Assembly (NCBI GenBank): GCA_012295275.1
Contig: CM022665.1
Span: 23,746,001 to 23,810,000 of the forward strand
DNA length: 64,000 nucleotides
Direction: 5' to 3'
Source: Chrysomallon squamiferum
Lineage: Eukaryota; Animalia; Mollusca
The notes under the pieces were generated by a model. That model saw nothing but the letters and a program-made list of their open reading frames with translations, searched no databases and had not been told where the DNA came from. The position numbers and the translations under genes are program-made. This document shows positions 1 through 64,000 of this stretch, one piece after another; the first letter of the stretch is position 1; the number at the start of each line of letters is the position of its first letter.

Positions 1-2842
1 TAATATTGAAATGATAATACATATTTCAAAGATCCTGTAAAGGTTTGTATTTATTGTTAGTAATTGCTTTTGACTTCTAAATGCAGTTTTAGTCGATCAG
101 CCGCGCGGTTCTCTGGTATACTGGCCTAATGTAATGAAAGTGGTGAAATTAGCGTCAAATTTTTATGGGTTTAATCTTGAATAAGATTCAACATTAGTTT
201 GAGACTCTGAAACTACACTAAAACCATGCAGACTGAGCCAACAGCACACTATGCCCTAGACTGAGGTCAGTGCGTTGAAAATGCAGTTCAGCTTTTAGTT
301 TATTACAGTATGTGCTTCTCAGATGAAATCTATGATAGGGGTAAAAGAAAAAATATTTACATGTGTGTTGTTTCTAGCTAGTTTGACTGTCTGAGATCAT
401 GATCCGCGATGAGCCATACGGACCCTGTTACACAAGTGTCCTCCATAAAGATGATGATAAAGATAACCTATCAAACTGTATTGTGATCGAGACCAATAAC
501 GGCTTTATAAACATCAACAACTGTGAAGATTTGGGTGACAGGGCCAAATATCTTAAAAATAGCTATTCGGTTCCCAGTCTCCCCTATCTAGATTGAATTT
601 TTCACACCAAAATGAGAAGAAAATTCATTCGGTGGTAAGTTCTACTCACAATGATTGGACAATGGTTATTAATCGTACCACCTAAAATGTCAACCTTTTT
701 TGTTTGTTTGTGGCTTTTTGTGTGTGTGTTGTTGTGTTTTTTTTTTTTTTTTTTTTTATCTTTGTTTTTGTGTGGGGCCTTTTTATTTTTATTTATTTAT
801 TTTTTTTTTTTTTTTTTGAGACACATCTTTCAAGCAGACGGGTTCTTTTGGGAAGTGTTTCCAAAAACATAAGATCAGGGTCATAATTTTTCGTATGGTC
901 GAACAGAATGTAATTCGAAATCAAAATGCTTACTTGTTTGGTTAAACATTGTTCTTCAGTATAACTGGAGATATTTTCAGTTCGTTTCACTTATACAGAT
1001 CCGTATTACGCTTGAAGCAGGTTTTACTGAGTAAAACATTAAAATGCCTGTCGTTTATATTCAGTTGTTTCTTGTAAAATCCGCACTTAGTTTAATTACA
1101 AGTATATGATTTCGCGGGGGACACTAAATTGTGTTTCATCCTTATTTACTGCCGAACGGAACCAACACTATGGAAGCCAGAACATGATTTATTTTCGCGC
1201 ATTAAACAGATCATGACATTTGTCAGCGTCCGTGACCGAAAGTGAAATCAGTCATCGAAGCGCGGGAAACAGAAACTAATCAACTTAGACGACAACCATT
1301 TGATCCCTTATTGTTGTACGAGGAATATGCGAAGGTTATATCTCTCGTTGAAAGAGAGAATCCATTAAAACCCACCAGAATGGAAATCTTGACATTGTTC
1401 AGAAAACGAAATTAAAATGCTTTCATATTATCATGAAAGATGTTGGTTTATTGGTGGGGGTTTTAAAATTTAATACATGGTCAAGGATCTGTTTTGAGTT
1501 GCTGGGTAAAGTACTGGACTTAAACTGGTTCGAGTCATATGCTGAATTAAGATTTGTCGCAGTATCTATTCCCCTTGGTGTTCCCGTCCAGCAATTTTCT
1601 GTTCCAGCCTGTGCTCTGCGATTGGATTATGTAAATCTGTAGTGTTTGTTTTTCTGTTAGTGGGAAGGTTCGTTTAAAGTTTCGTGACGGTAAACTGATG
1701 AACCTAGCCAACGAAGTGGAGGTAGCATGAATCCTTTCATGTTATTATTAAACCAAAAAAAAAAATGTAATTTATATTAGATTTCAAATAACTGTTAATT
1801 AGAAGACCATCTATATCAATGTTTTCTTGATGAAACATAAACATAGTTTTTATTAACATTTCCCCCAAAACAGGTTTTTATCAATGTTGATAGATATATA
1901 TTCCCCTAAAGCACGTTTTTATCGGTGTGAATATCTATATATATTTACACTGATAAAAACGTGCTCTGGGGGTAAAAAAAAAAGTTAATAAAAAGTGTGT
2001 TTTACCTTTAGGTATTCTTAGTAATAATTAGAAACTAATCCTCACCAGACAGACAGATTTATACGGAAGTAGAATAACGCAGCGGTGTCTGTGAAATGTA
2101 GGTCTAGTTTTTTTTTTTTTTTTTTTTTTTTTTCTCTAATTAAATTAGATTCACGTTTATTGTATACTTGATGGAATTATTATTATTATTTTGATCATTA
2201 TTTATTTTCATTTTTTTTATTATTATTATTATTATTACTATTTTTTTTTTTTCTTTCTTTTATCTTTTAATGACATATAAATAACTCATCGTCCGTCATC
2301 TGTTACATAGAATCTCCATGTTAGAGTATTTTGTTATTTACATTCAGTTTCAAAAATCTATTTTCCTAAAACATTGGATATTCTTCGATGTGTTTATTTG
2401 TGTTTCATTTAGTTATGTTTATTTTATTTTATTATTATGTTTATTATTTTTAAAATTTAAAAAAATTAAATTATTTATTTATTTATTTTCATGACTAGCA
2501 CATTCTCCCTCTCAATTTGAATATTTTGATATCTTTATTACAGATAACCAGTGATATTACAGGCAGAAGCGAACAGCCTAAATATTTTCTATATAGATTC
2601 TTGCATAAATTTCCTTTGTTTCTACACTTACTAATAAGGTATGATAGTTAAAATAACAAACCTGGGATGAGCTATGTAAACTGCTAATTTTGTTGAGATC
2701 GCTTCGTTTTTGAAAAAATATAAATCAGTAAGAAGGCGTATGCTCAGTCTTCTGGAACTTTTTCTTTGACTGTTAATACCGTTTACAAATGGACATAGAA
2801 TTAAATATAAAATCCAACCATTAATAATAATAATAATAATTA

Positions 2843-2885
<43 letters not shown>

Positions 2886-5627
2886 GTTATTATTATTATT
2901 ATTTTTAAAATTTAAAAACATTTTAAATATAAAAACAAATATGAAATAGAAAAAAATCAAACACAATTAATATGCAACTTTAACTTGGTTGCTTTTATTT
3001 TAACAATGGCCATGAACAGTATTGAAAATTATATACATTTTACATCCAAGCCAAGCAGCAGGTTAAAAGGAATGCATGAATATTAGTTTAACAACACAAC
3101 ACATTCTATTGTTAATGGTTATTGTATTATGATATGAGAGATAAAATCTGATGCTGCCACCTACAGTGTTTTAAGCTACCAGTAGGAAGAAATCTTTAAT
3201 TCAATATCATTCGTTTTTTGCTCTGGGAAAGAAAAAAAACCCCAGAATTTACCATTATTATTGTTATCATAATCATCATCAAACTGCAGTCAAGAATCTT
3301 TTACATGAACCTTCCCATTCACTTCATGCATCATTTTATGAATCTGAATCAGGTTAAGTAGCTAGTGCAGTCTTCACCAGAAGAATGTCTTTAAGGATTT
3401 CTTACTTCATCATTTTAATATTAACAGTTACTTGAAATCTAACATAAATCTAACATAAAAAGGAAATGCAAGAGAATACAGAGCTCTGATTGGAGCACAA
3501 ATCAGTTGAATTGGAACATCACGGAGAATAGAAACTGCAACAAATCATGCTTCAACATAGCACTCCATGCAGTTCCAGTCTGAAATTTTATCCATGACTT
3601 CAAAAGCCAGATTCATGAGTGAAAATAGAAATGTTCTGTGATATTCTGCAAACCTTTTAATATCTTTTTGACCAACCTGGTGAATTTATGAAGATTGTTT
3701 CTTTTGACATTAAAAAAGTATCATCAAAACTTAGTTATTATCAGCACAAATTTCAAATGTTGTTGGGCAAAAATATTTAGTTTGTTTACAGGTGTAACTA
3801 ACCCTGCTAGAGCTATTTATACAGCACCTGTAGGTAATGAAGAACTGGAGATAAAAATGAATAGGTCAACAGTATCTATAAAATCTTGAATTTTTTGTTA
3901 CTGCTATCCAGTATGGTAAATCTTTTTATTAATGCAGTGTCTTGTAGTTATATTTTAACAGCTTCTTTTTCACTTGAGCAAAGAACGTAACATACTGTAT
4001 AGGAATGTTTTATTTCTATTTAATACAACAAGTTAACAAGAAGTATATTAAATTCAGTTAATTTATAAAATTTATTTAAGGGAACATGTACCTTCTTTTA
4101 TTATTTTGTACACAACTTTCTAATATCACAATTTTGTAGCAATAACATGAAACAGTTATTTAAGAAATCAAAAATAACAGTGGTATCAAAATACATTTGC
4201 ACTAAACATGGTAAAATTACACTTAACAAAGATATAAAAGTTCTCCACTAAACAATAGCAAACTGCTTATTGTATTTCATAATATAAATTATATTAATGA
4301 ATCAAATACTTCCCTTACAAAAAAATTGTTTTTATTTTCCTTTCTGTATAATACAGTCATGAAATCATCAACAGATTTCTGAAAAATGCAGATCTACTAT
4401 TACAAATTTTGATACACACAATTTAAGAACACTGTGTAGTGAACAAAGAAGAGAACAGCACATGTTTAATGCCACAAAGAAAACATTTAAAGGCTTACAT
4501 CAGTGTAATATTGGTTGCTATCAAAGGTGCCCATTCACCGACTGGACTGAAAATACTTTATTGGTTGAATACAAACAGTTTAAATAAAATTTATAACTGC
4601 AACCTCAAATCTTCCTATATATTTTGACACAAAATAAATATTTATTCTTTATCATATGATACTGCTGCTCACAAATCTGAGCATTGTTATGATAATTAAT
4701 GAGGTCATTTGTTCACATCTAGTGTGCTGACGAAGGATGCAGAAAATAAGTCTGAATTTTAATTTAAACATCAAAAAATATTAACATTTTTCACCCATCA
4801 TTTTCAAGTGTTTTTATGAATTGTTTTAATCGTGTTTTAATAAGTCCAGTTTATCTGCTAATACAAACTTATTATCCCATTTACTATTATGAAGTTATAA
4901 AATAGCTTCTGTCTTAAACAATATATTACAAAACTGCAGAATATTAATTTTATTTTGTTACTTTAAGGTAATTTAGGTTTTAAAAAAATACGCAAACTAC
5001 ATCCAAGACAATGATATTAGATAACAGTATGACATAAGCAAATTTATCAAAATGTTAGTAACTGTGTATATACTAGATATCAAATATTAATAAAATACAA
5101 TTAGCTCTACCCTCAATATCGTAAGATATCATATTCTGATTCAGAAGTCCAAACATACATCTGTAACATAAATCAGCTAGCAATTTTTAAAATATTAATA
5201 TTTTAAGTAATGATGAATGAAAGACAGATCCCCCAAAAAACGTTTTTACCATTATTTTAGAAAAATATTATACAAAAGGCTCAATTTGCAATAAAAATAA
5301 AGTAATAATAATATTTACAATTAAAATATAAAAATCTTTTAAGAATCTTTTCTCTGAACATTACTGAAATTACAGATAAAAACAAAAAACATGATTCTGA
5401 AAATCAACATTAAAACAAAAACATTAAGAAAAATTTGCATAAAAGGGACTCTCTATATATTTGTCATCACACCCCAGAACTTTCTTAACTAAATCGAACA
5501 ACTCTTAAAATCAATTATGGCACTATAAATTAACTTAAATATTTTACATTAGTGGTGTTACTGATACAGGTAACTAATAAAAAATGTAGAGATTATAATT
5601 AAAAATTTGATCTGGACGAGTGGTGTC

Positions 5628-6164
5628 TCAGCCAACAACAGCAGATGTACACATTGTATTTAGCCCACACACCCCAGCTCCTCGATACACCCGATAGTAG
5701 CCCTGAAAATAGAATAAAAACAGCAAGTTAAAAAAAAAAAAAAAAACATGATATTATCAGTAGTCCATAAATTGGTATAGAAAAATATAGTAAAAACAAA
5801 AAAGAAGAAGAAAATTACCACTTTATTAGATGAAGTATAGAAAAATATGGTAAAAATAAATTACACTTTACTAGATCATGTATTCAGATTATAACAGTTC
5901 ACAAATAGGTCTAGAAAAATACAGCACAGCATGTGTGTATACTTCATATTTCTGGCTGTCCTGTGATTTATTTATTTAGAATGAAATCCATTTCATCTAG
6001 CAGTTCTCTCCCTTTTCTGAGATACTATTTTAATTTTAAATACTGGTATTTCTTTCTTTTTTTGTAATCAAATAATATATAAATATAACATATGCACATA
6101 CATGTACAGCCTTTGAACATTCTATATTAAAAATGTAAGGAAAATACAAAAAAAAAAAAAATAA

Positions 6165-6204
<40 letters not shown>

Positions 6205-6621
6205 CATTAGGAACACTGTTTCTCACACATCCACACACACAAAGTACTAAAACCAGTTACCAAATAATCAAATAAACAGCAAATGGAATTATTATTCATT
6301 TTTAACATTAAGGCAGTTACTTTAAAACAAAAATATCCAAAATAAAATGCTTCTTATTTAAAATGAAACTGTTAAATAAAACATTAACACTTCAAAGATC
6401 TTTCCAAAGCACAACGTTTTTGTACTGCACTCACCTTTTCACCCCAGCTTTCTCCCCAACTGTTCTTGATTATCCAATAGGGCTCATTTCCTTCTAAAAT
6501 TAATAAAAAATGTAATTTGTTATCACTATTCAGAGTATTTAACCAGATAAATATACACATTTGGTTAACAATACAGAATTCAACAGTAATGAGAAAAAAC
6601 AGTGAACTAAGTCATACACTC

Positions 6622-6693
<72 letters not shown>

Positions 6694-6722
6694 TCTCTCA
6701 CACACACACCCACACCCACACA

Positions 6723-6756
<34 letters not shown>

Positions 6757-9700
6757 TGCACATAGATTTTATGTTTTTTATTTTATGGTAAAATATGAAA
6801 TTAGCTGTAAATTGTATCATTTGATTATCTTTCAAATATTTTCAAATGAAATAAAAATAAATAAAAAAAACAACAAAAACATCTTACCAACACCATATCC
6901 AACAATAAGAACTCCATGATCCAAATGCCTAGGGTTGCAGAAAATTTTCCAGGGATACGAAATTCCTCCCATGTAGAACTGTTAAAGGTACAAATATTTT
7001 GCATAAATGATATTAAAAAATAACAGAAAAAACCCAACAAGAAAACAAATGCCAAATGACTATCTACCACCCCAAAAACAAAACAAGAAATTATATAAAA
7101 AATAGTAGTCAATATATAGTTTTAAAAAGGACAAGAAAATTAATAAAATAACATTGATATTAAAAAAATAAAATAAAATGTTCTCTTAAATAACATTTAA
7201 TTTACTTTAAAAATAAAAATCAATAAAAAAATCCAACCTATCCACATTACTAATTTGTAAAGAATACATACCTGCATTGCATTAGCATTAATGCCAATGG
7301 AAATTGGACCATTCTTAACCAGCCAGGCAGCCATATCTGAAAGAAAAATCATTTAATGTCTCATTTTTTATTATTTAATTCACTTTTTAATGTCAAATGT
7401 ATTTTGGAACTCAAATTTTGCATATTAAAACATCAGTATTTAAGCAGTGTGAAAAATAATAATTTTTTGTTGTCGTTATTAACAGCTTGAACGAAAATAA
7501 AGTTGAGTAATAACTAAGTTCAAAAAGTGTATAATATTATAATACCACATTTATCAGGTAAACTTTATAAACTGAAAATGTAGATTTTAATTTACAAACT
7601 ATTTTTTATACTGCATATTAATGTATTAACTAAAAACATAATTATCATTGCTGAATCACATTTAAATTAACAAAAAACGAAACCAGCTTCTGAGAAAAAA
7701 AAAAAAAAAAAAAAAAAACAAGTATAGACACAAATAAGATTATTTCTGATTAAACAGAGCATCACAAAACATTTTAACCAAGCAAACTAAAACAGTATTT
7801 TACCTTTCTCATTGCTGGAGATATTTAGGGCTCCATTGATCTTCACGACAACTTTGGTCCTGTTGAAAGTACACTTCTCATCCTCTCCCTCGTAGCTGTA
7901 GGCCTTCTCAGACTCCAGTCCTCCTACAAACAGTGAACACATGTACGTCACTTCTCTCAGATTTTAATTAAAATACCACCAACTGACTGGCCTAGCAAAC
8001 ACACAAAAAATCAATAAACAAATAAATAAATAAATAATAAAATAAAATAAAATAAAATAATAATAATGGAATGCTGAAATGAGAAATTAACTGCAGACTT
8101 CTTAATCAAGAGCCATTCTGAGTTTTTGTGATGTGGACTGCGAAGATACAAGATGATGATTTTACTACAGAATTAAATAGACAAGATCTTTTTTGAAAGA
8201 CAAATAGCAATGAAAAATTACATACATCTGGATAGATTATCAAATAATAATGTGATAATCAGAATATCTGCCAAACACTCTCACATAATCTTGTTAATCA
8301 AAACAACTTAATAACCATTTCTAAAATAAATTGTCATCACATTTTCCTTTTTGATATCTTTTTATTTTTTGTTATTTTGTAGACAGAATTTATTTCTTTT
8401 TATAATCATTTCATTGTACAAAACAATTAAATAGGTAAATATAACAATTAAACAAACATGGATAAATGAATAATCTCACTTTCACATAAAATACTTCAGC
8501 CCACCAGCAATTCATAAAAAATAACTATATATAACAATTCATAACAAACACAGCAAAAGATATAATTGTGTATACATAACACACACAGATAAATATTTTA
8601 CAAAATACTTTTTAATTTCAGTGCCTGTTCACAAAGACATAACTGTGTATACATAACAATTCAAACATAAATGGATAAATGTTTTGTAAAATACTTTTTA
8701 ACTACAATGACTATTCACACTGATTTATATTTATTAAACTCTGTATGCTATTTAAAAGAGCTCACTGAGTGTTATGAAAAAAGAAACATTTACAAGTTGT
8801 GAGGTTTTGTGATTTTTCACCTAATTTCATGATGGCTTTGTAAGCATTGGACGGCAGTCCTCCACCACATCCTTCATCCAACTTGTCACAGTCAACAAGC
8901 TCTGAAACAACAAAATAAATTTAAATCTTTACAAAATCTATGAAATTTAATTCTGGCGCATAGTGATACATTGAATCGTAAAGCCTGGTTGGAGGATATT
9001 TTTAGTAAAAGATTTTATATATATATATATAAAATCTGAATGCTGTCTACTTCGGCTTCCAGGTGTAAATTCCAGAACAAAAGAACAAGTTGTATAGTAA
9101 ATAGCATTGACCACAACTGCACACAATTTTGCAAGTACAATCGCTTTATAATTTGGACATAATAAGGCAGCTGTGTCAGATAAAATGATCACTCTTCTTT
9201 GAATGCTTAATAAACAATGATGTCATGTTTCCTGTAATTACTATATGCATCTAGATGAACAAGATTATTTTTTAGTGTGTATTGATACATTTATTCATTC
9301 ATTTAGTTCTGCATGTTTTGTGTTGTCTTATGGAATTCATTATAATGGCAGAGCGACCTAAAAAAATGCAACATATCGAATATTCAATACAGTCCAAAGT
9401 GAATTATTAGAAAATATTTTAATATGTGTAAACAGAAAGATTTATCCAATTTAAAACACAGTGACAAAACCAATACTTCAGCAGACAGAAAATGAGTAAC
9501 GAATGACAAATTCCAAAATCTGAATGGATTGACATTCCACACAAATTCTTGTACATTAACATTAAATTAAAACAAATTAAATCTTTTGCAGACTTTTGTA
9601 ACAGATGCTGAATATGGAGGCCATGACAGAAAAGTCTGCTTTGGAGAGAAACATGAAAAGAGTCATCAGTGACAGACTATTTCTCAGCTGACACTTGATA

Positions 9701-9845
9701 GACATTTAACATTTGTAATAAAACATATTCCAATTTCATGTCATTTTAATCTTGTTAATCTAGCACTCTGTCTGAAACAGCTTATTTTGTTGGTCCCAAG
9801 TGAATCCACATTTTACAGAGTCCACTGTATCTATATCTATCTATC

Positions 9846-9877
<32 letters not shown>

Positions 9878-12800
9878 TCATGTGTATGTGTGTGTGTATA
9901 AATATACACATATATGTGTATATTCATATTATATGTATATATATGTATACATATGTATGTATCAGTGGTCTCCCCAGCATTTGTGAAAGGGATGGCGGGT
10001 ATTGGTGTTACAGGTGCAAGTTAAACAAAGGGTTGGTACAGAAAATGTTCAGGGTACAAGTACTTTGAACAATGTTCAAATTACTTGTTTGTCAAAAATA
10101 CTCCTTTAAATAATAATACTTTGACAAATTATTCCTACTGAAGTTAAGTGTGGACTGTGGTGAATAAAATTTAGGGATAAAGAATTTTCAGATCAGTGAT
10201 AAATAAAATAAATAAATAAATAAATAAAATAACTTAACTTCTGCTTCATCAACATAAGTAAAAGCTTTTTTTTTTTTTTACAACATAAATAAACAATAGA
10301 TAACAATTTGCAGTTAAAATGTTTAATGATTCTGTTCAAAATATGGCAGTGTATTATCTTTTAGTGCTGTTTGTTATATTTTTTTTAAGTATTACTTTTT
10401 ATGGTTATGATTAATTTGCTAAATATGTATCTCTTAAATATTTTTTTTTTAAATGATATTCATCGTGTTTTAGAAACAGAAACTGAAACATAATATACAG
10501 ACTAAACTTTAATTAAAATTCAAAAAAAACTAGGAAGCAAATTAAACCAACACAAAATTTTAACAAGCTATAATAATATTCTTTTTCTGTATAATGACCA
10601 CTTCGTGATACATTATGCAACACATTGAGTGTTATCGAGTAACCTTTAGAGAAACCTCTAACAGATGTACAGTAACACTAGATAACTTATCTTCCTGTGA
10701 CCATGAGTCACCAAGCACATTACAGAATAATCAAATTTCTCCCTCTACAGTTTATTTATTCAGGTCAGCTAAAGAAAAACATACGTAGAAACATATGTTA
10801 AAAAACCACAAAAATAACAAAACAACCCAGATAAAGTAATAAAATAACAAACATGATAAAAAAAATAAAAAAATAAAATACTGAATGAATGAATAAATGA
10901 ATGGATGAATGAATATTTATTAACACACACACAAAACTAAAACATTAACCCATTTACCAACAACTATCAATGAAAACAATCTACTTTAATTACATAAAAA
11001 AGGACATGAAACAAAGATATAAAAATATTTTTATTCAATTTGTTTTATATCCAAGTAGATTCATTTTAAAATGTCTATCAGATATTTTTTGAAATACTGA
11101 AATCAGCAACAGCAGCAGCAGAAAACGAAATCAATTTTAAATTATAATATGCAAATTAAAAATACAGTGTCCTTATAGTTTTCTGTTTAATCCACATTAG
11201 TTCATTCATTCATTCATTGTTATACTTCCCATTCCAACAATGCTCAAATGTGTATCAAAGATATTTTTATTCTAATTAGTAAAAAGAGCCCAGATTACAA
11301 AAAAAAGCCCATTTTCATCTCTAGCAGTATAATGATTAAAAAAAACTACATTGTTTTCTTCAGTCTCACAAATGCAAGTACATAAATGTATTTTACCTTG
11401 TTCTGAGAGTGACAACAGTTTGTCTTTTTGTATCGCCCACTGACCCTCAATGTTGCCAGTTGTAGAGAATGCCCAACATGATCCACAACTACCCTACAAA
11501 AAATAATAACATTAACATAAAATATATAACTAGAATAGATTCATTACCAATATTTATTCAACCATTAAGGGCTTTTTTTTTTTTTTCCTGAATTAGTTTT
11601 AAAGATATTTTTGTTGAATAATGAAATACCACCATATTAGGGTTTTTTCAGGTGTGTGGAGTTGTTTTTGAAATTATTTTTTTTGTTTTGGTTATTTATT
11701 TAACTTATTTTTTTTTTATTTTTTTTTTTGCTTTGGGAAAGAGTCTTTTTGTGATGTTTCTTTTGGATGCAGTATACAGTAGGTTATGATAATTAACTAA
11801 CCTGGTTTTTAACAGGTGTCACTGCATTATGATCTCTCCAATCAAAGGCTTTTGGTAGTTTTAAAGCTGGAATTTTTGCCGTTTTCATGATGTCCTGACC
11901 ATAATTGGTAATCTGATCCCATGGTTTGCTTTTGTAAGCTTGAAATTCCTCATCTAAGAACACACAAAGAAAATACATGACAAATAGCATGACATTAGAT
12001 GATAGGAAAACCATAACAATGATGATCATGATGGTAATAATGACAATAATAACAATGACAATCATAATAACAAAGGGAAAAAGAAGAGGTGGGGAAAAAG
12101 ACCAGCATTTATATTCATATCTTTGTTGTTGAAAACATGCCTTTCTGGCACTGCTGATAATGAGATGTTTTCATACTCCAGTTCAAAATATTTAATATTT
12201 GAACAGCATGAGAACTTGCAGTTTAGGACTGATTAAGAATATAAGGAAATACATTATCATCAGTAACATTTTACCTGTAAGATCAGCAAACTTTGTAGCT
12301 CCATATACAGCAGTTCCTTGCTCAGACTCATTTAGCTTTTTAGCTTTCCTCATATTCATGCAGAAAATGAAAAACCTTGTGTCACGTTCTAGGAAAAGAA
12401 AACATATGGTGAGCTAAACGTCAAGTTCAGAATAATTTTGCAGTAGCTGAAAGTTTACTTAAACATTTGGCAGTTAACTAAATTTTAAACATTTAGTGAT
12501 ATCAATGAAAACATCATCGAAGATCAAAATAATATCTAAACAAACACTGTAATTCATGTACACTTGATTTAGCTAGAAAGAAACAAATGAAATGAAATGA
12601 ATGAATATTTATAAATAATAACTCAATTTAATATGGGTAGTTATTGGTGTTAGTAATATGGTTCTTATATAATGATGCTTAAAAGAATAAAGTCTATGGG
12701 CATACTGATTAGAAAAATGTAATTTTTTTTTTAAATGCACATTCATATAGTGATGAAAGTACATATTAGAGCCTTTGATATAATGTATTGGCTTGAACAG

Positions 12801-14359
12801 GATATGGGTTATAGGTGCACTAAGAAATGATCCTGCAACCATTTGCATGAAGAGAATGCATGATTAAATTATAAAAAAATGTTAATTATCTGTCAAATTT
12901 AAAAAACAGCATTAGCAGTAGTAGTAAAAGTACCAGTGGTAACAGGAGTAATAGTAACAGTAATAGTAGTAGTAATAGTAAAAACAGCAGTAGAAATAGT
13001 GGTAGTAATAGCAGCAGCAGCAGTAGTAGTAACAGTAACAGTAATAACAGTAATAGTAGTAGTAGTAGTAGTTGTCATTGTAGTAGTGATAGTAGTAGTA
13101 GTAGTAGCAGCAGCAACAGTAGCAAAATAACGCTGATTAAAAATACCTTTTTCAGAGTAGATTTTATTATATTTCATCTGGAAAGCTTTGAATGGTCCAA
13201 CCTGGTCATGGCAGTAGTCTGTGAGATCTCCACCCAGTGCATTCTGGGTCTCCACAGGTTGCTTACCTCCCACAAGGGGCAGAAGTGGTGGAACAATGTC
13301 AAGCAAACCAGGCAGAGGCTGATTTTTTTTCTCAACTGTACTTCTTGGTTCAGTTTCAGGCTAAAAGTTAAATATAGTGTGAATTGTTGATATAATGGCA
13401 TAAAAGCATAATAAAAGCAACTGTACTAGTGTCATGATTCCCTATCCAACAACAAACAAACAAACACAGTTTTTCTCAAAAATCATCCAACAAGCTCCTG
13501 ATCTAATGTCAGCAGCAGCAGTTAAAAAATATACATGTCTAATCTATTTAAAAATATATATTATTAAATAAATTAAAAAAAAGAAAAAAGAAAATGAAAG
13601 AAAGAAAAAAAAAAAAAAAACAGCTTGCATAAAGTTAACAATATCATGATATAGATGACATACAGAGAAATGTATTTACAACTGAAATTAAAACAGTGTG
13701 CATGGCTTGCTGTGAATGAAACAGATTCTGCAGTTATGAGATTACATGAAATAAAACATCAGTTTCAAATAAATATCAAACAAATTAAAGAATCAACATA
13801 TCATTATCATGATACTAAACTGGGCACTGAGAAGCTTTTACACTGCCAACAGTTAATTTTTTTATATATTTTTTTTTCTGCTTGTGTAAGTAGATTAGAA
13901 GATGCAGGATAGGTAGTTATCTTTTCAACTAATTAGCAATTTAAGTCTAAATCGGGCTAGTTCTCTGCTATGTTTTTTCATACTGAAAGGAAAGAATGAA
14001 GCATTCAGCAGATTTTAATCTAGTCATTTGGGATTGTACATAAAACTGGAGCCACAAAGAGAATTAAAGAGGAAGCTTGCTGCCACTATAGCGCAGTCAT
14101 GGGAAAACACAAAAGATGGCCTCTGATAAACTAGTCACTGGGCACAGGTAGAGATATGAAATTCTCCTAATGCGTGCTCCGAGTGGGACTGATGATTACA
14201 TCTAAACCCTACATCCTAACAAGTGCTACAGTCTGTCCCTCCTGTCTAGACTCTCTTGACACTGCCAAATGTCTTTGTGAAAACTGTTTTTTGATCAAAA
14301 ATGTTGTGTTTGTTTAATTATTATTAACATCATGATTATTATTGTTATTGTTATTGTTG

Positions 14360-14419
<60 letters not shown>

Positions 14420-17400
14420 ATTATTCATTAATTAAGCCTCTGAGTGATTTGAATATGAACATGATTAATCATTAAGAAAATTTTGTTTTCTCATTCTTTT
14501 TTGTAAAATAATAATGTATATGCTTTATTTGACAAACCTCCAATAATTATATGAAAAATGGGCTAAACAATTGTTGTAACAAAATATTTAATGTGCATAT
14601 AAAACACAATTTATCTACTTCTTCCATCACACATATATAAAATACATATATCAAGGCAATTTGGATATTTTTAAAATGATTGATTGATACTGCATTACAA
14701 TAAGGTTTCTGTATATACACAAATTTTTATCTGTCAAAGCTACTGTAAAATGGATTTAACTGATATTATTTTGGATTTTAGAATAGGAAAATTGACATGT
14801 GGCAGATAATAATAATTTAAGTCATAGAACTTGTAGGTGAAACTATTTGTTCATCATAATCTATTGGGTCTCACAGCAGTTTTGTTTCTCACAGACTATT
14901 TGATGAAATTTATCTCCGAAAAATGAAACAAATGCTGACATATGTTAACACGTGTGCTTCTGTGCAATTTGGGTAATTATTGGAAAGCTTATTAAGTTGA
15001 TATTTTGATATAAATTAGGATTAATTTTTGACGTGTTAGTTAATGAATAACCTCTTTGCATAACTAATACAGTCTGTTACATCTGTTATTTCAATTTTTT
15101 TATTAATCAGCTTTAAAATTTTATTAAAAAATAAAAAATAAATAACGAGATATTTGCAAAATGTTATTTTACCAGTAGATCTCTCCCAATGCAGTTAATA
15201 TTGGCTTTATTTTACTCCTTTTTTTTTTGTGAATTAAGATTAAACAATGTAGCTGCTAATCAATATGTATAATCATTTATGTTATGACCAAACTTAACTA
15301 TAACAGATAAATCTTTGTGACTGAGAAACATAAAAATTATTGCTATGTTTAAAGTGAAAAATCTCCAAAGTCTATCACTTTTCTGCATGTTCACAATTTA
15401 TTAACAATTTACATTATAATGGTTAATTAATAGTTTTCATATTGAACTCTGATGAACAGGATAAATAAGAAATATGTTTCTCTTTTTGTTATATACACTG
15501 TATAGAGCATCCCATAAAGGCAGCTAGTCAGAAATACATGACAAATGAATGGAATGAATTTCTAACACTTTAAAGAAATATTTATTAATGTTCTGTGAAC
15601 ACATTTCTTTTAACAGTAAAATTGAACTTTTCACAAATTGTATTTTATTTTTCTGGTTTGTAAGGGTTTGAATCTCTTTTCTTTGAATAGTACATGTGTT
15701 TGGACTTCTTTTTTGTTATTATTATTATCTTTACAGTGAAACTAATATTAAATTGAAAGCTGAATCCACTACAGTGATGGCTTCTACCATTTTATAAAAT
15801 GCTGAATCAACTCATGTATGTATGTATAAGTAACTACGTATCAATCCCAGTCTAACACAAACTAAGTCATTTACAAAGCAAGTCAGTTTTCTTCATTTTT
15901 CATTTACAAAAACTGACTAGTGTTTCAAAGTGAATGACTGGTATATTATTAACACGACTGTTTTGGTAAAGAGCATGTTGTACTGAATATATATTTATAT
16001 ATAGAAAGTTATATTTATTTACACAATGAATAACACACTGTCACTGTATTGATGCATAGAACAAAACAATTTGAATGATGTTCTACATCTATGACTTGGA
16101 CATTTTACCCAAGTTTATAAAATTATAAAATTTTGTGTCAGAACCTAACTGTTGATAACTTAAATGTAAAATCCTTTGTCTACACTCCTCACATACTGTT
16201 CCAATAATGAGTAAATTTCAGTGGCAGAGAAGGTATTTTGGCTTAGAATAGAGAAATACTTAGTCTAATAAATAAATAAAAAATTAAACAATAAAAATAC
16301 CTTCATTTCAGAGAACAGTACAGATAACTTAAAAAGCATAATGTGCAAATCAGTTAGTCATTTTGCCTTTTTATCAAATTTGTTTTGAAACTTTAATTAT
16401 GTTACAGTGTTAGTAAAGTGTTAGTAAAGTCAAACTAAAAATTAGAAAAAGCAAAAGTAAGGAAACAAAATTGACAGCAGATATTAAAAACAAAAGAAAA
16501 TGTATTAATTATATAAAAAAAAACACAAATAACTGAAACAGGTTAAACTTTTTTTTATTATTGTAAACTGTTAAGTAAAGTTTTTAATTTACAAACTAAA
16601 CAAACAGCAAAACATTAAAAAGAAGAAGAGAAGTAAAAAATAAAAAAATAAAATACTTCATTGAGGATCCCTTATCCAAAATTCAGAAATACAAAATTTG
16701 TAACATTTAATGAACAGCAGAAATAGTGATATCTTACAGTTTTTGGATTGTTTTTCATATACAAACTTTATTTTATTCACCATATTATTAAAATTATCAA
16801 ATAAAAAATACTGCAGATTATTCATACAAGCTGTATGTGAAATATAACTGGAATTCATATTTAGACTTGGATCCTATGTTCAAATCTGAAAATATTCTGG
16901 TACCCAAAACATGGCCAATCTCATGTATTTTGAATAAGCGATTCACAATGAGTATAAGAACACATTTATTTTTATTATTTTCTTTTTTCTTCTTCTTTTT
17001 TTTCAGTTTAAGAAATAATATATTTCAGTTAATAAACTGTTTAGTGAAGAAAAGAAAAGAAAGAAATAAAAAAAAGATGAGGATAAAACAAAATCTCTCA
17101 GAAAAGCTGTTAGTATCAACAATGACACATGCTAACTGCCAACACACAGAGTTCACTGAAAAAACAAAATTAAATGACCAAACTAACAATCTTTGACTTC
17201 CAGATGAAGTTATCCTCATTCACCACGAACCTGTTTAAAATGCTTTAAGTGTGCACATAATTAAATGTTAATGAACTTCTAAAATTAGTTATTCTAGAGC
17301 AGAATAAATAAAAATAAAATCATTATTCTTATGCAAGCAATTAGTGTTATCATTTCTATATTTTTTGTCTAATAGTGAATTATCTTATTAACCTGAGGTC

Positions 17401-17782
17401 ACTGTTAATGCCAGTGACATTAACATTTAAATAACTTTAAACTTAAAACAAAAACATATCCAGATATTTTAATTACAAATTTATTCTTTCTGACAGAACT
17501 CTGTGCACACTGAAATATTAAATAAGAAATTTAAAAACACATCCAAACATTTATTTACACTAAATTACCTGAACTGGCCTGCAGTTGTCACTCAGAAGAG
17601 TGAATTGTGGATTTTGCCAAGCTTGGAAAAGAACTTCCATGTTGCAAATCTGTTCCTATTTGAAAAATAAGTAAACAAGCAAAATGAATGAATATTTGTA
17701 CGTTTAACAACATCTCAGCAAATTTTACATCAACTGTTTGATGTCATGCAGACTACGTTAATAAAACTGTTTATAAATCAGA

Positions 17783-17823
<41 letters not shown>

Positions 17824-18140
17824 TTATAAGAATGCTTAATAACACCTCATTACATTTTAGAGTTATCAGGACTTGTTTGTGTTGGTGAGAGAAAGTGTAA
17901 CAGTGAATGTTTTTCACTGGAGCAAACAAAATTAAATTTATCTAACGGAGAAACTGATCCGAGACAGAAAAAAAGTATTATTTTATCACAACAACACTAA
18001 CCATGCCACCGTTTGTCTGAGGACATTCCCCTAGTCCCTTTCCTTTGTTTACATCACTGTTTCTGCATGATGTCTCAACCAAATGTACAGTAAAATAGTA
18101 TTTCATTCCAGCTACAACCTGAAATAATCACAAAACAATG

Positions 18141-18175
<35 letters not shown>

Positions 18176-21100
18176 ATAGTGAAATATTTTATAAACTTGA
18201 AATTTATAGAAAAATAAATTGGTAGGTGTTCATTTTTCAGAACGAATTCTATTTTCATGTAACAAGCTGACTCGTTTGTGTTCTAATATAAATACAAACA
18301 AGAAAATAAATAAAATTTTACAAATATTTTATCTAAATATATTATGAATAAAATGACATATCATTTCAAATATTATATTTTTATTTGCTTTGTTTTAAAA
18401 ATTCAAAATGAGAAACATTAATAAGAAATGAATAAATTATTATTTTGAAAAACAAAAAAAAAACAAAAAAACACATGTTTTGATGTAATACCTGGTGATG
18501 AACATTGCTAACTGAATTGGCAGCTAATCGGAACAACGAATTGGACTTCGCATTAACTTCATCAACTGCAAATGCAACAGCTTTCTGGACTTCTTTAGTA
18601 AGGTGACCTGGTTCAACACCACCAAGAACATTTCTAACTTGTCGCTTCCTAGAAGCAGAACAACGCTTTTCAAGCAGGACATAACTGTCCAACCAGACCT
18701 GTGTCCAAAGCACAAGATGACATCTCTCTTGCTGAAAATGAAACAAAATTTATTTTATCTTTTACTTCAGAATAATTTCACTTGAATTCAAATAAATATA
18801 AAGGTAAAGGTAACTTAATTCCATGTAAAATTTAAACACAACAAAGCCAGACTTTAAATAAGGTTTAATTTTAATTTAATTAACATTATTGGGATGATTT
18901 TGGTTAGTTTTGGTTTCTGTTTTTTTTTTTTGTTGTTGTTGTTTTGTTTGTTTTTTGGGGTGGGAGGAAGTAAGGTTGTTTTTAAAGTTTTAATTTTTAT
19001 TCACATAGAATTACACAAAATAATACACTTGATGAATTAGTTTAATTATTTTATTGTTAAGAGCAGTGCATATTGTCTTCTGGTATATATACTATACCCT
19101 AATAATTGTCTGAAACCCAGATGATCAGTCAGTTAGAATGTAAGAATAACAATCATGAAACATTTCATATTCAACTTCTAATATCTTGATAGAAGCAGTA
19201 ACTTACCACATTCTCATTATGAACTACCAGATCAAAGAAGTACTTTATGCCAGATACAACCTGTAAAATAAATTTTAAGATTAGTTCAGACAGTAGCCCT
19301 TTGAAAATGTATTAATATTTATCTTCATCTAAATCCATAATTATATAAGACATACAAAAACATTTGTTTTGAAACCTTAAGCAACAGAAATACAGACATC
19401 ACTAATATGTAATTTACCATATATATTATGGAGTGACAAATTATTTTGTTTATTTTATCATGCAATTGTTACAAAATTTTTTTTTTTTAATAATAATAAT
19501 AATAATAAAAGGAAGAAAGGAAAAAAGAAAAAGGAAAATAAAGAAAATTGCAGTGGTTATGGATGCAGGTACAGCTATATGCCTCTGCCACATGTAATTA
19601 TCTTTCAGTGCTGTAAAATGATTTTTTGAAACCAAAATAAAAATATACCCTTTCCACAAAGGACAAAGTTAAAGCAAATTAATAATAATTCATTCATTTA
19701 CTAACCATTCAGATGAAACGGCTGAACAGAAAAACTGTGATTAAAATGTTTATCACCAATAACAACTTTAATGCATTAAATAATGATTAGCTTTAGTACA
19801 TTACAGAAATGATATATCATCTTCACCAAAACCAAAAATATTTGTAATTTGTATTTGTAATTTTTGAGAAGAAATACTATGAAAAAGACAATAAACGACT
19901 TGTTCTTTCGGTATATGTTAAAAACACACACAAAATAATTATGATAATTTTCTTTCATTGATCTTTAATCCTAATATTACTAGATACTAATGAATCCTTG
20001 AAATAAAAATAGATATGACCAGAGTTTCTATTTCCCTACCAATACTTCATTCTTATTTTTTTTTTCATTTTTTTTTTTTTTCCCCTTAAAGGTTCAATCC
20101 ACTTAATGACAATTACACTTTTATGAAATGCTGAAAATAAGCCACTAAGGTTAATTAATGATCTGCGCCTGTGATATTTAATGCACATTTATTAAACATT
20201 AAACAAAGGACAACATTATTTTTAACTGTCAAGTTCTTTGGAAAACAAAATATTAATTACTTCCTTTGTAACTAAACAACTGTTTTTAATTTTTCAGTCT
20301 GTTTTCAGTAACTGTTCCAAAAACAATCCTAACCCTCAGAATATAGAGTCTTCAATAGTTTATTATTCATGATCAACATGCTGTTACTAACTGCAACTGT
20401 TTTATATTGTACTGGGGTTTTCTTTAATGATCTTATCTGTATAGTAATGACCAATACAAAATTAACAGTTAATTAGACAAAAAAATAAAAAATAAAAATA
20501 ATAACCATAGCATCATTAATTTTGTCTTTCCTTGTTACTTGCTCTGTATTATATACTAGGTCACTGATTAGATTAAATTTCTTAAAATCAACTGGCTTTC
20601 ACATACACAAACGTCAGTATTTTCATAGATGGCCTGCTGCATTATAAAACAGCACAACATACAAAGACATCAAAAAACTTAGTCACCAGCCTTGTGGAAA
20701 TAAACATAAATTGTTGGTATCAGCACATCAATAAATGATTTTTTTTTCTGATTTCCAAATTCAATTCCCTGACCTTAAGTGTGAACCCTGTGAAGATACA
20801 GAAGTGATTATGACACTGAATAAACTATGGATTTAAAATAGTAACCTATATTGTGATAACAAGGTTACAAAGGTAATCCTTGTGATGATGATGTAACTAT
20901 GTGTATTTGTGTTTGTTCTACAGTGAAATCAAGATAGTGTATCAGACAGAATTTCATGATGTGCAGCTTTGTTTTAATTCAAATGAAACCGATTCAAAAA
21001 TGTATCCGATATGGAAAAATTAGTGAATTTACTACAAAACCATTTCCTGTTAACATAAAATAATAGTTAATATAATAATAATAATAATGAAACAATAATA

Positions 21101-21695
21101 TACTTTTATATATAAAGAAAAATATAAAATTTACTTTATTAAGTAGTGAAATTGCTCATGGAATAGTACATTAATCATCTGATGATACAAATTTATTTTA
21201 TCAATGTTTTTTAACACTAAGTATTTAAAAAAAACGTTGAATGAACACTACCTAAGTAAGCTGAAGGTCATGTTTAAATAAAACAACTAGTTACGTTATT
21301 TCAAATAATTGGGAAATAATATAAAAAAATAAAAATAATAACAATAAAATGAATAATTATTATAATATCTGTCAGTAAAATTAATTAACGTTACTAACAG
21401 TGTGAGTAACAACTTTTATCTCAGTTAATAATTCTCAATATTAATATGTACATATTTTTTTTTTGCAGTGTTTTAATCACGTTACATATTAAATTTAAAA
21501 ACATACTTGTGTTTTTGCTCTCTGTATGGTGACCAACTCTCTGTTAGTGTTCTCTTCTGAATTCAACACTGTCACTGCAATCTGAGCCATTTTCCGTATG
21601 TCTTTGCTTTGGACATTAGCGTTTACCGGCCCACCTACGAGTCCTCCCAAACCAAAAACTGTTGGTAAAAACACCAACAAAATTAAAATATTCAT
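5628..21695 (-). CDS. CTSF: Cathepsin F-like papain (C1A) cysteine protease with two N-terminal cystatin domains, 15 coding exons, 584 aa
   Basis: Exons 5'->3', all GT-AG and phase-consistent: 21695-21507, 19260-19207, 18731-18492, 18118-18002, 17655-17569, 13360-13147, 12388-12275, 11953-11802, 11493-11397, 8901-8821, 7923-7804, 7336-7272, 6978-6888, 6493-6435, 5702-5628 (1755 nt). Motifs: signal peptide [15 protein letters not shown]; cystatin QVVSG and QVVAG; ERFNAQ-type propeptide [20 protein letters not shown] followed by [16 protein letters not shown]; [25 protein letters not shown] (catalytic Cys); [11 protein letters not shown] (His); YWIIKNSWG (Asn). Confidence 0.95.
6624..6755. repeat. 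Compound (CT)n(CA)n microsatellite
   Basis: Directly visible in the sequence. Confidence 0.95.
12912..13125. repeat. Imperfect (GTA/GCA/ACA)n trinucleotide microsatellite in cathepsin F intron 6
   Basis: About 210 nt of gtagtagca-type triplets. It accounts for the poly-Thr and poly-Val ORF artefacts. Confidence 0.9.
13985..14240 (-). mobile_element. Highly decayed SINE copy in cathepsin F intron 5
   Basis: GC-richer patch with remnants GAGGAAGCTTGCTGCCAC and AACTAGTCACTGGGCAC. Similar remnants occur at 3066-3320. Confidence 0.3.
14330..14430. repeat. (ATT/GTT)n microsatellite
   Basis: Directly visible in the sequence. Confidence 0.9.
17216..17230 (-). CDS. Candidate alternative terminal exon of cathepsin F (VRGE-stop), giving a 233-aa cystatin-only isoform
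   Basis: Minus strand reads ttttaaacag|GTT CGT GGT GAA TGA, about 340 nt after the phase-0 donor of exon 5. AATAAA-like signals lie downstream near 16980-16965. The same exon is present in the duplicate at 35309-35323. Confidence 0.5.
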   Translation of the reverse strand, partial: VRGE

Positions 21696-21751
21696 CTTTC
21701 CTCTTGTTAGTACCAACTGTTTGGCAAATGAAACACGGAAGCTACTCCATT

Positions 21752-21832
21752 TATTTATAGTCGATTTCGCATGACCCACAATAATAATAAACCAATGATT
21801 GGATAAGCGCAAATATGGTGACGCGCATGCGC
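21752..21832 (-). promoter_or_regulatory. Cathepsin F proximal promoter
   Basis: TATAAATA (21759-21752), dyad CCAATCATTGG (21802-21792) and NRF1-like GCGCATGCGC (21823-21832), all just upstream of the ATG at 21695. Confidence 0.55.
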
Positions 21833-22418
21833 ATTTCTTTCGATTGCGTTATTGTCTTATCTTAACTACAGGTTGGGTTTAAAGATAAAAAAAACAACAA
21901 CTACAGGTTGGGTTCAAACACGATTTTGGTGTCTCTTGATCTGATATAGAGCTTATATTATATAGGGAACACAGAGAAAAAAAATAGTGCCTCGATATGA
22001 AATCACAGTAGTTTACAGGAGTAGAATACACTTAACATTCAGAAAAATATGACAATGTTAGAATTTTTAATCCTCCACAAAATACCAAATCATCAGAAGT
22101 GTTCTACATGATAATAATATTATTTAAATAAATATCAGTATTGTGCGCAAATGTCTAGAATCTTGCTTGAATTATCAGTGATGAAATAACAGTAAATGAA
22201 AGTATAGAAGATTTAAATCTATTAGCTATCAGAGATGCCAACTTAACTCAAGTGTAATGCTTTTTCTGAGTACTGTTGTCAACGAATTACCCTTTTTGTC
22301 ATGAAAGGAATAATCCTCCAACGAAAGTTTGGAGAGCGTCTTCTATTGTTTGTTTTAAATCTTAGGAACGTGTATGTCTTTATTTTTCTCATTTTATCGT
22401 TTAAATAGCTGTTATTTA

Positions 22419-22450
<32 letters not shown>

Positions 22451-23162
22451 TTATTATTTGTAATGATCATTACTATTTGCATTGGCCATTTTGAGAAAAT
22501 GACTACACTGATCTTAAAAATTAAATATCAGCCAAGTGCAGAGAAGTATTTTACGCTTTAATGTCTACAAAGTAAAATACATGCGCCAGTAACAAATGCA
22601 TTTCTCACTATCATAAAATCGCTATAATTTTTCCTATGTTATTAATCGTTAAATATATATATGAAAAACAAAATGAAAAAAAAAAAAACACTGCTTTTCA
22701 TAAAATCATACACAATAGTTTAAAAATGCACAGACTTCAAGCATTTAACATGTAGATGCTGCCAGTGTATTACATATTCGGAAAAAAGCTTTTTCCATTC
22801 ATTTCCTTCAACTTGATTAATTTTTATTTTTTTGTGTCAGGAGAATTTTTATTTTTATTTAATTACTTTTTTTTAAATGAAAACCTGTACAATAATTCAC
22901 AGACTCATAAGAAGATGATACGCTGTCATGTTTGCGTGAAATGGCACAATTCTTAGCAAAAACTAAAATAAAATTGAAAAAATCGCTTGGATCAAAACAA
23001 AGACAAACAGTGCATAGGAAAGAGGAAAAGTTGCTATTTATTGTGGTACACATTACGTGCTCCTTGTATCAAAAACAGTATTTGTCCCGAACTGAGCAAA
23101 TCTTGCAATTTTCAGCTGATTCAGGTCTTGTCGGCAGCTGCTCAGCGAGGGCTGCAGTACAA

Positions 23163-23366
23163 AAGGCGTCGACAATCCTTGCCCCGCGAAGGATTTTAGT
23201 CCGGCCCGCCAACTGAACACCTGGACCCCAATTATTACATTAACTTCTTTTCTTTTTTTCTTTTTTTCCCATAAACCTGCAGGCCAAAGCAGCCTTGTTT
23301 CCTAGCATCATTTTTTTGGTGCTCAATACTGAAGAAAAAAGACAGAGAGAGAGAGAGATCGGTTTT

Positions 23367-23413
<47 letters not shown>

Positions 23414-23482
23414 GTTTGATATCGTGGCCCTCCTCCAAAACACTGCATAGCTCCCCTCTCTCCAAAAGGTTGCCGACCCCTC
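23163..23482. mobile_element. Degenerate hAT/Charlie-like MITE
   Basis: Right end AAAAGGTTGCCGACCCCT, decayed left end AAGGCGTCGACAA, and an internal CCGGCCCGC motif typical of such elements. No recognisable TSD. Confidence 0.5.
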
Positions 23483-24235
23483 CTCTATAATATATCAGTC
23501 CGGCCTCATATGACAGAAATGGTGGTTGCGAGTCACCAACAAACTTCATCCTCATGACAGTAGCTGTCTCCTACAAACAGATCTGACTACTGCCAGAGAT
23601 GAGTGGTTATCATTATTCGGCATGTTTCTCGTAAACACAGCTACCACTCTGCGATCATTGCTAAGCTTTACACTGAACTTGTGTGACGTCACACCTCTTT
23701 TCATAAAATTTGGTAATTTGTTGATGATTTTTCAGTGAAGAACAAAACGTACCATCAGTTATTGTTAATATAAGAAAACACGTGGGCTTCATCTGTATAA
23801 ATAAAAGCGAATGTGTGTTTTTCAGTATTTGCCTATGTTTGCAAAAATATTCTGACTAAAACGTCTTAAACGACGATGAAGATGACGTTGGTTTTGACAC
23901 AGCATCCACATCGACGGTGTTCATCACCTGGACCTCGGCCATCCAAAAACTTTCGTTAATCAGCTTATGTTGATTTAACAACTTAACCTGTTTCGTTAAA
24001 TGATGTCATTATTATGTCGTTATGCAAATAATACTGTTGCATTCAACAAAGACAAAATCTATCTTAATCCTACTCTCACAGTCAGCTCTATGCTAGATGC
24101 TGAAGAGGTGATAATGGAAGCATTTTTTTTTTTATGCAAGAATATTGTTGCCTTACAGTGATTTCATATTGACTGTGATTGTTATATTTTGAAACTTTTA
24201 TTGTTTACTTATTAAATTCATTTTTTTTTTCATCA

Positions 24236-24290
<55 letters not shown>

Positions 24291-25294
24291 CTTAGTCATA
24301 GGAATAGCAGGCTCAAATAGTGCGGCTTTTAAGCTTGTATACATTTAAAAAGTTATATGGGAAGTACAAAGCAAAAGATAAAAATAATTTTCATGATCCT
24401 TGCTGTTTAGCAGTTATTATACAGCAGTACCATAGATTAATAATATCCTTGAATATAGGTGTAAGGGAGATAATTAGGTTTCAACTATGAAAACCAAAGC
24501 GTTTGAAATAATCTAATCATAACTTATTATAAATCATCTAGTACACAGACAGGGAAAATAGGCAAGTGTTACGAATTTTTGTTTTATTGCTGGTTCAGAT
24601 TTTTTTTAAATAACCCAGTATCATATCGACCAATGTTCCTTTATCATTTACAAGTATTTGTACGCGTGACAGGCAGTCCACTAAGCAAGTGAAAAGGAAA
24701 TTTGATAGTTGGTTTTTAACGAAATGAGGCCAGTGGAGCCTTATTTTAAGGCTTAATACTGTCGCATTATTTTATTATTTATTTTATTCTTTTTTTTTTT
24801 TTCTTTTTTTTTCTCCAGTTTATGTTCATATGTTATGAACTACGTCTATCACTGTTGCAAGTGTTTTACGGTGTATTTCATCAGTATTCTAGTAGTGTTA
24901 CTAGTCTTTTAAAAAACAAGGAACATTGCTGACTATAACTGGCGATTGTATCACAGGCTGATAATTATGATCAGTAATATAAATATGAGAATGAAAAATT
25001 GGTTGATCTGACATGCAGAACTGAACTTAGAATAGTTAATTTTTGTTTTCTTTTTTAAAGTAGCATAAAAAATAAGAAGAACAAGAACAAATAAAATTAT
25101 AGCAAAATACTGAGGATAGACCTAAACTGCAAGATAACTGAAGAAGACGTTGAAAACCAAAATCTGGTTATCCACACTTAAGAGGTCTGATCGACCGACC
25201 CAGCTATCTAAAGCGTGTACGTTGATACTTGATTATTGACAATAACAATCAAGACTATAATTAATTATTTATGTGCTGAACTTGCTAGCCCATT

Positions 25295-25341
<47 letters not shown>

Positions 25342-25862
25342 TAATACATAAATAAATAATTTTTCCAAAAATAAAATAATTTCAGTAATACACGATAGAC
25401 TGCTATCCTACGAACAAAATCCATTTTAATTGTGAACTTGATTACCAAAATAATAATTAAAATGGATTTTAACCATAGGATAACAGTCTATCGTGTATCA
25501 ATGAAATTATTTTATTTTAGGAAAAATTATTTATTTATTTATTTATTTATTATTATTAAAAATGCAAATATAAATATATGCATACATCTTAATACACATA
25601 TAAATACTGATTTACAGTGAACGGACGATATCCACTTTACAGTCATCACCGACAGACGTAAAATGTCAAACCACGTTTAAGATAATTTTAAAGCAAAATT
25701 ATTAACTATAAATATTTTACTTGAAACACGGTGCACATTACGAAAAATAAATTTTATTGCGCAAAGCCTTCGGGGCTACAAGGTAAATGCGGCCTGTGAT
25801 TAATTACCTTTCACAAAATTCATCTCAAATAAAAAATAATAAAAAATAAAAATAAATAAATA

Positions 25863-25905
<43 letters not shown>

Positions 25906-26029
25906 CAATAATAAATAGCGTAAAGATAACAAAGAAGAAAAAAGAAAGAAAGAATGAAGGAAAGAAATTTGTCATAATGATGATATGAGGAAACCACTGT
26001 TGACAGTTTATGGATTATCTTAATTTCTA

Positions 26030-26150
26030 GCAGTAAAGAATATTTTATCTCTATCCTCCCTATGTCAGGAACGAGAAGTAACTCAAGTGATCCAGCGGAA
26101 AGGATGGATCCTGCGACCAACCACTCTACGAAAACTCGCAAACGCCTTTC
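26030..26150 (-). mobile_element. Decayed SINE 5' part (tRNA-like head)
   Basis: Minus strand GTGGTTGGTCGCAGGATCCATCC...CTTCTCGTTCC contains a B-box-like sequence. Recognised from memory only. Confidence 0.35.
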
Positions 26151-28071
26151 ATTATTTTATATAATAACATACGAAACATAGAAATGAGATTTAGAAAATC
26201 ACTGCAAAGTAGCCTTATCAGTTAAATTCTCTTTTATTTTTGTTATTTTGTTGTTGTTGTTTGTTTGTTTTGGTTTTTTCACCTTCCTATTTATATAATG
26301 ATATCACAATAAAATGTGAAATATCAGTCTCTATACACCCTTACTAAATTGTTATATTACTATTGAACTTTATTTTTAACAAAGGTTGATCGTATCTAAT
26401 AACTATTAAGAAATCATTTGAAAGTGCACAGAATGTATTCAGGCAATTTATTCGTATCAACAAAAGTAGACCGTAACATTTAGCTTTTAACTACCTCGTC
26501 AGTCATGACGACAGCATGCACTCAAGTTGTGACAACAGACGAAATGTCTTAGGGTAAGGTACTGTCTGCAGTTTTAAAGACATCATCTTTGGGCGCACAT
26601 TCGTCAGAGATGAGTCTGGTGATATTTATTTAAACTGCTCAATAAGGGTAAAATGAAGTATTTCGTCACACTAACACACACAGACAAAGTAAATGTTTTA
26701 GAAATGTCTGTAATTTTATTGCTGTTGTAATAGTGCCATGCATGTTTATTATGATGGTGGAGCTACAGCTGTTGTAGAAAAGAGCATCAAATGAGTTATA
26801 GCGTACAAACCAGAGATGGATGCACGTGTATATGTATGTGTGGTTAGGTGCATGTATCTGTGTGTCTATGCATGCAAGTATGTCAATATGTGCGAATTAA
26901 TGTATCACTGGCCTTAAGTGCGTTAAACCTTTGTAATTCGTTTCCTTTTCATTAGTTAATTATATTTTAAATAGCCTGTGAGCGAAGAAAACAAATTAAG
27001 TCTGAGTTCATATTAACATTCACGACAGTGTAGAAATCTGATACTACCAAAACCTGTAAACCTTCTTTTGATTTATAGTTTAATATGATGAACTGACATA
27101 ACAAACTGCAATCCTGTTTACATCGATAGTAATTAGGTTGGTGTCAAAATACAGAAACATGTTTATGAATATTTCGTTGTCAGGACTTGCTATATTACTG
27201 TACAATTACAAACAATTTATTTATTTTATTTTATTTTATTTTATTTTATTTTATTTTATTTTATTTTATTTTATTTTATTTATTCGCTTGCTTGCTTGCT
27301 TGCTTACTCGTTTGTTCGTTTGTTTCTTTATTACCTTTATTTATTTTTATATTTTTTTATGTATATGTGGCAAGGTATTACATAATATCATTTTCATTAT
27401 TTATTTCATTAACTCTATTTTTAAATAATAAGAAAATTACTGAAGAAAAATAATTTTTGAAATAGAATAATACCAATTTTCATTTTTAGGGCTTATAAAA
27501 GCTTAAAAAAAATTTTAAAAAAATAAGGTACATGTAGTCGGAAAAGTAGTTTAGAAAATAATCCTGACGTGGTAACAGTTTCTTGTGTACGTAACATCTG
27601 ATTATTATTATTTTATTTATTATTATTATATACTGTATTATTTATTTATTTATAAACAGTATTAACTACAGCTGTTGTGATTTGTTTAGTTATGATCTTT
27701 ATCTAACAAAAAATTTTTTTTTTTTAAAAAAATGAAATACGTGCAGTTATTTATATATCAATATGTACAATCTGTTTAATACATATTTAAATGAGATTAA
27801 CATTTCTGATATTAAACATTTTACTAAACTAAATCTAAAACATAGAAATATTTTCATATAATTGTTAAATACTGACTTAAACCAGTAAATGGTTATGTCT
27901 TAATGAACACAATATTGAATGAAATACGTAAACTGCTAATAAAAATTATAAGACATGCATATTTCAAGGGTAAAAGTGCGTTCGGTTATTTGCTAATGTT
28001 AAATCTATCATCGCTTCTTCAACAATGAAATCGGTGTTGGCTTCTCTCTTACATTTAGTTTTTCATGAATG

Positions 28072-28140
28072 TTCCTGTCTGTGGGAAGGTGCATATAAAA
28101 ATGAATGTGCATGCTAATAGAAAAATGTAGGCGGTTTCGC
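28072..28140 (+). mobile_element. Central fragment of a tRNA-derived SINE
   Basis: CCTGTCTGTGGGAAGGTGCATATAAAA...TGCTAATAGAAAAATGTAG resembles the central domain of gastropod SINEs as I recall them. Not verified by search. Confidence 0.4.
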
Positions 28141-28304
28141 GTGACGTGTATAATATTATGTATAAGCGTTAATGCAGTTTGTGTATGAAGAGCCAACGAC
28201 AGAAAATTAGTTAACAGTTTCTAATAATTTGAAACAAAACAAAATTGTACGTCGAATGAAGACGAACTTCCCGGACGTTGAGTCTTCCGAAGGTGTAAAT
28301 CATC

Positions 28305-28344
<40 letters not shown>

Positions 28345-29839
28345 TTTGTAATAATTGTTTTGTTTCTCTCATTTGTATACGTTTATACACCCTCCACTTA
28401 ATTCTTATTCTACACAATTTAATATTTAAGGAACAGATTTTTAAATATGTAATTAGTTTGTATGAATTCTGAATATACTGAATAACTCTTTAGTAGCCAT
28501 TAGTTAAACCCAGTACACAGTGACGTTGGTGATAAAAGAATAATTGCTCAGAAATCGCTTATTCGAAGACCGTTATCGTTATCTTAGAAAAGGTGCGAGT
28601 GTGAGTAATGTAGCAGACGTTTATTTCCACGTACTTGTAAGCAATTGTCCAGAGTTCATTACGAAAATAACCTTTTCAGTGCAATTTTTATATAACTAAG
28701 ATCACCAACGACGCAAATTTCAGTTTCACTTATATTTTAGTTTTTATTATTATTATTATTAATGACATTGTTAATCATGACATCAAATAGCCGTGCAAAT
28801 AGAAATGATAACAAGAATTTTATTAAGCTTTTCGTAGTTTCCTCTGTTAAAATTACCTTATTAATTTATGCTAATACTGGACAACATTTCAGAGACGAAA
28901 AAGCAGATTAGTTCGCTGGTTAGGACATGAGGTCGATGGTTGACAGTCTCTGAAGTCAAAAGTTAACAAATAAACTAATTATCAACCACAAAGTTGTTAT
29001 TAGCAATAAGAATTCGTTTGACACATTATGTCATGGGTATTACAAATAAATAATATACAATAAATTTTTAAAATATATATTTACAATAACATCGGCCCAA
29101 ACCCTCTGGTTAAATCTGTGTGTCCTTCCGTTTGTCTGTCTGTTTGTTAATTTTTATAATTACGTTAGTGCAACACACTATCAATTTAAAAGTAGCATAA
29201 TAATTGTATTCAGACTTCAGCAGTACATTAACTGTTTCCATAATTCGGTTCCATGGCCCTTAAATCTAAGAGTTTCCCATTTCGATGAACTTTACATAGA
29301 GGAAAAAGCCTACAATGCGCAAGCGCCTGCTTAGTCAAAGACAGTAGTCTGAAAACAGCAGAGACCAATATGAACAGAGTAAAACAAAACTAACTGGGGA
29401 GTCAAAGAAGAAATAACACTAAAAGTAAATAAAATACACACAGGCGCCTATATTTCACTGATTAAAAAAAAAAAAAAAAAAAACTGCCTTGCAGACCATG
29501 TAAACCAATCGGATCTTTCTACTTCTCGAGACATTCATAATTCGGCAAAATGGAACTATAGAACAGAGGATCTTCTACGTCCCGGGCCAACACCAGATCG
29601 ATGCTTCTTTATGCAGGATAGAACATTATTATCAAGTCATCTTTGTCAGCATGATGGGCACCATTTAGTGCGCAGGCTGAACCATCATCTGTCCAACCGG
29701 ATTCCCAACCTTGTCTGTATTTCGACACCCTTGTGAGAGAGACTAGAATCTTGTGCTTCCACAAATTTGCTGCCATGTTGTTTTCTTTTAAGTGAAAATA
29801 CATTTATAGCAGAAGGGTCCAATTCGATAATAAAGAATT

Positions 29840-29871
<32 letters not shown>

Positions 29872-30305
29872 AAAGACACTAGTTTCATCTTTTATACTCA
29901 GATCACAGAGTCACATCTTACGACAGTTATTAATAAAATATCGTAAGGTGTAGATGAAGAAGAAAAAATATTTAAAAGAATAAGAAAAATATAAAGAAGA
30001 CAGGAACGACAGAAGTTCATATTCTACTGAAATCAAACTGGCCGAATTACAAATTCCCTCATTGTTTTTTTTTTTTTTTTTTTCTCCATATGCATTCTAA
30101 TCCTGTACATTGTATGTAATGCCTAACACCCATCCAAGCCCTACATACTGTGCGGGTGGTCCCTGTATAAAATATCAGATTAATAATCGACGTTTATAAC
30201 AGAGGTCGAGTCTGCAGAATCCTGTGTTTTGACTTTATGTCTAGTATAAACCAATAAAATAACTGAGACAAATATGCCAGGAGTTACCTTTTTGAAACTT
30301 ATCAA

Positions 30306-30354
30306 CCAATCATTGGTTTGTGTTCATTACAGTAGAGACGGAACAGTATATAAA
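30306..30354 (+). promoter_or_regulatory. Promoter of the duplicated cystatin gene
   Basis: Same CCAATCATTGG dyad (30306-30316) and a TATATAAA box (30347-30354) upstream of the ATG at 30441. The surrounding sequence has diverged from the parent promoter. Confidence 0.5.
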
Positions 30355-30440
30355 AAACAACAACAGCAGCGATGTTTCATTTGGGAAAGAGGTTACTCAT
30401 TATTTTATTTTATTTTTAGTCAATAGCGAAAACAAAAAAT

Positions 30441-30670
30441 ATGAAGGTTTTTATAATTTTGGTATTTTTACCAGCTGTTTCGGGAAGCCTGGGTGGATTA
30501 ATAAATGCTGATGTGAAAAGCAAAATAGTACAGAAAATGGCTAAAATTGCAGTGGCAGAGTTGAATTCGAAAGAAAATACCAACAGAAGACTAGTATCAG
30601 TAGTGTCAGCCAAGACAAAAGTTTGTATTAATTCTAATTTGTAACGTGATGAAAAAAAAAGTGTAAAAAC

Positions 30671-30701
<31 letters not shown>

Positions 30702-33585
30702 TTACATGTTTACAGAAATGGTATCTTAATAAATTCACTACACTTTGCAATATACCACACAAGTTTTTATTTACAGGCTTCGAACGCGTTTTGGAGTCTT
30801 GGAAAGTTTTGCAAATTCGTCGTAGTGTTTTCCAGGTCCTTAAAAGTTTTGGAAAATCAGGTTTTGTTACCTTGGTTATGGAAAAGTAAAGGAAAATTAT
30901 GTCCTTGCCGCAAATAAAATGTACGAAAATCTGGTTTGTTTCACCAATATTTAGCATCTACTCAAGCCCCGTTTTAGCCAATGTGATGAGGTGCCGGTAT
31001 AGCCTAGCCAAAGAAAATAGTTCCGTTTTGGTAATGCTTCCATTTTAGCCCATTTTAGCCAGATCACGAAAGTTTAGCTCAGGCTATCTGCACAGGCGCG
31101 GGATGCGCATATTGCTAAAAAAAAAATATATATATATATATTTCGTTTCTTGTATTCCAATTTTTTAAATCTGTTTATTAGCAACAGGTACTTGTTGTGA
31201 TAGCGTTAAGTGGTCGCTGTAATTGATTGGTTCACTCCCACTTAGCCTAAAACTTTAAAAATCTGTCTCCCACATAGCCAAAATGATGTTGGGATACCTG
31301 GGTCAGTTGACATTTCCAAGCTTTTGAACAAGATGAAGAAGAGAAAAATATAAGAAAAAGAAGTATCGTGACATTGAAAACAAACTTCAAAATCTGTTTT
31401 CAACAAGGACACGTGCCAGTTCAGGACTATGCCGATGCAGCTTCATTCTACTTTAACTTTTGAATTGTTTCAATGCACATGTTTGAGAACCTCTTCACCG
31501 CTGTTAGTGGATGAAAGAATGAATAAATCATTTGTGTTGGTGTCGAAATGAAGGTGTTTCCAGGTGTTTTATACACTATTTGAAATTGAAAATAAAATTC
31601 ATGTATAACTAATAAAGCGCACCGTTATATAAACTGCCCTCTGATATATATATATAGTCTGAAAAATGTAAACCCAACACAACAATAAATCCAGCTGAAA
31701 TCTTTTAATACACCAAACATTTTAATTTTTAACATTGTATTAAATATAGTGATCAGCTAAAATGGCGCAAGTGAAAACCCGCTGGGTTTATTCCCAATTT
31801 ACAGCAATACGTCACATTAATGACGTCATTGTAGTACACACAGATATAAATAAACATTACCCCGTTGCTTTGTCTGTGTGTTGTGGAGGGGATCTTCGAG
31901 CGTTACCTTATATTTTGTATAGTTTAGCATTAGGGATCTAGGTGGGTGTTTAAGTTTGACAAAAATAACATTGTGTAATATTTGACCGGCGCCTTGATGT
32001 TAGGTTTATTTTTGAGTTTAGGGTTAGGGTTTAGAGCGATGAAAAGAGGGGGAAACGTCTCAGTGTATTGAATTAGTGACAAAGTAAGCACAGTTAGGAA
32101 AAGAGACGTGTCCACTCAAAGAATAAAACTGCATTTTAAAACGCCAAAATAAATTATTTTAATTTTGTTTTTCCTTTATTACTAGTAATACTACATGTAT
32201 GCCATGCAGCTTAGTCAAGGCAAAAGTTTTAAATCTGACAAACGTGTTAAAACTGGAGAAAAAAAACAAACAAATACAAAACACTTTGTGGTAATTGAGT
32301 TTGCTTGGAAATTTGGATTTATAGGCTATGGAAAATTTTGGAAAAATTATGGAAATTTTGACAGCCAAAGGTGTACAAACCCTGTATTTACAAAGGTCAA
32401 ATCCATTTGACTGTTTTGTGAGATCAGTTTCATTTGATTTAAAACAAAGCTGCATATCACGAAAGTCTATCTGATACTCTATCTTGATTTCACTGTAGGA
32501 AAAGCACAAATAGTTAAGTCATCACCACAAGGATTAACTTGGTTATCACAGATCAGGTGACAGTTTTAAATCAACAGATTATTTAGTGCCAGATATTTTA
32601 GTCTTATGATTATTATTATTATTATTATTATTTTTCTCTTTTTTTTTTTTTTTTTCTTTTATTTCAGTTTCTTTTTATCTTTTATATTTTAGCTTTTTAC
32701 TAAGACCAAAATATTTAAAAATTTAAAAAACAAAAAAAAAAAAACCTAATTATCCATTGCACAAACATGCTGAAACATTATTTTTGACATTATTTTGTTT
32801 ACTTCTTTATTCTGAAGAAGTTTGCGCAGGGAAGACCAATGTTATCAATTTTAGAAGCGATATTCTTCGTGTCGGCAATTATTATTATTATTTTTTAAAT
32901 ATAAACAGCGAGCGCTGCTAGTTTCGTATAGTTTTGCACCGACAGATCCGTGCCCAGGGCAAAGGGGAAATAGTCTCCGTTTCAAACAGTTTATTCAGTA
33001 ATTTTGTTAATCAGTAATAAATTTAAATCGTAAGTTGGTTTCAGTTATTTGCACTTAAAACGTAAGAAATCACTCATTTCTGTTTGACAGTGATTGTGAC
33101 TAGCCACTTATTTCCAGTTTGCTGCATAAATATTATTAAAAGTTTTTTTGATTTTTTTAAAGTTGTCAAAGATGTGCATTAACAAGTTTTAAGTGTTTTG
33201 GAACAGTTAGTGAAAACAGTTGTTAATTAATATGTACTAAATAATCAAAAACATTTTTCGATACTAATTTATTTATTTATTTATTTTTTTATGTTTCAAC
33301 AATTTTCAAAGAATTAATGTCAGAACTGATCTTTACCATTCTTTTACAGACTGTTTCTGGGACGAATTACTACTTTGAAGTCATCGTACGCAATGGCGAC
33401 AGTGTAAGCTGCTAGTCATTTTAAAAACTGCATTTATCAAGATACTGAATATTAATAATGTAATGGTACATTAAGCTGAATGTTTTGTGAATAATCCCGC
33501 TCTTATCGACTGATTATCTGGGTTTCAATTATTAACGTACAGTATCTGATGTATCAGATACTACCACTGCTACTATTACTACGTG

Positions 33586-33620
<35 letters not shown>

Positions 33621-35323
33621 ATAATAATAATAATCATAATCATAATAATAATATTAATTATTATTATTATTATTATTGTTATTATTATTATTTTTGTTGT
33701 TATTGTTATTATTATTATTATTAAGCTTAAATTTTACATGAAATTCAGTTAGATTTAAATAAATTAAATTCACGTGGATATTTATATATATATATAAACT
33801 AATTTAAGGTTCGTTTTATTTCCAGGAAGAAAAATGTAATCTTGAACTTTGGTCTCAACCTTGGTTAAACAAGATTACACTTACCAAAAGTAGCTGCGAA
33901 TATACTGACGACTGTGTTAAGAAAAGGAGTGTTCATGAATCAGATGATTTCATTGAAAATATCCAGAAAGCAGTTGATTTTTCAGTTGATGCTCTTAATA
34001 AGAAATCCATTTCAGCAAACCGATTAGTTGCCAATTTACTGACCAGTGTTCATCACCAGGTATTATATCAAAGACGTTTCTTTTTGTCCTTCTTTCTTAA
34101 AATAATGCTTTAAGATTCAGTTAACATTGCTAATCATTAAATCAAAATAGATGATAAGACAGAGATAAATTTCAGAATCATTAATGTTTTAAATGATATA
34201 TTCGTTTTGGCCATAATATATTGACTAATGTTAGATATCAAATATTTGTAAAATTTTAAAAATGGATTTTTTGTTTTGTTGTGTTTTGTATTATATTAGA
34301 ATGCGAAGCAGTCAGCTTATTATATTAAAATAGAATTCGTTCTGAAAATTGAACACATGCCAATTTATTTTGCTATAAATTTCAAGTGTTCAAAATGTTC
34401 CACTTTAGTAAATTTTATATATATATATATTGTGATTTAGTCTATAGCTGGATTGAGGTACACTTTTACTGTACATCTGGTTGAGACATCATGCAGAAAT
34501 AGTGATGCAAACAAAGGAAAGGGACTAGGGGAATGTCCTCAGACAAACGGTGGCATGGTTAGTGTTGTTGTGATAAAATAATACTTTTTTTCTGTCTCGG
34601 ATCAATTCCTCCATTACATAAATTTAATTTTGTTTGATAACTCTAAAATGTAATTATTAAGCATTCTTATAGTTAAACACACACACACACCTGAAATGTA
34701 ATTAGGTGTTATTAATCATTCTTATAATTAAACACACACATACACACCCACACACATTTGATTTATAAACAGTTTTATTAACGTAGTCTGTATGACATCA
34801 AACAGTTGATGTAAAATTTGCTGAGATGTTGTTAAACGTACAAATATTCATTCATTTTGCTTGTTTACTTATTTTTCAAACAGAAACAGATTTGCGAAAT
34901 GGAGGTTATTTTCCATTCTTGGAAACTTCCACATTACACTCTTCTGAGTGACAACTGCAGGCCAGTTCAGGTAATTTAGTGTAAATAAATGTTTGGATGT
35001 ATTTTTAAATTTCTTATTTAATATTTCAGTGTGCACAGAGTTCTGTCAGTAAGAATAAATTTGTAATTAAAATATTTGGATATGTTTTTGTTTTAAGTTT
35101 AAAGTTATTTAAATGTTAATGTCACTGGCATTAACAGTGACCTCAGGTTAATAAGATAATTCACTATTAGACAAAAAATATAGAAATGATAACACTAATT
35201 GCTTGCATAAGAATAATGATTTTATTTTTATTTATTCTGCTCTAGAATAACTAATTTTAGAAGTTCATTAACATTTAATTATGTGCACACTTAAAGCATT
35301 TTAAACAGGTTCGTGGTGAATGA
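30441..35323 (+). CDS. Secreted two-domain cystatin-like protein (228 aa), derived from an inverted partial duplication of cathepsin F
   Basis: Exons 30441-30620 (MKVFIILVFLPAVSGSLGG...SAKTK), 33350-33403 (TVSGTNYYFEVIVRNGDS), 33826-34059 (EEKCNLELWSQPWLNK...VHHQ), 34441-34557 ([18 protein letters not shown]...GGM), 34884-34970 (KQICEMEVIFHSWKLPHY...PVQ), and probable last exon 35309-35323 (VRGE*). All introns are GT-AG and phase 0, with no internal stops. Exon sizes 180/54/234/117/87 match the parent's 189/54/240/117/87, and the cysteines are kept. AATAAA occurs near 35515 and 35534. Confidence 0.8.
30774..32384. mobile_element. Old TA-flanked TIR element (MITE-like), probably with nested insertions, in intron 1 of the cystatin duplicate
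   Basis: Reads TA|CAGGCTTCGAACGC ... GTGTACAAACCCTG|TA (imperfect 14-bp TIR). Multiple TGGAAAA subterminal repeats at both ends (30800-30900 and 32305-32360). Confidence 0.55.
33560..33722. repeat. Compound (CTA)n(ATA)n(ATT)n microsatellite
   Basis: Directly visible; intronic. Confidence 0.9.
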
Positions 35324-35370
35324 GGATAACTTCATCTGGAAGTCAAAGATTGTTAGTTTGGTCATTTAAT
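34465..35370. repeat. Near-identical inverted repeat arm matching about 18095-17170
   Basis: Reverse complement of the parent from exon 4 into intron 5. About 3 differences in the ~340 nt after exon 5; indels around the (CA)n tract. Confidence 0.9.
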
Positions 35371-35552
35371 TTTTTTTTTTTTTTTTTTTTATATTTTTAC
35401 AGTGAACTCTGTGTGTTTGGGCAGTTAGCATGTGTCATCGATGATAGTAACAGCTTCACTGAGAGAGTTTTTTTTATTTATTTCTCTTCTTACATGTCTA
35501 AATTACTTATGATAAATAAATTAACATATTAAGAATAAAATAATTTTGACCT

Positions 35553-35554
<2 letters not shown>

Positions 35555-35621
<67 letters not shown>
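35555..35621. repeat. (CT)n microsatellite
   Basis: Directly visible in the sequence. Confidence 0.95.
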
Positions 35622-35624
<3 letters not shown>

Positions 35625-38600
35625 ATTTTGTATTTACCTTTTTACTTTTAATATAACATACTTTTACTTTTCTTTGCTTTCTATTTTTCTAATTTTTAGC
35701 TTGGCTTTACTAATTTTGTAGTAGAAAAAAACCCAAAAGCAAATATACATTAAAAAAAGGAGAATGTCAAATAGATTTCCTCATAATCTTGTTGAAATTC
35801 TCTCTTCACAAAAATGAAATTTTTTAAAATTATTTTAATTAAATACTTCATCCGGTTCAGTTTTATTTCACTATACAACAAATCAAAATTACATATTCAG
35901 GAATCACATCGTATATTCTGTTACCACAGTGATTCGTTCTACATAGTAAATTAAACCATATAGATATAAAACTAAATCGCCGTATAAGATACTGAATCTA
36001 TGTTATTTACAAATATGCTGTGCACAGAAAACAACTCATCTCATCAGCATATAAAATCTAATAACTGACCAATAACCCTAGAAGCTTTAATTTAAAACGA
36101 AGAGTACAAGTTAAAAAGAAGAAGAAGACGAAGAAGACGCGCATTAATAAGTCTGCCAGTAAACAAACGGAACACATTAGTATTCATGGACATTAAATTA
36201 TGTACACACCTTAGCTGGAGGCGATGAACATCAGCGGTTTCGATAATATGCTTCGTCGCTTATAACTGAATAATGATGCAACCTTATAATTAATTATTCT
36301 GTTATAATAATTAAATTTGTTTCGCTTTTACCGTATGATGTAATTTTCTTTTAACAGTTCTATTCTTCAGTATACAATTAAATTAAATTTTCAATATTCA
36401 TTAAGATACTGTTATTTTTATTTTATTTACTTCTTTTTTCTTTTTTTTTTTTATTAATCTTCAGTTTATTAAATTAAATACACTTTTTGAAGTTTTAAAA
36501 GTTACTTAAACGTGCATTAAACTAACCGCCTCTTGTAAAATTAAAAATATCCCCATTTCTCTTATTAAACATCCATACTGATGGAGTAGTACGTATTTTT
36601 GTTAATGTTACCTATTATTAGTTATCTATTTATATGTGTATGAAGTATCACTTGCTAAATTAAAATCATCTGATTTACAGAGGGCTCACTTTCTAATATC
36701 ATATTTCATGCCGAACAGTAACAGCCTGAGAAAATATATGATTTTAGACTTTTAAATTACTTGCTCATAGCTTAAGAGAATCAACTAAATTATTAAAATA
36801 TTTACCTCTGTTACAGTTATAATTCTTAAACAAGTGAAAATACGTATTTAGCCGTTCTAAGCCACAGTTGTATTACATTTAATTTATCAACAGTAGGTGT
36901 CAGCTTCTGATACAAAATTTAATGATTTTATAAACTTGGGTAAAATGTCAAAGTCACTGATGTACCACGTCATTAAATTATACAGAAAAAAATAAAATAA
37001 AATAAAATAAAAAAATTGTTTCGTTCTAGTCATCAGTACACAGTGACAGCATGTTATTCAGCGTGTAAATAAATATAACTTTCAATATATAAATATATAT
37101 TCAGTACAACATGCTCTTTACCAAAACAGTCGTGTTAATAATATACCAGTCATTCACATTGAAACATTAGTCAGTTTTTGTAAATGAAAAATGAAGAAAA
37201 CTGATCTGCTTTGTAAATAACTCAGTTTGTGTTAGACTGTGGCTGCGAGAGATTGTTGTATTAAACAAATTTTGGCCTTAGAGTATAATGGTGCTAAGGA
37301 CCTCGGAGTGACCGGTCACAGACAGGTAAAAGCGAAAGCCTGTTTAACTGTATGTATGTAAATAACAAGTAATTCATCGAAGTAAATATTAGTTCCATAT
37401 GTATTATTATGTAACTACGTAGCCTGTTCACCGAGGGAAAATACAGGAAATATTTCAGGACAGTTTTATATCAAAGGAACCACTCGTAAAAATGACAACC
37501 AAAAGAAAGTCATCGCGATGTTAAATTATTTATTACGTTTTCTTTTCTTTTTAAAATAGAAACAAACAAAAAAAAAAAAAAAAAAAAAAAGTAAAAAAGG
37601 TCAAGTATATTACATTTATATTTTATTATGGTCCCTTCCGCTACCACCTTTCATTCATTTTTGGTTGTGATCTATTAACTGCCAGGTAAGCGACGGTAAT
37701 GTTGTTTAAGGGTTTTTGTTGTTTTTTAATTATTATTATTATTTTGTTACGCCTGATATATGGAATAGAAGCTGAGAAAATGACTTACAGACTTTATTTA
37801 AAAGTTTTCTCATAATTTCCTATTAATTAAGATGTTTTTTTCTACATTTGCCATGGTGTTCTTTAACGATGCCAAAAAGTATTCATACAGGTCAATTCAT
37901 GTCATTTAATCAACTTTATTTATTAAATAAATAATTACGCATAATGTTTGGTTTATTTGTTTGTTATTGTTGTTTTTTTGTTCTTTTTTTTTCACATCTT
38001 AAAATTGGTGGCAAAATGTGCTTCTTATCGTGTGATGCATTTTCTTAATCTATGTAAATTTATTTGGATATATCTTGTGCAAAAACAAACAAAAGAAATA
38101 TAATTTTACTTATTGATAATTTAACGATTGCACTTTGCCCGATAGAACCAAATGTTATGCTATTTCTCAAAAAGTATATACAACTATTAATAATATTCCA
38201 TTGTGGTTTTGATAGTATTCTATTGTTTTATCGTATATTTTTAATTTTCGTGAAGCATCAATGTTTAGTATTTATTTATATATATTGAAAACATTTTTTT
38301 TTTTTTTTTTTTTTAATTCGCCCATTTCAAGAACAATGACCCAGCTATGCATTTTTATCAGAACTGGAACTGGTCGAGTTACACCTGTTGGGTGACGTAA
38401 CGACCACCCTTTTGCAAACTGATTATTAGCAAATATTGTTTAGTTTTATTTCATAATAAAATCTCAAATTTCAAAACTTAAAATTGTAATAATAAACTTG
38501 ATAGTTTGCATTTGCTTCAGATGAATGCAAACCAAACATAAGCTTTGTTTGCATCAGTTGAGCTTTGATTCATTTTCCTTATATCGAAATACGGAAGGCG

Positions 38601-39444
38601 TTTTCATTAATGGGGTCGGGTCACACTGCATCCAATTTTGATGCTAAATCCGCAATAAACTATGCCGCCTATTACCTGGCGCATGGGGTCAAGATCATTC
38701 ATTCCAAGATAGATACACCCATAGAAGCAAACTTACGGAAATAAAACAATGATAGATTATTATTTAACTTTTCTGTGTGCTTTTTTTTTGTTTGTTTTTT
38801 GCTAATGATAATAAAATTTGATAAACTAACACTACTCCCCACTCGCTAAAACGGAAGTACAGGCCGACATGCGTATTTGCGCTTGCTTGGATGATGAGTC
38901 ATCGAGCATCGAGCTTGTTGCGAGATGGGCGGGGTCACACTTCTTATTTATTGTGCGATAATTATCCGCCTTTAATACTGCGCTTCGAAACCAACAGAAA
39001 AACCGGTTTCGCTAGGGCGTCCTCGTTGCGCTTTCCATGAATCCGGCATTCATTTGTGATGCGAAATGGTTATTCGTTATTTAGTACAATATATTTATGG
39101 TTAATTTATGATAAAATTTAAGTTATAACCAATATTTTGTTAAAATCACTGTAGATTTGAGAGAGATAAAAAAAAATATATATTTAAAAACACTGTAATG
39201 CAGATTCAGCTGCTGACAGAATATTACCTGCAATAAAAATTTGTCACGATTCGTTGCATTCCTTATGTGTATCAGTTATTTGGTTTCAAAACTGAAAAAC
39301 AAACAGAATTCTGATTACCGTAATGTTTATATTTTATATTTTTAAGTGATGTTACATGGAAGAGGTGGATCAGTTATATGCACATTATGTTTTAAATATG
39401 CGTATGTGTGCGTATGTATTTGACACAGTGGAAATTTCTTAAAG

Positions 39445-39499
<55 letters not shown>

Positions 39500-40141
39500 A
39501 TTAAGTATTCATTTACGTTTAACATAATTTTAATGAGTGTTAGATTTACAAATTTATTAGCTAGTGCAGCTTATACATCTTTTTCCCTAATCTGAGCTCT
39601 TTTTAGTAATTAGCATCAAAATATCTATGATACACCTTGGAGCATTGTTGGAATGGGAAATAGGACAGTTAGTGAAATGGTTTGATTAACACGACACACT
39701 TCAGTAATATAACAATTAATACAGTCAGTGACTGGTGGTCACTGGAAGATAAGTTATCAAGTGTTACTGTACATCTGTTATTTCAGGTGACATGATAATA
39801 CTACCTATTCCTTAATCACAAAACTGCATCATATGATGGTCTTAATATTAAAATCTACATTTTTTTTAATTGTTATCTTTTTTATTTATTTATTTATTTA
39901 TTATTTTTTATTATTCAAGTTTTGACTACTTGTTAGGTGTGCATTAAATTTCCGTTTCTTTTCTTAAGTAACTGATATATTTTTTTTTGATTTTTTGTAA
40001 CATATTTTAAAAAAATAAAATAAAATAAACATATCCAGAAAAATGTCTTAAAATTATGTATTTAAATTAACAGATAATTCCGTATCTTTAAATATTTTAA
40101 CTTGCAATTGTAAAATAAAAAATATATATATATATTTAGAG

Positions 40142-41049
40142 TTAAATTTCATAGATTTTGTAAAGATTTAAATTTATTTTGTTGTTTCAGAGCTTGTTGA
40201 CTGTGACAAGTTGGATGAAGGATGTGGTGGAGGACTGCCGTCCAATGCTTACAAAGCCATCATGAAATTAGGTGAAAAATCACAAAACCTCACAATTTGA
40301 AAATGTTTCTTTTTTCATAACACTCAGTGAGCTCTTTTAAATAGCATACAGAGTTTAATAAATATAAATCAGTGTGAATAGTCATTGTAGTTAAAAAGTA
40401 TTTTACAAAACATTTATCCATTTATGTTTGAATTGTTATGTATACACAGTTATGTCTTTGTGAACAGGCACTGAAATTAAAAAGTATTTTGTAAAATATT
40501 TATCTGTGTGTGTTATGTATACACAATTATATCTTTTGCTGTGTTTGTTATGAATTGTTATATATAGTTATTTTTTATGAATTGCTGGTGGGCTGAAGTA
40601 TTTTATGTGAAAGTGAGATTATTCATTTAACCGTGTTTTTTTAATTGTTACATTTACATATTTACTTGTTTTGTACAATGAAATGATTATAAAAAGAAAT
40701 AACTTCTGTCTACAAAATAATAAAAAATAAAAAGATATCAAAAAGGAAAATGTGATGACAAATTTTTTTAGAAATGGGTATTAAGTTGTTTTGATTAACA
40801 AGATTATGTGAGAGTGTTTGGCAGATATTCTGATTATGACATTATTATTTGATAATCTATCCAGATGTATGTAATTTTTCATTGCTATTTGTCTTTCAAA
40901 AAAGATCTTGTCTATTTAATTCTGTAGTAAAATCATCATCTTGTATCTCTGCAGTCCACATCACAAAAACTCAGAATGGCTCTTGATTAAGAAGTCTGCA
41001 GTTAATTTCTCATTTCAGCATTTCATTATTATTATTATTATTTTATTTT

Positions 41050-41085
<36 letters not shown>

Positions 41086-41500
41086 TTTTTTTTTTTTCAG
41101 TCATTTGTTTGTTTGTTTATTGATTTTTTGTGTGTTTGCTAGGCCAGTCAGTTGGTGGTATTTTAATTAAAATCTGAGAGAAGTGACGTACATGTGTTCA
41201 CTGTTTGTAGGAGGACTGGAGTCTGAGAAGGCCTACAGCTACGAGGGAGAGGATGAGAAGTGTACTTTCAACAGGACCAAAGTTGTCGTGAAGATCAATG
41301 GAGCCCTAAATATCTCCAGCAATGAGAAAGGTAAAATACTGTTTTAGTTTGCTTGGTTAAAATGTTTTGTGATGCTCTGTTTAATCAGAAATAATCTTAT
41401 TTGTGTCTATACTTGTTGTTTTTTTTGTTTTTTGTTTTTTCTCAGAAGCTGGTTTCATTTTTTGTTAATTTAAATGTGATTCAGCAATGATAATTTTATT
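40142..41500. repeat. Near-identical inverted repeat arm matching about 8950-7635
   Basis: Reverse complement of the parent region covering exon 10, intron 10 and exon 11. Only scattered substitutions and microsatellite length differences are visible. Confidence 0.9.
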
Positions 41501-41963
41501 TTTAGTTAATACATTAATAGGCAGTATAAAAAATAGTTTATAAATTAAAATCTACATTTTCAATTTATAAAGTCTACCTGATAAACTTGTATATAACATG
41601 GTATTATGTAATGTAATATTGAACACTTTTTGAATTTGCGTATTATTCAACTTTATTGTTGTTTCAGCTGTTGATAAATATATTTTTTAGATTTTTTACA
41701 GAGCTCAAAAACTGACGTTTTGATATGTAAAAACTGTTGTGTACAAAAATATGTCTGACATTAACAAGTGAATCAAATAGGATATCACCATTTTTATAAT
41801 TTTTGTGTTGATGTTGGTTTTGGGGATGTCATTTCATTATTTGGGATTTTTTGAATTTTTTTTTTTCTGTTGTTATGTTTTTAATATCATTTCTGCCGAA
41901 CATTTTAAATTTTAGCAGTTTTATATGGGAGGATTTTCATATCCTGGGAAAATTGTCCACAAC
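40191..41963 (+). pseudogene. Orphan protease-domain exons of the cathepsin F duplicate
   Basis: 40191-40271 ([21 protein letters not shown]...) and 41211-41330 ([11 protein letters not shown]...) are identical to parent exons 10 and 11. 41919-41963 is a decayed exon 13 (FYMGGFSYPGKIVHN vs [15 protein letters not shown]) that ends before the catalytic His. I found no counterparts of exons 6-9, 12, 14 or 15. Confidence 0.85.
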
Positions 41964-42075
41964 TGGGAAAAGTTTTTATATAGTCTTTTTAGATCCATTA
42001 AAACTGTGTAAGTTAGAGACCACATCTTTTAGCTTACAAAGAAAAGAAAAAAAGTTCTACTGGAGACTGAGACTG

Positions 42076-42260
<185 letters not shown>

Positions 42261-42463
42261 TCTCTTGTACCTGGTACACAGATGTGGTGGAATTGTTTAG
42301 TTTCCAGATGAATCATTTATTAACATTTTTAAAGAAAACTTCTTTGTATAATAAATTTTAAATCTCATTTAAATTTGTATTTTACACAGCTCTACACTTA
42401 TAAACTTTTGAAAATTTTATACTATTTTACCATTTAATTTTATATAAATAATTTCTGTACCTG

Positions 42464-42527
42464 TTTGACACCCAACAGTCTATCCATTACTCATGCTGGG
42501 GAATTGTTAAACATTCATTCATTCATC
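42464..42527 (+). mobile_element. SINE 3' tail ending in (ATTC)n
   Basis: TTTGACACCCAACAG...TGCTGGGGAATTGTTAAACATTCATTCATTC. A related tail occurs at 34795-34855, with its inverted twin at 17685-17745. Confidence 0.4.
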
Positions 42528-44643
42528 AAACAAAAAATATAAAAAATAAATAAAAAATAAAAAATAATATATAATAAAGTTAATCTGTTATTTAAAAATA
42601 AAATAACTGCAGTGCCAACATTTGTGTTAAGGGAGAGCACTGCTAGATAAAATGTACTGCATGGCGTGACAGATTTTTCTTGACTATTTATGGAGTACCA
42701 TAGTCCGAGTACATCATCTATTCACTTTTTCTTCTATTTTCAGAGCTACTCAAGAGTAGGGATTAAATATTGCTGTGAGCAATTGATAGAATCGAAGAAC
42801 CATTGTTATTCAGTTCTTCCAGATCAAATGTTTGATTATAATCTCTACTTACTAATGAACATTCTACATTAGTTACCTGCATTAAATAGTTATTTTATAA
42901 TCCATTCATTTCAGTTGTTTGATTTGAAATAACAGGTTTTCTTCACTAAATCTACTTTGTACTTTTCTTTAAGATTTTAACAATCTCTTAATTTTTCTTT
43001 ACTATTTGTAATTTAAAGAGTGGTCTTTTATTTATTATTTACAGAATTTATTAGATTACTATCATTAAAAAATACTATTCCTTCAATTGCTAGATCATTC
43101 GTATTACAAATATTATTCTTTAAATTGCTAACCAATTCAAATTACAAACTGAAGGCTTTATTTTCAGAATCAGGATGCATCTTATAATACACAGCAGAAC
43201 CAACTGTATTTTACTAGTATACCACAATTTAATCAGTACGAATAAAAATATTATGATAAATGTATTGTATGTTTGTTTTTAACAATAGTCATCTTAAAGT
43301 AACAAAATAAAGGTAAACTTCTGCAAATTTGAAACATATTGTTTATAACAAAAGCCATGTTATAATCTCACTAATAACTGGAGTAACAAGTATGCAGTGG
43401 AAGATTAAACTGAAGAGATAACTGAAAGTCAATCAAGTTTCTGTAAATATTTATTCATATTTTTCAAAGAACCAAAATGGTGATGACAACACAGGCCTAC
43501 AACAAAGTAATCTCACCCGCATCTTTTGAACAAGATTTTTTCTAATCCTTTCAGTGAATCCAAATGAATTATTATTCTTCATTTTTCTGAATTTCCTTCT
43601 TTTATATGGCAGGCAAGATAATTATTTGTGCAGAACAAACATTTACTTTTACAGTGAAAAAAAAAAAAAAAAAAATGAAAATGTACATATGTGATCATGA
43701 ATACAGTGAAAACTAATTACACAAAAAATTCATTAATGTAAATTTGAGTTATATACCTCAAATAAAATTCTATTCTACATTTTGTCTGTAGTTGGTACAG
43801 GTTCATCTTGTAAATGGTAAAAAGTCAACATTTCACATATACAGAGCATAAACACTATCTGATCGTCTTCCTAAAAAAAAGTGTATCAAAACATTTTCTA
43901 ACTTTTGGATGCTGAATTACATCTCCTATTTCTACACTGAGCAGATATTTTCTATGTTTGTGGTACAGGCTGTTGCAAAGAAATAAAAACTTGGTTTAAA
44001 GTTTAAGGAATTTTTATCCTACTTCATTTCCATTTTTTTTTAAAATGCTACATTTTCACCGTCTTCATTACATGTTAATAAATAAACAACAGGTATCATT
44101 TGTGGTTTTTGATTTAAGCATATTTCAGCATTTCTAGATCAATGTTACATACAACAGAGTTCAAAATGGAAATTTTATGGCTAAAGTTTAATCATTTAAA
44201 AAAAAAAAAAAATTCCTGTTTAAGGCATCTTCTGTAAAGAATATGCTTCTGATTATGTGTGATTAAAATTTTTGAATATATCAGATAGAGCATCTTGGGA
44301 GCTAGGTTAGAAAAATAATCATTTTTACCAAAATGTTAAGACATAAAAATATTTACATAAAGTCTATACGAGATAAACTGAAGACAGTGTCTTAAAAACA
44401 AGACGAAAAACATTGCGGATATACTTCCTAACTGTTTAGAAATTACATACAAAGATTATACACCAATGAACAATAAAAAACAGAAAACAAAAAACGAAAT
44501 ACACCACAGAAATACATCTCGAATTGTTATAAACTCGATAAAAAGACACGGATTACTCTACATATGAAAAAACAGTATGACAAATGCTGCAAAATCAATA
44601 TTAACACGTAAGCTTGCACCCAAGTATAAAGTTCAGTCTGCGT

Positions 44644-46762
44644 TTATTTCTGGTAGCTGCCATAGTACTGACTGTACTGTCCACCACTGCCATAGGATCC
44701 CTGATTTCCCCAACCACTGCTCCCACTGCTGCCTCCATAGCCTTGGCCCCAGTTTTGCTGCTGGTTCCAGTTTTGACCATAGCCTTGACTGCTTTGAGGA
44801 TTCTGGTTGTACCCACTCCACTGAAATGTAAACAAGTTTTTATTTATTTATGGAGTCTTTATATCTTCATTCAATCTATTTATTACACCAACATTGTTTT
44901 CAACAAAACGTTCAGTGCTTTTTTTAAGGAAAAAAAATGGGGAAAAAATAAAATAAAATAAAATAGAAATGAATGTGCCTTAACAATGTATTAAAAATCT
45001 GTACATAGTTTGTGGGACATGCTCTGTAAACTGAAAGTAAATTTATTTCAGCCAACTTACATTTCCTCCATAGCCTGTCTGGCCTTGGTGACCCCAGGAG
45101 CCCTGACCAGTCCACTGATTCTGGTTCCCTCCCCAAGAGCTGCCTTGGTTCCCGCCACCCCAGGCACCTTTGCTATTCCACGAAGAACTCTGACCATAGC
45201 CACCACCACCACCTCCACTACGATTTCGTGCTTGGTTGCGGTCCTGCATGATACAAAAGTAAATAAATAGTAACAACTTTTTTGGGAAGATGGGGGAGCC
45301 TTAATTGTAAGTTAAGATAAAAAGGAAAGAAAAAAGTTCAAATTAGCTGTCTGACAGTAGTGTAAACAAATACCATTCTTCAATCTATTTTTGGCAAACC
45401 AAAAATAGATTAATGTTCAAACTTACGTAAGATCTGTCTGAAGAGCCGCCATATGAAGTACGCCTACTGTCCTGGTATCTGTCATTGTATCGACCACCAC
45501 CTCCACCACCACCTCCATAGCTTCGATAACCACCTGCAAGTATATATTACATCATTTACATCTGTTTAAAACCCTAATTTAAACAAACTTTTTAAAAATA
45601 AATATTAGTCCATTCAATCAAAACTTCTTAACAATTATTTTCACAATTATTATTTATATATTGGTTATATTTTTATCATTGTTAAATCAGAAATGAATGC
45701 TAAAGGCTTGTTTAAACAAATTCTTTAGAATCCTTTCATAAAAATCAGAATATCTATGAAGCAATCTCCGAAGCTTAAATAATGGTACATTTTTAAACGG
45801 TTTATATTCTACCCACCATCACCACGATAGTTAGATCCACCACCTCTGTAACCTCGGTCTCTGTATCCTCCACGTCCTCCATACCTGTCACGTTCACCAC
45901 CCCCACTGTGATAACCACCTCGCCTGTCATAATTGTATCCACCTCTTCCACCTGTAAAATCATCTGTAATGTATAAATGTTTTGCAGTGCTTTTAAAAAT
46001 TATAATATTTTGGTAATTTTTCGAAATGTTCCAGAATTTTTACAACAGATATACAAAATCTGATCAATTTTTTTTTAATTTCATCACAAGCAAGTTATAT
46101 ATATATACATACAAGAATTTCTTTTCAGGGATAAAAGGTAAAAAAAACCACAAACATGTACAAATTGTTTTCACTTGGGACATTATTTCTCAAGAGTTTG
46201 ACAACAGATGGTTGAACTCACTTTTGGGCGTTCACCACCACGCCATCTTTTTTCTGGTGGAGGAAGAAGATCCTGAGCTTCTTTGCGATATTTGTCAACA
46301 AGCTCTTTACAAGTCTCCCCTTCCAGATCAGTGTATATTATTTCATCAAACAGCTGTCCAGTCTCTGGCAGTGTGAAGTTGGCTAGAAAATAGAAGTACC
46401 AGCATTAGAAAAATAGAGGGAATGTGAAATCCAAAGCCCATGGATTTCTCAATAGTTCTATACAGACTGGTGGGAAATCCACGAGGGTCATTAAAACATC
46501 TACTGTACCCAATACCTTTTATGAAGATAAAGGATGAAAGCTTGTTTCGAAGACATGCGAATGGTGTGCTCTCTACAGAGAAGCATTATCTATATTTTAG
46601 TCAGGAAATACAAGTGGCAACTGGTGCCAAGCCAAGTTTCGGCTGGCCCTACCTTTCATTTCTAGCACAGCTTTTTCCGGAACCTCTTTGCCCTCTTCCT
46701 TCTCTCTAAGTTCTGTGCGGGTTTTGAAATCCTCCTCAGTGGGGACTACGACAACTGCTTTG

Positions 46763-46803
<41 letters not shown>

Positions 46804-49800
46804 TGATGCATACACATTTGTCTATTACGGTGATAAAGAATATAATTCATTATTTTGCCTCTTGTTGTCGATATCCAGATGGTGTCAATTTTGGATGTTA
46901 TAATTGACAATCTTAATAATCATTTAATGGTTATTTCGGCAACTGTTGATATCTGCAACATACTTGAAGAAATACATGTTACATTTGTTTTGTTTCATCA
47001 TATTCGACATTCCTTGTCGTGTATCCTGCTGGTGTTAAACCTCACCTACCTTGTGGAGCGACTAAACTACGTTTGATCAAAATACAAATTCACATTCACC
47101 CTCATGGCTCGACACCTTTAGGAATTACATTAGTGTGTTTTAAAGATTATTAAGTGAAATTTATTAACAAATGACAAAACAGCAAGTTATCGGGGGAATT
47201 TTTTTTTTTTAAATGAAACAGTAAAATGGTGTTAATGTACGAGTAATTCTTATAATGAATATAGAATTTCTGGATTTAAAATTTTATGTTTGTTGCTGTT
47301 TTTGGGTTGTTGTTTTTTTATTACATCAAGTAACATTTCCTCAACAACGACTAAAATAATAAAGAAATTCTGTTTATTAATCTAACAAGTCAATTTAAAT
47401 CAGCATAATGAAAAATGAACAAAAACAACTGCCTGGAATAACACAAGACTAAAATATGGAGGATCAGTTTAATTTAATTCTCGGTTTTTGAAGAATTCTC
47501 TTACTGACATTCATTTTATTCAGACAACAATTGTAAAACTGCTTTTATCAAGTTAAAGCAACTGGGTGTTTTCTTCTGAATTACTATGCTGAATAATTAT
47601 CCTTTACAGAGCCAACATACATGTACTGATCCAACACAAATGAATTATACTTATTTAAAAATTAACTGAAATCCATTTCCTTTGTTTTGTATGACTTAAA
47701 GATTTTTTAAAATATATATGGTTAATACTAGAGATCAATTGGAATTATTATTCTTTTTAGATTTTTTATTTTTTTTTATTTTTTTTTTCAGAATAAACGA
47801 GTGTCTCTGAGCCAGGAGGGTGCCAAAACTTACTCTGTCATTCTCCAGTACTTGTGGATAATCTGGTATAATTTAAGTTACCTACCTTACTTTATCTTGA
47901 AAGAGATCATCTAACTACAACCTATCATCACCTACCTTATAAAGGGGGAGGGGGGAATAAAGGCAACCTGCTATTACCTACCTTAGCTGAAAAGAAAAAC
48001 AAAATGAACTGAAAAAAAAAACCTGAAAAGTAAAGCATTCAAACTCACCTGGCAGTTGTATCTGTAGACATTTCATTTTTTTAATTTTTTATTTCTCTTA
48101 ATCAATTTAAATCTGTTGAAACCACAAGGCTCCTTGTCATGTCACTTATGAGTTATTTCCATGTCACTTACTATCGTTTGCACTATAGATGGACTAACGT
48201 ACCTGATCCAGTATGTAGTTGTGCTTCTTTCTGGCAGCTATCTCAATCATTCGGTTAAGACACTTGGTCGATTTGTCAATCAACACATCCCATCTGCCAG
48301 CATAGTTCTTCTTTCGTGGAAGGCCCATCACCTAAAATTTATATACTCTTAAGTTATTCAAGTCTCCAACATTTATTTCAGAGTTCTTGTATCTTATGAA
48401 TCTGATACATTTGTTTTGAATATCTTTAATCCAAATGAATGCAACATGAAAACAACCTGATATTTATGTAAACTTTTTGCTGTTTATGAAAACAGAATAT
48501 CTATTATCAGTCAAAATACTGATGACATCACTGCATACTACACCAAATATATTTCTTTTAAATTTAAGATAATGGGAAAATGTAACAACAAAGAATATAA
48601 TTTTCACACTTTTATAAAAAATATGTTATCAGAAGCATGTCCATTTATAAGGGATACCTCAGTTTGAATATCACATATGTATCTTTGTAACTGATATACT
48701 GAATGTTTACAATTCAAAGTACGACGGCTTTTGAAACGAAATAAAAAAATTAGTAATCTACTATAAAGGTTTTCAAAAACGTTAAATTGGAATACAAATA
48801 CTTACTTTCATTTTATCAATTATATTGTTTGTGCCAAGGATAAAGTATCTGTTGTTAGGATTAGCAGCACTGTGTTTTTCTGCCCAATGTGTCTTCCCAG
48901 CACCAGGCAATCCAACCATCATGATGATCTGCACAAGATACGATAAAGCATTATGAAATAAAAATATCACAAACAACATGGTATCTCAAAAACAGCTTAA
49001 TATGTCCATAGTTTAATTTTAAAATCATCAATAAATATTTCAGTTACCATAAAAACCATATGCAGCCTTACAATAACCCAAAATTTCTTTGGTAATTTTT
49101 TTGGTTGATTATATACAAGAAAATAAAATAAATAAAGTTCTTCAGCCAATATACAGAGAACAAAATGTTTTAAATTATTCAACTTCATACTTCAAAACTT
49201 TCATAAGCATACCTCACAGTCTTCTTTTTTGGCTGGTGGCATTGAACCTCGCACCCTCTTATCTTCTTCAAGCAAACCAATAAATGTATAACCTTCTGTC
49301 AGTGGAAACCACGGTTCCTCCTTTATGAAAAAAAAGAGGTTTTTTTTATAATAAATTTGTAGAAAAAACACAAACAAAACCAAAGAAAAAAAGAACCTTG
49401 AATAACCAAAATAATTTTTATTGTTCTATCACTTTCTATAAAAGTAATAAAGCATAAACGAAATATTATTTTTAAAAGTAATTTATATGACATTTTGCCA
49501 GTCTCTATCAGACTTTTTCTTCTCTTAATCAGAACTTCAAAACAACTTTAATTTATCTTTTTCTACCAAAATATATTAAACTGTAAAACTTGTTATTTCA
49601 CACTACCTTTTGTCCAAAATTGCATTCAAATTCTGTGTTCTTGGTCAAAATGTGTGGAAACAGGGCAGCATCTCCAAGGGTAGATTTCTCAATTTCAAAA
49701 CAAGTTCCCAGATCTTGACCATTCTTTGAATATGACATAACAACTGGGTCACTGTCCATATCCTTTGGGGAAATAAATTTGAATATTAAACATAATAAAT

Positions 49801-52674
49801 GGGGTGTTTGTTTTTGAATAAATTTTAACGTTTTTCTATCAAGACTTCATAAAATGAATGATTATTATTAACAAACTTACCAGATATGCAGTGATGACAT
49901 CTCCCTCTGAAAACTTTTCACCATAGTCTTTGAAATTGCATTCTGTTGAAGCTTTCCCTGTCCCTCCATAGCCATAGGAGAGTGGCTCTTCACCTGTAAC
50001 AGTAACATTAAGAAATACTCATTTCACAAGATTAAATGTTTTTAAAAGTGATGATGGAATATTTTGATGGTGACTAACATAGTAACTCCAATAAATTTAA
50101 ATAAATTTTCTCAAAATAACAAAAGGCTCACACTGTGAAGTGCCTACCCAAAACATTATCTGCCTTGTTGTGGGTGTGTATATATATATATATATATACT
50201 GATGATAAAAAATTTGAATTACTGAAATTGAATAGTTATTACAGAAATTGAACCTCTTTATTGAAATTAAGCAGTTTATGCATGTATGGGGAAGTCAAAA
50301 TTATGTCTTATAGCAATCACAAATGGTAATTAATAATTTCTGAAAGTATCTTTAAACTGAATTAGAACATTATAAACACTGATTCTCTAAGTATAGCTAT
50401 GGTTTTCACAAAAGAACCTGAAAATAATGCAAACATATGGCACACTAAAACTTACATAAGTGCACAACAGTATTTAAAAAAAAAAAAATTGGCAGTTTTG
50501 ACCGAAGGAAAACTCATCTACATGTAATTAAAGCCAGTAAGTATCTGAGAAAAGCAATACTTACCAAGCTGAAGAGATGTGGAATCAGCAGACCAGCCAA
50601 CTCTAACAACATGAGGATTACACTCATCTGAAGGAAGATGTTCAACATTCAGATTCTCCAAAACCTGAAAGGTTTTAGAGCTATTATTTTCAGTGTAAAT
50701 ATAATAATAACAATAATAAGAGAATCTATTGAATACAAATGAAACTATAATTATAAACTTCCTTAAAGTTGAACAACAACTTTTAACTTGCCTTCACTTC
50801 ATAAGCAATCTTTCCACTGTTGACACCAAACATGGAGCGTACACCTGCCCACATAAAAGCAAAACCTTCTACTGTCAAAGGATGAGCTTTGTATCCATTT
50901 TCATCCATTCTTATTGTCAAATCACAATTATCTGGAAAACCACAAAAATAAAAATAAATAAATTAAGAACTGATGAATGTTTAAATGAAATTTGCACCAT
51001 CTAGTATTAATATTTGTTTTGATATCCTGCATCAGAAAACCTGTTTGCAGCTTTGATATTCTGCTTAACTCTTTTTATTTTACAAAATAAAATAGAACAG
51101 TAAGTAGTGCACTATCAAGCCAAATGAAAAAAATTATATATATTAATAATCAACTTACATCTGTCAAGTTTGACAGCTGTCTCAGATTCCCAGCTTTCAT
51201 CATCCATCTCAGGTGGAGGACGCCTGAAATAATTTTTTATACATAATCAACATAAATAACACATTCATCCTTTTCTAAATTCATTTATCACACACTGACC
51301 CTTTTTGTAATCAATACGACACTTGTTTTCAGTATTCATGACCATTTTTTTTTTTTTGCACTTCAGTTTTAAAAATTTTTAAAAGAAAATGACAAAATAT
51401 GAAATGAATGTCTATAGATTACGATAGTAATACAATTGTACAAATATTTTTTAAAATGTCATAGAATTTACAGCAAAGATGTCTAAATGTAAAAAAAAAA
51501 AGGCATGGACTGATGACAGAGAAATACAGATGACATGAAATGATTCTAAAAGCTAATTTCATACCTATTTCTTTCCCGTGATCTGGAACGTGATCGATGT
51601 CTTTCCCTGTCCCGGGATCGCCTCCTTTCACGTGACCTTGACCGCGATCGGGATCGGGATCGTTTTCTCTTCTGACTGTGCTTTTTATCATCATCTACCA
51701 CAAAACAAATTAAAAACATAATAATTTTTTCACTGAATTTGCATTGGATTTATTTTGGAAGAAGACTATTACCATGGCAACTGTAAACTATCATTTATTT
51801 TATCAATAATATAATTTTATCATCTGATAATATACCTCAAAATAAACATCACTATTTCTTAAGGAATCCTGAGTTTTAGTTAAAAATTATGCTCACCTTT
51901 GCTGTCCTCCATTTCACCGGTTTCATCAATTGTCTGATATTCCTCATTAACATCATCAGTTGCAGGTGCTTGCTCTCCATTTTCCTGTCTACTCTCCTGC
52001 ACCATCATAGGTTCTTCCTTCCTTTCTGTTGCCTCTTCCTTTTTCTCCACCTGCTCAATTTGTTGTTCTTCCACCATTTCTTGCTGTTCTTCCTCCTTAA
52101 CCATTTGTTCTTTCTTGTCCAATTGTTCTTCCTTGTGTGCATTTTCTTCTTCCATTTTCACAGCAGGTTCTTCGGTTTTCACTGGTGGTTCTTCTGTCTT
52201 CAGTGGTGGTTCTTCTGTACTCACTGGTGGTTCTTCTGTCTTCAGTGGTGGTTCTTCTGTCTTCACATCTGTTTCTTTCATTTCTTCTTTTTCTTCAGCA
52301 ACCTTTTCAATACAACATTAAAATGTTTATAGCAATTTAAGGTTTTTTAATAAATGTACATTTTATATACAAAGACGACTATATCCTTGCCCATTTAATA
52401 ATGTTAGAAAAATCTATAAAAATTACCACAACAGTGGCAGCTGGCTCAGGTTCCTGCTTCAGTTCAGGTTCAGTTACTGCTGGCTGAACCTCTGGTTCTT
52501 GTGTAGGTGTTTCTTGCTGTACAACACTGCTATTTTGTTCAGTCTGACTTGTGTCATGTTCTGTTTGACTGTCATCTTGCGATTCATCACCAAAACTTTC
52601 ATCCCCACCACCACCACCACCAACTTGATTATCAGCCGATGGTTCTAAAAAAGTAATATTTTATAAACAATTAA

Positions 52675-52705
<31 letters not shown>

Positions 52706-53541
52706 AATACAATTAATTAAATATAAATGATAATGTTCAGTCTTATACAGAAATATTTAGTCTAGACTTCTGTGGCCATGTGTGTTAGCTTTAGGATTTT
52801 TCATTTTTTTCTAATTACAAAAATCTTATTAAAGGATTAAATAATGTTTAAATAATATTTTTACAACATATTTGTATTATTACTTGAAATTAATATTTAA
52901 AAAATATTCATTTAACACTTTTTACCATGCCATTAAGGGTCAAATTTAAAAAATTATATTAATCTAACGTTAAGAAGTTTAAAACAATACATTACTTTAC
53001 ATGGGAAAGAAATAGCTTTTCACAGAAAATATTTCAAATGTAGTTATTTCGTAAATTCTTATGTGTTTGCTTGTTTTTTTAATTATTTAATAATATAAAA
53101 TTTAAATTCACCGATGAACATTTAATAAATCAGTTGTAATTTCCTCTTTTCTGTTAGGAATATAGCACTTAGGAGCAAGGTAACAAGTTTTAAAATTAAA
53201 CAATGAAATACGGTAATTACCGTTTATTTTCGCGTCCGAAACGAGGCCAAAGCGACCTATTTTTAGTCTTTGTGTTTTTGAAAACATTGCTCTATTTTAA
53301 CATTCATTTACGATTAGTTGCAGTTTATATCATGCGGAAAAATAGTGAATGGTTTGCAAATGTATTTGCATTTCCATATTTACACCACTGAATACTTGCC
53401 TAAACCAGATTCATTTGCAATGGCGTCATGCAACCTTTTCACTAGTACCGACTTGTTGCCTTTTGTATCAAGACCTTTTTTCTTTAACTCATCGCGCAAC
53501 TCAGCTACTTTCAGTTTGTTTAACCTTTCAACATCACTCAT
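44644..53541 (-). CDS. HNRNPUL1: hnRNP U / hnRNP U-like 1 family protein (SAP, acidic linker, RS-rich segment, SPRY, P-loop AAA_33, RGG, G/Q/Y/W-rich tail)
   Basis: Exons: 53541-53400, 52644-52427, 52302-51897, 51694-51565, 51223-51159, 50931-50792, 50664-50565, 49993-49881, 49762-49607, 49320-49213, 48928-48806, 48331-48203, 46821-46653, 46382-~46222, 45951-45817, 45533-45427, 45243-45061, 44820-44644. Motifs: [31 protein letters not shown]; [13 protein letters not shown]...VRVGWS...[14 protein letters not shown]; Walker A GLPGAGKT; [18 protein letters not shown]; ANFTLP...PPPEKR. The phase of the exon 14/15 junction is unresolved. It is probably co-orthologous to vertebrate HNRNPU, HNRNPUL1 and HNRNPUL2. 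Confidence 0.93.
52160..52266 (-). repeat. Coding 21-nt tandem repeat, (K/S)TEEP(P/A)(L/V), about 5 copies
   Basis: ggtggttcttctgt units recur every 21 nt on the plus strand. Translation: [35 protein letters not shown]. Confidence 0.85.
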
Positions 53542-55085
53542 GACTTGATTTATAATTGAAACGTGTGCGTTCTAATGGATCATTCGGCAAATACGTTCGA
53601 AGTCTACACTATCAACCGAAAGTATATGAACTGGTAGACGTTTTTCAAAATGGCGGCAAGAGGTCGCCCATGTGTCCTCGTTATAAAATATAAATCTGAA
53701 ACATACTCGGAATGGGCTGATATCAATTAAAATAAATTATAATTATTGGCTGAAATTACGCGTGTTTTAGTGAGATGTTATTTATATGTCTTCATCTTAG
53801 AAATGCCGGAACGTTGGGAACTATTAATTTTATTATTATGGATTTTTTCGAAACAAACAAAACAAATAATAATTGGTTCATTGTTTGTTTTTTGTTTTTT
53901 TAATTTTTAAAAATATTTATTATACTGGTGTTATATATATATAATTAGATACACAAATTTAAAAAAGATATGCATCTATATCGCCAAAATACAAGATTTT
54001 CCAGATCCTGAATAGTGTTAACTGCGCATATATCATACCTTTGTTCACATATCCTTGCATAATGTATGAAGAACTTCAAAAACTCTTTCCACAAATAGAA
54101 ACTGAGCGACCTATTTGTAGTTAAATTAGTGCTCCCGGTGATTATTAATACTGAAGTAATACCAAACACATTTTTCGTTACACATGTAATTAAAACAATA
54201 ACCTCCAACACTAAAGACAACCATAACAAAGTTTTGGAGATTTCACAATGATGTATTTCGTGCAGAACGTGTTGCACGGTGACACTAACCAATGTATTTG
54301 AGAGACCTCGTTATTACAATGAAAACCTTCGTTTATGTTGTCGATTGTTAGCGTGGATAATAATTAGACAAGTTATTTTTTAACACGTACTATAAATGTT
54401 AATAGACAGTTAAATTATATAAACGTCTTGGTGGTTTTGTTTTTCCTCTGATTAAATATTAATATTTCATAATTTAGTATTAAAAATTTATAATCTTTCA
54501 TAAAAGTACGCGAACTCGTGTGCGAAACGTAAATATGTGCAGGCGTCATAGAGCATCTTCAAGTATAATTTGTCTTCATAGCTTCTAAAAATTATTTGTT
54601 GTTATTCATCTCCTTGTTTATTCCAGTTTAGTACTCTATATCGTTCTGTTTGAAAAAATAAATAAAAATAAATTAAAGGTTAAGCAGTCTATAATCAGAG
54701 CAAATACGTAGAATTTTCGTTTCAAGCAACTGTAACATCTTTGCCACTGTACGCTAAGTCTGCAGCTGATAATTTTAGTTTATTTTTATTTGACAAAGTG
54801 AGACATTATGTCCATGATAGATGTACATGTACTAGATGGAAACGTAAAAAATCAACAATGTTTTTTGAATCCGTATTCGCAATGAATTTCTAATTATACA
54901 TTTACAAATAATTTGATTGTTATTTGGTTTTATTTTAAGATTAATTATATTTTTTTAAACATGAAATGTAAACATTTGTGTTACACTATAAAAATTTTGA
55001 AAATACAAATAAAAAATATAATTATTTTTATCTTTGGTGAAATCTCGTTACACGTTATCACCACAGAGCAACGATTTGTAACAAC
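53542..55085. promoter_or_regulatory. Divergent promoter region between the hnRNP U-like gene and EFCAB2
   Basis: The two start codons are 1.5 kb apart, head to head. A YY1-type CAAAATGGCGGC lies at about 53646-53657, and CpG content is locally raised. Confidence 0.55.
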
Positions 55086-57661
55086 ATGGCTACCGACGAA
55101 GCTAAAGAAAATGCAGGTTTGTTTAAAATAAAACTAATACAGCTACTCTCTTTCTTTATTTATTTTTAAAATTATGAAATAAAAAGCAGTCGTAGATAAA
55201 TTTCCAATATTATATTCTGTCATAGTCTGTAACACTTTTAATAAGTTAAAAGGAATACAATTATAAACACTAAGTAATGCGATAAACTATAGAGATATAA
55301 TTTTAGTGTCACAGAATAAGAGAAAATAGATTATTATTATTATTATTATTATTATTATTTATATTTTTTTCAGAGTCCCTGTTTGCAGAAACACAAAAGA
55401 AAATAGAAGAAGCTTTTGATATATTTGATCATGAATCCAATAAAACTGTTGATGTCAGGTTCGTTTGATAAATTATTTTAGATGTCTATTAGACACACAT
55501 TTATTTTAGTGATACTTACAAAATTGTTAGTGGTTTTTTTTTTTTTTCTTTTTGTTTTGGTTGTTTGTTGGGTTTTTGGGCGTTTTTTTTTTTTATAGTC
55601 TCATATACCAGTAAAAGTAATTATCTAGATTGCTGAATGTAAGCAGGAGTTTTCCCATGAACGTCATGCCTACAACAGAATTGCTATGTTACATTACTAA
55701 ATTCATTTATGTTGGTAGTTAGTCCTTCCCATACATGTTATCCTGTACAAAAACCCACCACCAACAACAGAACCCTCCAAAAACCAAAACAGTCTATTGA
55801 CTAATATATATATAAAACTGAAAAAAAAAATAATGGTTAATTATCTGCATATAACAAGTTAAAAATTCCCCTTGTGAATAATCTTTTATAAATGAAAGTG
55901 AATCAGTTTACATTAGCCTGATTTAATTCTACACATGAATATTAAAGATACATTTGATATTGAAAATTTAAAAATTTTATAATTATATAAACATTATTTA
56001 CTAATAAAAACTATAATTGTTAGTGATGATCACATGCTGGTTGTCTTGAAATCAAATCTTTTTCTTAAATTTTTAAATTTTCTCTACAGGGAAATTGGTA
56101 CTATAATTCGATCCTTAAACTGTTGTCCAAGTGAAGCAGAATTGCATGATATGTTGGCAGAGGTTTGTAATTTCTATTTAATTTCTATTTAATTTAATTA
56201 CTTATTTTTTATTTTATTTTATTTTTTTAAAGTGGGAAATACATAAGCCTGGGCATTCATTTTGTTACTAAATATTATTTTTATTGTTTTGGTTGGAAAT
56301 TTAATTGTTAGTAGGAAACAATTAGATGTAAGGTGAAACAATAGTAAATAGATTTCATGTAGTTATGCATGATATAAATTGTACATTTGTGTTATAATTC
56401 AGTACCTGTTCTCAGAGTGTCTCAGTAATAATGAACTACTGAAACATGTTCAAGTTACTTTTGCTTTATTTTTAGATAGAAGAAGAAGAACCAACTGGAT
56501 ATATTCGATTTGAAAAGTTCCTACCTATGATGACACAAGTATTGATTGAAAGAAGGTATTAATATGATAATGATGTCTAATGTTTAAAAAAAAAACAAAT
56601 TATTACTCTTACCAAAATTTTATCAACTAAAATGCCTTCTTTAATGAAACTTTGTATTTAATAAAATTAAGGTTGTACAGTATTAAAAAAAAAACATCTT
56701 CAAAACAACCCCAAACACTTTAGTTATGACTTGTAAATGCTACAATATGCTGAGAAAATCTGCACATATCTGTAGTTTATTTATTCTTTAATTACAATCT
56801 TCACTTATCAGAACATACCATATTTTCCACTTGACCATACTATGATATATAAAAAAACAAAACAATGATAAACCTCTACTTAAACCTTCCGTATAAACTT
56901 ACCCAGAAACCAAAAAAATATTTAAAATAATCGAACTCACACTTTCTTTATTTTTAAAATTGTTTTAAAATCATTTTATTCTTAATTTTACATACAAATT
57001 ATTTTAGCATTCTTGTTTTGACAGGTATAAACCAGCCCCAGAAGATCAGTTACTCAAGGCTTTCCAGGTTTTAGATAGTGAAAAGAAAGGCTTCTTAACA
57101 CAGGAAGAACTGAAAAAATACATGACAGAAGAAGGTTTACAAGAAATAGAAAAAAATATATTTTGATCACGTGTGCTTTACACAAAAGTCAAAACACATA
57201 TAAGATAATATAAAAAATTAGAAAAATAATTATGCATGTACATTTCACTTAAGTAAGAAATATGAAATTTATTCATTACTCAAAACACTAATGACCAAAC
57301 AAATAGATGAATTTTCAGTTACACAAATTTCCTTTTTCTAAAGTTTATCATGATTTATTAAGTTTCAGAATAGGGGTAGTATTATGGTGAAATCACTTTC
57401 AAGATAATTACAAAGCAAAATGTCATCTACTAAAAGTTGTTAATAGAAATTTATGTTATCTTTATAGATACCCATGGTCTTAATGGATCAAAGCCATTTA
57501 TCATGAAATAGTAAGTGATATTTTTAATTTAATTTTTTTTAAAAGGTGAACCATTTGCACAAGAAGAACTGGAAGAAATGATGTCAGCTGCACTGGACCC
57601 AGATAAAAACTGTATTATGTACAAGGATTTTGTGTCAGAAATGGCTGTGGAAGAAACATAA
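55086..57661 (+). CDS. EFCAB2: EF-hand calcium-binding domain protein 2 (dynein regulatory complex subunit DRC8), 6 exons, 164 aa
   Basis: Exons 55086-55116, 55374-55458, 56090-56162, 56476-56555, 57025-57134, 57546-57661 (495 nt). The translation EAFDIFDHESNKTVDVREIGTIIRSLNCCPSEAELHDMLAEIEEEEPTGYIRFEKFLPMM...KYMTEEGEPFAQEELEEMMSAALDP matches the EFCAB2 family. AATAAA at 57743. Confidence 0.93.
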
Positions 57662-58628
57662 TAGAATTCTTTTAAATGTTTATGTACATAACTGTTGGTT
57701 TTTAACAACATTTCATTTGTATGTTATTTACATCATTTGATTAATAAATTCATGCATGTACATTCTTGTTTATGTGATTTTGTTTGAAGTTATTTGGCAC
57801 AATATTTAACAGAAGTAACATAAATAAAACTTACAGTAATCTTCTTGAGAATATTTTATCAGCAGTTGTTTAAATAAATCATCTGTACCAGTGTTCTAGC
57901 CGTTGTGAATTTAACTGTGTGAGATTATAACATTAGCATAAGTGAAAATATTTTATGTAAAATGAATTGTGTTGCAGATTTTCTCAACTTGTATATTTGA
58001 TTTTAATAATGAAATGAAGATGTTAGTCCAAAGTCATAATTCTTTAAAAAAGTATAGATATTATGCTATTTGCAGTGTAATGTGTGTATGTAATGTGCTT
58101 GTTTCCTATTACCAAAATCAAATATATCATGATAAGAAATGTAAGAGAAAAACAAGATATATAACATTTTTCAAAACAATCCCAATGTAGGGCTGGATCT
58201 TGACTTTTGGAGGACTGTGCCACTTAAGGTTCTAGTTGCCTTTCAACATAGAAATTAAATTACATGACAAATTAATTTTTTTTTTACTTAAGTGAATGAC
58301 AAACCACATTTCTTAGATATGTTATGGTCTGAAGATGGTTTTATTTTTCTTGATTTTACTGACTTAAGTACTTCTGAATACAATTTTCAGCTTATTATTG
58401 AGGTCATGGTGATCAAAAAAATACTGTTAAATAAATAAGATATAAAGTTCTGTGGAGCCTTCATTTCTTTAAACAATACACATCACTGTTAACTTTATCT
58501 TCTTTTTAATACTAATTATTAATTACTGTATTCATACTAAATAAAAATAATCTTTTGCAGTATGTTATCAATTTATCTTTGTTATTCAAAGGGCACTGCA
58601 CCCCCCCTCCCCACACATTACACAGTTA

Positions 58629-59385
58629 CCGTATATACTTGTGTATAAGTCGAATTTTTGGGAGACTATATTAAGGCAATATTTTGGGGGTCGACTTATA
58701 CATAGGTAATGCTTTTGTAGCTGTTTCTTAAGAGTCGCCATTTTGACTTTTTTGCTACGGGATGCATCTAAAATAATCGCGGTCTTTCAGCTTTTCAAAA
58801 ATATAATTTTATCGTATAAAAAATTTTGAAAAATTAAATAACAAAACCAAATATGAACGTAAAACATGATATTCTTCCGTTTAATGACATAAAAATACAC
58901 TTTAAAGCGAGAAAACCGTCAGTACGGCGTTATGCCTTACGGCGTCTTGCAATAATCTAGGAATGCAGACTTCTCTGCCAAATTGCACTAAATATCGGTC
59001 CTAATTTCATAAACTCACTTGTGTAATTGTAAAGAATTTGGTGAACTAATATTGCACACGTCATTAATATCCACTACCGACAAATCGACTAAATATAACG
59101 GTAAGTTAGACCTATTACAGTAAAGAGATACTATTTATGATACATTTAGGCTATAGCTCGTGTAATACATGCATTTACGTTATTATGGTATGTTCGTGCA
59201 AGTTATGTTACAGTAGGCGTACAATGTAGGCCTTCATGGCACTGTCACACTGGTCTAAAAAGAGTGACGGTGCCTGGAATCTACAGTCGACTTATACACA
59301 AGTAATACTTAAAATGACGCAATTTTTTATCTTAAAATACACATCGACTTATACATAAGGTCGCCTTGTACACAAGTATATACGG
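58629..59385. mobile_element. Non-autonomous Tc1/mariner-superfamily (Tc2/pogo-like) DNA transposon, 757 bp
   Basis: 25-bp TIRs CCGTATATACTTGTGTATAAGTCGA and TCGCCTTGTACACAAGTATATACGG (2 mismatches). TA on both flanks. Subterminal TCGACTTATAC repeats at about 58691, 59287 and 59344. No transposase ORF. Confidence 0.85.
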
Positions 59386-60146
59386 TAAGTCTTCTTTTTT
59401 TTTTTTTAATAAAAGAAGTTTGGTCAGGCCCTCCAGCAGAAAGTCTGGGGTAATTGCCCCCTTTGCCCCTTATAAATCAAATGTGCCCACTATGTTAAGT
59501 TGTTGTTGTTTGTTTTGATTTTTTGTTTTTTAACTAATGTTTAGATATATGATGATTGATGTAGTTCTAATATGTGGAATCCATTGTTTTGTTTTTAAGA
59601 AATTAAGATTCTGTTGGCGAGTTTAAATTTATTATTAACATATTGAGGTCTGATTATTTCTGGGGTCTGTACAAATATTTTAAACGTAAAAAAGAAGAAA
59701 AAAAAGTAAATCTATATATATATATATAAACCGATTTTGAACCAACAATAGACTGGGTATACATCTGAAGTAGAGATAAAGCGATTGACTTTTGAATGAT
59801 AACCGATTACGGCTCAGTGAGCTGTTAATCATTCCAGTGAGAGTTTCTCAACAGGTAACAAATAATGACTTTAATGTGGCATGTACTATTCTGTTTGTGC
59901 ACGTATAGATTATTAGAAAAAATTCCGATTTTTGTTCGCCATCGCCTGAAGGCAACAGTTCCTTTAAATAAAGGTATGATACCATATAAGTGTAGATTTT
60001 TAAAAAAAGTGTTAAGAACGCCGGTGAATAAAATATGTCTTGCTTCTAAACAAAACATGTTTCGAGACAACGATGGACAAGATTCTGTTCCAAAGGGAAG
60101 TAACTGCAAACGTTTCGAACGGGTTCCCGATGTAAACAGTAACGCA

Positions 60147-61805
60147 ATGGCTGCGGCAAAGTTGCTGACGGTTGAGTTCGAAGTCTTTGGAATTGTGCAA
60201 GGTGAGTTCACAGCAAATAATTGTAATGTAATAAAAAAAAGTAAATGATTATTTTATTTATGAACATTTCATTATACATTCATAAATATTGTGTTATAAG
60301 AAAATAAAAAGGATCATATTCAAATATTTTTTTATTATATTAACTGACGCTCTCAGAATGTTCTTGAAGATGAATGCTTAACATCCAGAACTTTTAATTT
60401 TATTTAAATTTTTTTTTTTTTTTTTTAAATAATAATTATATAGATTAATGCATGTTCACATGTTATTATAATTGAATAGTACTTTTAATTTTTAAGTATT
60501 GGAGTTGTATTTGTTTAATTCATTATGCCAGTGATAGAAAATGAAATGAAGGTCGCATTCTTTTCTTGTTTTAGGAGTTTTCTTCAGAAAGGTAGGTGTT
60601 TTGTTTATTTCAGTTTACTTTATATGCATTTTGTTTCCATTAAGTTTATATAAATTAAGATGAATCATATAGCTGAAATTAAATATACAATTACAAATAT
60701 TTTTATATTTTTTTATATTTAAAACTCATAATTTGTATTATAGAAAAGATGGTTAATAAATATTAAGTTGTGCGATTTTCTTTCTTTTATTTTCCGTATT
60801 AACATTTCCTGTGTTAAAATTATTTTAAAAAGCCTTTTTTACATCTATTCTTTTGCACTTTCAGTACACTAAAAGGATGGCAGATAAGCTGAACTTAGTT
60901 GGATGGGTGAGAAATACAGAAAAAAGCACTGTTGTTGGTCAACTACAAGGACCAGAAAATATGATCAACACAATGTAAATTTATTAATAATAATGTTTAA
61001 TTGGACATTAAAATGTTAAGTCCAGTAATTTTCAACATATGGGTGGTCCTGCCTTCTTGGTGCACCGTGAGATTATGTATTCATTTAAATATACATTAAT
61101 GTACAAGTGCTTTTATTTCTTTATATAATTCACTGGAAAATAAAAAATTCAAGTTAGATTTTGCCACTCTTCAAAATAATTTGGTTTTGGGTTAACAACA
61201 ACTGATTTAGCTATTCCATTAGTGACATGTAAGTAACAATTTTTAATTAAATACATTTATATTTCTGTATACCAGTTTGTGCAATTATATTAAATTGTAC
61301 ATTAATGTATTTTCTGCTTATTATATACAGTAGTTATTGTAATTAGTATCTGTATATGCATATATACATAGTGAATTCTGATTAATTGCTCCATACTGGG
61401 ACACAGTAGTTTAGGAAAAATATGGCATCCAAAATGAAATATTTTTTTATTTTTTTTATTTTTTTTTACTCCATTTAGATTTGTCCCAATGTATGGCTAT
61501 TCCAAGAAACCACAATCTTCTATATGTGATGAGAAGAAAATTGCATACAGACAGATAACTGTTTAAAAATTTGAAAAAAAACACAAAAAAACCAATGTAC
61601 TGGAGTCATTAATAAATGTATTTTACTTAATATTTCATGTACAAAATTTGAAATATATATTTAAATGACTCATGTTTGCATATTTTACAGGAAACAATGG
61701 CTGAAGACGGAAGGAAGTCCTAAATCCAAAATTTCTAAATGTATTTTCAGAAATGAACAAACAGTGAACAAATTGGCATTTCGGGAGTTTCAGATTGTAA
61801 CATAA
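60147..61805 (+). CDS. ACYP: Acylphosphatase, 4 exons, 98 aa
   Basis: Exons 60147-60201, 60575-60591, 60865-60974, 61691-61805 (297 nt). Signature motifs: FEVFGIVQGVFFRK, GWVRNT, GQLQG, WLKTEGSPKSKI. Confidence 0.93.
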
Positions 61806-64000
61806 TTTTGAAATTTTTTGATATTTATATCCCGGTAACTAATAATATGTTGGAACTATTTTTAAGAGATAAAATGCATTTGTGTTAGAATTTTAAAGCA
61901 AAAGTTAGATTCCACAAAGGTATTTGCAAGAGAATGTTTATTTTTTAAGTTCTGTGATAATTTTGTTTTACCAACATTTTGCTAGTAAGTGTTAATCCAA
62001 CAGCATTCAGTTTTTCCATTGTGTGGAAGATTATTGAGATTAATAAAGTGTTAAAAATTATAATTTCATTTGTTCCTATATGTGCAAGATCATTCCAAAT
62101 TTTTATCTTGTTTCTTTATAGATATTTTTGTCTTGCAGCCTTTTTTTTTCAATTCAGCAACTGTTGACAATACAGATCTCTAAATTTGTATGTATTGTTT
62201 TTTTCCTGTACATTGTTATGATTCAGTGAGTCTTCCACATTAAAATAATCTAACCATACTTGTACTGAAAATAATATAGTTAATGCACTGCAAATGAAAG
62301 CATGCCCACATGACTGAAAGTGTTTGCACAAGCATGTTTCTTTTAAAAAAATGTGGTTTGGCCATTTTCCTCTTTATTATTGATTTTAATTTCTGTGCAG
62401 TGTTCTTGTTAAATTCCAAACCACAATTTAAATAGCTCTCTCTAAATGAAAATGTTGATTTTATTTTCAGTTTCATTAATACTGTATCAGATTAATAGAA
62501 ATCTGAGAAGCCAAATTTAATAAAATATTTTCTATTGCTAACATTAACAACTAACAGAAATACCATCCTTTTTGCATAACTCCAACAGTTCAGTCATTTT
62601 ATCTTGTCTTTAACAGATTTTTGTTTTTGTCACAACTGTTGAATATTAAAAATCCAAAAAAGTAAATAAATATTAGGGCTTAATTTTTAATACATTATAG
62701 TTATTGTGTTAATAGCAGCAATATCATGTTAGTTTGTCTAAAGCTGAATAATACCAAAATAACTGCAAATTATAATTTGAATATCTTTTAGTTTATAATA
62801 AACAGGGATTGGTCAGTGAAGGCTGAAAATGCACATCACATATACATGCTAACAGGCTTTTGTTCATCCTTTATTTATTAGGTGTTTTTAAAAAAAAAAA
62901 ATTAGCAGATTTTTTGGTCAGTTTCATATTGCATATTTTACTGTCACAACTGATTTAGTAACTGGTATATTTCTTGCAAGGTTATTTTTCATTAGCTGTT
63001 AATATCTTTCAGTTAATTGGATGATCATCAAAATTGTATTATTGTGTTTCTGGGAGTTTTTATTTTGATGATACTCAAGTTCCTTTGAAAAGATATAACA
63101 TTAATTAACTGACGTTGGAGATTTGTTGAAAACTGTAAACTTCACATCTGAAATTGCTTTTGGTTCCTTCTTGGTCCAGAACATATGGGTGAAATTAAAT
63201 AGCAATATACATCATTTAAATCCAGGTTATCCTCTTACATACATAAACACTATGATACTTTTTAAAAAGGCAGTTCACATGGGTTTTGAACCAGGAAGAA
63301 CCACTATTTATATTATGATCAAAAACAGAACAAATAGCACAGAGGCAGGGTTTTATTGTGTAGCAATAACAGTTTTGATATTTACATTGTCTGTATGTGG
63401 CTCTAAGTTATGTGAAAGAAGCTAATACTGAACAAATGATTTTGCTCTGTTTATAGTGTAGAATATATCACACATATCACAGAGATAAACACAGCAGAAA
63501 GAATTGTCTGCAGTTATGTGGTGTACAAACAAAACCAATGTCAAAGCAGTTACTCATGAAAGAAGACTCTTAAAGACAAACAAAAAGCTAATGTTTAAGT
63601 CTAAAACAAAAATGTATGATTTTATAGTATAATATAATTAAAAAAAAACAATAACAACAACAACAATTATTTGTATAATTACAATAAAGTTTATATTTTT
63701 TATTCACCCTTTAAATGGTTAATGCCTTGTGGTTATAATTCCAAAACCTTAAGCACATATATGTAATCAGATATTTAAATTTATAACATGCACAACAAAT
63801 GAGGCTAAAAAGGTGTTTAGAAGTCAATAAAAAAATGCATTAATTTATCAGAACATTTGTTGCCCTAATTTGTACCATACGGAAAGGTTTTTATTTTTTC
63901 TGGTGTACTTTTTGAATGATGAATGACTAATCAGATAATCAGAATACACTAAACACTAATATTGCAGATAAAATAAAATTAAAGGAATAAATATTCCCCA

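Follow-up and report, generated by a model that had tools for sequence, protein, structure and literature searches.

A probable alternative last exon in a gastropod cathepsin F gene produces a message for a predicted protease-free, two-domain cystatin

Precursors of the cathepsin F/multicystatin-C1A type include one from Manduca that Miyaji reportedly described in 2010. Both fused multicystatin-C1A proteins and free multicystatins are known architectures (PMC2784779, PMC10380794, PMC12653315, PMC4398375, PMC3407033), and the available text of PMC2784779 describes a repeated, independent origin of multidomain cystatins. Invertebrate fusions such as the Gigantopelta aegis protein XP_041353230.1, those of insects and Daphnia (PMC3407033) and SbCAF of Sycanus (PMC12653315) have the same layout as the gene analysed here, with a signal peptide, tandem cystatins, an I29 propeptide and a papain domain. 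In the available sections of these papers they are described as one fused precursor, whereas at our locus there is also an mRNA without propeptide and protease. The role of the cystatin domains in invertebrate cathepsin F is left open in the text available from PMC12653315 and PMC4398375. A literature search whose scope left out most subscription journals and supplementary files found no account of a cystatin-only cathepsin F isoform.

Our window, the whole stretch of 64,000 nucleotides of Chrysomallon squamiferum that was analysed, is AT-rich animal DNA with a GC content of 26-35%. It contains a cathepsin F gene on the minus strand (21695-5628; Table 1), which we call the parent, and an inverted duplicate of it. 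Our model of the parent has 15 exons with GT-AG at every intron and yields the 584-aa long form of the original prediction, with the catalytic residues of the papain domain (Cys395, His531 and Asn551) all present. I29 propeptides of this group carry an ERFNAQ-type motif, and the model reads E-x3-R-x3-F-x2-N-x3-A-x3-N, with Asn and not Gln as the last residue. The nearest protein is the cathepsin F-like XP_041353230.1 of G. aegis (P0001; 594 aa), with 409 of 593 residues identical to the long isoform and 90% identity in the mature protease part. This protein has two PF00031 cystatin stretches, a PF08246 I29 propeptide and a PF00112 papain domain, and its best solved match is human cathepsin F (1m6d; 295 bits, versus 233 for the next structure). 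By its sequence the long isoform is a cathepsin F (C1A, F subfamily) and a predicted protease. RNA contigs of 3718 and 3743 nt would end at 3008 and 2983 if they are colinear with the genome, around the AATAAA at 2999.

Table 1. Coordinates of the parent gene, its two 3′ ends and the inverted duplicate, in positions of the window.
Feature	Positions	Strand	Remarks
Exon 1	21507..21695	-	Begins cystatin domain 1, after a signal peptide judged by eye; PF00031, E = 4.5e-5
Exon 2	19207..19260	-	Completes QVVSG loop of cystatin domain 1
Exon 3	18492..18731	-	Dibasic linker between the end of domain 1 and the start of domain 2; PF00031
Exon 4	18002..18118	-	Completes QVVAG loop of domain 2; exon 4/5 joint as loose end in 3/3 RNA runs
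Exon 5	17569..17655	-	End of cystatin domain 2; phase-0 donor common to both isoforms; parent-type contig, 0 mismatches, 3/3 runs
Exon of original prediction (candidate)	17216..17230	-	Weak acceptor; inside short-isoform intron; unused in the RNA examined
Alternative last exon	16538..17155	-	TGA first, then 3′ UTR; start from RNA joint, end predicted
Exons 6-15	5628..13360	-	Linker, I29 propeptide, papain-type protease (Cys395, His531, Asn551); exon 5/6 loose end in 3/3 runs
3′ UTR of long isoform (putative, 2.6 kb)	2983..5627	-	End near AATAAA at 2999; from contigs of 3718 and 3743 nt, assuming colinearity
Near-identical tract shared with duplicate	17095..17603	-	Spans both candidate acceptors; likely gene conversion
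Second near-identical tract	7601..8950	-	1327/1350 aligned bases against dead half of duplicate; internal control for conversion
Duplicate exons 1-5	30441-30620, 33350-33403, 33826-34059, 34441-34557, 34884-34970	+	Open 224-codon frame; GT-AG kept; inhibitor motifs altered
Duplicate homologue of the 17155 exon	35403..35560	+	Longer T tract, TGA first, AATAAA at 35515 and 35534; candidate by homology
Decayed protease half of duplicate	36873..43412	+	Retains exons 10 and 11 (identical) and half of exon 13; 6-9, 12, 14 and 15 not recognisable

Six public RNA runs contain the region, and we compared the contigs of X1, X2, X3 and X5 with the 701 bases at 17078-17778. X1, X2 and X3 are assembled contigs from three samples of organism A in one study; X5 (organism B, 0.06 share) has no contig on this stretch and is evidence neither way. 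The sole joint inside the stretch, found in all three organism A runs, connects 17569 to 17155, skips 413 nt with GT..AG ends, and is carried in each run by a 55-nt contig with 0 mismatches. Each of the three runs also has the end of exon 5 running into exon 6 sequence (13360), as well as one unbroken contig through 17131-17598. Transcripts of the parent thus do not all splice from 17569 to 13360, the original prediction's own counter-case. In X1, X2 and X3 the joint has a contig depth of 794, 435 and 1772, exon 5 one of 1903, 1178 and 3136, and the unspliced intron one of 19, 10 and 8. The joint therefore has 37-57% of the depth of exon 5, a rough figure because contig depth is a poor measure of expression, and the short form is far above the intron level. 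A 607-nt contig of X1 consists of exactly 30 nt of exon 5 plus exons 6-9. Its end coincides with the end of exon 9 (11397), which implies a branch there in X1, either a retained intron or another splice form.

We simulated five transcript sets as k=31 de Bruijn graphs and compared them with the observed contig borders. Only the set of long form, 17155 form and retained intron reproduces these borders (55 nt, 468 nt, 17569-17656 and 17160). On the 3′ side of the joint, as in the contigs covering 17078-17160, the RNA has exactly the parent's sequence, whereas the duplicate differs there by a 2-nt insertion, 5 substitutions and gaps before it diverges; the sole exon 5 contig is parent-type and unbroken. 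Since both are parent-type, and given the simulation, we conclude that the parent locus makes both messages. In a matrix trained on this gene's own 14 acceptors, 17155 ranks first among the 208 AG sites of intron 5 (score 6.95), and its first codon is TGA (17155-17153); the exon 6 acceptor scores -1.4 when it is omitted from the training. The claim that one locus gives both a zymogen and the mRNA of a protease-free, cystatin-only form is thus upheld by RNA and simulation as regards an alternative last exon in intron 5, but the exon starts at 17155 and gives 229 aa, not at 17230 with 233 aa and a VRGE end.

Terminal-exon contigs of 623, 447 and 522 nt would have their far ends at 16538, 16714 and 16639 if they are colinear (the placed bases reach 17078), and hexamers occur in this region at 16976, 16970, 16777, 16772 and 16559. 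The far end of the X1 contig at 16538 would fall 16 nt behind the AATAAA at 16559, with a GU-rich tract downstream. Because the parts beyond 17078 lie outside the placed stretch and contigs cannot show RNA ends, we infer the poly(A) sites from these features; the signal of the short isoform is probably that at 16559.

We propose that the strong near acceptor at 17155, together with cleavage at an intronic poly(A) signal, would compete with the exon 6 acceptor, which is weaker and lies another 3.8 kb downstream. Joining exon 5 to exon 6 would give the 584-aa precursor with two cystatin domains, propeptide and protease, and joining exon 5 to 17155 would give a likely polyadenylated short mRNA encoding a predicted secreted two-domain cystatin of 229 aa. 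With its stop in the last exon the short message should escape nonsense-mediated decay, and the splice choice would set the inhibitor-to-enzyme ratio from one promoter. We put the probability of this whole reading, including a functional secreted inhibitor, at about 0.75; that the parent locus makes the 17155 form is highly probable.

Colinear inverted blocks run from 21699/30437 to 4847/43412, and because they extend over the whole span, the whole gene was copied. A 5′-only partial copy ending at the exon of the original prediction is rejected, as the homology extends to about 43400. Seven of the duplicate's ten downstream exons, including those of the catalytic Cys and Asn, align no better than shuffled controls. 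In exons 1-3, dN between parent and duplicate (0.29-0.48) is lower than dS (0.78-1.48), and under neutral substitution at 8-15% (indels ignored) the frame and splice sites of the duplicate stayed intact in 2% to 0.02% of 5000 trials, so that exons 1-5 combine an open frame and intact splice sites with constraint. The loops of the duplicate are degenerate (KTVSG and QSIAG) and its exon 4 acceptor is poor. No duplicate-type contig was found in the three covered runs at 80% likeness to the parent stretch 17078-17778, where contigs show presence and not absence. The protease exons of the duplicate may have been lost after it had come to use the homologous exit, and conversion may have patchily homogenised it with the parent. 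The suggestion that it had fixed the short isoform fits its structure, but no transcript of it was seen in the RNA runs. At 34411-34441 the pyrimidine tract of the duplicate's exon 4 acceptor is replaced by an AT repeat, and skipping this 117-nt exon would keep the frame. Its intron 1 has an insertion of about 1.65 kb (30754-32400) that is absent from the parent and in which we found no terminal inverted repeat.

Identity between the two copies varies from place to place, with 73% for exon 3, 82% for intron 3 and 99% (335/338) for intron 5a. The tract of 1350 aligned bases, 1327 of them identical, surrounds exons 10-11 and cannot be coding in the duplicate. This pattern is best explained by gene conversion between the copies, a caveat that the original prediction had itself raised and that is most likely right, since 98% identity is likewise found in the non-coding remnant of the duplicate. 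As dead sequence matches just as closely, the identity of the exon at 17230 is no evidence of function, and we rejected intron identity as a sign of selection. The loop-coding parts of exons 4 and 5 (18118-18071 and 17655-17604) are about 80% identical between the copies and the adjoining 3′ sequence 94-99%, and exon 5 has 11 replacement differences to 1 silent; the 80% loops may reflect selection against conversion, or merely the tract borders. At 17489 the intron contigs of X1 and X3 have the duplicate's base, although the two remaining sites that distinguish the copies show the parent's; this would be in keeping with a variant shared by ongoing conversion. In trees with rows taken from 151 proteins plus the two window proteins, parent and duplicate are joined when both domains are used (97/93; 20 hand-chosen rows), and with the unconverted exons 1-3 only (9 hand-chosen rows) all 6 inner forks are open. 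Over these three exons parent and duplicate are identical at 67 of 138 residues, no higher than parent and G. aegis XP_041353230.1 (74 of 144).

These features bear on the possibility that the short mRNA is real but young and unselected, the stop-first acceptor having arisen in the duplicate after the loss of its protease exons and having been copied into the parent by conversion. The acceptor does lie inside a near-identical tract, conversion covers dead sequence too, an AATAAA is common in intron 5 (within 600 nt of 76 of the 116 YAG sites), and no short isoform was found for G. aegis XP_041353230.1. However, the short form looks abundant by the rough joint depths given above, an ancestral exit would explain how the protease half could be lost with the open frame kept, and two Haliotis multicystatins, seen as proteins and not as genes, stop 4 residues past their last Cys. 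We consider such a by-product of conversion rather unlikely.

An HMMER search with residues 17-234 of XP_041353230.1 gave 626 matches at E 0.001, of which we examined the best 150. Among these 150 matches, 27 have protease or propeptide similarity by BLAST and 123 do not; 64 of the 123, a group in which some are visibly truncated cathepsin F, end at most 10 aa past the last cystatin domain, and 25 of those 64 are 215-265 aa long and start with Met. In a sample of 20 that we looked up, the named protease-free proteins come from Haliotis, Gigantopelta, Lottia, Plakobranchus, Elysia, Lymnaea, Arion and Physella. Judged from such proteins, free double cystatins are an ordinary gastropod product. 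We found no pair of long and short isoforms at 80% identity or more among 151 proteins from a library that collapses relatives above 50%, and no shorter relatives of XP_041353230.1 among 246 candidates of a word search that missed the 27-42% relatives later found by HMMER. The cluster of XP_041353230.1 has 1 member and no isoform label, and exon 3, used as a protein query, gave 99 candidates of which none qualified. Atlas feature matches, including a 223-aa, mostly molluscan cystatin cluster, score 0.78-0.86 and are leads only. The multicystatin-like gene and cathepsin F of G. aegis are on contigs that are both 120,622,278 long, and so probably on the same chromosome; two cystatin-only genes of Haliotis asinina likewise share a contig size and are probably on one chromosome.

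It is conceivable, though on balance doubtful, that gastropod cathepsin F is an ancient two-product gene with a splice switch between protease and inhibitor, that free multicystatins arose repeatedly from duplicates that kept the short exit, and that the window shows both stages. If this is true, the parent represents the switch stage and the duplicate is caught midway, with remnants of the protease still visible. The order of isoform first and gene later would be a concrete route for the independent origins of multidomain cystatins that the available text of PMC2784779 describes. A protease gene that also makes, at an apparently comparable level, a message whose product is likely to inhibit the gene's own class of enzyme would be an unusual case of regulation, and free cystatin domains made by the animal itself would be a direct way to probe the role of these domains in invertebrate cathepsin F.

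The short form has 229 aa, comprising a putative signal peptide and two cystatin domains; the terminal exon adds no residue, and the stop comes four residues past the last Cys of domain 2. PF00031 matches exons 1, 3 and 4 with E-values of 4.5e-5, 0.0039 and 0.0013, only exon 1 being above the curated cut-off, and the Atlas model of residues 100-236 of G. aegis XP_041353230.1 has a TM of 0.71-0.77 to cystatin folds. A Gly-Gly precedes each domain, and the first loops are QVVSG at 63 and QVVAG at 161. The available text of PMC2784779 gives an N-terminal Gly and a QxVxG loop as what defines inhibitory cystatins, and PW as the canonical second hairpin. In the second hairpins here, VW and AW, the Trp is kept and the Pro is replaced. 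Both domains thus retain the Gly and QxVxG, with which the short form is likely to inhibit papain-type proteases despite the replaced Pro. Six Cys at aligned positions 85, 105, 179, 193, 204 and 225 would form paired disulfides. The N-terminus is hydrophobic, a signal peptide as judged by eye, through which the product would be secreted or lysosomal. A dibasic Lys-Arg between the cystatin domains (exon 3; 33826-34059 in the duplicate) occurs in the parent, the duplicate, G. aegis XP_041353230.1 and several free relatives, and a convertase could release single domains there.

Cystatin-fold families without inhibitory activity exist, and the second loops of the short protein are non-canonical, so it could be made and yet have no part in protease inhibition; as a secreted protein of cystatin fold it might, for instance, be structural, bind a partner or act like a chaperone. 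We judge this to be unlikely: besides the intact Gly and QxVxG of both domains, the AW loop is common to the free multicystatins of Haliotis, Gigantopelta and Lottia.

The original prediction had placed the alternative exon at 17230-17216, where the minus strand does read ttttaaacag followed by GTT CGT GGT GAA TGA. Exon 5 (17655-17569) ends in phase 0, splicing to this CAG/G acceptor would be in frame and give 233 aa ending in VRGE, and AATAAA follows at 16976 and 16970. Its pyrimidine tract is weak, as had been conceded (5 of 12 pyrimidines), and the acceptor ranks 16th of 208 with a score of 0.45. Such a site is at chance level: of the 116 YAG sites of intron 5, 24 are followed by an in-frame stop no more than 5 codons away and by an AATAAA no more than 600 nt away. 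All 60 bases at 17230-17171 are identical in the duplicate, as stated, but that the duplicate naturally ends at this exon is not borne out: it carries a homologous acceptor of greater strength at 35403, its homology with the parent extends to about 43400, and the three RNA runs covering 17078-17778 contain no duplicate-type contig. The junction 17569/17230 is absent from the three RNA runs covering the region, in each of which the contig through 17131-17598 is of low depth and unbroken. Contigs drop rare variants, leaving room for trace use, but an intron path of depth 8-19 survived, and the simulated sets with a 17230 joint predict contigs of 32, 393 and 103 nt, none of which is seen. A 3′ splice site of its own that is used in RNA and competes with the downstream exon is found at 17155, 75 nt beyond, and not at 17230, which we reject as an alternative exon and regard as very unlikely to be a real alternative acceptor.

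That the short transcript is the duplicate's, mis-assigned to the parent, is very unlikely and is rejected. The joint contig's 30 nt of exon 5 do occur in both copies, and the sampled animals may differ from the window sequence, but the joint is parent-type on its 3′ side and passes from there into sequence that the parent alone has. The sole contig of exon 5 is parent-type as well, and both simulated sets with a duplicate transcript fail, their predicted contigs being unseen.

Elsewhere in the window, the interval 22900-29800 between the two cathepsin promoters has GC-richer open frames and a weak HHH_7 match below the cut-off, which suggests a further gene; this may lie on the minus strand with its start at about 29770, in head-to-head orientation to the duplicate. 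At 44600-53571, also on the minus strand, exons with SAP and AAA_33 matches and Gly/Arg-rich ends lie tail to tail with the duplicate's remnant; from this domain set we take the gene to be hnRNP U-like.

Free gastropod multicystatins (G. aegis XP_041355107.1, Haliotis XP_067681151.1 and XP_046554412.1, Lottia LOTGIDRAFT_172187, Elysia RUS89655.1 and Physella XP_059143279.1) resemble the short form in having at least 2 cystatin domains and a stop right behind the last one; several are 233-241 aa long, and they are 27-42% identical to it. They are annotated as separate genes, whereas the short form is an isoform of a protease gene, beside a protease-less duplicate. In secreted immunoglobulin mu and soluble receptors, an alternative last exon or intronic polyadenylation yields a secreted N-terminal fragment. 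According to the available text of PMC7041946, DAF-2B of C. elegans likewise has a proximal terminal exon, a truncation at a domain border, a secreted N-terminal fragment and escape from decay. Unlike in these cases, the fragment here would inhibit the enzyme class of the long form, and the terminal exon adds no residue. The macaque CTSF splice variants also involve alternative splicing of cathepsin F, but in the available sections of PMC5339500 it is an Alu exonisation that alters the C-terminal region. The exon at 17155 is used in RNA and is probably a true alternative last exon; the ingredients of the case (alternative last exon, duplication and conversion) are all textbook. In CTLA-2, Crammer and BCPI, free propeptide-like inhibitors derived from cathepsin genes, an inhibitory part of the precursor has become a gene of its own, but that part is I29 and not, as in the present gene, the cystatin part, for which a splice isoform may have been an intermediate stage.

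Follow-up and report, generated by a model that had tools for sequence, protein, structure and literature searches.

An old head-to-head cathepsin F duplicate in Chrysomallon squamiferum, probably maintained as a two-domain cystatin gene

Cathepsin F zymogens carry N-terminal cystatin-like domains, of which vertebrates have one, according to a passage of PMC7549167, and one hemipteran four, as summarised in part of PMC12653315. The I29-type propeptide that follows is marked by the motifs ERFNAQ and E/DxGTA in the same account (PMC7549167). Proteins that consist only of cystatin domains, from 2 to 8 of them, occur beside multicystatin-C1A proteins in arthropods such as Daphnia pulex and Rhodnius prolixus, as set out in the relevant section of PMC3407033. 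Multidomain cystatins appear in PMC2784779, as far as its summary goes, as products of independent origins, and in kininogen only two of the three cystatin domains inhibit, as stated in a passage of a review (PMC11171618). Stand-alone inhibitors of another kind, the propeptide-like inhibitors of MEROPS family I29, include mouse CTLA-2 alpha, Drosophila crammer and Bombyx BCPI (PMC4089206).

Extent and decay of the duplication

Within the window (the whole 64,000-nucleotide stretch that was analysed) a cathepsin F gene lies on the minus strand, and a copy of its exons 1 to 5 lies head to head with it on the plus strand (30441-34970), with 8.7 kb between the two ATG codons. The spliced model of the parent is open to a single terminal stop and encodes, besides a signal peptide and two cystatin domains, an I29-type propeptide that carries EQGTA and a peptidase that has Cys, His and Asn. 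Among the 107 ORFs scanned here against Pfam, Cystatin was matched in 4, I29 in 1 and Peptidase_C1 in 6. The parent has its closest named relative in a mussel rather than in an arthropod; the 560-residue mussel protein P0002 has the same architecture and is 43.6% identical over residues 4-510. The coding parts are as follows.

5628..21695, minus strand: parent cathepsin F, 15 coding exons, 584 codons
21695-21507, 19260-19207, 18731-18492, 18118-18002, 17655-17569, minus strand: parent exons 1 to 5 in the gene model
30441..30620, plus strand: exon 1', which opens with the start codon and the predicted signal peptide MKVFIILVFLPAVSG and continues through the N-terminal half of cystatin domain 1, with LGG; donor GT follows
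33350..33403, plus strand: exon 2', first hairpin of domain 1 (KTVSG against parent QVVSG); AG/GT borders
33826..34059, plus strand: exon 3', which completes domain 1 (PW, cysteine pair) and adds a linker, where an extra cysteine lies, and the helix of domain 2
34441..34557, plus strand: exon 4', first hairpin of domain 2 (QSIAG), two cysteines
34884..34970, plus strand: exon 5', second hairpin of domain 2 (SW), last cysteine pair; an island of divergence in a near-identical tract
35309..35323, plus strand: candidate terminal coding piece, preceded by AG; VRGE, then stop

The five exons form a reading frame of 224 open codons, with GT/AG borders at all junctions and phase 0 at each exon end; the sequence-only reading had stated that splice sites and phase are kept. 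That reading was also right that length differences from the parent are multiples of three: exons 1 to 5 measure 180, 54, 234, 117 and 87 nt in the copy against 189, 54, 240, 117 and 87 nt in the parent (differences of 9 and 6 nt), whereas just 3 of the 13 gap events seen where the introns align have such a length. Amino-acid identity to the parent is 35/60, 7/18, 33/74, 33/39 and 20/29 across the five exons, and 128 of 220 aligned residues overall.

Three candidate 3' ends were considered for the copy. Read-through from exon 5' adds VI before a stop, use of the piece at 35309 gives 228 amino acids and then a stop, and splicing to an orphan exon 10' (acceptor phase 1) causes a frameshift, as had been anticipated, with a stop after 24 out-of-frame residues. 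With any of these ends both cystatin domains stay complete. All 65 nt around the candidate acceptor at 35309 are identical to parent intron 5 (17255-17191), and AATAAA hexamers lie at 35515 and 35534, past the candidate terminal piece.

The duplication had been described as partial, a description that has to be given up, since the inverted homology covers the whole gene and its promoter. Self-comparison with blastn gives ten colinear inverted matches between 4847-21699 and 43412-30437, among them 21471-21699 against 30655-30437 (70%) and 17083-18589 against 35477-33962 (82%); these matches bear out the inverted copy. The homology starts near -300 in the promoter and reaches past the parent stop codon (43412 on the copy arm). 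The remaining features of the two arms are listed here.

21996..30140, no strand: spacer, about 8 kb long, that separates the promoters; no inverted homology detected
30141..30440, plus strand: copy promoter with 5' leader, the homologue of the 300-nt stretch before the parent ATG
40191..40271, plus strand: orphan exon 10', exact string match to parent exon 10; Peptidase_C1 Pfam positions 53-80
41211..41330, plus strand: orphan exon 11', exact string match to parent exon 11, inside a 97-100% identical tract (40182-41561)
41919..41963, plus strand: exon 13' remnant; 43-nt deletion over the His codon in the alignment, tblastn match to exon residues 1-15 only
43293..43412, plus strand: outermost detected inverted piece, matching parent 4847-4967 downstream of the parent stop (blastn, 76% over 122 nt, E 1.8e-16)

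On the copy arm tblastn found no remnant of parent exons 6-9, 12, 14 and 15, among them those for Cys (exon 9) and Asn (exon 14); for parent exons 6 and 7 the matches were of low complexity only, and the His codon is gone through the deletion in exon 13'. Of the 47 copy-side ORFs scanned against Pfam, Cystatin was matched in 3, I29 in none and Peptidase_C1 only in the two orphan exons, where profile positions 53-124 alone survive. The propeptide and the catalytic exons are absent or destroyed, in agreement with the sequence-only reading, and without them the copy cannot be a peptidase. Duplication of the whole gene with its promoter came first, and loss of the protease exons from the copy followed.

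Both promoters contain three common blocks, CCAATCATTGGTTT (30306-30319), a TATAAA-type box and GTGTTTCATTTG, which we take to be CCAAT and TATA boxes. The global alignment score of the two promoters is 164.5, against 104 +/- 10 (maximum 139.5) for 200 shuffles; in blocks of 150 nt the homology has z values of 2.6 and 3.1 within -300 and gives no signal beyond -450. The spacer, searched with blastn at word size 7, yields short chance-level matches only, and none of its ORFs of at least 55 amino acids has a Pfam match above the family cut-off. A sub-threshold match to HHH_7 is seen in the spacer at 24598-24771 (20.1 bits, cut-off 27).

Transcription, gene conversion and selection

On balance, the copy is probably an old head-to-head duplicate of the whole cathepsin F gene that was stripped of its protease exons but persists as a gene under selection, transcribed and spliced, and its product is likely a secreted inhibitor of papain-type (C1A) peptidases. 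The strongest alternative, unlikely but of real weight, is a transcribed pseudogene, i.e. a decaying copy whose 5' exons stay open only because the loss of constraint is recent and conversion from the parent keeps mending them, and with RNA that is either low-level noise or a target of decay. The missing or broken protease exons are what such a pseudogene would leave, and retention of every splice site and of the core promoter blocks argues against it.

The RNA runs X1, X2 and X4 all come from one study. A 390-nt contig from X1 starts with 58 letters that precede 33826 and end in the final 30 bases of exon 2'; it then follows 33826-34057 with 0 differences and continues at 34439-34538. The join from 34057 to 34439 skips 381 nt with GT..AG ends, and a cut moved 2 letters to the right gives the junction 34059/34441. 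A 202-nt contig from X2 begins 7 letters before 33826 and reaches 34020 with 0 differences, and the interval 34070-34379 of intron 3' has zero depth in both X1 and X2. The copy is transcribed and spliced, exactly as predicted at exon 2'/3' and exon 3'/4'; among the junctions for which an RNA check had been proposed, 33403/33826 and 34059/34441 are both joined in the X1 contig, two of the five or six that the copy would have, with exon 5' outside the RNA found, and this exactness counts against a pseudogene. The amount of RNA counts in its favour: the copy contigs have depths of 8.8 (X1) and 3.1 (X2) and X4 has no copy contig, whereas parent-type contigs, which run from exon 4 into exon 5, have depths of 2531, 1903 and 2743 in X1, X2 and X4, so that the copy is about 300-600 times lower in two runs, contig depth being a poor measure of abundance. 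A transcript spliced from exon 5' through 10' to 11' would carry a stop ahead of a further junction and could be targeted for decay, in keeping with the low depth.

Along the two arms, identity varies as a mosaic of about 65% to 100%. Tracts of 97-100% identity span exon 4' to intron 5' and exons 10'-11', one of them being the following.

34778..35377, plus strand: near-identical tract, 97-100% against parent 17761-17162 except in exon 5' (60-column identity profile, counts)

This tract is read as recent gene conversion, and the mosaic suggests that conversion recurs between the inverted arms. Tracts of this kind are what patching of a pseudogene would produce. Exons 1'-3', however, belong to an unconverted stratum with about 65% identity to the parent (dS about 0.93), and conversion therefore cannot have repaired them.

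It is in this old stratum that constraint can be seen. Pairwise comparison of exons 1-3 with the parent gives dN 0.38-0.41, dS 0.93-1.0 and omega of about 0.41; the dN/dS test that had been suggested earlier returns a bootstrap omega of 0.40 (0.22-0.64) for the unconverted part, none of 500 replicates reaching 1, while dN falls below dS/2 in only 80% of bootstraps, which without an outgroup is a weak rejection. With the mussel protein P0002 as outgroup, lineage-specific residues over 218 ungapped columns number 18 in the copy and 16 in the parent (14 and 13 in exons 1-3 alone), the outgroup being single and distant and 58 of the 218 columns differing in all three sequences. Had the copy evolved three times faster, the probability of at most 18 of the 34 changes falling on it would be 0.004. 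Exons 1'-3' are also free of stops and frameshifts, a state retained by 1.5% of 3000 neutral runs when 0.2 substitutions per site are simulated and by 0.1% with 0.47. These values stand against a pseudogene. With as few as 0.02 or 0.05 neutral substitutions per site, the whole frame stays open in 49% and 17% of simulations respectively, and exons 4-5 give no signal of purifying selection (pairwise omega about 1.3; 15 non-synonymous and 4 synonymous codon changes), both of which favour a pseudogene. We infer long-term purifying selection on the copy, comparable to that on the cystatin region of the parent, with a possible recent relaxation of constraint.

Cystatin features of the predicted product

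The exon 1' ORF matches the Pfam Cystatin family (PF00031) with E 8.4e-7 and 29.6 bits (cut-off 22.2) and has the PDB multicystatin 4lzi as its best solved match (E 2.9e-4). Exon 2' matches Cystatin with E 0.013. Domain 2 was scored piecewise: the exon 3' ORF reaches 19.5 bits, which is under the cut-off, and for the exon 4' ORF no Cystatin match is seen at E <=0.05, against 23.2 bits for the parent exon 4 ORF. Copy residues 1-224 align with residues 1-230 of P0002, a protein that bears PF00031, with E 3.5e-19. In the PDB, two pieces of exon 3' align with cystatin C: residues 3-25 with its positions 96-118, and residues 37-64 with 14-41. The N-terminus, a predicted signal peptide (MKVFIILVFLPAVSG), has a mean hydropathy of 3.18 over residues 3-13.

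All six cysteines of the parent cystatin region are kept, as had been claimed, at 82 and 102 in domain 1 and at 174, 188, 199 and 220 in domain 2, and a seventh, unpaired one lies at residue 108; the piece with the domain 1 pair matches cystatin C where that protein has its last cysteine pair, and disulfide pairing of the conserved cysteines would be expected. The QPW of domain 1 aligns with VPW of cystatin C, and the second hairpin of domain 2 has SW. A conserved Gly in the N-terminal trunk is a feature of family 2 cystatins, listed in MEROPS as I25B; domain 1 has SLGGL right after the predicted signal peptide, while domain 2 has deleted the NVLGGV of the parent. At the first hairpin, where cystatins carry QxVxG (as defined in a passage of PMC3361287), the parent is canonical (QVVSG, QVVAG) and both outgroup domains show QVVAG; the copy has KTVSG in domain 1, with the Q lost, and QSIAG in domain 2, with I for V.

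In the favoured explanation, the copy of the whole cathepsin F gene and promoter has lost exons 6-9, 12, 14, 15 and the His part of exon 13, and a protein with two cystatin domains behind a signal peptide would be made from the five exons that are intact. By family resemblance, the product would be secreted and would bind the C1A active-site cleft through the N-terminal trunk and two hairpins. Each domain would offer part of this tripartite wedge, domain 2 with QSIAG, SW and four cysteines and domain 1 with LGG and PW. The claim of a functional inhibitor gene rather than a pseudogene is borne out in so far as the copy is more than a dead remnant (two spliced junctions, the omega of the old stratum, similar numbers of changes on the two branches, a frame that neutral simulation seldom keeps open, shared promoter blocks), and it is the word inhibitor that KTVSG and the lost LGG of domain 2 weaken. 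Copy-specific changes at the Gln of QxVxG and in the LGG segment would also suit a pseudogene.

A functional protein that is no inhibitor, with the fold turned to another role (binding, defence or transport, for instance) as in cystatin-fold proteins that do not inhibit, is very unlikely. The lack of the conserved Gln in domain 1 and of the N-terminal Gly segment in domain 2, the unpaired cysteine and the concentration of copy-parent changes in enzyme-contacting loops would fit it, and kininogen offers the precedent of a domain without inhibition (PMC11171618, in the passage cited above). Against it, domain 2 retains Q..AG, the hairpin Trp and four cysteines, domain 1 retains LGG and PW, and the gene adjoins and descends from a C1A zymogen with canonical domains.

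An inverted arm that is absent as drawn, through misassembly or haplotype duplication, is extremely unlikely: run X3, which may be the assembly's own source, has 0.88 of the sampled words but no contig over exon 3', yet the divergence of exons 1'-3' from the parent, about 35% of bases, shows that they are no collapsed or duplicated haplotype, and RNA contigs of a different study match exon 3' with 0 differences over 232 and 195 nt, evidence that establishes the locus only and neither its orientation nor its distance from the parent.

The inhibitor gene reading can be carried further. The copy might be a dedicated regulator of its own parent enzyme, promoter to promoter with it and still being homogenised, with selection shielding the enzyme-contacting hairpins of domain 2 from conversion. 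Such shielding is suggested because exon 5' is mismatched to the parent at 12 of 87 nt and its flanks at 6 of 513 nt (Fisher p 3.8e-7), the exon having 9 non-synonymous codon changes and 1 synonymous, and because, of the 6 of 39 residues that differ in exon 4', 5 fall within the first eight codons, in or next to QxVxG. This extension is quite unlikely; if true, it would be a protease-inhibitor pair caught diverging under conversion.

Comparison with known systems

Among cathepsin F zymogens, the parent and mussel P0002 have two cystatin domains each, and the copy is homologous over its full length and keeps the structure of parent exons 1-5. It differs from these zymogens in having neither the I29 propeptide nor the exons for the catalytic Cys, His and Asn.

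The I29 propeptide-like inhibitors arose by gene duplication. Like the copy, they are stand-alone proteins resembling a non-catalytic prodomain of a papain-type zymogen (PMC4089206). They resemble the alpha-helical cathepsin L propeptide, whereas in the copy it is the cystatin domains that remain and the I29 part that is gone; the likeness is one of origin route only. Vertebrate kininogens and plant multicystatin (4lzi) share with the copy tandem family-2 cystatin domains on one chain, which in the copy is presumably also secreted; unlike the copy, they have no tie to a protease gene.

Similar in architecture are the arthropod cystatin-only multicystatins, which like the copy have several family-2-type domains and no peptidase, in hosts with cathepsin F-type zymogens that carry the same kind of domain (PMC3407033, in the section already cited). 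That section gives architectures and no origin; here the parent lies next to the copy, and remnants of the lost exons are visible. Cystatin-only multidomain proteins and multi-cystatin cathepsin F are already published, and the novelty is lower than the sequence-only reading had assumed. The origin is unusually legible here, and the locus illustrates a neat though precedented route by which an inhibitor gene can arise.

The cathepsin F gene and its inverted copy

The window is AT-rich eukaryotic DNA with long introns (26-35% G+C in 2-kb steps). It contains a cathepsin F gene and a head-to-head copy of it, 8.7 kb from ATG to ATG, which we suggest is, on balance, a stand-alone gene for a two-domain cystatin, functional and weakly expressed, formed by inverted duplication of the whole parent gene and subsequent loss of the protease exons. 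The principal features are as follows (residues are those identical between copy and parent).

21695-5628, minus strand: parent cathepsin F gene, 15 exons
30441-30620, plus strand: exon 1' of the copy, 180 nt (parent 189 nt; 35/60 residues)
33350-33403, plus strand: exon 2', 54 nt (parent 54 nt; 7/18 residues)
33826-34059, plus strand: exon 3', 234 nt (parent 240 nt; 33/74 residues)
34441-34557, plus strand: exon 4', 117 nt (parent 117 nt; 33/39 residues)
34884-34970, plus strand: exon 5', 87 nt (parent 87 nt; 20/29 residues)
35309-35323, plus strand: candidate terminal coding piece of the copy
40191-40271, plus strand: exon 10', exact copy of the parent exon
41211-41330, plus strand: exon 11', exact copy of the parent exon
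46600-53571, minus strand: apparent neighbouring gene

Among 107 ORFs scanned with Pfam in 1-22500, Cystatin was matched in 4, Inhibitor_I29 in 1 and Peptidase_C1 in 6. The parent model, assembled from splice sites and frames, has 584 open codons followed by a single stop, and its protein starts with a signal peptide and continues through two cystatin domains and a linker to an I29-type propeptide and the peptidase. The cystatin domains carry the motifs LGG...QVVSG...VW (domain 1) and LGG...QVVAG...AW (domain 2), the propeptide EQGTA and the peptidase IKNSWG. When parent exon 8 (50 aa) was searched against the protein database, 10 of 31 candidates were hits; the best named relative among these, from the freshwater mussel Sinanodonta woodiana, is 560 aa long, has the same architecture as the parent and is 43.6% identical to it over residues 4-510.

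An earlier, sequence-only reading had described an open five-exon copy head to head with its parent and had taken it for a secreted two-domain cystatin gene; the observation is confirmed. The five exons are bordered by AG and GT, end in phase 0 throughout and together give 224 codons. It is likewise correct that splicing exon 5' to exon 10' would shift the frame: because the exon 10 acceptor is phase-1, 24 out-of-frame residues follow before a stop. This is one of three conceivable 3' ends, the others being read-through, which adds VI, and the piece at 35309, which closes the frame with VRGE and a stop; both cystatin domains are complete with any of them. The 35309 acceptor region matches parent intron 5 at 65/65 bases and lies in a tract of 97-100% identity, so that nothing singles out an exon there. 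The same AG-preceded VRGE-stop piece, with AATAAA, lies just past the exon 5 donor in parent intron 5 (17230-17216, minus strand), and with it the parent gene could also yield a cystatin-only short isoform; around this piece, RNA of the two genes is indistinguishable. Simple repeats occur within and beyond the copy: intron 2' holds a TAC/TAA/TAT microsatellite of ~165 nt (33559-33723), AT-rich trinucleotide arrays of this kind recur across the window, and (TC)33 follows shortly after the candidate terminal piece (35555-35621).

Extent of the duplication and probable exchange between the arms

In its interpretation, the same reading proposed that a functional inhibitor-type gene, and not just a pseudogene, had arisen by inverted partial duplication. 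This is supported in part: transcription, splicing at two junctions and signs of constraint favour a gene, but the partial origin is not borne out, since the inverted homology spans the whole parent gene and its core promoter. Minus-strand self-blastn of the window gives ten colinear inverted matches, from 21699/30437 out to 4847-4967/43412-43293, past the parent's stop codon. The 300 nt upstream of the two start codons align with a score of 164.5, compared with 104 +/- 10 for shuffled sequences (maximum 139.5, n=200), and have in common the block CCAATCATTGGTTT, a TATAAA-type box and the block GTGTTTCATTTG; no upstream homology signal was found beyond about -450. Matches beyond the stop codon and an alignable promoter thus indicate that the whole gene and core promoter were copied. 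Within the copy, tblastn found no remnant of exons 6-9, 12, 14 and 15, and exon 13' lacks 43 nt, the His codon included. The proposed sequence of events would begin with inverted duplication of the whole cathepsin F gene; the catalytic exons would then have been lost from the copy, and promoter, signal peptide and cystatin exons would have been retained under constraint, the arms exchanging sequence by conversion. The apparent neighbouring gene has its 3' side toward the distal end of the inverted arm. Its ORFs match a SAP domain (53383-53571, E 3e-13) and AAA_33 (48785-48985, E 3.5e-9; 46600-46821, E 2.6e-7), all on the minus strand; a combination of SAP with a P-loop kinase-like domain is the layout of hnRNP U-type proteins.

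Identity between the arms is a mosaic: about 65-70% over 33700-34340, 70-95% from there to 34777, and 97-100% over 34778-35377 and 40182-41561. We read this pattern as an old duplication whose inverted arms have repeatedly undergone gene conversion with each other. Exon 5' forms an island within its tract, with mismatches at 12/87 nt compared with 6/513 nt in the flanks (Fisher p 3.8e-7). That the copy underwent a burst of change following conversion was considered and rejected: the seven polarisable changes in exons 4-5 divide 4 to 3 between copy and parent, and at 12 in 54 nt (22%) the island diverges as much as nearby unconverted intron (18-26%), so that an unconverted patch explains it equally well. 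The island may therefore be a patch missed by conversion, either by chance or through selective removal of converted alleles. Far inside intron 5, the two arms share a 180-nt patch (37054-37233/15854-16033) of 93-97% identity, flanked by about 1.5 kb no longer alignable; it is either a further conversion tract or a repeat element common to both.

Selection and transcription

The informative unconverted stratum for selection comprises exons 1-3 (152 aligned codons). Here dN between copy and parent is 0.38-0.41, dS 0.93-1.0 and omega about 0.41 (bootstrap 0.40, interval 0.22-0.64; 0/500 replicates at or above 1). As a pairwise omega averages both branches, the mussel protein was taken as outgroup. 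Over 218 ungapped columns, 18 residue changes are specific to the copy and 16 to the parent (14 and 13 in exons 1-3); if the copy were evolving threefold faster, 18 or fewer of the 34 changes would fall on it with p 0.004. In a neutral substitution simulation with base composition taken from introns (3000 runs), the share of runs in which exons 1-3 acquired no stop was 1.5% at 0.2 substitutions per site and 0.1% at 0.47. In coding sequence the lengths differ by 9 and 6 nt, and only 3/13 gap events in alignable introns are multiples of three. Mismatches at codon positions 1, 2 and 3 of exons 1-3 number 55, 40 and 64, a weak bias (p 0.06). The low omega, even branch changes, rarity of open frames under neutrality and coding gap lengths lead us to argue for long-term constraint on the copy, resembling that on the parent.

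The main alternative is that the copy is a transcribed pseudogene which lost constraint recently. The simulation leaves room for this at short times, with the whole 672-nt frame remaining open in 49% (0.02 substitutions per site) and 17% (0.05) of runs, and the evidence for constraint concerns the longer term; we nevertheless regard it as rather unlikely. Under the preferred reading of a functional cystatin gene, an annotation of the locus as a truncated cathepsin F pseudogene is probably wrong. Exons 4-5 give a different figure (dN 0.128, dS about 0.10, omega about 1.3), with 15 non-synonymous codon changes and 4 synonymous ones, concentrated in the pair of domain 2 hairpins that contact the enzyme: QVVAGMKYY of the parent is QSIAGLRYT in exon 4', and the other hairpin of the copy reads IFHSWKLPHY. 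A reading of positive selection is tempered by the 4/3 branch split and the intron-level divergence of the island.

Transcription was sought in sequencing runs. Of the sampled words, two RNA runs contained a fraction of 0.20 and 0.14, a third RNA run none, and one further run, of unspecified kind, 0.88; run contigs were aligned over 33760-34672. In RNA run X1 a contig of 390 nt (depth 8.8) covers the copy. Ahead of 33826 it has 58 letters, and the final 30 of them match the end of exon 2', which reveals the predicted 33403/33826 junction; it then follows 33826-34057 with zero differences and resumes at 34439-34538, bridging 381 nt with GT..AG ends as expected for the 34059/34441 junction. A 202-nt contig from RNA run X2 takes in exon 3' from its first base onward. 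As 86/234 aligned bases of exon 3' differ between copy and parent, both contigs derive from the copy, spliced. RNA run X4 gave no copy contig over 33760-34672 and X3, the run of unspecified kind, none over exon 3', such holes being no proof of absence. In the three RNA runs, contigs of depth 2531, 1903 and 2743 match 34509-34558 and run from there into parent exon 5, so that the parent is far more abundant than the copy in these libraries, contig depth being a poor measure and the libraries coming from one study. At position 34500 the X1 contig has C where the assembly has T, a synonymous change from AAT to AAC. C is the parent's base, and 9 nt downstream the contig retains the copy-specific base; the difference is either polymorphic or the mark of a short conversion that segregates in the population.

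The predicted protein and known cystatin systems

The N-terminus of the copy looks like a signal peptide. Exon 1' has a Pfam Cystatin match above the cut-off and also matches potato multicystatin, and exon 3' aligns to two parts of cystatin C, with one end on the segment of PW and the last disulfide and the other on the N-terminal helix. Compared with parent and outgroup, the Gln of QxVxG is gone from domain 1 and the LGG segment from domain 2. Each domain retains part of the canonical wedge, and the protein is thus predicted as a likely inhibitor. A seventh cysteine, at residue 108 (CEYTDDC) in the inter-domain linker encoded by exon 3', is absent from the parent and the mussel outgroup; being unpaired, it could make a dimer or a mixed disulfide.

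Neither exon 3' nor parent exon 3 matched a longer database protein at E <=0.01 (33 and 99 word-sharing candidates, respectively). Since even the parent is without a match, this reflects absence of the taxon from the collection and is not evidence that the copy is new. In the ESM Atlas, exon 3' alone gave a best score of 0.84 with no family, which is uninformative. With mussel residues 1-235, the top hit (score 0.91, 198 shared features) was a cluster of 57 'Cystatin domain-containing' proteins, mostly from molluscs, whose representative has 223 aa. Stand-alone two-domain cystatins of about 223 aa may be common in molluscs, or the cluster may consist of fragments.

This kind of protein is already known, and the main interest lies in an origin still readable from the locus, a legible stepwise route from a protease zymogen gene to a gene for its own inhibitor class. 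A search of the literature outside most subscription journals turned up no description of a cystatin gene descended from a duplicated cathepsin F. The putative inhibitor and the adjacent cathepsin F also form a concrete pair for asking whether zymogen cystatin domains truly inhibit. Cathepsin F zymogens are described with one (PMC7549167) or four (PMC12653315) N-terminal cystatin-like domains, and multidomain cystatins are reported to have originated repeatedly, lophotrochozoans included (PMC2784779). Arthropods have cystatin-only multicystatins alongside multicystatin-C1A peptidase proteins (PMC3407033); the route read here may account for the origin of such cystatin-only proteins in other invertebrates. 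The I29 propeptide-like inhibitors (PMC4089206) are an analogous case for the other prodomain of papain-type zymogens.

Follow-up and report, generated by a model that had tools for sequence, protein, structure and literature searches.

The window, meaning the whole analysed stretch of 64,000 nucleotides from the mollusc Chrysomallon squamiferum (29% G+C), holds a cathepsin F gene and an inverted duplicate of it whose open frame covers cystatin domains only, the two arms lying ~17 kb apart and the matching pieces of the duplicate spanning about 30.4–43.4 kb. The parent gene, parent B (5628–21695, reverse strand), recognised from its open frame, Pfam matches and homology, encodes a gastropod-type cathepsin F of 584 amino acids in 15 coding exons. 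Behind a signal peptide (a hydrophobic N-terminus), the protein carries two cystatin domains, followed by an I29 propeptide and a C1A peptidase, and one open frame takes in all of these along with the catalytic Cys, His and Asn motifs. Among 126 proteins, the nearest to the parent is the cathepsin F-like P0034 of Gigantopelta aegis (90% identity over 213 mature residues), with Haliotis next at 83%, and the best solved-structure match of the homologue P0002 is human cathepsin F (1m6d). Other searches added little: none of 99 candidates was a homologue of parent exon 3, exon 3 returned weak plant cystatin matches only among solved structures, and all ESM Atlas matches fell below 0.9.

The parent yields two splice forms, one giving the full cathepsin F and the other a two-domain cystatin that ends at a stop codon. 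Parent exon 5 (17569–17655, reverse strand), identified by alignment as the counterpart of the exon discussed below, is spliced in the RNA runs X8 and X9. In X9 its donor joins an alternative terminal exon (16759–17155, reverse strand) that opens with the stop codon TGA, the joint running from 17569 to 17155 with GT..AG ends, and the same donor in X9 also joins cathepsin exon 6 at 13360. Two loose contig ends at this donor in X8 fit alternative splicing. A candidate terminal exon reading VRGE* at 17230 (35309 in the duplicate) was dropped, as the RNA joint leads to 17155. A dispersed repeat (16715–16875) lies in or beside the 3' exon of the short form, and many unrelated contigs match there.

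The duplicate gene, copy A (30441–35405, forward strand), is predicted from its open frame, GT-AG splice sites and Pfam Cystatin matches to encode a secreted cystatin-fold protein of two domains and 224 amino acids. Its exons (30441–30620, 33350–33403, 33826–34059, 34441–34557 and 34884–34970, forward strand) specify a hydrophobic N-terminus and retain four cysteines, the number needed for two disulfide pairs, with the Pfam matches on exons 1 and 3. A predicted terminal exon from 35403 (forward strand) opens with TGA; its acceptor, placed by reference to the RNA joint of the parent, is retained at 35402, AATAAA occurs at 35515 and 35534, and copy A presumably ends there as the short form of the parent does. 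The peptidase domain is absent from this open frame, and the protease exons of the A arm are lost, decayed or orphaned: parent exons 6–9, 12, 14 and 15 gave no blastn match on the arm at E<=0.01, in a search that also missed the old exon 2, so that decayed protease remnants may exist, exon 13 is decayed, and exons 10–11 are orphaned at 100% identity to those of the parent. The RNA evidence for copy A is one 202-base contig of depth 3.1, starting at the exon 3 acceptor with seven unmatched letters, which is only a hint that the gene is spliced and weakly expressed, as contig depth cannot rank genes.

Several further features of the locus were observed. The interdomain linker of copy A (~33910–33935) carries an extra, seventh cysteine and a KKR basic site where the parent has RKR, possibly a dimer link and a processing site, respectively. 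Upstream of exon 1 in both genes (30305–30355; 21805–21750), a CCAAT-containing block and a TATA-like box are kept. Elsewhere in the window, a multi-exon gene on the reverse strand (44600–53570) has SAP, SPRY and AAA_33 Pfam matches and RGG-rich exons, and resembles the hnRNP U family.

A divergence island between homogenised flanks

Global alignment of 33780–35520 with the reverse complement of 17040–18780 places 12 substitutions in 34884–34937, at 34884, 34896, 34898, 34904, 34908, 34916, 34917, 34923, 34926, 34927, 34934 and 34936, and a thirteenth at 34881, position -3 of the splice acceptor. The resulting divergence island (34881–34936, forward strand) thus comprises the acceptor -3 base and codons 1–18 of copy A exon 5, with 13 substitutions in 56 columns and no indel. 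The amino acid is altered in nine of the 18 codons and one further change is silent, corresponding in a Nei-Gojobori count to 11 replacement differences and one silent difference. Around the island, copy A and the parent are almost identical: the exon 5 tail (34937–34970) differs at none of 34 bases, the 3' end of intron 4 (34757–34880, forward strand) at two of 124, and the bases downstream of exon 5 at three of the first 340 and still three of 403 up to 35373, giving 3/437 for the whole downstream flank (34937–35373, forward strand). These figures reproduce those of the preliminary description, which had counted 12 differences in 54 nt with nine amino-acid changes and one synonymous change, an identical exon tail, and about two and three flanking differences upstream and downstream. 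The clustering is extreme, since 100,000 shuffles of 18 substitutions over 617 columns never gave 13 in 56, and the island differs from its flanks (13/56 against 5/561) at P=4e-11 by Fisher's test.

The flanks had been described as ~99% identical, which holds around exon 5, but the zone is local, and the rest of the duplicate is 13–25% diverged (13–20% in intron 3, 25% in the exon 3 tail). Homogenisation begins just past the first-hairpin codons of exon 4. The hairpin part itself (34441–34463, forward strand) has eight differences in 23 bases, seven of them replacement, and reads QSIAG in copy A and QVVAG in the parent, while the tract that follows (34464–34636, forward strand) differs at three of 94 columns in the rest of exon 4 (3%) and four of 79 at the start of intron 4. 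A non-coding break within intron 4 (34637–34756, forward strand) combines a duplication in copy A, an insertion in the parent and a CA repeat, and is spanned by an A-type contig in the runs X2 and X4. Intron 5 is 0.7% diverged, and exon 5 makes up ~4% of the homogenised columns. A second homogenised tract on the A arm (40150–41585, forward strand) has 26 substitutions in 1393 columns (1.9%), includes the two orphan protease exons, which lie past the predicted stop of copy A, and contains a non-coding mini-island of six substitutions in 36 columns (40630–40665); it is likely to represent recent conversion in non-functional DNA.

Domain 1 has a very different apparent age. Copy A and the parent differ there at 61% of their silent sites (dS 1.24) and 29% of their replacement sites (dN 0.36), and their proteins are 51% identical, about as far apart as each is from Gigantopelta (52% and 53%); whether the duplication came before or after the Gigantopelta split was not settled by a domain 1 tree (65% support). 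These divergences, together with the open frame, show that the duplicate is old and was kept under purifying selection. Because a single duplication date cannot give such mixed divergences, repeated gene conversion between the arms would be the simplest cause of the mosaic. Some 150 non-coding bases at 37085–37238 are ~95% identical to 16000–15850 within less similar surroundings, and may mark either an earlier episode of conversion or an element under conservation.

Public sequencing runs gave a view of the island beyond the assembly. Eight of 11 listed runs were examined (five DNA, two RNA and one from another organism), nine runs containing the stretch, and the run from the other organism (X10) yielded short unrelated matches only. 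Four of the five DNA runs (X1, X2, X4 and X5, from three studies) contain the A-type and parent-type islands as separate contigs, and in X1, X4 and X5 both island contigs end 30 bases past the last difference, which indicates that they share the flank; the downstream flank is a single common contig in the same three runs. The low-depth run X3 (~4) lists only the A-type island, in contigs that show presence and not absence, and the contigs listed for the RNA runs X8 and X9 have the parent-type island only. X1 matches the alleles of the window and may be the source of the assembly, so that three independent runs from three studies remain. With both versions found in four of five DNA runs, the picture of fixation is one drawn from unphased contigs and a small sample.

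Conversion has occurred recently and as close as ~14 bases to the island, the best sign being a pair of alleles at 34863 and 34867 that vary by run. Both copies in the window lack them; X2 and X4 carry them on the parent-type contig alone, and in X5 each of the two island contigs has them. They lie 14–18 bases from the island, whose 13 sites are unchanged in every contig listed. Their linkage to the island is direct, as they fall within one 31-base word of its first site. The shared polymorphism accordingly consists of this one linked pair, with the SNPs farther out ambiguous: the X1 flank contig mixes A and parent alleles, so that deeper intron 5 SNPs are unassignable to both copies, and the proposal that all flank SNPs (35083, 35168 and 35183) are common to both was dropped, X1 suggesting that contigs merge single-base bubbles. 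In X2, the A-type contig also carries a two-base amino-acid-changing variant at 34960–34961 in the exon 5 tail, absent from the parent-type contig.

Changed residues in cystatin domain 2

The island (34881–34936) falls on strand beta-4, the second hairpin and the start of beta-5 of cystatin domain 2 in an AlphaFold model of P0034, the nearest named homologue, built on a 60-sequence alignment with pLDDT >90 over domain 2 and describing the homologue rather than copy A; its position over the second hairpin, proposed earlier from the letters, is thereby borne out. In the model, strands 205–214 and 222–231 flank a seven-residue loop (215–221). At this tip, five of the seven residues differ between copy A and the parent, with Trp and Pro retained; of the other four island changes, two lie just beside the tip and two at the strand's far, starting end, and a Cys and inner strand residues are also kept.

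The second hairpin, the QxVxG hairpin and an N-terminal Gly form the wedge that enters the active site of papain, according to the available text of two reports (PMC2553070, PMC2784779). All three elements differ from the parent in domain 2 of copy A. The LGG trunk of the parent has become an acidic stretch with the Gly-Gly lost, the trunk glycine being given in the accessible part of one report as a feature of papain-inhibiting type 2 cystatins (PMC2553070). The first hairpin (eight codons of exon 4) has seven replacement differences and one silent, and reads QSIAG in place of QxVxG. The second hairpin, (P)W in type 2 cystatins that inhibit papain, has SW where the parent, Gigantopelta, Haliotis and Patella have AW, the Trp being kept. 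Among 58 homologous domains, which are not independent of each other (four are from Haliotis), Ile occurs at the Val position of QxVxG in nine and the preceding Ser in none; copy A further has Ile where Asn stands in 56 of the 58, and His at the hairpin, where Gln is found in 24 and His in none. Copy A is therefore not to be filed as a papain-inhibiting cystatin, given the missing trunk Gly and QxVxG.

Cystatins that inhibit legumain use an asparagine, Asn39 in cystatin E, on the loop after the helix (PMC6109925). In the parent, the coil that follows the helix reads SNSL, and its Asn, which to judge by position may be equivalent to Asn39, is replaced by Ile in copy A, whose domain 2 thus does not contain this legumain-inhibition feature. 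Since copy A has also changed its trunk, its first hairpin and the Asn behind the helix, it may as well have lost inhibition as have been re-targeted. In domain 1, the first hairpin is KTVSG in copy A (Gln to Lys) and QVVSG in the parent, and the two genes are complementary in this region (33826–33920; 18731–18660), copy A keeping the Gigantopelta-like QPW alongside KTVSG and the parent having QVVSG alongside QVW.

The divergence does not belong to the copy alone: polarised by Gigantopelta, three of the nine island differences are derived in copy A and two in the parent, with four not polarised, so at least two of the nine arose in the parent. Over the domain 2 helix, first hairpin and island together, which are its unconverted parts, the branch to copy A is nonetheless the longer, at 0.74 against 0.18 for the parent.

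Selection, chance or fold

The interpretation first put forward was that conversion homogenised the flanks while selection preserved or drove the difference at the loop. Its first half has stood up, in that the flanks are real and the conversion recent to ~14 bases from the island, whereas a codon-level signal of selection was not recovered: dN/dS of the island (0.30/0.12) is not significantly above 1, with 2.0 silent differences expected and one seen (P=0.38). The share of replacement differences (11 of 12) gives P=0.38 against neutrality and P=0.04 against domain 1. In location tests that are all post hoc, silent differences are fewer in the island (1/9 sites) than in domain 1 (32/53; P=0.0075) while replacement divergence is not depleted (24% against 29%), but the silent deficit vanishes against nearer backgrounds, with P=0.34 for the exon 3 tail (6/23) and P=0.56 for intron 3. 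With both hairpins pooled, replacement divergence exceeds that of intron 3 (18/62 against 50/305; P=0.019), and the island taken alone shows no excess over the same intron (P=0.13).

It is likely, rather than proven, that the island persists through selection against conversion tracts that cross a changed binding surface. The arms would pair and exchange short tracts, conversion would repeatedly copy the flanks, and tracts crossing the hairpin codons would be removed by selection. Coding parts off the papain-binding wedge (the rest of exon 4 and the exon 5 tail, 97–100% identical) would be interchangeable between the copies, and those forming the wedge (trunk, first hairpin and second hairpin) and the helix side would not. 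Given that tracts can be copied in both directions, the island would be stable only with the parent loop unfit in copy A and the A loop likewise unfit in the parent. Selection on copy A is favoured, because if purifying selection acted on the parent and nowhere else, tracts copied from the parent into copy A could still wipe out the island, and one such tract stopped 14 bases short of it. Domain 2 of copy A would then fold and be secreted, and its surface, changed and co-adapted, would serve either a different partner or weak binding of a papain-like protease, although the loss of conserved inhibitory residues also fits relaxed constraint. A bolder form of this reading, which we advance tentatively, is that the splice form of cathepsin F that encodes the inhibitor part alone gave rise to a new two-domain secreted protein, once an inverted duplication had been made and protease exons had been lost, and that this protein was re-aimed at a different target, with conversion acting as a natural saturation screen. 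If so, conversion would map the residues that are needed (both hairpins, the trunk and the post-helix loop) against those that are interchangeable.

The alternative that survives best, although we consider it somewhat improbable, is that the second domain of copy A, no longer acting as an inhibitor, drifted near-neutrally until a chance cluster of mismatches blocked conversion tracts, the position over the loop being coincidental and purifying selection on the parent helping by blocking A-to-parent transfer. An island dN/dS compatible with 1 is what such drift predicts, and the 23% divergence of the island is close to that of unconverted intron 3 and the exon 3 tail; the conserved inhibitory residues are lost in copy A, and breaks persist in non-coding DNA too, as in the intron 4 indel patch and the mini-island at 40630–40665. 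Neutral toy models of mismatch-limited conversion, which are single-lineage and have parameters chosen by the analyst, did produce such islands, at most in 3/60 runs of one setting, but only rarely overall (4/2,400 and 8/3,840 runs, or 12/6,240). Against a purely mismatch-based barrier, the island contains no indel and conversion nevertheless comes as close as 14 bases, tract edges coincide with both hairpins, and copy A retains all four cysteines, the Trp and the Pro as well as its reading frame and splice sites.

It is also conceivable, though unlikely, that in each copy the residues of the island have become co-adapted to the neighbouring strand and helix, which have themselves diverged, such that chimeras would misfold and no new target need be invoked. 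Four of the nine changes do lie in strands, outside the hairpin tip, differences arose on both lineages, and compensatory sites act in this way in frog ATP1A1, as described in the available text of that study (bioRxiv 10.1101/2020.08.04.234435). Constraint from folding sits poorly, however, with the differences at five of the seven tip residues, where the fold would lead one to expect exposure, and with the free exchange of the rest of exon 4.

That the pattern is an artefact, in which collapse or polishing equalised the flanks or the two versions are alleles, is scarcely credible: no listed contig spans the whole stretch and inverted repeats can be mis-polished, but both versions are joined to the same flanks in independent short-read runs, each arm sits in its own diverged surroundings, and domain 1, at 51% protein identity, is far beyond allelic variation.

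Relation to known systems

Invertebrate cathepsin F proteins with N-terminal cystatins, including those of Gigantopelta aegis (P0034) and Haliotis (P0040–P0045), have the same layout as the parent. A multicystatin cathepsin F precursor is likewise known from Manduca; it was not met in the literature search. Four cystatin domains are described for the cathepsin F of Sycanus in the accessible text of the report (PMC12653315). The present locus differs from these in having a free cystatin transcript, made by way of an alternative terminal exon, and a duplicate that encodes the cystatin part alone. In searches of the literature outside subscription journals, no account was found of cathepsin F transcripts that encode cystatin domains alone or of cystatin genes that arose from cathepsin F, which is weak evidence that this route to a stand-alone cystatin is new. 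A parallel is offered by subfunctionalisation of splice forms after duplication, in which, in the available part of the source, a duplicate retains one ancestral form (PMC4417111), as here. Since the parent still makes both forms, the outcome at this locus is one of asymmetric specialisation with no clean partition. The locus shows in any case how a protease gene can give rise, through an alternative terminal exon, to a stand-alone gene of inhibitor type.

Duplicated, positively selected cystatins of bracoviruses also display amino-acid change concentrated near the protease-binding wedge, but in the accessible text of that study (PMC2553070) most sites under selection belong to the N-terminal segment and the first hairpin, and gene conversion plays no part.

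Closer in mechanism are the primate red/green opsins (exon 5), human RHCE/RHD and the Drosophila MFS transporter pair CG18281/CG17637, for which the available texts describe paralogue divergence that peaks locally at a functional site, between introns that have been converted and amid polymorphism shared by the copies, as here (PMC3924837, PMC2588116). In comparison with the cases as presented there, the peak at the present locus is only 56 bases wide and conversion covers a small part of the gene. The control used by those authors, according to the same texts, was a flat profile of orthologous divergence (PMC3924837, PMC2588116). The ATP1A1 R and S genes of Leptodactylus frogs are likewise old linked duplicates with non-allelic conversion, in which amino-acid differences are kept at the ligand-contact region, and the part of the paper available cites the opsins, RHCE/RHD and the fly transporter pair as precedents (bioRxiv 10.1101/2020.08.04.234435). 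Judged by that text, the frog pattern extends across five species and is joined to an assay, whereas the present one comes from one species and its sequence; the arms here are inverted, and the copy has no enzyme domain.

The locus is thus a fresh example of a known divergence-peak signature, with an unusual gene origin. Few conversion-resistant peaks are tied to a structurally understood binding site, and a small secreted cystatin domain is easily expressed and assayed, which would allow new function, compensatory fit and neglect to be told apart directly.
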